Shown: positions 1 to 32,000, counted from the stretch's first letter. The stretch: DNA of 32,000 nt from Acholeplasma laidlawii PG-8A (GCF_000018785.1 NC_010163.1:540001-572000); one strand, 5' to 3'. The notes: a model not told the origin generated them from the letters alone. Translations and numbers: made by a program.

Positions 1-261
1 CTTTTTTTGTTTTTACCTAAACTCAAAACCACAGTTAGGACACTCATAGAAACTGTAGCCTAATTTAGGTGTTTAACATTTAAGCATCCGGTTTACATTT
101 AAATGAACTGTATCTCTGATATTTAAATGCGGATGAGCCATTAAAAAATCTTCCCAGTAATCCTTAAAGATATCTTTGATGGTATACCCTTTAGTTCGAA
201 CATTTAGGTTACAATGCTTCATATATTCATTAACCAGAGCACTGTCTGAAACTAATCCCAT
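1..261 (-). pseudogene. Relic N-terminus of an IS91-family transposase (Zn-binding domain), broken by in-frame stops and truncated
   Basis: ORF 73-261 ends ...IFKDYWEDFLMAHPHLNIRDTVHLNVNRMLKC then TAA (73-75). The same frame continues TPKLGYSFYECPNCGFEFR to a second TAA (13-15). Joined, this fits the IS91 Zn-binding pattern (C-x-T-x2-LG-x5-C-x2-CG). No catalytic part of a transposase follows. Confidence 0.55.
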
Positions 262-283
262 AACATCACCCTACCCTAATTAT

Positions 284-313
284 AAAACAAAACCCGCTAA
301 GCTAAGCAGGTTT
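284..313 (-). terminator. Intrinsic terminator downstream of the MFS gene
   Basis: On the minus strand, AAACCUGCU (313-305) pairs with AGCGGGUUU (298-290) as a 9-bp stem with one G.U. The loop is 6 nt and UUUUGUUUU follows. Confidence 0.6.
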
Positions 314-335
314 TAATAAAAGGGGACGAAGTCAC

Positions 336-1523
336 CTATTTGTTCTGATGTGCCAGTTTAATTTTGATGAATAAAATGTACAGTATAGATGCTATAGAAA
401 TACACATAATAGGTATAAAAATAACACCCAAACTTACCGAAGAATCTATTAATATACTAGTGTATAAATTACCAATAACAGCAGCTAATCCATAACTTAA
501 ATACATATACCCATAAGTTCTATTAAAGTTATTCTTACCAAAAAGATCTTTGGTAATAATTGGCATTAAAGCTAACCATCCACCCACTGTACCCCAACTA
601 AGTGTAATTGTTAAGATAAATAACCATAGACTCGAAGGATTTAAAAAGATATAGGTCGTTGAAACGAATAAAGTGATCAGTGATATAAGTATCACTGATA
701 TTTTTAGTTTAAACTTGTCATAAATAAATCCAAATAGGGGTCTAAATAAACCGTTTGCAAGTGCGAATAAACTCATATAGATAGTAATGGTAGTAATATC
801 TAAATTATAGTAATCTGTACCAATATAAACGGTTAATCCAATCATAGATAAACCAAACATAATACCTAAAGTAAACAAGATGAAAAATATCGTAAAAGTA
901 TATTTTGAGGCGTGAACTTTTTCTTTCTTATTTTTGACATAGAGTTTTGATAAATCCAATTTTCTTATAAGTAACCATACAAAGATGGATAGAAGTATGG
1001 TAGATGCAATGCCAAAATATAGTAAAGTATTTTGAAACCCAACAGCATTAAAACTTGACTGTAAAACAGGTGCAACAATTACAGTGGATAAGCCGAAACC
1101 TGCAATTGTTAAACCCACTGCAAGACCTTGATTTTTCTCATAGACTGTTTGAATGATCTGTACAGGGATACCATAGAGTATTCCAACCCCAGTCCCTATG
1201 AAAACACCATGACCTAAAGTAAATATGAGGTAATTGGTTGCATAAGCGGCAATCATATAACCAATACCAATCGATAAAATACCGAGGATTGCCCATTTAT
1301 AAAAATTGGATTTTTTCATAAATCTACCGCTTAACATCACCATAAAGGCAAATACTGCAAGTGATGTTAAATAAGGTATAGAACTTTCGGTATGTGTTAA
1401 TCCAAGTTCATTTTCTATCTGTAATCTAATAACGCTATAGGCATAAACTACACCTATGATGAGTTCAATAATAATCCCACTAATTAATACGGTGAGTTGT
1501 TGTTTTTTGTTTAAGGACTGCAT
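336..1523 (-). CDS. MFS transporter, oxalate/formate antiporter (OFA)-like
   Basis: 395 aa, about 12 hydrophobic segments. The N-terminus ...LISGIIIELIIGVVYAYSVI... is typical of OFA-type MFS proteins. The SD is weak. Confidence 0.7.
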   Translation of the reverse strand: MQSLNKKQQLTVLISGIIIELIIGVVYAYSVIRLQIENELGLTHTESSIPYLTSLAVFAFMVMLSGRFMKKSNFYKWAILGILSIGIGYMIAAYATNYLIFTLGHGVFIGTGVGILYGIPVQIIQTVYEKNQGLAVGLTIAGFGLSTVIVAPVLQSSFNAVGFQNTLLYFGIASTILLSIFVWLLIRKLDLSKLYVKNKKEKVHASKYTFTIFFILFTLGIMFGLSMIGLTVYIGTDYYNLDITTITIYMSLFALANGLFRPLFGFIYDKFKLKISVILISLITLFVSTTYIFLNPSSLWLFILTITLSWGTVGGWLALMPIITKDLFGKNNFNRTYGYMYLSYGLAAVIGNLYTSILIDSSVSLGVIFIPIMCISIASILYILFIKIKLAHQNK

Positions 1524-1671
1524 AAATTATGTCAACTTTTCATCATGATAGATTTCGCTTATAAAAAGCGATAAGATAAGCATACCAAATTTAAATAGAT
1601 AAAATCAACAAATATGATTTGAATATCAAACAATATATAGGTGATTGATAATAACCTAAGAATGAATTTCA

Positions 1672-1700
1672 TTGATAAAACCGGTACCATAAGGTATAAT
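1672..1700 (+). promoter_or_regulatory. Sigma-70 type promoter of glgA-glgC
   Basis: TTGATA (1672-1677), a 17-nt spacer, then TATAAT (1695-1700), about 45 nt upstream of the glgA ATG. Confidence 0.6.
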
Positions 1701-1745
1701 TTAATTAAATAGAGATAAGTATCTATAAGAAAGGAATTCTCCTTT

Positions 1746-3182
1746 ATGAAAATTTTGTTTTGTAGTTCAGAGGCTTTCCCTTTTAGTAAAACTGGTGGAT
1801 TAGCTGATATGGCTTATTTTTTGCCTAAATCTATTAATGTATTAGGGCATGAAATTGTTGTAATCACACCTTACTATGAAGGCATAAAAAAACACCATGA
1901 AACTATGACTTATCTTGGAACCAAGACAATTTACATGGGACACGGGGAAGTTGTAGTTAATTACTATAAATTAGTATATGAGAGTATCACCTATATATTT
2001 GTTCAAAATATGCACTATTTTGAAAGAGAAGGATTATATGGTTACCATGATGATGCTGAAAGATTTGCGGCATTTAGTTATGCTATTTTAGAAAGTCTAG
2101 ATATCATAGAGTTTTATCCAGATATCTTGCATATTAATGACTGGCAGACATCTATGATTCCATATCTATTAGACAAACACTACAGACATCAAAGTTTTAA
2201 CTATTTTAGAATACATACATTGCTAACGATACACAATTTACAATATCAAGGGGATTTTGATAAAGATGTAGCCAAATTCTTTAACACAGATTTTGATTAC
2301 ACCTATATTCATTTTGATCGTGTCAATTACCTTAAAGCGGGTATTGAACGTGCAACTAAAATAAATACAGTATCACCAACATATAGTAAAGAAGTGATGA
2401 CCAGGGAATATGGATTTAGTTTAGATGGTTCGCTTCAAAATAGAATAAATGATTTTTCAGGTATTTTAAATGGGATTGATGATCAAAATACTTTTAATCC
2501 AAAGACAGATAAATACCTAATTAAAACCTATAGTGTAAGTAATCATAAATCTGGTAAGAACCTAAATAAACAATTTTTACTAGAACATTTTGGTTTGGAT
2601 AAAAACCTAGATGAACCACTCATTGCCTATGTAGGCAGACTTGCTGATCAAAAAGGACTTGGACTTATGGAATACTGTTTAGAAGAAGTTATCCAATACA
2701 GTAATGCTAAGTTCATCTTAATGGGTTCAGGTGATAAAGCATATGAGGACTACTTTAGATACTTAACTTATAAATATCCAAATAAAGTCGGTAATTACAT
2801 TGGGTTTAATGAAAAAATAGCACACATTATCTATGGGGCTAGTGACATCTTTATGATGCCATCAAGATTTGAACCATGTGGTTTAGGTCAAATGATAGCA
2901 ATGAAATATGGCTCTCTACCAATTGTTAGAGAAACCGGTGGATTAAAGGATAGTGTCATACCGTATAACAAATACACACAAGAAGGTACAGGCTTTAGTT
3001 TTAAGAATTATGATTCTTATGATTTGAAAGAAAAGTTATTTGAAGCAATAAATCTTTATAATGAAGATAAAAAAACATGGCAGATTTTAGTCAAACAAGC
3101 AATGAAAAGTGATTTTGGTTTAAATCAAATGGCTAGAGCATATGAAGAATTATACAAAAACATAATAGGGGAGAAAATATAA
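1746..3182 (+). CDS. glgA: Glycogen (starch) synthase, ADP-glucose type (GT5)
   Basis: 478 aa. N-terminus MKILFCSSEAFPFSKTGGLADM carries the KTGGL motif; C-terminal SRFEPCGLGQM and ETGGLKD motifs are present. Confidence 0.93.
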   Translation: MKILFCSSEAFPFSKTGGLADMAYFLPKSINVLGHEIVVITPYYEGIKKHHETMTYLGTKTIYMGHGEVVVNYYKLVYESITYIFVQNMHYFEREGLYGYHDDAERFAAFSYAILESLDIIEFYPDILHINDWQTSMIPYLLDKHYRHQSFNYFRIHTLLTIHNLQYQGDFDKDVAKFFNTDFDYTYIHFDRVNYLKAGIERATKINTVSPTYSKEVMTREYGFSLDGSLQNRINDFSGILNGIDDQNTFNPKTDKYLIKTYSVSNHKSGKNLNKQFLLEHFGLDKNLDEPLIAYVGRLADQKGLGLMEYCLEEVIQYSNAKFILMGSGDKAYEDYFRYLTYKYPNKVGNYIGFNEKIAHIIYGASDIFMMPSRFEPCGLGQMIAMKYGSLPIVRETGGLKDSVIPYNKYTQEGTGFSFKNYDSYDLKEKLFEAINLYNEDKKTWQILVKQAMKSDFGLNQMARAYEELYKNIIGEKI

Positions 3183-4408
3183 TGGAAACACTAGCACTCA
3201 TACTAGCTGGCGGTAAAGGTACCAGGTTAGATGTCCTATCAGAAAAAAGAAGTAAACCGGCAATGCCTTTTGCAGGAAAATTTAGAATTATTGATTTTAC
3301 GTTATCAAATTGTGTACAATCAGGTATTTATGATATCGCAATCTTAACTCAATATTTACCATTATCGCTTAATAAACACATCGGTAGTGGAAAACCTTGG
3401 GACTTAGATAGAAGAGATTCATCTGTAACACTTTTACAACCTCACACCAATTGGTATATGGGTACAGCGGATGCTGTATTAAAAAACTTAGAATACTTAG
3501 CAAGAAAAAATCCAAAGTATGTACTTATTTTATCTGGTGATCATATCTATAAAATGGATTATAGAAAAATGATTCAAACCCATAAAGAAAAAGGTGCACT
3601 ACTTACAATCGCAACTCAAAGAGTCAAACCAGAAGAAGTATCTAGATTTGGTATCATGTCAATTAATTCAAATAACGAGATTATTGAATTTGAAGAAAAA
3701 CCAAAAGTATCCGATTCAAATCTAGCTTCTATGGGTATTTATCTATTTGACTTTAAACTACTTAAGAAAGTACTTGAAGAAACGATAGCAGAAAACCTAG
3801 ATTTTGGTAAACACGTCATTCCTAAGTTGATTAAAACAACTCAAGCAAGCGTATATGCACATGAATTTAATGATTACTGGATGGATGTAGGTACATTAGA
3901 TGCTTATTTAGATGCCAATTTAGCGATGGCACAAACTTACACTGAGCTTGATTTATACGATCCAACTTGGAAAGTATATACAAAAAGCGAGGATCTGCCA
4001 CCAGTTAAAGCCGGCAGTAAAGCAATCATTCAAGATAGCTTAGTGTCAAATGGTTGTATCATCGAAGGTACTGTCATCAATTCAGTATTAAGCCCAGGGG
4101 TACGTGTTGGTAAGGGAAGTATTGTTAAAGACAGTGTGATCCTAAATGATACAATCATCGGTAACGATGTAAAAATTACTCAATCAATTATTGATAAAGA
4201 AGTCATCATTGGTGGACATACTGAAATTGGTTTTGTTGATGATATGACACCGAATAAAGAAAAACCAGATGTTTTACATACAGGTATTACAGTGGTTGAA
4301 AAGCAATCTATCATTCCAGGAAATATGAAAATAGGTAAAAACGTACGTATTTTCAAAACTGCCACATTTGATAGGAAAGTCATTGAATCTGGTGAAACTA
4401 TAAGATAA
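3182..4408 (+). CDS. glgC: Glucose-1-phosphate adenylyltransferase
   Basis: 408 aa. LILAGGKGTRL...KPAMPFAGKFRIIDFTLSNC motif, C-terminal left-handed beta-helix repeats, and a start that overlaps the glgA stop (TAATG). Confidence 0.92.
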   Translation: METLALILAGGKGTRLDVLSEKRSKPAMPFAGKFRIIDFTLSNCVQSGIYDIAILTQYLPLSLNKHIGSGKPWDLDRRDSSVTLLQPHTNWYMGTADAVLKNLEYLARKNPKYVLILSGDHIYKMDYRKMIQTHKEKGALLTIATQRVKPEEVSRFGIMSINSNNEIIEFEEKPKVSDSNLASMGIYLFDFKLLKKVLEETIAENLDFGKHVIPKLIKTTQASVYAHEFNDYWMDVGTLDAYLDANLAMAQTYTELDLYDPTWKVYTKSEDLPPVKAGSKAIIQDSLVSNGCIIEGTVINSVLSPGVRVGKGSIVKDSVILNDTIIGNDVKITQSIIDKEVIIGGHTEIGFVDDMTPNKEKPDVLHTGITVVEKQSIIPGNMKIGKNVRIFKTATFDRKVIESGETIR

Positions 4409-4422
4409 TCTTTCATAAAAAT

Positions 4423-4464
4423 CTAGTCAGTGTAATATTTATTATACAACTGACTAGTTTTTTT
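4423..4464 (+). terminator. Intrinsic terminator after glgC
   Basis: CTAGTCAGT (4423-4431) pairs perfectly with ACTGACTAG (4449-4457); a T7 run follows at 4458-4464. Confidence 0.8.
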
Positions 4465-4473
4465 ATGTATAAT

Positions 4474-4545
4474 ACCAAAACTTTGAACCACAAAATATTT
4501 TCACAAAACTTTCAATATTTTCACAAAACTTTCAATATTTTCAAC
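4474..4545. repeat. Tandem 20-bp direct repeats upstream of the giant lipoprotein gene
   Basis: TCACAAAACTTTCAATATTT occurs twice perfectly (4501-4520, 4521-4540). Degenerate or truncated copies flank it (ACCAAAACTTTGAA at 4474-4487, CACAAAATATTT at 4489-4500, TCAAC at 4541-4545). Confidence 0.9.
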
Positions 4546-4589
4546 TAAGTGAAAAAAATATACAGAGTGATGAATAATACAGTAAAGCG

Positions 4590-4619
4590 TTTTCATAATC
4601 CTTGTGATTATAATATAAT
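4590..4619 (+). promoter_or_regulatory. Candidate promoter of the lipoprotein gene
   Basis: Overlapping TATAAT boxes at 4609-4614 and 4614-4619; a weak -35 TTTTCA at 4590-4595 (18-nt spacer to the second box). GGAGG RBS at 4656-4660. Confidence 0.35.
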
Positions 4620-4664
4620 GACCTTAGTAGGCGCGATTTACGTCAAAAAAAAATTGGAGGATAT

Positions 4665-7600
4665 ATGAAAAGAAGATTATTAGTTTTATTCATGGTAATT
4701 TTATCTTTTATCTTGGTTTCTTGTACAGAAATTGATGAAGCAAGTTTTAGTTTCAAAGATTCTGAAGTAACCATAAAAGTGGGTGATTCATACACATTAG
4801 ATCATGAAATAACCCAAGGACTTGAAGTCGAATATACAATGTCTGCAGAAGGCATTATTTCTATTTCAGGTCAAACAGTTACAGCACTTGCGGTAGGGGA
4901 AGTAGATGTTACTGCAACTGTTGTTGGTAAAGATTTAAGTGACACTATTAAAATTATAGTTGAAGCAAAAGAAGATCCTGTAGTAGCGGTTCAATCCGTG
5001 GCTATTGCTGGTGATAATGCTGGGTTAGTAGGAGAAGCAATTACATTAACAGCAACAGTATTACCACAAAATGCAACCAATAAGGAAGTTACTTGGACAA
5101 CATCAGATGCAGAACTTGCTACCGTAGAAAATGGTGTGGTCACATTACTTAAAGCTGGTGTGGTTACAATCACAGCAACATCAGGTGAAAAATCAGATAC
5201 ACATGAAATTACGATTTCTGATGTAGTAGTTGATGTTGAATCAGTTACTATTGAAGGTCTTAGTGATGGTGTAGAAGGATCAACGATTACACTAACTGTT
5301 AGTGTACTACCTGTAGATGCAACCGATAAAACTGTAACTTGGACAACTTCAAATGCAGAACTTGCAACTGTAGCAAATGGTGTTGTAACACTTCTTAAAG
5401 AAGGTGTTGTAACGATTACTGCAACATCAGGTGAACAATCAGATACACATGAAATTACAATTAATGCACTCGTTGTTAATGTAGATTCTGTAAGTGTTGA
5501 AGGTTTAAATGAAGGCGTTGTTGATGGAGAAATCACATTAACAGCAACAGTATTACCTCAAAATGCAACCAATAAGGAAGTTACTTGGACAACATCAGAT
5601 GCAGAACTAGCAACTGTAGTAAATGGTGTTGTAACACTTCTAAAAGAAGGTGTTGTAACAATTACTGCAACAGCAGATGGTAAAACAGATTCATTTGAAA
5701 TCACTATCGGACCAAAACCAATTGAACTGGAATCTATTGAAATTACTGGTTCAAGTGCAGGATTCATTGGTGATACAATTAACTTAACTGTGACAGCTTC
5801 ACCAGAAGGTGCTCAACTACCAGTCGTTATATGGTCAGTAAATATTAGTGCTTATGCAACTGTAGAAAATGGCGTAGTTACATTACATCGTCAAGGTACT
5901 GTTTTAGTCACAGCAACCGTTAACGGAATAAGTGCAACACATGAAATTACAGTTCAAAAGGTAGCTGCACAAATAGGTAGCGTAAATTATGGAACTATCC
6001 AAGATGCGATTACTGCAGCAAGTGATTCAGATACTATCGTAATCTTTGGTGGTACACACAATGAAGTTCTAAACATTACTAAATCAAATTTAAACTTCGT
6101 ACCAAAAGAAAATGAGCAAGTTATTCTAACAAATGTTATTAATTTAACAGGAAATCTAGAAAACATATCATTTACAAACTTAGAATTTACTTTAGATGCT
6201 CAAATCAAGAGTACAGGTACTTTAAAAGGATTTACATTCAAAAATAACTTAGTTTATGATACCAATTTAGCAGGTACTACATACGCACCTATTAGCCGCA
6301 TCAATGTCAACGCATTTATTCAATTTTACCGTTTAGCTGGTACAAACCTATTTGGTGATATCCATATAGAAGATAACGTATTTACAAATATCAAATCTGA
6401 TATTATTTCACTAGATCGTACGATGGTAAATGCTGAAATCAATATTAAGTACAATGAATTTAGAAACTTTGAAATCAGTGCGATTCGTTTCGATGGTGGA
6501 TATAATAATGGTACTTATAATATCACAAACAACCTCTTTGAAAATGATGAATTAGGTGCTTATTCAGCAATCACATTTAGAGCTTATGCACCTGAAAGTG
6601 GTAATGTCCAAAATATCTATATCGACGATAATACCTTTGTAAACATCGGTACATTGTCAAAAAATCGTGATGGCGATCAACCAGGCTCTGGTGTCATTAC
6701 ATTCTCTACATTTAATTCAAATGATACAAACGTATTTGTAAGAAATAATGAGTTTACACATACATTTAATAGTATCCACTTAAGAGGGGCATTAACCAAA
6801 TGGTCAGCTACTATAAGTGGTAATACATTTACAGATAGTTTAGGTTACATCTATTTTGATACAACTAAACTTGCAGTATTTGAAACAAATGAGTTTGTGG
6901 ATGCTTTAGGTGAAGCGGTAGACCCTACAAGAGTATTAGAAGTCATAGATCCAGCTTATAAACTTGTTAGAATTGCAGAACCAGTCCTAGAAAGTTTTGA
7001 AATATCTGGTTTTAACGCTGGACAAGTCAGTGAAGAATTATCACTTACATTAGTAGCGACACCACCATATTTTGTATTCTCAGATGTTGTTTGGACATCC
7101 TCTGATGAAGAAGTAGCAACCGTAGTAGATGGTGTTGTCACACTTCTACAAGAAGGTGTTGTGACAATCACTGCAACGTATGGTGAAATGATTGAAACTA
7201 TTGAAATTACTGTTACAGCTAAAATGGCGGCTTATTTAAATGAAGTAGGCTATGTAACCATTCAAGAAGCAATTACTGCAGCAGTAAGTGGTGATACCAT
7301 TGAAGTGAATAAGGGTGAGTTTTCTGAAAACCTAAACATTGATAAACCATTGACACTTTTAGGTTTTGATGGACACCTAACAACATTAACTGGTAAGGTC
7401 ACAATTGCTAAGAATATTGAAAATGTAACAATTGAAGGCTTTAACATGACTGGTAACTTCCAAGTTATAAGTACCGGCACATTAAAAGGATTCTCATTTA
7501 GACATAATCATGTCTTTGATACCAACCTTATAGCAACTGGATACGCTCCAAATGCTAGAACTAATGTCAATGCAATCATCCAATTCTATGCTGGTGCAGG

Positions 7601-10600
7601 TACAAACGTCTTTGGTGATATTCATATTGAATTTAATACATTTAACAACATCAAGTCTGATATTATAGCACTTGATAGAACAATGGCTTCATCAGAAATC
7701 AACATTAGATCTAATGAGTTTACGAATTTCAAAATAGGTGCGATTCGTTTTGATGGTGGTTATAATAACGGTACATACAATATTGAAGATAACATATTTA
7801 AGAATGATGTGAAACAAGCAGAAACTGCAATTTTATTTAGAGCATACTCTGCATCATCTGGCAATTTACAAACCATTAATATTCAAAGAAACCTATTTGA
7901 AAATATTGGTAATGAGTTCAACAATCCAACAGATAACTATGCCCAATCAGCTGTGATTGCAACCTCTACATATAATTCAATGAATATTGATTTTAATATT
8001 ATTGAAAACGTCTTTGTGAACACACATAATACAGTTCATTTAAGAAAAAATGAAACAACGACTACATTAATCTATGATGTAGATGTCCTTAGAAATACAT
8101 TTGAAAACCCAACGGGTTATGTATTCTTTGAAGATGGTGATCTCACACTCTTAGAAGATAACATTTACCTTGATAAAATGGGTCAAGCAGTGGATGCATC
8201 TAAAGTACAGGATGAATTAACAGGTGGTAGAAGAATCATCAAAATCTTACAAGATGAAGCTGAGTATGTCATCATTAGATACACATTCAATGCTGAAACA
8301 GCAACCTATGATATCTCAGAAGAATTTAAAACTGGTGTAGTAGGAAGTAAAGTTACTGTCTTATCAAATCCCGAATTAGGTTACTTCACAGAATTTGAAG
8401 TCTATGAAGGTGTTATTTTAGCTGATGGCTCATTAGTCATTGAAATTTACTATGAAGTATTAGTGAATTCATTTACTTATGAACTGGAATTTAATGGTGG
8501 TAACACATTCTATGAAAATAGAGATGCTATGGTGAATGACTGGATCAATGATTACAATACATTTGGTGGTACATCTTATGTAATTAATGAACTACCAAGA
8601 GATACATTTGGTTCAAGTATAAATATTCATACATTCTTCTTTGATGCAAGATTCCGTGACAAATGGTTATGGGTTGCAAAATATCTAGGTGTTGTAGGTT
8701 CTTCAACAAATAGAGCTTCTGCACAAAATATCGTTAGCCGTGATTCAGTTACTGCTTTTGATGCAGTAAACGCAAACTACCGCTATGCATTCTCATATGA
8801 AGTGAGAGGTTTCATGGATGGCCGTAAATTTACTGAAAATGCAAACTGGCAATCAGCAGATTACAGTCTACGTGACCTTAAATATGGTTTTTGGAGTTAT
8901 TTAATTGCTGATAAACAAGAAACAGTCTTCTTAAGTCAATCAGAGGTTCAAGTATTACCAACAGAAGTATACTTAGAAAATTATGAATTTAAAGGTTGGT
9001 TTAATAATCCGGAATTTACAGGTGATAGAATCTATGAAATCACTGAACCAACTAAACTATATGCAAAATTTGAGGAAAAAAATCCAGTGACATCACTTAC
9101 TATCTCAAATCCAATTGGAGAAATGATTAAAGGTGATACATACGACTTAGTTGTAGATATTGCGCCAACAGATGCATACAATAAACTCTTACTATTTACA
9201 TCGTCTGATGTAAAAGTTATGAGTGTCTCTCCTGAAGGTACATTAACAGCATTAAATGCAGGTATTGCAGTTATTACTGTAACAAACCATAATGGTGAAA
9301 TTATGACTACAATGGAAGTTACTGTACACCCTATGGATGATGTAACTCTAGAATTTAGTTCAGGATTTAATGGATTTATAAATGTTGGTGAAGAATTTAC
9401 AATGACTGCGGTTGGTGTTGGTAAAGATAATGCTGGTAAAACATTTACTTATGTACCAGAAGAAGACGGTATCGTTGAACTTATAGGTACAAACACATTT
9501 AAAGCTTTATTACCAGGAACAACTTTAATTGACATCTTTGATGGTGCAGAACTCATCTACACTTATACAGTAGTAGTTCAAGGTGCACTTGATGCTGAAG
9601 ATAGAGTGGATCAATTACTTGATTTATTAGGTAACGCAAATAATGCAGTGGTTAATGGATTAAACGTTATTACATATTATACTTCAGGACAAGAATGGTC
9701 TGACCCAAGATATGAAAGTGTCAACTTATACTTATTTGATGACTATGTAGTAGACAGAACAACATATCCTGCGGATCCCACAAAATTCTCTAACCGTTTA
9801 ATGGACTCAGTAGAATTTGTCTTAATTCATGACACAGCAAATCTAAACGGTGGTCTAGCAAGCCATGGCTCATTCTTTGCAAATCCAGCAAATAGTATCG
9901 GTATTCATTACACTACAGGTGATTATGGTATCGTATCTAGCTTACCTGATGAATATGTGGGATGGCATGCTGGTGATGGTACTGCATCTAGTTTCCAATG
10001 GCATGATACTGGTATTGTTGTAACAGATAATGAAAAACCAATAATTGATATTTCTACAGATGGTTTCTGGACATTTAATGGACAAAAATCCACTGTCCAA
10101 GCGCCTCGTGGTGATAATAATGCTATCTTAGATAAATCATACTTTACATACCAAGGTCCAACTTGGGATGTCGTAGGTGGTAAATACGTAATTGGTACAC
10201 ACTGGTTTGCTAAGACACAACAAGCTCGTGGTGTGATTGCATCACGCGGTGGTAACCTAAACTCTATTGGTATTGAAATGAACGTTAACAGAAATGCAGA
10301 TATCATTGATACAGTTCAAAGAACAGCAAAATTAGTAGCGAACTTACTAGAAGAAAACAACTTAAGTAATAACCGTGTCATTATGCACAATACTACAGAC
10401 GGTAAGGGTGATCCATATACATTAAACAATACAGTCTATAATGGTACTTGGTATTTTGACAGATTTATGGAACATGTAGCAATTGAAAGACTAGTCTTAT
10501 CACAATTTGCAGATGCAACGATTACATTCCATTCAGACTCAGAATTACTATCTGATACAGGTCGTGTGATTGCAATGCCACAAGTTACAACTGAAGTACA

Positions 10601-10742
10601 ATATACAATTACAGTTGAAATAGACGGCGTATCTAAATCTATTACACTTACATCAGTAATTCCTGGTATTCATACATGGAGTCAAAACTACGGATTCTTT
10701 AAACCAACACAAGCTTGGGCAAAAGCAGATTACCGTAAATAA
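4665..10742 (+). CDS. Giant surface lipoprotein: Big_2 Ig-like repeats, two right-handed beta-helix modules, a Flg_new-like repeat, and a C-terminal N-acetylmuramoyl-L-alanine amidase (Amidase_2) domain
   Basis: 2025 aa. Signal peptide MKRRLLVLFMVILSFILVSC with lipobox LVSC (Cys20). Repeated ...VTWTTSDAELATVxNGVVTLLKxGVVTITAT... units (Big_2). Two NNxF/xNxF-rich beta-helix blocks. YEFKGWFNNPEFTGDRIYEITEPTKLYAKF (Flg_new-like). Amidase motifs VLIHDTA, IGIHY, VGWHAGDG, NSIGIE, HNTTDGKGDP. Confidence 0.85.
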   Translation: MKRRLLVLFMVILSFILVSCTEIDEASFSFKDSEVTIKVGDSYTLDHEITQGLEVEYTMSAEGIISISGQTVTALAVGEVDVTATVVGKDLSDTIKIIVEAKEDPVVAVQSVAIAGDNAGLVGEAITLTATVLPQNATNKEVTWTTSDAELATVENGVVTLLKAGVVTITATSGEKSDTHEITISDVVVDVESVTIEGLSDGVEGSTITLTVSVLPVDATDKTVTWTTSNAELATVANGVVTLLKEGVVTITATSGEQSDTHEITINALVVNVDSVSVEGLNEGVVDGEITLTATVLPQNATNKEVTWTTSDAELATVVNGVVTLLKEGVVTITATADGKTDSFEITIGPKPIELESIEITGSSAGFIGDTINLTVTASPEGAQLPVVIWSVNISAYATVENGVVTLHRQGTVLVTATVNGISATHEITVQKVAAQIGSVNYGTIQDAITAASDSDTIVIFGGTHNEVLNITKSNLNFVPKENEQVILTNVINLTGNLENISFTNLEFTLDAQIKSTGTLKGFTFKNNLVYDTNLAGTTYAPISRINVNAFIQFYRLAGTNLFGDIHIEDNVFTNIKSDIISLDRTMVNAEINIKYNEFRNFEISAIRFDGGYNNGTYNITNNLFENDELGAYSAITFRAYAPESGNVQNIYIDDNTFVNIGTLSKNRDGDQPGSGVITFSTFNSNDTNVFVRNNEFTHTFNSIHLRGALTKWSATISGNTFTDSLGYIYFDTTKLAVFETNEFVDALGEAVDPTRVLEVIDPAYKLVRIAEPVLESFEISGFNAGQVSEELSLTLVATPPYFVFSDVVWTSSDEEVATVVDGVVTLLQEGVVTITATYGEMIETIEITVTAKMAAYLNEVGYVTIQEAITAAVSGDTIEVNKGEFSENLNIDKPLTLLGFDGHLTTLTGKVTIAKNIENVTIEGFNMTGNFQVISTGTLKGFSFRHNHVFDTNLIATGYAPNARTNVNAIIQFYAGAGTNVFGDIHIEFNTFNNIKSDIIALDRTMASSEINIRSNEFTNFKIGAIRFDGGYNNGTYNIEDNIFKNDVKQAETAILFRAYSASSGNLQTINIQRNLFENIGNEFNNPTDNYAQSAVIATSTYNSMNIDFNIIENVFVNTHNTVHLRKNETTTTLIYDVDVLRNTFENPTGYVFFEDGDLTLLEDNIYLDKMGQAVDASKVQDELTGGRRIIKILQDEAEYVIIRYTFNAETATYDISEEFKTGVVGSKVTVLSNPELGYFTEFEVYEGVILADGSLVIEIYYEVLVNSFTYELEFNGGNTFYENRDAMVNDWINDYNTFGGTSYVINELPRDTFGSSINIHTFFFDARFRDKWLWVAKYLGVVGSSTNRASAQNIVSRDSVTAFDAVNANYRYAFSYEVRGFMDGRKFTENANWQSADYSLRDLKYGFWSYLIADKQETVFLSQSEVQVLPTEVYLENYEFKGWFNNPEFTGDRIYEITEPTKLYAKFEEKNPVTSLTISNPIGEMIKGDTYDLVVDIAPTDAYNKLLLFTSSDVKVMSVSPEGTLTALNAGIAVITVTNHNGEIMTTMEVTVHPMDDVTLEFSSGFNGFINVGEEFTMTAVGVGKDNAGKTFTYVPEEDGIVELIGTNTFKALLPGTTLIDIFDGAELIYTYTVVVQGALDAEDRVDQLLDLLGNANNAVVNGLNVITYYTSGQEWSDPRYESVNLYLFDDYVVDRTTYPADPTKFSNRLMDSVEFVLIHDTANLNGGLASHGSFFANPANSIGIHYTTGDYGIVSSLPDEYVGWHAGDGTASSFQWHDTGIVVTDNEKPIIDISTDGFWTFNGQKSTVQAPRGDNNAILDKSYFTYQGPTWDVVGGKYVIGTHWFAKTQQARGVIASRGGNLNSIGIEMNVNRNADIIDTVQRTAKLVANLLEENNLSNNRVIMHNTTDGKGDPYTLNNTVYNGTWYFDRFMEHVAIERLVLSQFADATITFHSDSELLSDTGRVIAMPQVTTEVQYTITVEIDGVSKSITLTSVIPGIHTWSQNYGFFKPTQAWAKADYRK
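4989..5960 (+). repeat. Four tandem in-frame Big_2 repeats (3 x 246 bp plus 234 bp)
   Basis: Units at 4989-5234, 5235-5480, 5481-5726 and 5727-5960. Segments 5043-5116 and 5535-5608 are identical at 73 of 74 nt. Confidence 0.9.
5961..8230 (+). repeat. Intragenic segmental duplication with a period of about 1260 nt, covering a beta-helix module and a Big_2 unit
   Basis: Block starting AAQIGSVNYGTIQDAITAA (5961) matches the block starting AAYLNEVGYVTIQEAITAA (7224). The core ...SAIRFDGGYNNGTYNI... at 6481 recurs as ...GAIRFDGGYNNGTYNI... at 7741. Core protein identity is about 70% by eye. Confidence 0.85.
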
Positions 10743-10754
10743 CACATAATAAAA

Positions 10755-10792
10755 AAGCTGGTCCTACTATTAAAGTAAGACCAGCTTCTTTT
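10755..10792. terminator. Bidirectional intrinsic terminator between convergent genes
   Basis: AAGCTGGTC (10755-10763) pairs with GACCAGCTT (10779-10787). An A-run lies upstream and a T-rich tract downstream. Confidence 0.75.
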
Positions 10793-10818
10793 AGATACTT
10801 ATTAAAATTAGATTAAAA

Positions 10819-11322
10819 TTATCTTTCAAATTGTAATATGGAATAAATTAAAGAAGTAATACTTCCTAAGATAGCAAATACATAACCTAATATTGCACCA
10901 ATGGCTAAGTCTTGGCCTCCAAAAGTAGCAGTAACTTCATTACCTAAAATGGTAGTTACGTGTGTTGTATTTTGTGGAAGTTGAAAGAATAATACAATAG
11001 ATAAAGAAAATGTTAGTGTTAAGAGTAAACCGAAAATTAACTTGGACATGGATGTTTTTTTATCGTTAATCGTCGATAAAACAAAGATAATACTTATAAG
11101 TGCTGGTAAACTAAATGCTAACAAGTTTAATAGACTAAAATTCACTTTGTGATCTAAAAATCCACCGATTTGGAAAGTTTCACCACCGAATGTTGCTGTA
11201 ACACCGGTTACGATAGCTTCCCCATTGCTGTTTTGAAGTACGTTTAAAAACATACTACCAAAGATAAGTAGTGCTAGAAATAGTATAACAACTGGGAGAA
11301 AATTTTGTAATTTTTTTGTCAT
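10819..11322 (-). CDS. Small integral membrane protein (4 predicted TM), function unknown
   Basis: 167 aa with four hydrophobic segments. The loop motif VTATFGG(E/Q) is duplicated. Strong RBS (AAGGGGG, 8 nt before the ATG). Confidence 0.6.
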   Translation of the reverse strand: MTKKLQNFLPVVILFLALLIFGSMFLNVLQNSNGEAIVTGVTATFGGETFQIGGFLDHKVNFSLLNLLAFSLPALISIIFVLSTINDKKTSMSKLIFGLLLTLTFSLSIVLFFQLPQNTTHVTTILGNEVTATFGGQDLAIGAILGYVFAILGSITSLIYSILQFER

Positions 11323-11402
11323 AGTAATGACCCCCTTTTTTCTTATTATAATATAAAATTGTCTCTATTCAAAAGTATTTGATTTTAATCTTGGTTATAT
11401 CA

Positions 11403-11411
11403 TGTTAAAAT
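11403..11411 (+). promoter_or_regulatory. Candidate extended -10 element for the helicase operon
   Basis: TGTTAAAAT (TGn + TAAAAT) lies 25 nt upstream of ATG 11436. No convincing -35 at proper spacing. Confidence 0.3.
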
Positions 11412-11435
11412 GGCAATAGGTAGGTGAGAATCGTG

Positions 11436-14400
11436 ATGCATAAAAATGAACTATTAGAACAACTAAATGATTTGAGAACTGAACTTAGACTTTCGCATTT
11501 TAATAAAACCGGAGAGCAAATAATCATAATAAGTGATGCTGCTCTTTTTGAGGTGGCTCAAAAAAGACCTCTAAAACTAAATGAGTTTAATGCGATTTCT
11601 GGTCTTGATACAGATTTTAATAAGAAATATGCCCAGGAATTTATAAGTATTATTAAATCATTTAATCAGTCAAATATAAAGTCCGTTAAAGTATCTAAAC
11701 AAGCAAGTAAAGTACTACACCACTATAAAGATAGACTCACAAACATGTCTAAAACAAATTCCAATCTTTATATGGGACAAATCTATCAAAATCATAGTTT
11801 CGATTTAACTTTAATTGAAAATAACTTTGAACTAAAAGACTATTTAATTAATAATCGCATTAAGAACTTAAAACTTAACTATAGAAGTGATGCCGATGAA
11901 AGACATATAACAAAACTCTATAGAGAAGTAAATAAGACCCAAATAGAAACAGGTAGTTATAACCTTTATATTGCTTACCCTTATGTGGAAGGTATCTTTA
12001 GTAAGGATAAGTTTCCGATTAAAGCACCACTACTTTATTTTCCTGTAAAAATTGAGCGAACCCTTCGTACATTTACATTAAAAAAAGATAGTGAAAGAGA
12101 TGTTATTTTTAATAGAGACTTATTGTTGATTACATCTAAAATGGAAAAATCATCCATGGATTTTAACGCACCTGAAGTCACAGATTTCAATGAAAAAGTA
12201 CTTCATGAGGTTGTTATCCCATTCTACGAAAAACATGGCATATCCATTGATGTAGATTCAAAACACATAGAGTTCATCTCTTTTAAAAATGAATTGAAAG
12301 AAGATTTTGTAAAGGTTCATCGTCCTAAGTTTAAACTACAACCTTATGCAACGTTATCAAGATTTCAACTCTACTCATCCAGTATTCAAAAAGACATGGA
12401 ACGTATCTTATCTTCTAAACAGTATAATGATCTGCTTGAAGGTTTAATCGATGAAACGAACCTTTTTAAGCAAGAAGTATCTAAACCTATGGAAATATCA
12501 GGTGAACCCATTCATGAAGATAAAATCAGCTATATAAACGATTTAAACTTCAGTCAAGAACGTGTCATTGATTTACTAAATGATGAGAAGAAAATTGTCA
12601 TATGGGGTCCACCGGGTACCGGTAAAAGTCAAACCATCACCTCATTAATTGCATCCAGTATTTTAAAGGGTGAAAATGTCTTAGTGGTCTCCGAAAAAAA
12701 GGTTGCTCTAGATGTTATTTACTCTAGATTAAAAAAAGCATCGAAATATGCCATGTTTATTGATGATGCAGAAAATAAACAAGATTTTTATTATAAATTA
12801 AATCATTTTCTAGAACCGGAACCACCTGTTCGTACACTCAATAATGATATCTATGCCTTAGAATCGGAAATTAAAAGACAATTAAATGATATGGAAAAAT
12901 CACTTCAATTACTTTACGGGCACACATTTGAAAATAAGCCTGTATTTGAACTCTTTTCTAGATATATTAAGGATAAAGACATTAAACTTCACTTAACACC
13001 TTATGATGTACATAAGATGTTTCATGAAGTCTATAAAAAACCAAGTTTTCAAATGATTGAGGCACTAGAAAAAACTTTCGATAATGATGCACACCTTAAA
13101 CGTATGATGGATTTAGATTGGTACTTAGAAAAGTATCCAGTGCTACAAAAATTAGAAACAAAAATACCAAGAAGCCAAAAACTGATGTTTGATCAAATGC
13201 ATGAAAAGTATCTTCAGCTAAAAACAACCTATCAAAGATCAGGTATCTTTAAAAGAAGCAAACTTAAGAAAACATTTATAAAAACATACATCGATGAAAT
13301 AACTTATTTAAGTGTCAAAAAAAGTATCAGAAAGAAGTATTTAAATCAATTATTTGTGGATGATAGATTACATAGTTATGTCTTTGAAAATATGAACCGT
13401 TTAAATAAATTAATGACGATTTATCAAACGCTAAAACCGTTTGAAAAAACGTTCTTAAAGATAATGCATTCACATCCAAAAGTAAAAGGTATAGATGAAA
13501 ATTATAAACTAAGAACTTATATTTTTGAAGCTTATTATTCAGGCTTTATTGAGGTCTTTAAGTCTGAACACCAAAAACATTTATATATCTTTGATAATTA
13601 TCAAGAAAAGGTTGATAAGATTAAAGAAATCATGCATCAAAAAATGTTGGTTACTAATGAATCGTTTGAAATGGAACTTTATAAACATGCACTTAATTTA
13701 AATAATACAAAACGTATTATGGATATTAAAAGAGTGTTTGATTTGACGAATAAACCAAGCATTAAGTCTTTTATAGAAACCTTCCAACTAGAAATGAAAA
13801 GTCACATCAGGTTATGGATGATGACACCAGAAGTGGTATCAGCTATTTTACCCTTAGAACACGGTATGTTTGATTTAGTTATCTTTGATGAGGCAAGCCA
13901 AATGTATGTAGAAAAAGGTATACCTGCAATTTATAGAGCTAAAAAAGTTGTTATTGCAGGAGACCCTAAACAACTTAGACCAAGTAGTTTAGGTACAGGT
14001 AGAACAGATGAACTGGATGAGTTTTATGAAGATGATGTCTTTAAAGAAGTATCGTTAGATGCTAAAAGTTTATTAGACCTTGCAAGATACCGCTTTAAAG
14101 AAGCACTACTAAATTATCACTACCGCTCGACGTATGAGGAATTAATCGCGTTTTCTAACCACGCATTTTATGATGCCAAGTTAATGATTTCACCAAATCA
14201 AAAAAAGGCGGTTGAACCACCGATTGAATATATATATGTTAAAGATGGTATGTTTGAAAATAGAAGAAATAAAAAAGAAGCAACTAAAGTTGTTGAAGTG
14301 ATTAAAAAGATACTAAGAACAAGACAACATAATGAATCCATTGGTGTGATTACATTTAATAGTACTCAAAGAGATGCTATTGAAAATGCAATCGATCAAG

Positions 14401-15146
14401 AACTCTTTAAAAAAGGAACATATCAAAAAGCGTTTGAACAAGAACTGTTTAGAAAAGAAGACGGTGAAGATAAATCATTATTCGTTAAAAATATTGAAAA
14501 CGTTCAAGGTGATGAAAGAGATATCATAATTTTTTCAATGGGATATGCTAAAAACAGCCAAGGACAAGTGATGAGACGATTTGGGTGGCTTAACCATGAT
14601 GGCGGACAAAACAGGCTTAATGTGGCTATTACACGCGCCAAACAAAAGATTTATTTCATATCTAGTTTGTATCCGGAAGAATTTAAAGTAGAAGACTTAA
14701 GTTCGACTGGTCCAAAGTTATTAAAAGATTTTATGAGATATTGTTACTATGTTTCAAATGAAAACGAGGCACTTGCTAAAGAGGTATTAAATCATTTACA
14801 TAGTACAGAGATTGAAACCAGAAATATGCTTATAACACATATGGTAGATGATGTTAAGAAGCGTTTAGAAAGATTAGGGTTTGACGTTGATTTAAATGTT
14901 GGTATTGGTAAATATAAAATCAATCTAGCAATTAAAGATGATAAACAAAAAGCCTATAAGTTAGGTATCTTAACAGATGTAGGTCTAAATGATTTAAATG
15001 CAAGGCGAGATTTACTACATCAAGAAAAATACTTAGAGTCTAGGGGATGGACCGTATATAGATTGTTAGAATCGAATTGGTATACAGATCCTAATAAAGA
15101 GTTAAAACAAATTAAAGATTTAATGAAAATAGAAAAGAGTAATTAA
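11436..15146 (+). CDS. Superfamily 1 (Upf1/DNA2-like, AAA_11/AAA_12) helicase with N-terminal HRDC-like and DUF4011-like regions and a C-terminal DUF559/REase_MTES_1575-like fold
   Basis: Walker A WGPPGTGKSQT (about 12604), VIFDEASQM (about 13881), AGDPKQLRP, YHYRS, NVQGDERDIIIFS, RLNVAITRAKQKIY. N-terminus LNDLRTELR...IIISDAALFEVAQKRPLKLNEFNAISGL is HRDC-like. The ORF track starts at GTG 11424, but AGGTGA (11422-11427) is placed 8 nt before ATG 11436, which I prefer. Confidence 0.85.
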   Translation: MHKNELLEQLNDLRTELRLSHFNKTGEQIIIISDAALFEVAQKRPLKLNEFNAISGLDTDFNKKYAQEFISIIKSFNQSNIKSVKVSKQASKVLHHYKDRLTNMSKTNSNLYMGQIYQNHSFDLTLIENNFELKDYLINNRIKNLKLNYRSDADERHITKLYREVNKTQIETGSYNLYIAYPYVEGIFSKDKFPIKAPLLYFPVKIERTLRTFTLKKDSERDVIFNRDLLLITSKMEKSSMDFNAPEVTDFNEKVLHEVVIPFYEKHGISIDVDSKHIEFISFKNELKEDFVKVHRPKFKLQPYATLSRFQLYSSSIQKDMERILSSKQYNDLLEGLIDETNLFKQEVSKPMEISGEPIHEDKISYINDLNFSQERVIDLLNDEKKIVIWGPPGTGKSQTITSLIASSILKGENVLVVSEKKVALDVIYSRLKKASKYAMFIDDAENKQDFYYKLNHFLEPEPPVRTLNNDIYALESEIKRQLNDMEKSLQLLYGHTFENKPVFELFSRYIKDKDIKLHLTPYDVHKMFHEVYKKPSFQMIEALEKTFDNDAHLKRMMDLDWYLEKYPVLQKLETKIPRSQKLMFDQMHEKYLQLKTTYQRSGIFKRSKLKKTFIKTYIDEITYLSVKKSIRKKYLNQLFVDDRLHSYVFENMNRLNKLMTIYQTLKPFEKTFLKIMHSHPKVKGIDENYKLRTYIFEAYYSGFIEVFKSEHQKHLYIFDNYQEKVDKIKEIMHQKMLVTNESFEMELYKHALNLNNTKRIMDIKRVFDLTNKPSIKSFIETFQLEMKSHIRLWMMTPEVVSAILPLEHGMFDLVIFDEASQMYVEKGIPAIYRAKKVVIAGDPKQLRPSSLGTGRTDELDEFYEDDVFKEVSLDAKSLLDLARYRFKEALLNYHYRSTYEELIAFSNHAFYDAKLMISPNQKKAVEPPIEYIYVKDGMFENRRNKKEATKVVEVIKKILRTRQHNESIGVITFNSTQRDAIENAIDQELFKKGTYQKAFEQELFRKEDGEDKSLFVKNIENVQGDERDIIIFSMGYAKNSQGQVMRRFGWLNHDGGQNRLNVAITRAKQKIYFISSLYPEEFKVEDLSSTGPKLLKDFMRYCYYVSNENEALAKEVLNHLHSTEIETRNMLITHMVDDVKKRLERLGFDVDLNVGIGKYKINLAIKDDKQKAYKLGILTDVGLNDLNARRDLLHQEKYLESRGWTVYRLLESNWYTDPNKELKQIKDLMKIEKSN

Positions 15147-15149
15147 CAC

Positions 15150-15443
15150 ATGAAACCTGTATTTATATATATTTATGTTGTGGTGTGGATATTTATATCA
15201 CTCATTACCTATGTAGCTTATTTAATGGATAAAGAACGTGCAAAAAAAGGTACGTGGCGTATTAAAGAAAAACACTTATTATTACTGACTGTTTTTATGG
15301 GTTCTATTGGTGGACTCATGGGCTTATATGTTGTAAGACATAAAACGAAACATTGGTATTTTGTAGTGATTAATTGGTTATCGTTTTTCTTACACCTTTA
15401 CCTACTGTATTTTATTTATAGTCAAGTAGGCATAGCTAATTAG
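15150..15443 (+). CDS. DUF1294 family small membrane protein
   Basis: 97 aa. MDKERAKKGTWRIKEKHLLLLTVFMGSIGGLMGLYVVRHKTKHWYF matches the DUF1294 signature (DK..A..g.wRI.E..L....GG..G....RHKT.H..F). It starts 3 nt after the helicase stop. Confidence 0.75.
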   Translation: MKPVFIYIYVVVWIFISLITYVAYLMDKERAKKGTWRIKEKHLLLLTVFMGSIGGLMGLYVVRHKTKHWYFVVINWLSFFLHLYLLYFIYSQVGIAN

Positions 15444-15581
15444 GTTCAAATAACTAAAATCTTTACTTTTTTATCATTTATTTAATAAATTTGGTGGATT
15501 TTATCCGTATCATTTTAATTATTCGCTAATTAGTAGTAAAATGAATATAGAATTATAATAATATATAGGGGGAATTTTAAT

Positions 15582-16190
15582 ATGAATTTCAATGATTTAT
15601 TTCCAGGCGGCCTAGATACTTGGGCACTAGAAGAGTGGTTAATCGTAGGAGTAGGTTTACTAGTTGTTATTTTAATACTGTTTTTACTGCTTAAACCAAA
15701 GAAGAAAAAGACGCTACCTTATACTGAGGTTAAAGCTGTTCCTAAGACCGAACCTAAATCTTCACCGATTACAGAACAAAAAGTTGAACAAGTTGAACCA
15801 ACAATAAAAGTAGAAGATAGACCTAAAGAAGATCAAAAACCTGTAGTTGAAGAAAAACCAGTTGCTAAAACTCAGGCTAAAGCTGCACCTAAAAAGGCAT
15901 CTAATACTAAAGAAGCACCTTCTGAAAAAGAAGAAAAACCTGCAACTGACACTGACAAAGTTGTTAAATATCATGTATCACAAAATAAAGATGAAAAATC
16001 AGAGTTTAAAAATCAGTGGCGTGTCAGAAAACAAGGTTCACAAAAAACTATTAAGTACTTTAAAACTCAGGCTGAAGCCATTGCATTCGCAGAGACTCTA
16101 GCTGAGAATAATGATACATCCATTGTCATCCATAAACGCGATGGATCCATTAGGAAACAAGATTATACAAAGAAGAAATCCTCTAACTAG
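15582..16190 (+). CDS. Membrane-anchored protein with a K/E/P-rich linker and a C-terminal DUF2188 domain
   Basis: 202 aa. TM segment WLIVGVGLLVVILILFLLL, then low-complexity KPKKKK...EEKPVAKTQAKAAPKK. C-terminus KYHVSQNKD...WRVRKQGSQKTIKYFKTQAEAIAFAETLA...IVIHKRDGSIRKQDY is DUF2188-like. Confidence 0.65.
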   Translation: MNFNDLFPGGLDTWALEEWLIVGVGLLVVILILFLLLKPKKKKTLPYTEVKAVPKTEPKSSPITEQKVEQVEPTIKVEDRPKEDQKPVVEEKPVAKTQAKAAPKKASNTKEAPSEKEEKPATDTDKVVKYHVSQNKDEKSEFKNQWRVRKQGSQKTIKYFKTQAEAIAFAETLAENNDTSIVIHKRDGSIRKQDYTKKKSSN

Positions 16191-16199
16191 AGGATTTTT
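16178..16199 (+). terminator. Intrinsic terminator overlapping the DUF2188 gene stop codon
   Basis: ATCCTC (16178-16183) pairs with GAGGAT (16190-16195), followed by TTTT. The TAG stop lies in the loop and stem. Confidence 0.6.
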
Positions 16200-16207
16200 A
16201 TTTGCTA

Positions 16208-16216
16208 TGTTACAAT
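16208..16216 (+). promoter_or_regulatory. Candidate extended -10 promoter for the SRAP-orphan-LLM operon
   Basis: TGTTACAAT (TG-n-TACAAT) lies 22 nt upstream of ATG 16239. Confidence 0.35.
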
Positions 16217-16238
16217 AGATGTAAAGAGGGTGATACTC

Positions 16239-16910
16239 ATGTGTGGACGTTTTACACTAACTGTGTCAAAAGCTCAATTAGAAGCCTTACTAAAGACCAG
16301 ATATGATATTTTAGATAGTCCCAACTTTCAACTACCAAGATATAATATTAGTCCATCTAATGAAGTGGTTAGTATTTTACATGATGGTAAAAGACATCGA
16401 GTTGGCCAGTTAAAATGGGGCTTTAGACCAAAGTTTTCATCAACAGATAAACCTTTAGAAATCATTAATATCAAGGGTGAAACAGTATTTGAAAAACCAA
16501 TCTTTAAAGAAAGTGTTCTAAAAAGACGCTGCAGTATTTTAGCAGACAGTTTTTTTGAATGGAACAGAGATAAAAGTGATAAAAACCCTTATAGATTTAT
16601 GACCGATAATGGACTGTTTGCGATGGCAGCAATCTGGCAAACAGTAGAAACTAAAACGGGTGAAAAGATACATACGGTTGCAATCATTACAACTGAAAGT
16701 AATAAACTTATGCATGCTATTCATGATAGGATGCCGGTTATATTAACTAAGGAAGAAGAACAAACTTGGCTAAATAATCAAATTAAAGATGTAAAGACAT
16801 TAGAAAAATTAATTAAGCCTTTTGATGCAGAACATATGTATTATGAAAGAGTTTCAACCTTAGTAAATAACCCTAAAAATGATGATATCGCAGTCATTGC
16901 AAAAATATAG
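16239..16910 (+). CDS. SOS response-associated peptidase (SRAP; YedK/HMCES family abasic-site processing protein)
   Basis: MCGRFTL..., YNISPSNEV, DSFFEW and AIHDRMPVIL motifs. The family needs Cys2 as N-terminal nucleophile, so ATG 16239 (RBS AGAGGG, 8 nt upstream) is the likely start rather than the track's GTG 16230. Confidence 0.85.
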   Translation: MCGRFTLTVSKAQLEALLKTRYDILDSPNFQLPRYNISPSNEVVSILHDGKRHRVGQLKWGFRPKFSSTDKPLEIINIKGETVFEKPIFKESVLKRRCSILADSFFEWNRDKSDKNPYRFMTDNGLFAMAAIWQTVETKTGEKIHTVAIITTESNKLMHAIHDRMPVILTKEEEQTWLNNQIKDVKTLEKLIKPFDAEHMYYERVSTLVNNPKNDDIAVIAKI

Positions 16911-16926
16911 ACGAGGAAGATAAAAA

Positions 16927-17682
16927 ATGGATAGATTAAGAAGATTAGGTGACATCTTACAAGCATTTGATGCTTATGATGTTTTTGAGTATTATAAATT
17001 AAATGGTGCTTCTGCACTACAATTTTTAATTATTGATTTAGGATTTGTAACAAATGAACTCAACTTTGATTTAGATACAAATTTAGATATTAAAAAAGTA
17101 AATGAATTAAGAAATATAGTAAACCGTGAACTACCAAAAATATTACAACAAAAAAACTTTAGTTTAGATGTGAAGCACACACAATTAACAGGCAGGATTG
17201 ACAGTTATGCGATCATTGATAATACAACGAAGCATGAGTATAAATTAAACTTTAATTATTTAAACCGTGTTCACGTATTAAACCCGGAATACTTTGCAAG
17301 AAAAGATAATCAGTTTGAGGATTTACATATATACGCCTTATCAACACTTGAAAACTATGCCAAGTTTTTTGTTGAAATATTTGAAGGTAAACCTTTTATC
17401 AATGTACTTGATCATGTAATTGCATCCAACAAAATTATGCCTCAACAATACCCTTTTATCAAAAAAATGGTGCTTTTTTACATAGCAATTAGTGATATGA
17501 AGCAACAAATTAATTTAGATTTAATGCCGCTTAAGTTAAAAACTTTACTTAACTTTAACGAAAACGATCTTTTATTTTTAGATAAAGTAAATCAGGGTGT
17601 ATTAGACATACCTATGATTTTACCTCCAACCATGGCATCAAAACTAGATAATCATCCGAAAGTTAAATTAATGAGGCAATAA
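16927..17682 (+). CDS. Hypothetical protein, no recognisable family
   Basis: 251-aa ORF with normal codon usage for the window. It sits 16 nt after SRAP and ends 1 nt before the LLM gene ATG. I recognise no motif. Confidence 0.55.
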   Translation: MDRLRRLGDILQAFDAYDVFEYYKLNGASALQFLIIDLGFVTNELNFDLDTNLDIKKVNELRNIVNRELPKILQQKNFSLDVKHTQLTGRIDSYAIIDNTTKHEYKLNFNYLNRVHVLNPEYFARKDNQFEDLHIYALSTLENYAKFFVEIFEGKPFINVLDHVIASNKIMPQQYPFIKKMVLFYIAISDMKQQINLDLMPLKLKTLLNFNENDLLFLDKVNQGVLDIPMILPPTMASKLDNHPKVKLMRQ

Positions 17683-17683
17683 A

Positions 17684-18730
17684 ATGAAACCATATACATT
17701 AGGCATGATCACTTTTTTAGAAAGTGGCATCGATGAAAAAAGTGGGAAAGTATCTCACAAAGAACGTTTAGACCGTGCAATTGAAGAGATTGTTTTAGCT
17801 GATAAGGTTGGTCTTGATTATTATGGTATTGGTGAGCATCATAGATCAGACTATGCTGCATCAAGTCCCCAAATCATATTGGCTGCAGCAGCAAAACTTA
17901 CTAACCGCATTCATTTGGGTAGTGCTGTAACCGTCTTATCTAGTTCAGACCCAGTTCGAATTTATGAGGATTTTGCAACCCTTGACGTATTAAGTAATGG
18001 GCGAGCTGAAATTATGGCAGGTAGAGGTTCGTTTATTGAGTCCTTCCCACTATTTGGTTATGATCTAGATGACTATCAAACACTATTTACTGAAAAACTG
18101 GATATGTTACTTGAAATCAGAAAAAATGAACGTATTACTTGGAAAGGTGGAAAGCACACCCCCAAATTAGATAATGTAGGTATATACCCTAGAAGTATCC
18201 AAGAAAAGTTAAAGGTAAGTATTGCTGTAGGTGGTACACAATCAAGTGTAGTACGTGCTGCTAAATTGGGGTTACCAATGATTATTGCTGTACTTGGTGG
18301 TTCTCCACTTAGGTTTAAACCATTAGTTGATCTCTATAAACATTTCTACCATGAATCAGGTCATAATCCTGATGATATGGAAATAGGTATTGCTATTCAT
18401 GGTCTTATCACAGATAAAGATCCAAATGATCTTGTTGAACGTTATTTCTTACCACACCATGCAACCTTTACTAAATTAGGTGAAGAGCGAGGTTGGAACG
18501 TAGGTCATAAAAAAGAATACTTAAGTAAAGTAATAGATGGACCACTTTTTATAGGTCATGTAGATGATATTGAAAAACGTATTTTAGAAGTCTTTGAAGG
18601 TCTTGGTGTCAACAGATTTTTACTGCAAACACCAGGTTCATTAATGCCACATGAAGATGTCTTAAAAACAATTGAACTTTATGGAAACAGAATTATACCA
18701 AATATTAAGAAAAAATTAAATAAAGCTTAA
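17684..18730 (+). CDS. LLM-class (luciferase-like) flavin-dependent oxidoreductase
   Basis: 348 aa. GLDYYGIGEHHRSDYAASSPQIILAAAA..., LGSAVTVLSSSDPVRIYEDFATLDVLSNGRAEIMAGRGSF are typical of the bacterial luciferase-like family. Confidence 0.8.
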   Translation: MKPYTLGMITFLESGIDEKSGKVSHKERLDRAIEEIVLADKVGLDYYGIGEHHRSDYAASSPQIILAAAAKLTNRIHLGSAVTVLSSSDPVRIYEDFATLDVLSNGRAEIMAGRGSFIESFPLFGYDLDDYQTLFTEKLDMLLEIRKNERITWKGGKHTPKLDNVGIYPRSIQEKLKVSIAVGGTQSSVVRAAKLGLPMIIAVLGGSPLRFKPLVDLYKHFYHESGHNPDDMEIGIAIHGLITDKDPNDLVERYFLPHHATFTKLGEERGWNVGHKKEYLSKVIDGPLFIGHVDDIEKRILEVFEGLGVNRFLLQTPGSLMPHEDVLKTIELYGNRIIPNIKKKLNKA

Positions 18731-18739
18731 TCATGAAAG

Positions 18740-18793
18740 AAGATGTGAAACTAGTTGCAGATATTATAATGTAAACGGTTGCACATCTTTTTT
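18740..18793 (+). terminator. Probable intrinsic terminator after the LLM gene (long-loop hairpin plus T-run)
   Basis: AAGATGTG (18740-18747) pairs with CACATCTT (18782-18789). Extra AAC/GTT pairs extend the stem, and a T6 run covers 18788-18793. Confidence 0.5.
18770..18783. promoter_or_regulatory. cre/MalR-like LacI-family operator candidate upstream of glgP
   Basis: TGTAAACGGTTGCA fits TGNAANCGNWNNCA at every constrained position. It overlaps the right arm of the upstream terminator hairpin. Confidence 0.3.
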
Positions 18794-18850
18794 ATCATAT
18801 TAGTGTGATAGAATATGCATGTATGATTACTTATTAGAAAGGAACTTAAA

Positions 18851-21229
18851 ATGGACAACGTATTTATTAACAAAGAGATTTTTAAGGGTGCATATATACT
18901 CATGCTAAAGAATCTATTCAATAAAAGAATAGAAACAGCAACATTATATGAAAAGTATGCAGCATTAGCTTCATTACTTGATAAACAACTAGAGAATGAC
19001 TACGAAGCAACTACGGAATATGTAGAGAAAAACAATCTAAAGAAAACTATTTATTTTTCAATGGAGTTCTTAATGGGTCGTTTGATCACATCTAACCTCA
19101 TGAACTCAGGTTATGCGGATGTTGTAAAAGCAGCATTTGATGATTTTGGATATGATTTAAATGAAATTGAACTTGCAGAAACAGATGCAGGACTTGGTAA
19201 TGGAGGATTAGGTCGATTAGCGGCTTGTTTCCTTGATTCAGCAGCATCATTATCATTACCTTTTTATGGTAATTCACTAAGATATAAAAAAGGATTCTTT
19301 GTTCAAAGATTCGAAAACGACAAACAAAGAGAATATCCAGACCCTTGGTTAGATAAACCATTTTATTGGGAAGAAAGAAAAGAACAAGAAGCTATCCACA
19401 TTCCATATTTTGGTTATGTAAAAGATACTAAATTAATTGATCCTGTATGGGTTAAAGCTGTACCTTATGATGTTAAAGTTGTTGGTGCTGGTAATGGTGT
19501 AATTACGCATCTTAGATTATGGTCAGCTGAAAAGAGTGAATTACATCCATATCATGATGAAGAATATCTAAAAATGGTTTCTAAAATCACTGAATCATTA
19601 TACCCAGATGACTCTACTGAAGCGGGGAAAACATTAAGATTACAACAACAATACCTATTCTCAGCAGCAGGTATTAAATCAGTTATTTTAGAGCATAAAC
19701 GTTTAGGTCGTGATATTAAAGACTTACATAAATATTATGTATTCCAAGTAAATGACACCCACCCAACATTAATTATTCCTGAATTAATGCGTATCTTAAT
19801 GGATGAAGAAAACTTAGGTTATGATGAATCATGGGATATTGTGACACAATCAGTAGCATATACAAACCATACAATTTTATCTGAAGCATTAGAAAAATGG
19901 AATATTAAGATCTTTAGAAACTTATTACCTAGAGCATTTGAGATCGTTCAAGAAATGAACCGTCGTTTCAAAATTGTTTTAGAAGAAGCTAAAGTACCAC
20001 AAGAAAAAATATATCAAATGCAATTAATTGGTGCTAACAATGTACGTATGGCAAATATTTGTATCTACGGATCGTTTTCAGTGAACGGTGTTGCTGCATT
20101 ACATACTGATATTTTAAAGAACATTGAACTTAATGACTTCTATAAATTATATCCATCTAAATTTAATAATAAGACTAACGGCATTACCCACCGTAGATGG
20201 TTATTACATATCAACCATGAATTAACTGATATACTTGATAACTTATTAGGCAGCAAAGCATGGCATAAAGACTTAAGTTTAATTAAAGGACTAGAACAAT
20301 TTAAAGATGATCTAAAAGTCCAAAAAATGATTAAAGACATGAAGTTATCTAAGAAACGTGCACTCATTCAAAAGATCAAAAAAGATACAGGTATACTTCT
20401 TGATGAAAATGCTATTTTTGACATTCAAATCAAACGTCTACACGAGTATAAACGTCAATTACTAAATATCTTGAATATTATTTATACATATCAAAGACTA
20501 AAAACAGACATGGAATTCAAAAAGAATTTCCATCCACAAAACTTTATCTTTGGTGCTAAAGCAGCACCTTCATATGTGATGGCTAAAGGTATTATTGAAT
20601 TAATTAATAAAACGAGCCATGTCATAAATAATGATACCGATACAAACAAGTTACTTAAAGTTGTCTTTGTAGAAAACTATAATGTAACTTATGCTGAATA
20701 CTTATTTCCAGCTGCAGATTTATCTGAACAAATTTCTACTGCATCTAAAGAAGCAAGTGGAACAGGTAATATGAAGTTCATGCTAAATGGTGCTGTAACC
20801 ATTGGTACAATGGACGGTGCAAACGTAGAAATTGTTAAAGAAGCAGGTATGGAAAATAACATCATCTTTGGTTTATCCTCAGATGAGGTAAATAGCATCT
20901 ATAAAAACAACGGATACAAACCTAGACAAATTTATGATGAGGATCCAAGATTACAATCTATATTTGATTTTATTAGAGGATTAACGATTAATCCGACACA
21001 CTTTGACTTTATCTTACAAAACCTATTAACATCTGACTACTTCCTAGTATTAAAGGATTTTGATAGTTACGTTAAAGCACAAGAAAGAGCAAATCAATTA
21101 TATAAAGACCAAAAACAATGGTGGCATATGGTTATCATGAATATTGCAAATGCTGGCTTCTTTACATCTGATCGTACGATTGCACAATACAATCAAGACA
21201 TCTGGCAACTAGAAGAAATCAAAAAATAA
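18851..21229 (+). CDS. glgP: Glycogen/maltodextrin phosphorylase (GT35)
   Basis: 792 aa. DAGLGNGGLGRLAACFLDS, NDTHP, TNHT and the PLP-lysine motif EASGTGNMKFMLNGA. Confidence 0.93.
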   Translation: MDNVFINKEIFKGAYILMLKNLFNKRIETATLYEKYAALASLLDKQLENDYEATTEYVEKNNLKKTIYFSMEFLMGRLITSNLMNSGYADVVKAAFDDFGYDLNEIELAETDAGLGNGGLGRLAACFLDSAASLSLPFYGNSLRYKKGFFVQRFENDKQREYPDPWLDKPFYWEERKEQEAIHIPYFGYVKDTKLIDPVWVKAVPYDVKVVGAGNGVITHLRLWSAEKSELHPYHDEEYLKMVSKITESLYPDDSTEAGKTLRLQQQYLFSAAGIKSVILEHKRLGRDIKDLHKYYVFQVNDTHPTLIIPELMRILMDEENLGYDESWDIVTQSVAYTNHTILSEALEKWNIKIFRNLLPRAFEIVQEMNRRFKIVLEEAKVPQEKIYQMQLIGANNVRMANICIYGSFSVNGVAALHTDILKNIELNDFYKLYPSKFNNKTNGITHRRWLLHINHELTDILDNLLGSKAWHKDLSLIKGLEQFKDDLKVQKMIKDMKLSKKRALIQKIKKDTGILLDENAIFDIQIKRLHEYKRQLLNILNIIYTYQRLKTDMEFKKNFHPQNFIFGAKAAPSYVMAKGIIELINKTSHVINNDTDTNKLLKVVFVENYNVTYAEYLFPAADLSEQISTASKEASGTGNMKFMLNGAVTIGTMDGANVEIVKEAGMENNIIFGLSSDEVNSIYKNNGYKPRQIYDEDPRLQSIFDFIRGLTINPTHFDFILQNLLTSDYFLVLKDFDSYVKAQERANQLYKDQKQWWHMVIMNIANAGFFTSDRTIAQYNQDIWQLEEIKK

Positions 21230-21249
21230 TCAACTTATAAAGAAAATGA

Positions 21250-21277
21250 GCCTTATTTTAATAATAAGGCCATTTTT
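21250..21277 (+). terminator. Intrinsic terminator after glgP
   Basis: GCCTTATT (21250-21257) pairs with AATAAGGC (21263-21270); CATTTTT follows. Confidence 0.7.
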
Positions 21278-21334
21278 GTAGCATATTTATTGTAAAATAG
21301 GATTAAAGGACAAACATTGGGGAGGTACATAAAA

Positions 21335-23179
21335 TTGGCATTTACAGAATCTCATGCAAATTTATATCTATTAGGCAAGAACTATTTAGCACATCAGTTT
21401 TTAGGTGCACACCTGAATAAGGATGATGATGGCAACATCATATCTACTACATTTACTGTTTATGCACCCAACGCAAAAGAAGTTAGACTTATTGCAGATT
21501 TCAACAATTACGAAGGCTGGAAGCATGTTCTAACTAAAATTCATCCACAAGGATTTTGGTCCATTACAATACCCAAAGACCTTGAATGGGCAACTTATAA
21601 ATATGAGATTCATCTAAAGAATGGAAAGATCTCACATAAATCAGATCCGTTTGGATACTTTTCTGAAGTAAGACCATCAAACGCATCTAAAGTTTATGAT
21701 ATTGATGGGTATCATTGGAAGGATCATGACTGGTTTAAAAACAAGAAAAAAGTCTATGATCAACCAATGCTTATCTATGAAGTGCATCTTGGCTCTTGGC
21801 AAAGAAATAATGGTCAATTTAGACCGTATAATGAAGTGGTTAAAGATTTAATTGACCATGTAAAATACAACGGATTTACCCATATTGAACTCATGCCAGT
21901 CTATGAACATCCACTGGATGACTCATGGGGGTATCAAGGTACTGGTTTTTTTGCGGCAACTTCTAGATTTGGGTCACCAAAAGATTTAATGTATTTAATC
22001 GATCAGTGTCATCAACATGGTATTGGTATCATCATGGACTGGGTTTTAGGACATATTAATAAAGATGACTTTGGTTTATTTAATTTTGATGGCACTTATC
22101 TTTATGAATATGAGGATACCTTTAAAAGAGAAAACATAACATGGGGTACTGCGAATCTAGACTTCAATAAAGGTATTACTAAAAGTTTTATGATGTCTGC
22201 CCTTACTTTTTGGATGGATTACTTCCATGTTGATGGATTTAGAATTGATGCTGTATCTCACCTGTTTTATTATCTAGGTGATGAGTCCAATGGTATCAAT
22301 GAAGAAGCTATTGCATTTTTAAAAGAAATTTCAGCACATGTATTTAGTAAGGATGAAACCTTCATCCTATCTGCAGAAGACTCAACGGCATTTCCACTCG
22401 TTACCAAACCAACCTTTCTTGGTGGTATTGGGTTCAACTATAAATGGAATATGGGCTTTATGAATGATGTCTTATCTTACTTTAAACTTGATCCGATATA
22501 CAGGAAACATAACCATGATAAACTAACTTTTGGCTTAGTTTACGCATTTAATGAACAATTTATTTTACCCTTTAGCCATGATGAGGTCGTACACCTAAAA
22601 GGTTCCTTAGTCAGTAAAATGCCGGGAAGTTATGAACAAAAGTTTGCGCATTATAGAAACCTTATGACATTCTATATGACACACCCGGGTAAAAAGTTAC
22701 TATTTATGGGTCAGGAATTTGCACAAATTGCTGAATGGGATTTTAAAAAGGAACTTGACTGGAACTTATTAAAGTTTCCGATACATGACGCTTTTAATAG
22801 ATACTTTAGGGATTTAGCACATGTGTATAAACACCATGATGCACTTTATCAAAAAGATCATGATCCGTCAGGATTTAAATGGTTAATCGTGGATCATAAA
22901 GACACATCTGTCTTTGCTTATGCAAGATACTCGGATAACGAAGTACTTGTCATGGTTCATAATCTAACTCCAAACTATTATCAAAGCTATGAAGTTGGTG
23001 TACCTTTTGAAGGAACATATGAGGAAATATTAAATTCCAACAAAGACATTTATAATGGAACAAACTTATACAACGGCTTACCACTTAAAACCTACAAAGA
23101 ACCAAGAAATGGTCAACCATATCATCTCAAGGTACAACTTTCAGGGTTAACGAGTATTATCTTTAAATATAAAAAATGA
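21335..23179 (+). CDS. glgB: 1,4-alpha-glucan branching enzyme (GH13)
   Basis: Motifs YEVHLGSW, GFTHIELMPV, WGYQ, DWVLGH, DGFRIDAV, EDST, SHDEVVH. The track starts at TTG 21317 (AAAGGA, 6 nt upstream). The strong GGGGAGG (21319-21325) lies 9 nt before in-frame TTG 21335, which I prefer. The start is uncertain by 18 nt. The stop is TGA. Confidence 0.88.
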   Translation: MAFTESHANLYLLGKNYLAHQFLGAHLNKDDDGNIISTTFTVYAPNAKEVRLIADFNNYEGWKHVLTKIHPQGFWSITIPKDLEWATYKYEIHLKNGKISHKSDPFGYFSEVRPSNASKVYDIDGYHWKDHDWFKNKKKVYDQPMLIYEVHLGSWQRNNGQFRPYNEVVKDLIDHVKYNGFTHIELMPVYEHPLDDSWGYQGTGFFAATSRFGSPKDLMYLIDQCHQHGIGIIMDWVLGHINKDDFGLFNFDGTYLYEYEDTFKRENITWGTANLDFNKGITKSFMMSALTFWMDYFHVDGFRIDAVSHLFYYLGDESNGINEEAIAFLKEISAHVFSKDETFILSAEDSTAFPLVTKPTFLGGIGFNYKWNMGFMNDVLSYFKLDPIYRKHNHDKLTFGLVYAFNEQFILPFSHDEVVHLKGSLVSKMPGSYEQKFAHYRNLMTFYMTHPGKKLLFMGQEFAQIAEWDFKKELDWNLLKFPIHDAFNRYFRDLAHVYKHHDALYQKDHDPSGFKWLIVDHKDTSVFAYARYSDNEVLVMVHNLTPNYYQSYEVGVPFEGTYEEILNSNKDIYNGTNLYNGLPLKTYKEPRNGQPYHLKVQLSGLTSIIFKYKK

Positions 23180-23200
23180 GAATCCTGTGTTAGGATTCTC
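23178..23200. terminator. Hairpin shared by convergent glgB and the LacI gene, overlapping both stop codons
   Basis: GAGAATCC (23178-23185) pairs with GGATTCTC (23193-23200). On the minus strand a T-rich run follows (complement of A6 at 23171-23176). Confidence 0.65.
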
Positions 23201-24170
23201 ATCTTGTTGATTTACGTTCTACTAATTCAACATTCATGACTTCATGAAGGGTGGATAACTCATCACCACGAATTAATCTTGTTAGGTTAATAAAAGCTTG
23301 TTTACCTAATAAATTAATCGGTTGAGAAATGGTTGTTAGAGGTGGATGAATCCACTCTACAAACGGTGTATTATCATAACCGATAATTTGAACATCTTCA
23401 GGTACTCTACGACCTAAACGTTGTAAAATAGAAGATATGACAAGTGCCATCGTATCTGAGTATGCAAAGATACCATCAATATGAGGATTAGCACTTAAAA
23501 CTTGTTCGATAAGTTTAGCATCTGGATTGACTAAGTCAAAGTCAAAGACATCTGCGTGTAAATTATGTTTTTTTAAAACCTTATTAAAACCTAATGTACG
23601 CTCGATGGTTGTCATTAAAAAACTTGGACCTCTAAAGACAGCTAAATGTTTAGAACCACCTTCAATAAGTTTTTTAGCAGCTAACTCACCTGCAGTCACA
23701 GAGTCTGCGGTAATAGAAGGAATGTTTTCATCTAAAATATGATCAATTGTAATAATCGGTACTTTAATTTCATCTAATTTTGACATATTTTGGAAATTAG
23801 ACGCTACAATAATACCTTCAATATTATATTGTTCAAAGAATCGAATATATTCTAATTCACGTTCAGGGTCATCTTGAACGTTAAAGAACATAATTTTATA
23901 ACCGTTTGCTTGAGCTTGACTCTCAATCGATTCTAATAACTCACCATAAAAGTATGGTCCAATATGCGGTACAATGACTGCAATAATTTTAGAGGAGCGA
24001 TTGGTTAAACTTCTAGCCAGCTGGTTAGGCACAAAACCTAAGTCTTTAATAGACTTTTCAATAAGCAAACGTGTATCTTCATGTACGTAACCACGCTTAT
24101 TGATAACACGTGACACTGTGGAAATACTGACATTGGCTTTCTTTGCAACATCTTTAATGGTTGGTTTCAT
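23199..24170 (-). CDS. LacI-family transcriptional regulator
   Basis: 323 aa. N-terminal HTH MKPTIKDVAKKANVSISTVSRVINKRGYV, with a periplasmic-binding-protein-like sugar-binding core. RBS GAGGTGA. Divergent from the pullulanase operon. Confidence 0.9.
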   Translation of the reverse strand: MKPTIKDVAKKANVSISTVSRVINKRGYVHEDTRLLIEKSIKDLGFVPNQLARSLTNRSSKIIAVIVPHIGPYFYGELLESIESQAQANGYKIMFFNVQDDPERELEYIRFFEQYNIEGIIVASNFQNMSKLDEIKVPIITIDHILDENIPSITADSVTAGELAAKKLIEGGSKHLAVFRGPSFLMTTIERTLGFNKVLKKHNLHADVFDFDLVNPDAKLIEQVLSANPHIDGIFAYSDTMALVISSILQRLGRRVPEDVQIIGYDNTPFVEWIHPPLTTISQPINLLGKQAFINLTRLIRGDELSTLHEVMNVELVERKSTR

Positions 24171-24244
24171 AGTTCACCTCGTATGTATTATACTTATTTT
24201 ATCACAATAAACTAAAAAAAATGAAAGTGTAGGAAATATTACAA

Positions 24245-26197
24245 ATGATTAAAGCTTTTATTGATGATTTACAATTAATTAGATTAGAATCTACAGATTA
24301 TATTTATGATATTCATATCCAAGGATATGAAATTACTTGGTATAAAAATGATGGTGACAATCAATATTTTAAGTCGAATATCGATTTAAAATTACATGAA
24401 GTCGACCATATTTATATCAATCATCATAGATATCCATTACATATAGGATTAGTAACACTTCATAAGTCGTTTGATAAAAAATATAGATACGATGGTCCAC
24501 TTGGTGCAGTTTATACCAAGACACACACTGACTTTTATGTATATAGTCCGGTTGCTAAAGAAATATATTGTATGGTAGATGGTGCTACATATGAAATGAC
24601 CTACTTAGAAGGTGGTGCATACCATGTTAGAGTTCAAGGAGATCTTGAAGGGAAAAGCTATGCATATAATGTAAGATTAGTGGATACATTCCAAATAGCA
24701 AATGATCCATACACTATAGCAAGTAACTTAGATTCATCTGTTATTATCGATATGGACAAATTAGAACCACAATTTCATGATCATGTCACATTAAAAAAAT
24801 ATACAGATGCAGTCATTTATGAAGGTATGATAAGAGATTTAACCATTGATCTTGATGTACCAAATAAGGGTACTTTCTTAGGCGTAACAGAATACAGTGA
24901 AACTTTAAAATCATCTGTACTAGAGTATATCAAAAACTTAGGTGTTACACATTTTCAAGTGTTACCAGTTTATGACTTTTATGGTGTAGATGATGTGAAT
25001 AAAGATGAACTTTATAACTGGGGCTATAACCCGATGCAATACTTTGCAATAGAGGGTTGGCTATCAAATAATCCAAGTGATCCATATAGCAGAATAAACG
25101 AATTTAGAAAAGTAGTTGATAAAGCTCATGAAATTGGTTTAGCTGTAAATATGGACGTTGTTTACAATCATGTTTATGAACGTGCATTATTCCCTTATGA
25201 TTACTTTGTTCCAGGTTATTTTTATAGACACGATAAAAACTTTCAACAAACACACTCTGCATTTTTAGAAAATGACGTTGAAACAACCAATTATATGGTT
25301 AGACGTTTAATTGTTGATTCATTAGTTCATTTTGTTAAACACTATAAAGTAGATGGATTTAGATTTGATTTAATGGGATTAATGGATGTGGATACCATGA
25401 ATCAAATAGCTATAGAACTTAAGAAGTTAAATCCAAACATCATGCTTTACGGTGAAGGTTGGAATATGGACAATGCACTACCTAAGTCAAAACGTAGTAA
25501 CATGAACAACCAAGCAATGATGCCCGCTATTGGACACTTTAATGATTTTTATAGAAATTTATTAAAGGGTGAACTACATACAAAAGAACTTGGCTATGCT
25601 ACTGGATCTAAAGAAAAATTAGAAGATGTATTAAAAGCATTAAAAGGTTCCCCTCATATATTTAATACACCAAATAAGTCATTAAACTATGTTGAATGTC
25701 ATGACAATATGACACTTTTCGATACGTTACACTTTAACTATAAAGATAAGAAAATTAAGCATGTCTATCAAGATTTAGCAAATCACATCATCGCGATATC
25801 ACAAGGTATACCTTTCTATCATGCTGGTCAGGAAATGTATCGTTCTAAAGATGGTGTTGAAAACTCTTATAAATCACCAGATAGTATTAATATGGTCAAA
25901 TGGGAAAATTTTTCAAGTATTAAGAAATTAAGACAACTCTTAAAGATAAGAAAATCATACAAAGTATATCGTCATTCAGATTATAATGAAGATGTTCGTG
26001 CTGAAATTCATAGTGGTTACATACTTTATTCATTAAAATCTAATACGTATACACTAGATCATTACATTAAAAATGATTTTAATGAAATAAAAATACCATT
26101 AGATGGTAAACTAATATTTGGATCTAAGAATGTAAAAACACTAGATAATGAGATCTTAATCAACAAACCAGGTGTTTATATTATCAAAAGGAAATAA
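24245..26197 (+). CDS. Type I pullulanase / debranching enzyme (GH13), cytoplasmic (AmyX-like)
   Basis: 650 aa with no signal peptide. Motifs YNWGYNP, MDVVYNHV, DGFRFDLMG, GEGWN, YVECHDN. Confidence 0.85.
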   Translation: MIKAFIDDLQLIRLESTDYIYDIHIQGYEITWYKNDGDNQYFKSNIDLKLHEVDHIYINHHRYPLHIGLVTLHKSFDKKYRYDGPLGAVYTKTHTDFYVYSPVAKEIYCMVDGATYEMTYLEGGAYHVRVQGDLEGKSYAYNVRLVDTFQIANDPYTIASNLDSSVIIDMDKLEPQFHDHVTLKKYTDAVIYEGMIRDLTIDLDVPNKGTFLGVTEYSETLKSSVLEYIKNLGVTHFQVLPVYDFYGVDDVNKDELYNWGYNPMQYFAIEGWLSNNPSDPYSRINEFRKVVDKAHEIGLAVNMDVVYNHVYERALFPYDYFVPGYFYRHDKNFQQTHSAFLENDVETTNYMVRRLIVDSLVHFVKHYKVDGFRFDLMGLMDVDTMNQIAIELKKLNPNIMLYGEGWNMDNALPKSKRSNMNNQAMMPAIGHFNDFYRNLLKGELHTKELGYATGSKEKLEDVLKALKGSPHIFNTPNKSLNYVECHDNMTLFDTLHFNYKDKKIKHVYQDLANHIIAISQGIPFYHAGQEMYRSKDGVENSYKSPDSINMVKWENFSSIKKLRQLLKIRKSYKVYRHSDYNEDVRAEIHSGYILYSLKSNTYTLDHYIKNDFNEIKIPLDGKLIFGSKNVKTLDNEILINKPGVYIIKRK

Positions 26198-26202
26198 CTC
26201 AT

Positions 26203-27084
26203 ATGAAAAAATATTTTATTGGAATTGACTGTGGTGGTACAAATATTAGAATCGGTTTAGTCGATGATGATTTTGTTATTCATCATGAAGAAAAGCATCA
26301 ATCAACTAAAATTGGAAAAGATTTAAGTGGACTTATTCGCTCATATGTTTTAAAATACAAAGACAGCTATAGAATTGAAGCGATTGGTATTGGCTTTCCA
26401 GGCATCGTTGACCTTCATTCAAGACAAGTCTTAAATATACCCAACTTAAGAGCGTTTGAAGGTGACTATTTGTTAGCTTTAGAAAAAGAATTAAACATCC
26501 CAATATTTATTGGTAATGATGTCAATATATTAATGCTTTATGATGCAAAACATTTTAATATTGATCCTAATAAATCAGTTATGGGTTTTTATTTGGGGAC
26601 TGGTTTTGGTAGTGCAATTCGTATTAAAAACATGATGTATCAAGGAGATTTTGGTGCCGCTGGTGAAATAGGGCATGTGCCAATGTATTTAAGAGGTATC
26701 AAGTATAACCAAAAACAAAATGATTTAGAATCTGAAGTTTCTGGATTTAATTTAAAAGCAATCCATGAAAAGCATTTTAAAGATTCACCATTTGAAACGA
26801 TGCTTATGGATCACTTTAATCACCAAGCCATTCAAGATTATCTTCATTTATTAGCATTTTATATCACAACCCAAATGACGATATTAGATATATCCACTAT
26901 TATTTTAGGTGGTGGCGTGATTATGAGTGAGCAATTTCCAAAAGCGTATCTAGAATCTCTCATATTAAAAAACTTATTTGCAGATAAAACAAAAGAAAAC
27001 TTCAAAGTATATTATGCAGACAGTCATGTGAATTCAGGTATATACGGCGCAGTAATCTTTGCTAAACAAAACTTAGACAATTAG
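26203..27084 (+). CDS. ROK-family sugar kinase (glucokinase-like) lacking the Zn-binding cysteine motif
   Basis: 293 aa. FIGIDCGGTNIRIGLVD (ATP-binding), GTGFGSAI, GAAGEIGH. No CxCGxxGC follows the GH. Confidence 0.75.
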   Translation: MKKYFIGIDCGGTNIRIGLVDDDFVIHHEEKHQSTKIGKDLSGLIRSYVLKYKDSYRIEAIGIGFPGIVDLHSRQVLNIPNLRAFEGDYLLALEKELNIPIFIGNDVNILMLYDAKHFNIDPNKSVMGFYLGTGFGSAIRIKNMMYQGDFGAAGEIGHVPMYLRGIKYNQKQNDLESEVSGFNLKAIHEKHFKDSPFETMLMDHFNHQAIQDYLHLLAFYITTQMTILDISTIILGGGVIMSEQFPKAYLESLILKNLFADKTKENFKVYYADSHVNSGIYGAVIFAKQNLDN

Positions 27085-27108
27085 AAATAGAAAAGAGGTA
27101 TTTTTATT

Positions 27109-28107
27109 ATGAAAGTACTATTGTACTCACAAAAACAAAGTATGTTAAAAAAATCTGGCATTGGTAGAGCGTTTTATCACCAAAAACGTGCGCTAGAAGC
27201 TGTAGGTATTGAATATACTACAGACCCTAAAGACACTTACGATTTGGTGCATGTGAATATCGCGCACTCCAATAAGATTAAAAAATTCAGAAAAAAATAC
27301 CCAGTAATAGTTCATGGACACTCAACAGTGCAAGACTTTAGAAGAAGTTTTGCATTTTGGCGTGTTATTGCACCATTTTTCTACAAGCACCTACAAAATA
27401 TTTATGGTATTGCAGATTTAATTATTACACCAACAAGATACTCTAAGTTTTTAATTGAATCGATGCATGTAGTAAAATCTCCTGTAGTTGCATTATCAAA
27501 TGGTATTGATTTAGATGCTTACGAGTATAAACAAGAAAATGTTGATGCATTTAGAAAACATTTTGATTTAGAGCCTAACCAAAAAGTTGTGATTGGTGTT
27601 GGTTTATTATTTGAAAGAAAAGGTATTCACGATTTTATTGAAGTGGCCCGTACTATGCCAAATGTTACTTTCATTTGGTTTGGTAATTTATCTAAACTTG
27701 CAACCACGCATTTTATTAGAAAACGTATTAAAAATAAACCTAAAAATATGATTATGCCAGGCTACGTTGATGGTGCGGTCATTAAGGGTGCATTTAGTGG
27801 TGCTGATTGTGTGTTCTTCCCAAGCTATGAAGAAACAGAAGGTATTGTCGTCTTAGAAGGACTGGCAAGTAAAACTCCTGTTGTTTTGCGTGATATTCCT
27901 GTTTATTATGACTGGTTATTTCATAAGGAGCATGTACTAAAAGGACATAATAACTTTGAATTTAGTAAATTAATAGAAAAAGTATTACATGAAGATCAAA
28001 CAGAAATGATTGAAAACGGTTATAAGATTGTTCAAGACAGATCGATTGAAAAAATTGGTGAAGGCTTGAAACAAGCCTACCAAGAAGTTATCAAAATTAA
28101 GAGGTAA
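27109..28107 (+). CDS. GT4-family (GT-B fold) glycosyltransferase
   Basis: 332 aa. C-terminal FFPSYEETEGIVVLEGLASKTPVV (EX7E motif). The substrate cannot be read from sequence. Confidence 0.7.
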   Translation: MKVLLYSQKQSMLKKSGIGRAFYHQKRALEAVGIEYTTDPKDTYDLVHVNIAHSNKIKKFRKKYPVIVHGHSTVQDFRRSFAFWRVIAPFFYKHLQNIYGIADLIITPTRYSKFLIESMHVVKSPVVALSNGIDLDAYEYKQENVDAFRKHFDLEPNQKVVIGVGLLFERKGIHDFIEVARTMPNVTFIWFGNLSKLATTHFIRKRIKNKPKNMIMPGYVDGAVIKGAFSGADCVFFPSYEETEGIVVLEGLASKTPVVLRDIPVYYDWLFHKEHVLKGHNNFEFSKLIEKVLHEDQTEMIENGYKIVQDRSIEKIGEGLKQAYQEVIKIKR

Positions 28108-28110
28108 CCT

Positions 28111-28905
28111 ATGGAATATTTAACACTTCATAATGGTTTTAAAGTACCAGTTGTAGGTATGGGTGCAAACACATTTGGTAAAGTGAATCATGATTTTTAT
28201 GGTGCACTTGATAATGACACTAAAGAACTAATTTGGGCATATGAAAATGGCTACCGCCTCATAGATACAGCAATCGTTTATAGAAATGAAACAGTGATTG
28301 CCAAATCAATTAAAGATGCCCATCTAAATAGAAAAGATGTCATGGTTACATCTAAAATACCTACCAAAGAATTACCACTAGAAGATGATGAAAAAATTGA
28401 GGCGATGATACAATCGTCCATCAATATATTTGGAGGTTATGTAGATATCTATTTAATTCATCATCCATCCACGGATGAAATTAATTTAAAGGTCTGGAAA
28501 GCACTTGAAAGTCATTATCTAAAAGGACACTTTAAAGCAATTGGTGTATCCAATTTTAGTAAGGAGCAACTTGATTACATCATGAAGTATGCAAATATTA
28601 AACCCATGATGAATCAAATAGAATCTAATCCAGCAAACTGGCAACAGGAACTCATCTCTTATTGTAAGGCGTATGACATTGTTCCAGTAGCATGGGGTCC
28701 ACTAGATCCTGTGCCTAATAAGGATATATTAACAACCATTGGTAACCATTATGGTAAGACTTGGGCACAAATACTACTTAGACATCAAATACAAAAAGGT
28801 GTCGTTGTCATACCAAAGAGTCACAATAAATTAAGACAATTTGAAAATATAAATATCTTTGATTTCACATTATCTTTAGAAGATATGCGTAAAATAGAAG
28901 AATAA
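28111..28905 (+). CDS. Aldo/keto reductase (YvgN/2,5-diketogluconate reductase-like)
   Basis: 264 aa. IDTAIVYRNE (Asp/Tyr), TSKI (Lys), LIHHP (His), IGVSNF. Confidence 0.8.
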   Translation: MEYLTLHNGFKVPVVGMGANTFGKVNHDFYGALDNDTKELIWAYENGYRLIDTAIVYRNETVIAKSIKDAHLNRKDVMVTSKIPTKELPLEDDEKIEAMIQSSINIFGGYVDIYLIHHPSTDEINLKVWKALESHYLKGHFKAIGVSNFSKEQLDYIMKYANIKPMMNQIESNPANWQQELISYCKAYDIVPVAWGPLDPVPNKDILTTIGNHYGKTWAQILLRHQIQKGVVVIPKSHNKLRQFENINIFDFTLSLEDMRKIEE

Positions 28906-28985
28906 TTATCATTACTTATGTATTTTCACGAAAAAAAGATTTATAATGTTATAATATTAAAGTTGATATAATTTAGGAGGAAACT

Positions 28986-30269
28986 ATGAAATTTGAACAT
29001 ATAAAAAAGAATCATGTAAAATTTACTTTTACAGTAACACCTGCAGAATTTGAACATGCATTAGAACATGCTTTTGCACACATTAAAGATGATGTAGAAA
29101 TTAAAGGATTTAGAAAAGGTAAAGTAACTCAAAAAGTTTACGAACAAAAATTTGGTGAAACAGCATTATATGCAGAAGCATTAAACCACGCAATTGGTCA
29201 TAAATATAATGATGCTACACTAGTAAAAGACTTTACAATTGTTTCAGATCCAATGAATATTGATCTAGATTTCGATAAAATCTCAAGAACAGAAGATTTT
29301 GAAGTAAGTTTTGAAGTTGCAATCAAACCTGAAGTTGAAATTGAAAACTATAAAGGTGTTGAAGTTGCTAAAGTAGATACAGAAGTAACAGAAAAAGAAG
29401 TTGATGAAAACATTAACAGCCTATTAGCTCAAAATGCTATTTTAGAACCTAAAGAAGGTGCACTAGAAAATGGCGATACAGCAATCTTTGATTTCGAAGG
29501 ATTCCAAGATGGTGTTGCATTTGAAGGTGGGAAAGCTGAAAACTTCAGTTTAGAAATCGGTAGTGGTCAATTCATTCCTGGTTTTGAAGAAGGTATGTTA
29601 GGCTTAAAAGTTGGTGAATCACGCGATGTGGATGTTACTTTCCCTGAACAATACCAAGCTGAAAACCTAGCAGGTAAACCGGCAGTATTTAAAGTTGTAT
29701 TACACGAAATTAAATCTAAAAAATTAGCAGAATTAAATGATGAATGGGTTGTATCACTTAACCGTGAAGGTATCTCAACTGTTGATCAATTAAAAGCATC
29801 AATCAAAGCAGATTTAGAAGCATCTAAACAAGAACAAGCTAAAAGAGAATTAACTGATGCAGTTATCACTGAAGTAGTTAAATTAGCTAAAGTTGAAGTG
29901 CCACAATCTATGTTTGATTCAGAAATCGAAAACTTCAAGAAAAATGTTGAAGCTCAAGCTAAACAATATCAATTAGATATGGATACATTCATCCAATTAT
30001 CAGGATTAACTAAAGAATTATTCGAACAACAAGCTAAAGAACAAGCTGAAAAACGTGTACTTCAATCTCTAGTAATCGAAGCGATTGCTAAGAAAGAAAA
30101 CTTCACTGCTACACCTGAAGAATTAAGTTTGCGTTATGAAGAATTAGCAAACCATTACAAAATGGAAGTTAATGAAATTAAAAAGTATATCTCAGATGAA
30201 CTAGTAATGAATGATATCGCATTTGAAAAAGCAGTAACATTCTTAGTAGAAAACGCAGTACAAAAATAA
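28986..30269 (+). CDS. tig: Trigger factor
   Basis: 427 aa. GFRKGKV ribosome-binding motif, and a central FKBP PPIase region DFEGFQDGVAFEGGKAENFSLEIGSGQFIPGFEEGMLG. AGGAGG RBS at 28975-28980. Confidence 0.92.
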   Translation: MKFEHIKKNHVKFTFTVTPAEFEHALEHAFAHIKDDVEIKGFRKGKVTQKVYEQKFGETALYAEALNHAIGHKYNDATLVKDFTIVSDPMNIDLDFDKISRTEDFEVSFEVAIKPEVEIENYKGVEVAKVDTEVTEKEVDENINSLLAQNAILEPKEGALENGDTAIFDFEGFQDGVAFEGGKAENFSLEIGSGQFIPGFEEGMLGLKVGESRDVDVTFPEQYQAENLAGKPAVFKVVLHEIKSKKLAELNDEWVVSLNREGISTVDQLKASIKADLEASKQEQAKRELTDAVITEVVKLAKVEVPQSMFDSEIENFKKNVEAQAKQYQLDMDTFIQLSGLTKELFEQQAKEQAEKRVLQSLVIEAIAKKENFTATPEELSLRYEELANHYKMEVNEIKKYISDELVMNDIAFEKAVTFLVENAVQK

Positions 30270-30279
30270 ATATAAAAGT

Positions 30280-30306
30280 AGCCTCTGAAGCTTCAGAGGC
30301 TTTCTT
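30280..30306 (+). terminator. Intrinsic terminator after tig
   Basis: Perfect palindrome AGCCTCTGAAG/CTTCAGAGGCT (30280-30301) followed by TTCTT. Confidence 0.75.
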
Positions 30307-30340
30307 ATAACTATAAATATGATAAAAGATGGGATAACGA

Positions 30341-30367
30341 TTGGCACTCATGCATTATGATTGCTAA
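30341..30367 (+). promoter_or_regulatory. CIRCE (HrcA operator) upstream of lon
   Basis: TTGGCACTC-N9-GATTGCTAA against consensus TTAGCACTC-N9-GAGTGCTAA: 16 of 18 positions match, with exact 9-nt spacing. Confidence 0.7.
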
Positions 30368-30395
30368 TTGACAATTTTATATTATAATATATAAT
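30368..30395 (+). promoter_or_regulatory. lon promoter
   Basis: TTGACA (30368-30373), a 16-nt spacer, then TATAAT (30390-30395). It directly abuts the CIRCE element. Confidence 0.6.
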
Positions 30396-30426
30396 AAGAA
30401 TATAACCCAGAAAGGGGATCAAAGAT

Positions 30427-32000
30427 ATGGAATTACAGACAAGTTTACCCGCGATTGTTGTACGTGGTATCGTACCGATTCCTAATAATGATTTTAGAAT
30501 TGAAGTTGGCCGTAAAGTATCCCTTAAAGCGATTGAAGAGTCTGAAAAGAGTTTTTCATCTTACGTACTTATATTGGTTCAAAAAAATCCATTAATAGAA
30601 AACCCAACAGTTGCTGATATTGAAACTCATGGTGTCTTAGCTAAGATTGCTATGAAGATTAAATTACCTAATAACAACTATAAAATTAAGTTTAATTTAA
30701 TGTCTAGAATTAAAGTCAATGAGTACTTTTTAACAGATCCTTACTTTGTAGCAGACTATGAAGAATTAGAATCAAAAGTAGGGGAAATTGAAGAAGAAAC
30801 TACATTACTTAAATTAATTACTGATGAAGCTGTTGTAAATGCAAATCAGTTGTTTAATAATGCCCAAGTGATTACATCACAAATTCAATCTGGTTTATCA
30901 TCAGATAAAATGGCGGACATTTTAGCATATAATTTAAGAACTCAAGATACTGAAAAATATAAGTATCTAGCTGAATTAAATGTAAATTCAAGACTAAAAT
31001 TAATTTTAGAAGATATTAACCGTCTAAAGATGATTGCTGATTTAGAACAGCGTATTAATGAAGATGTTAAAAAGGCAATTGATGAAAATCAAAAAGAATA
31101 TTATTTAAGAGAAAAAATGCGTGCAATTCAAAATGAATTAGGTGATAAAGCTAAAAAAGAAGATGAAATTGATAAATTAAGAGAAGATATTAAGAAGGCT
31201 AAAATGCCGCTTCATATCGAAGAAAAGGCCCTACAAGAGCTATCTCGTTATCAATCAACACCTTCAGCAATGGCTGAATCTCAAATTATTAAAACTTACC
31301 TAGATTTTCTAGTTGCATTACCTTGGAATGAATCATCAACAGATTTAAATGATTTACAAAAGGTACAAGATAACTTAGATAAGAATCATTATGGTCTGGA
31401 AAATGTTAAAGAACGTATTATTGAATATCTAGCAGTTAAGATGATGACTGGTAGAAATCCACAGACTATTTTATGTTTAGCAGGTCCTCCAGGGGTTGGT
31501 AAAACATCACTTGCAACATCTATTGCAGAAGCTTTAGGTCGTAAGTTTGTTAAACAATCACTAGGTGGCGTTAAAGATGAATCAGAAATACGTGGTCATA
31601 GAAGAACTTACGTAGGCGCTATGCCTGGTCGTATCCTTAAGGGTATGAAGGATGCTGGTACAGTAAATCCTGTCTTCTTATTAGATGAAATTGATAAAAT
31701 GGCATCTGATTATAGAGGGGACCCTGCATCTGCAATGCTTGAAGTATTAGACCCAGAGCAAAATGCTAAATTTAGTGATCACTACTTGGAAGAAAATTAT
31801 GACTTATCTCAAGTATTATTCATTACAACAGCAAACTATCTTGAAAATGTGCCTGCACCTTTAAGAGATCGTATGGAAATTGTAGAACTATCTAGCTATA
31901 CTGAGTATGAAAAAATTCAGATTGCTCAAAAACACTTAGTTAACAAACAATTATCAGCACACGGTTTAGATAGTGATAAATTTACAATTGATGAAGAAAC
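30427..32000 (+). CDS. lon: ATP-dependent Lon protease (5' partial; continues past the window end)
   Basis: Open frame from ATG 30427 (RBS AAAGGGG, 30411-30417) to the window edge; it is absent from the ORF track because it has no stop. My translation gives MELQTSLPAIVVRGIVPIPNNDFRIEVGR..., KEYYLREKMRAIQNELGD, LAGPPGVGKTS, RGHRRTYVGAMPGRI, LLDEIDKM. Confidence 0.92.
   Translation, partial: MELQTSLPAIVVRGIVPIPNNDFRIEVGRKVSLKAIEESEKSFSSYVLILVQKNPLIENPTVADIETHGVLAKIAMKIKLPNNNYKIKFNLMSRIKVNEYFLTDPYFVADYEELESKVGEIEEETTLLKLITDEAVVNANQLFNNAQVITSQIQSGLSSDKMADILAYNLRTQDTEKYKYLAELNVNSRLKLILEDINRLKMIADLEQRINEDVKKAIDENQKEYYLREKMRAIQNELGDKAKKEDEIDKLREDIKKAKMPLHIEEKALQELSRYQSTPSAMAESQIIKTYLDFLVALPWNESSTDLNDLQKVQDNLDKNHYGLENVKERIIEYLAVKMMTGRNPQTILCLAGPPGVGKTSLATSIAEALGRKFVKQSLGGVKDESEIRGHRRTYVGAMPGRILKGMKDAGTVNPVFLLDEIDKMASDYRGDPASAMLEVLDPEQNAKFSDHYLEENYDLSQVLFITTANYLENVPAPLRDRMEIVELSSYTEYEKIQIAQKHLVNKQLSAHGLDSDKFTIDEE

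Follow-up and report, generated by a model that had tools for sequence, protein, structure and literature searches.

The best sequence and structure matches to the amidase described here are endolysins and prophage amidases, namely XlyA of the B. subtilis prophage PBSX (3hmb, 3rdr), PlyL of B. anthracis (1yb0, 2ar3), and PlyG (2l47). Endolysins of this type are about 230-300 aa long, and their solved catalytic domains comprise about 160 aa. They share the catalytic fold and the zinc-binding and catalytic positions with the protein of Acholeplasma laidlawii, but they act from inside on the wall of their own producer, and they have neither a lipoprotein anchor nor an Ig or beta-helix array. They also lack the 86-aa insert and the N-terminal beta extension of the A. 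laidlawii domain, and their third zinc ligand is Cys rather than Asp. Meanwhile, the autolysins AmiA and AmiE of staphylococcal Atl (4knk, 3lat) and those of the Bacillus CwlA/CwlH type likewise combine Amidase_2 with repeat domains outside the membrane. These enzymes remodel their own wall, to which they are held by wall-binding repeats, whereas the A. laidlawii protein is predicted to be lipid-anchored and its producer is wall-less.

Peptidoglycan-free organisms can also possess extracellular Amidase_2 enzymes directed against foreign peptidoglycan, as is the case of the animal PGRPs (PGLYRP2, insect PGRP-LB/SC). The likeness is one of functional analogy and not of membership: the animal amidases are small, soluble, and immune-regulatory, and have no stalk or lipid anchor. 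Robinson and Hungate reportedly described, in 1973, a bacteriolytic factor of Anaeroplasma bactoclasticum, an anaerobic mollicute of the rumen. To our knowledge, the gene for this factor has never been identified. A. bactoclasticum, which is related to Acholeplasma and likewise has no wall, lyses bacterial cells, and bacteriolytic rumen mycoplasmas are mentioned elsewhere (PMC8941964). A 760-aa lipoprotein from a metagenome-assembled genome (MAG) labelled as this species has the same amidase, including the insert (36% identical), but no beta-helix modules, the link to A. bactoclasticum being the label of the MAG and not the type strain. The Ami protein of Lysobacter capsici, likened here by its description, is likewise a MurNAc-L-Ala amidase that is deployed outside the cell against other bacteria (PMC12219114), but its producer is a walled Gram-negative bacterium, the enzyme is secreted or vesicle-borne, and it lacks the giant multidomain lipoprotein architecture. 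Finally, PL6 alginate lyases, RbmB, and the P22 and Sf6 tailspikes have only the overall beta-helix fold in common with two modules of the A. laidlawii protein, which have no Pfam match and no identifiable catalytic residues.

Gene and domain architecture

The window analysed here is a stretch of 32,000 nucleotides from the chromosome of A. laidlawii PG-8A. The first-pass annotation, made from the sequence alone, had proposed an Acholeplasma-like host, and an exact match of the window to the chromosome LS483439.1 identified this host as A. laidlawii itself; tig, lon, and a CIRCE-like element (30341-30367) are all present in the window. The protein and its flanks are identical in the A. laidlawii assembly GCA_900476025.1 / LS483439.1. 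An ORF at 4665..10742 (+), with an ATG start and a GGAGG ribosome-binding site at 4656-4660, encodes the 2025-aa protein. Upstream of it, a consensus scan retrieved a promoter-like site (TTTTCA-18-TATAAT / TTCATA-16-TATAAT; 4590..4619, +), which is a consensus match only (10/12 matches). Further upstream, a perfect 20-bp tandem repeat of 2.5 copies (4494..4543, +; Tandem Repeats Finder, 100% matches, score 100) may serve to bind a regulator, and its link to the ORF is uncertain. Between the amidase gene and a convergent 167-aa ORF, a terminator scan detected a hairpin with an 18-bp stem (10751..10791, -) that looks like a bidirectional terminator. The neighbouring genes are involved in glycogen metabolism and housekeeping. 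This gene neighbourhood, the lipoprotein signal, and the fact that viral structures match the amidase core only led us to reject a phage or prophage endolysin as the identity of the gene.

The protein starts with a lipoprotein signal peptide (aa 1-20; 4665..4724, +), which reads in translation as MKRRLLVLFMVILSFILVS immediately followed by Cys20, the predicted lipidated residue. In this peptide (MKRR-LLVLFMVILSFI-LVSC), a positive n-region precedes a hydrophobic core and a lipobox that fits the pattern [LVI][ASTVI][GAS]C. The lipobox LVSC, already pointed out in the first-pass annotation, has counterparts in all 15 of the 15 relatives with a complete N-terminus and, when a permissive pattern is applied, in the majority of complete N-termini of 79 related loci. 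From this signal we infer that the protein is lipid-anchored and surface-exposed. From the N terminus, it is composed of five Ig-like domains, a first beta-helix module, another Ig-like domain, a second beta-helix module, a beta domain, and a Flg_new unit with a helical insert, followed by a pair of Ig-like domains, an Amidase_2 domain interrupted by an 86-aa insert, and a last beta domain.

Pfam Big_2 (PF02368) matched six stretches of the protein above cutoff (E 3e-46, 155.6 bits), while an HMM built from the protein's own Ig copies retrieved seven domains, six of them strong (109-187, 190-268, 272-350, 354-433, 775-852, and 1487-1557) and one weak (aa 53-100). An eighth candidate, at aa ~1573-1640, was weakly matched by hhalign (E 3e-4, probability 41%). 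Hence, of the "at least eight" Big_2 domains originally claimed, six are firm, and the other two are weak by the own HMM and by hhalign, respectively. Five of these domains, the first of them divergent, make up the N-terminal array (aa 25-433; 4737..5963, +; Pfam and own HMM), inside which lies a 246-bp tandem repeat at 5039-5701. The sixth Ig-like domain (aa 775-852; 6987..7220, +; own HMM) sits between the beta-helix modules, and the last pair (aa 1487-1557, firm, and ~1573-1640, weak; 9123..9584, +; own HMM and hhalign) precedes the amidase region.

The two beta-helix modules (module 1, aa 434-775, 5964..6989, +; module 2, aa 856-1169, 7230..8171, +) are indeed paralogous, as had been proposed: residues 425-793 align with residues 845-1218 over 375 aa at 46% identity (E 1e-90). 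The AlphaFold2 (AF2) model of module 2 (m26b0ecb8fbe6, pLDDT 87.7) is a right-handed parallel beta-helix with regular three-strand rungs over aa 856-1169, and every top Foldseek match was a beta-helix protein. Although the fold is modelled as a beta-helix, the Pfam Beta_helix profile suggested as a check (PF13229) had no match in the 2025-aa protein even at E up to 10; it matched 4 of 33 relatives of the module, and a NosD match in the protein itself was weak (25 bits vs a cutoff of 300). The modules had also been considered candidates for glycan cleavage. Foldseek related module 2 to PL6 and RbmB lyases, polygalacturonase, and tailspikes by weak, generic similarities (E 3e-4 to 0.1, 10-15% identity, TM 0.2-0.4), and the modules matched no GH or PL family. 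Conserved polar motifs of the module (RFDGGYNNG, SDIIxxxR, and HLR) mapped to no known active site. The module family is small, with 120 representative proteins at E up to 0.001 in an exhaustive search of 1.84 billion proteins. Among 41 proteins scanned, the module occurred with Amidase_2 in 17 and with CHAP in one, and no further catalytic domains were found beside it.

Module 2 is followed by an all-beta domain (aa 1181-1275; 8205..8489, +), defined by AF2 secondary structure and with no Pfam or PDB sequence match. Next to it is a Flg_new-like repeat (aa ~1276-1480; 8490..9104, +) that is split by an alpha-helical insert of ~130 aa (aa 1286-1417; 8520-8915, +; helices at AF2 model residues 442-573). 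The model thus bears out the large insert described in the first-pass annotation, while the repeat itself matches the Flg_new profile (PF09479) only partially and below threshold (17.8-19.6 bits vs a gathering score of 27, profile positions 22-65 only). A paralogue and other relatives had Flg_new scores well above cutoff, and the paralogue and ~22 of 79 related loci share the helical domain.

The Amidase_2 domain and its family

The catalytic domain (aa 1715-1925; 9807..10439, +) was delimited by Pfam, profile alignment, and Foldseek. For Pfam Amidase_2 (PF01510), aa 1715-1917 scored 42.3 bits, above the gathering score of 26 (E 1.2e-10), and a profile of the amidase family matched XlyA with E 1.1e-32. 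In the profile alignment, H1722, H1908, and D1916 correspond to the zinc ligands H29, H129, and C137 of PlyL, and the catalytic residues E1871 and K1914 correspond to E90 and K135. PlyL E90 is the residue changed to Ala in the E90A mutant 2ar3, and the K1914 column is the Lys located two residues before the third zinc ligand. The columns of H1722, H1908, E1871, and K1914 are invariant in 23 family sequences, while the position of the third zinc ligand is occupied by Asp in the laidlawii clade and by Cys in the rest of the family. Asp also serves as the third zinc ligand in AmpD-type amidases (AmpD, AmiD). The AF2 model of the domain (m18d7eaded897, pLDDT 90.2) matched 3hmb in Foldseek (TM 0.84, rmsd 2.8 A), as well as 3rdr and 2ar3, which confirms the T7 lysozyme-like fold of Amidase_2. 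The first-pass annotation had named a missing Amidase_2 match, or zinc and catalytic residues that fail to align, as grounds for refutation; the match is significant, and these residues have their aligned counterparts in solved amidases. The domain is apparently an active N-acetylmuramoyl-L-alanine amidase (EC 3.5.1.28).

A beta-rich 86-aa insert (aa 1776-1861; 9990-10247, +) interrupts the domain and could alter or gate the active site. In the same model, a beta-strand N-terminal extension (aa 1655-1714; 9627..9806, +) packs on the amidase. The gene ends with a C-terminal beta-sandwich predicted by AF2 (aa 1926 to ~2005), followed by a disordered tail and the stop codon (10440..10742, +). This beta-sandwich is conserved in the family, and in Foldseek it matched accessory beta domains of glycosidases over short stretches.

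A. laidlawii encodes a shorter lipoprotein paralogue with the same amidase core, labelled "peptidoglycan recognition protein family protein" by NCBI. We found 521 relatives of the amidase protein in genome representatives. The best 80 of these came mainly from Acholeplasma, Acholeplasmataceae, "Mollicutes", and unclassified Bacilli MAGs, and included the MAG labelled Anaeroplasma bactoclasticum. Many family members occur in MAGs of free-living and digester/slurry Acholeplasmataceae, and homologues bear CwlA/CwlH labels in the JGI and NCBI annotations. The combined architecture had initially been regarded as unfamiliar; it is not unique, as the protein belongs to a family of considerable size, made up of lipoprotein amidases from Acholeplasmatales-like Bacilli.

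The amidase is under strong purifying selection. In comparison with A. oculi, the whole protein had a dN/dS of 0.165, the amidase core one of 0.026, its N-terminal extension one of 0.034, and the N-terminal Ig array one of 0.34; these values are approximate because dS is near saturation (about 1.2-1.4). No part of the gene is more constrained than the amidase core, and none evolves faster than the Ig array.

Proposed function and alternative explanations

Mollicutes, including A. laidlawii, are wall-less (PMC7301438, PMC4628116, PMC4432640) and have no murein (PMC7301438, PMC4628116). Because A. laidlawii makes no murein, the amidase should act on the peptidoglycan of other bacteria, the only plausible substrate. 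We propose, with a probability of roughly two in three, that this stalked, lipid-anchored amidase hydrolyses foreign peptidoglycan for scavenging or lysis. The Ig-like domains, the two beta-helix modules, and the Flg_new/helical unit would form a long stalk that holds the amidase at its far end and keeps the fragile membrane away from the target, which would be dead, damaged, or adjacent bacteria. The amidase would be docked by the beta-helix modules, which most likely bind a glycan of the cell envelope or possibly cut one. The enzyme would strip stem peptides off the glycan strands, loosening the sacculi and releasing peptides, glycans, and cell contents, and this material would be taken up by A. 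laidlawii, an auxotrophic scavenger.

The same amidase evidence (the Pfam match, the invariant residues, the fold, and the alignment) would also suit contact-dependent antagonism or predation, in which the stalked amidase and the beta-helix modules breach the walls of living neighbours, killing competitors or opening the cytoplasm of prey, perhaps epibiotically. The position of the amidase at the distal tip of a long stalk, the beta-helix fold of phage tailspike depolymerases, and the homologue in the MAG labelled A. bactoclasticum, a species named after its bacteriolysis, point in this direction. However, external attack by an amidase on its own is seldom lethal to turgid cells, the outer membrane would block access to the peptidoglycan of live Gram-negative bacteria, and no toxin, immunity, or secretion genes are found near the ORF. 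The classical Anaeroplasma assay reportedly used killed cells. Dead cells were also used in the SIP study of Acholeplasma (PMC4628116), and we consider antagonism unlikely. The protein might instead be mainly an adhesin or lectin, whose domain array and PGRP-like amidase bind bacterial walls or host/plant glycans during co-aggregation or colonisation, with catalysis being incidental. Big_2 and Flg_new arrays and beta-helices are typical adhesin parts, the paralogue carries a recognition protein label, and the Ig array evolves fastest. Nevertheless, the family-wide invariance of the catalytic and zinc residues and the constraint on the catalytic core make this quite improbable, as purely binding PGRPs usually lack the zinc-binding Cys.

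Animal amidase PGRPs use the same fold to trim muropeptides, which raises the possibility that the A. laidlawii protein degrades peptidoglycan fragments of the surrounding microbiota and so dampens or alters host innate immune signalling around the mollicute. A. laidlawii does colonise animals and plants (PMC4628116), but the abundance of the family in free-living and digester/slurry MAGs and a locus devoid of any sign of host interaction render such a role very improbable. A functionless relic, left either by the autolysin of a walled ancestor or by a prophage endolysin that became domesticated, would agree with the prophage and phage origin of the closest solved relatives (XlyA, PlyL, and PlyG) and with family members in possibly walled lineages (PMC7301438). 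This explanation is strongly disfavoured: several species have kept the 6-kb ORF intact, the gene exists as two paralogues, dN/dS values are 0.03-0.17, the catalytic residues are invariant, no phage genes flank the ORF, and viral structures match the amidase core only, with TMq 0.40 or lower.

Hydrolysis of foreign peptidoglycan fits what is known of the ecology of these organisms. When dead E. coli biomass was followed by 13C probing, Acholeplasma was the first to assimilate it and dominated the early assimilators (PMC4628116). Mycoplasmas of the rumen have been described as bacteriolytic recyclers of dead cells (PMC8941964). In possibly walled lineages, the relatives could simply be autolysins; RF39 lineages mostly keep peptidoglycan synthesis genes (PMC7301438). 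Because some lineages with relatives retain these genes, we postulate that the family of lipoprotein amidases was probably inherited from walled ancestors and then repurposed.

Domain architecture and genomic setting

The ORF at 4665-10742 (+) starts with ATG, follows a ribosome-binding site (GGAGG, 4656-4660, +) and encodes 2025 aa, which NCBI names 'Ig-like domain-containing protein' and nothing more. Translation revealed a signal peptide, MKRRLLVLFMVILSFILVS, before the Cys of the lipobox LVSC (Cys20), the lipoprotein signal already noted in the first-pass annotation of this gene. Next come five Ig-like domains (aa 25-433; Pfam and our own HMM), the first of them divergent, followed by a beta-helix module (aa 434-775), a sixth Ig-like domain (aa 775-852) and a second beta-helix module (aa 856-1169). 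An all-beta domain (aa 1181-1275) leads to a Flg_new-like repeat, the large insert of which proved to be an alpha-helical domain (aa 1286-1417) that separates its strands (~1276-1285 and 1421-1480). Two more Ig-like domains (aa 1487-1557, firm, and ~1573-1640, weak, hhalign E 3e-4) and a beta-strand extension (aa 1655-1714) precede the Amidase_2 domain (aa 1715-1925), which carries an 86-aa beta-rich insert at 1776-1861; a beta-sandwich (aa 1926 to ~2005) lies C-terminal to it. These boundaries are backed by two AlphaFold2 models, one covering aa 845-1500 (pLDDT 87.7) and one aa 1655-2025 (pLDDT 90.2, pTM 0.92). The earlier count of at least eight Ig-like domains comes down to six firm and two weak ones, the divergent first and the last.

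Three of the other N-terminal Ig-like domains are recent duplicates, as indicated by a tandem repeat of 246 bp (82 aa) at 5039-5701 (2.7 copies, 77% identity). The copy number of Ig-like and beta-helix units also differs between orthologues (1946-2605 aa), which suggests from sequence comparison that the length of the stalk is evolutionarily variable.

A promoter-like site (4590-4619, +, consensus match) lies upstream of the gene. About 50 bp further upstream, a 20-bp sequence repeated in perfect tandem (AATATTTTCACAAAACTTTC, 2.5 copies, 4494-4543) could serve as an operator. A strong hairpin (10751-10791) parts the amidase gene from a convergent 167-aa ORF (10819-11322, -), suggesting that the gene is monocistronic; this terminator hairpin is common to both. 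Neither the 167-aa ORF nor a 251-aa ORF at 16927-17682 (+) had a Pfam match. The glycogen genes of the window are split, with glgA and glgC upstream (1746-4408) and glgP and glgB downstream (18851-23179) of the amidase region. The ~14 kb between them could be an insertion and contain, together with the amidase gene, DUF1294, DUF2188, SRAP, a luciferase-like oxidoreductase and a 1240-aa SF1 helicase with a C-terminal REase domain (11424-15146). The GC content of the amidase gene is slightly higher (0.34 vs 0.30-0.32).

The supposed Acholeplasma-like Mollicute is A. laidlawii itself, and the protein and the 10 kb flanking it on either side are identical in A. laidlawii GCA_900476025.1 (LS483439.1, 1.50 Mb). 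Trigger factor (tig) and lon were found as well, with a CIRCE-like inverted repeat between them (TTGGCACTC-N9-GATTGCTAA, 2 mismatches, 30341-30367), in agreement with the first-pass annotation.

A conserved amidase centre and an undescribed beta-helix family

The assignment to Amidase_2 was borne out by a Pfam match of 42.3 bits (threshold 26). A profile built from 23 members of the family of related lipoprotein amidases matched the prophage enzyme XlyA of B. subtilis at E 1e-32, and PlyL and PlyG were matched too. Foldseek aligned the amidase model with XlyA and PlyL (TM 0.84, rmsd 2.8 A), and staphylococcal AmiA/AmiE and AmpD were matched as well. The zinc and catalytic residues also align with those of solved amidases: in the family-profile alignments, H1722, E1871, H1908, K1914 and D1916 correspond to PlyL H29, E90, H129, K135 and C137, a register confirmed by the deposited E90A mutant, which has Ala in the PlyL E90 column. 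Both His residues, as well as the Glu and the Lys, are conserved in 23/23 sequences. At the third zinc ligand (aa 1916, nt 10410-10412), Asp is confined to the A. laidlawii / A. oculi clade (loci L002-L009, paralogue included), and every family member outside it has Cys, a clade-specific ligand switch. Asp is the third ligand in AmpD and AmiD too; thus, Asp should not be an inactivating change here. Taken at the level of sequence and model, the amidase looks active.

Comparison with A. oculi (Nei-Gojobori; approximate, with dS near saturation) gave dN/dS values of 0.026 for the catalytic core, 0.034 for the N-terminal extension, 0.165 for the whole protein and 0.34 for the N-terminal Ig array. 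The catalytic centre is evidently preserved by selection in this wall-less lineage.

The two beta-helix modules are paralogous, as first proposed (46% identity across 375 aa, E 1e-90), and Foldseek places the AlphaFold2 model of module 2 among beta-helix proteins. The Pfam family suggested for them, Beta_helix PF13229, was not matched, nor was any GH or PL family, and PDB sequence searches with the beta-helix and middle regions returned nothing useful. Structural neighbours included PL6 alginate lyases, RbmB, chondroitinase B, polygalacturonase and phage tailspikes, all of them weak matches (E 3e-4 or worse, 10-15% identity). When 1.84 billion representatives were searched exhaustively with HMMER, only 120 proteins were matched at E up to 0.001. 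Among the 41 scanned with Pfam, 17 also have Amidase_2, one has CHAP, four match PF13229 and none (0/41) has a glycoside hydrolase or lyase domain. No correspondence to any known catalytic site was found for the conserved polar motifs RFDGGYNNG, SDIIxxxR and HLR. The module can be described from these searches as a putative wall-hydrolase-associated beta-helix. On a conservative reading it would bind envelope glycan; cleavage of glycan is possible.

Paralogue, relatives and a possible Anaeroplasma link

A. oculi and Acholeplasmataceae MAGs encode full-length orthologues (1946-2605 aa, 49-75% identity) with two or three beta-helix copies. A protein of A. hippikon annotated as 'CwlH precursor' belongs to a clade further removed. 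At a second locus, A. laidlawii strain 8195 encodes an 867-aa lipoprotein paralogue (lipobox LIAC) with a Flg_new repeat, the same helical domain and two Ig-like domains, and with no beta-helix; its amidase unit is 63% identical to that of the 2025-aa protein. In this region (L006 473-7116; ~46-59 kb of the strain 8195 record), the paralogue comes immediately after genes for an ABC sugar permease and a GH94 phosphorylase of the cellobiose/chitobiose type. Such a neighbourhood would suit glycan salvage, and may be coincidental.

Scanning one genome per GTDB species with the C-terminal unit returned 521 relatives. The best 80 of these came mainly from Acholeplasma, Acholeplasmataceae, Haloplasmataceae, 'Mollicutes', CAG:324- and CAG:698-type genomes and unclassified Bacilli MAGs. 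Across 79 related loci, most complete N-termini displayed a lipobox-like motif (under a permissive pattern), ~24 had one to three beta-helix modules and ~22 the helical domain. A protein of an Izemoplasmatales MAG also combines Big_2 and Amidase_2. RF39 genomes mostly retain mraY and murG, and RFN20 genomes are mostly without them (PMC7301438). Given this retention in RF39, some relatives may simply be autolysins of the ordinary kind, and the family is probably older than the loss of the wall.

A MAG with the label Anaeroplasma bactoclasticum is also among the best 80 of the 521. The homologue it encodes, 760 aa long, combines a lipobox and Cys-rich repeats with Ig-like and Flg_new-like parts, and its amidase has Cys as third ligand. 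A 760-aa homologue with a predicted lipobox LFAC at the same position was seen in MAGs labelled Prevotella sp. and A. bactoclasticum (L050, L056), and the taxonomic label or bin is doubtful for at least one of them. A search seeded with the protein of the A. bactoclasticum-labelled MAG gave no match named for a cultured Anaeroplasma strain. The putative family link to Anaeroplasma comes from a MAG label, not a type strain. Bacteriolysis by rumen anaeroplasmas was reported decades ago and gave A. bactoclasticum its name; to our knowledge, no gene behind it has been identified.

Candidate function and biological meaning

The absence of peptidoglycan is a defining trait of Mollicutes. We propose that the N-terminal lipid would anchor the protein and that the amidase would sit at the distal C-terminal end of a stalk with an estimated reach of several tens of nanometres (~4 nm per Ig-like domain, ~5 nm per beta-helix). 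A cell without murein would be intrinsically immune to an amidase on its own surface, and the enzyme's only possible substrate would be foreign peptidoglycan, in which MurNAc-L-Ala bonds would be cut. Such cleavage would dismantle sacculi and release peptides, glycans and trapped contents. A. laidlawii belongs to the wall-less Mollicutes (PMC7301438, PMC4628116, PMC4432640). When pig slurry was probed by 13C-RNA, Acholeplasma stood out within 2 h as the dominant organism assimilating dead E. coli (PMC4628116), and rumen mycoplasmas are said to recycle dead cells through bacteriolysis (PMC8941964); both findings fit hydrolysis of foreign peptidoglycan.

We favour scavenging of dead or damaged cells as the role of the amidase (probability about two in three) over the killing of live cells, which seems doubtful. 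Slightly less credit goes to a broader view, in which Acholeplasmatales and related lineages without walls feed by bacteriolysis or even live as epibiotic predators. Their stalked lipoprotein amidases, with the beta-helix modules as docking or cutting parts, would then be a dedicated wall-breaching apparatus and, at the same time, the long-sought 'bacterioclastic factor' of Anaeroplasma. If this were true, the missing murein would be the built-in immunity of a wall-less cell to its own surface-displayed lytic weapon.

A protein serving as an adhesin only is improbable, and host-directed trimming of muropeptides very much so. Least credible is a functionless relic or pseudogene, rejected on the dN/dS values (core 0.026, whole protein 0.165) and the intact orthologues. 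A prophage origin was likewise rejected, since the gene has no phage context and viral models cover the amidase core at most.

The catalytic domain is of a known kind. New are the insert-bearing amidase unit and the lipoprotein stalk, in which a previously undescribed beta-helix family is joined by a Flg_new repeat interrupted by helices; the foremost novelty is that wall-less bacteria conservedly deploy such an amidase. None of these was found described in the portions of the literature that our searches covered, including those on amidases, peptidoglycan or bacteriolysis in mollicutes such as Acholeplasma and Anaeroplasma.

These findings tie two uncharacterised modules closely to wall hydrolases, namely the small family of beta-helices and the helical insert of Flg_new, and the insert-bearing Amidase_2 subfamily is possibly of interest as a lytic enzyme. 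Since Mollicutes are without peptidoglycan, a conserved and selected amidase predicted at their surface implies that they interact with walled bacteria, trophically or as antagonists, in a way hardly explored at the molecular level. The gene family is a candidate explanation for the bacteriolysis of rumen anaeroplasmas and for the speed at which Acholeplasma takes up dead bacterial biomass in slurry.
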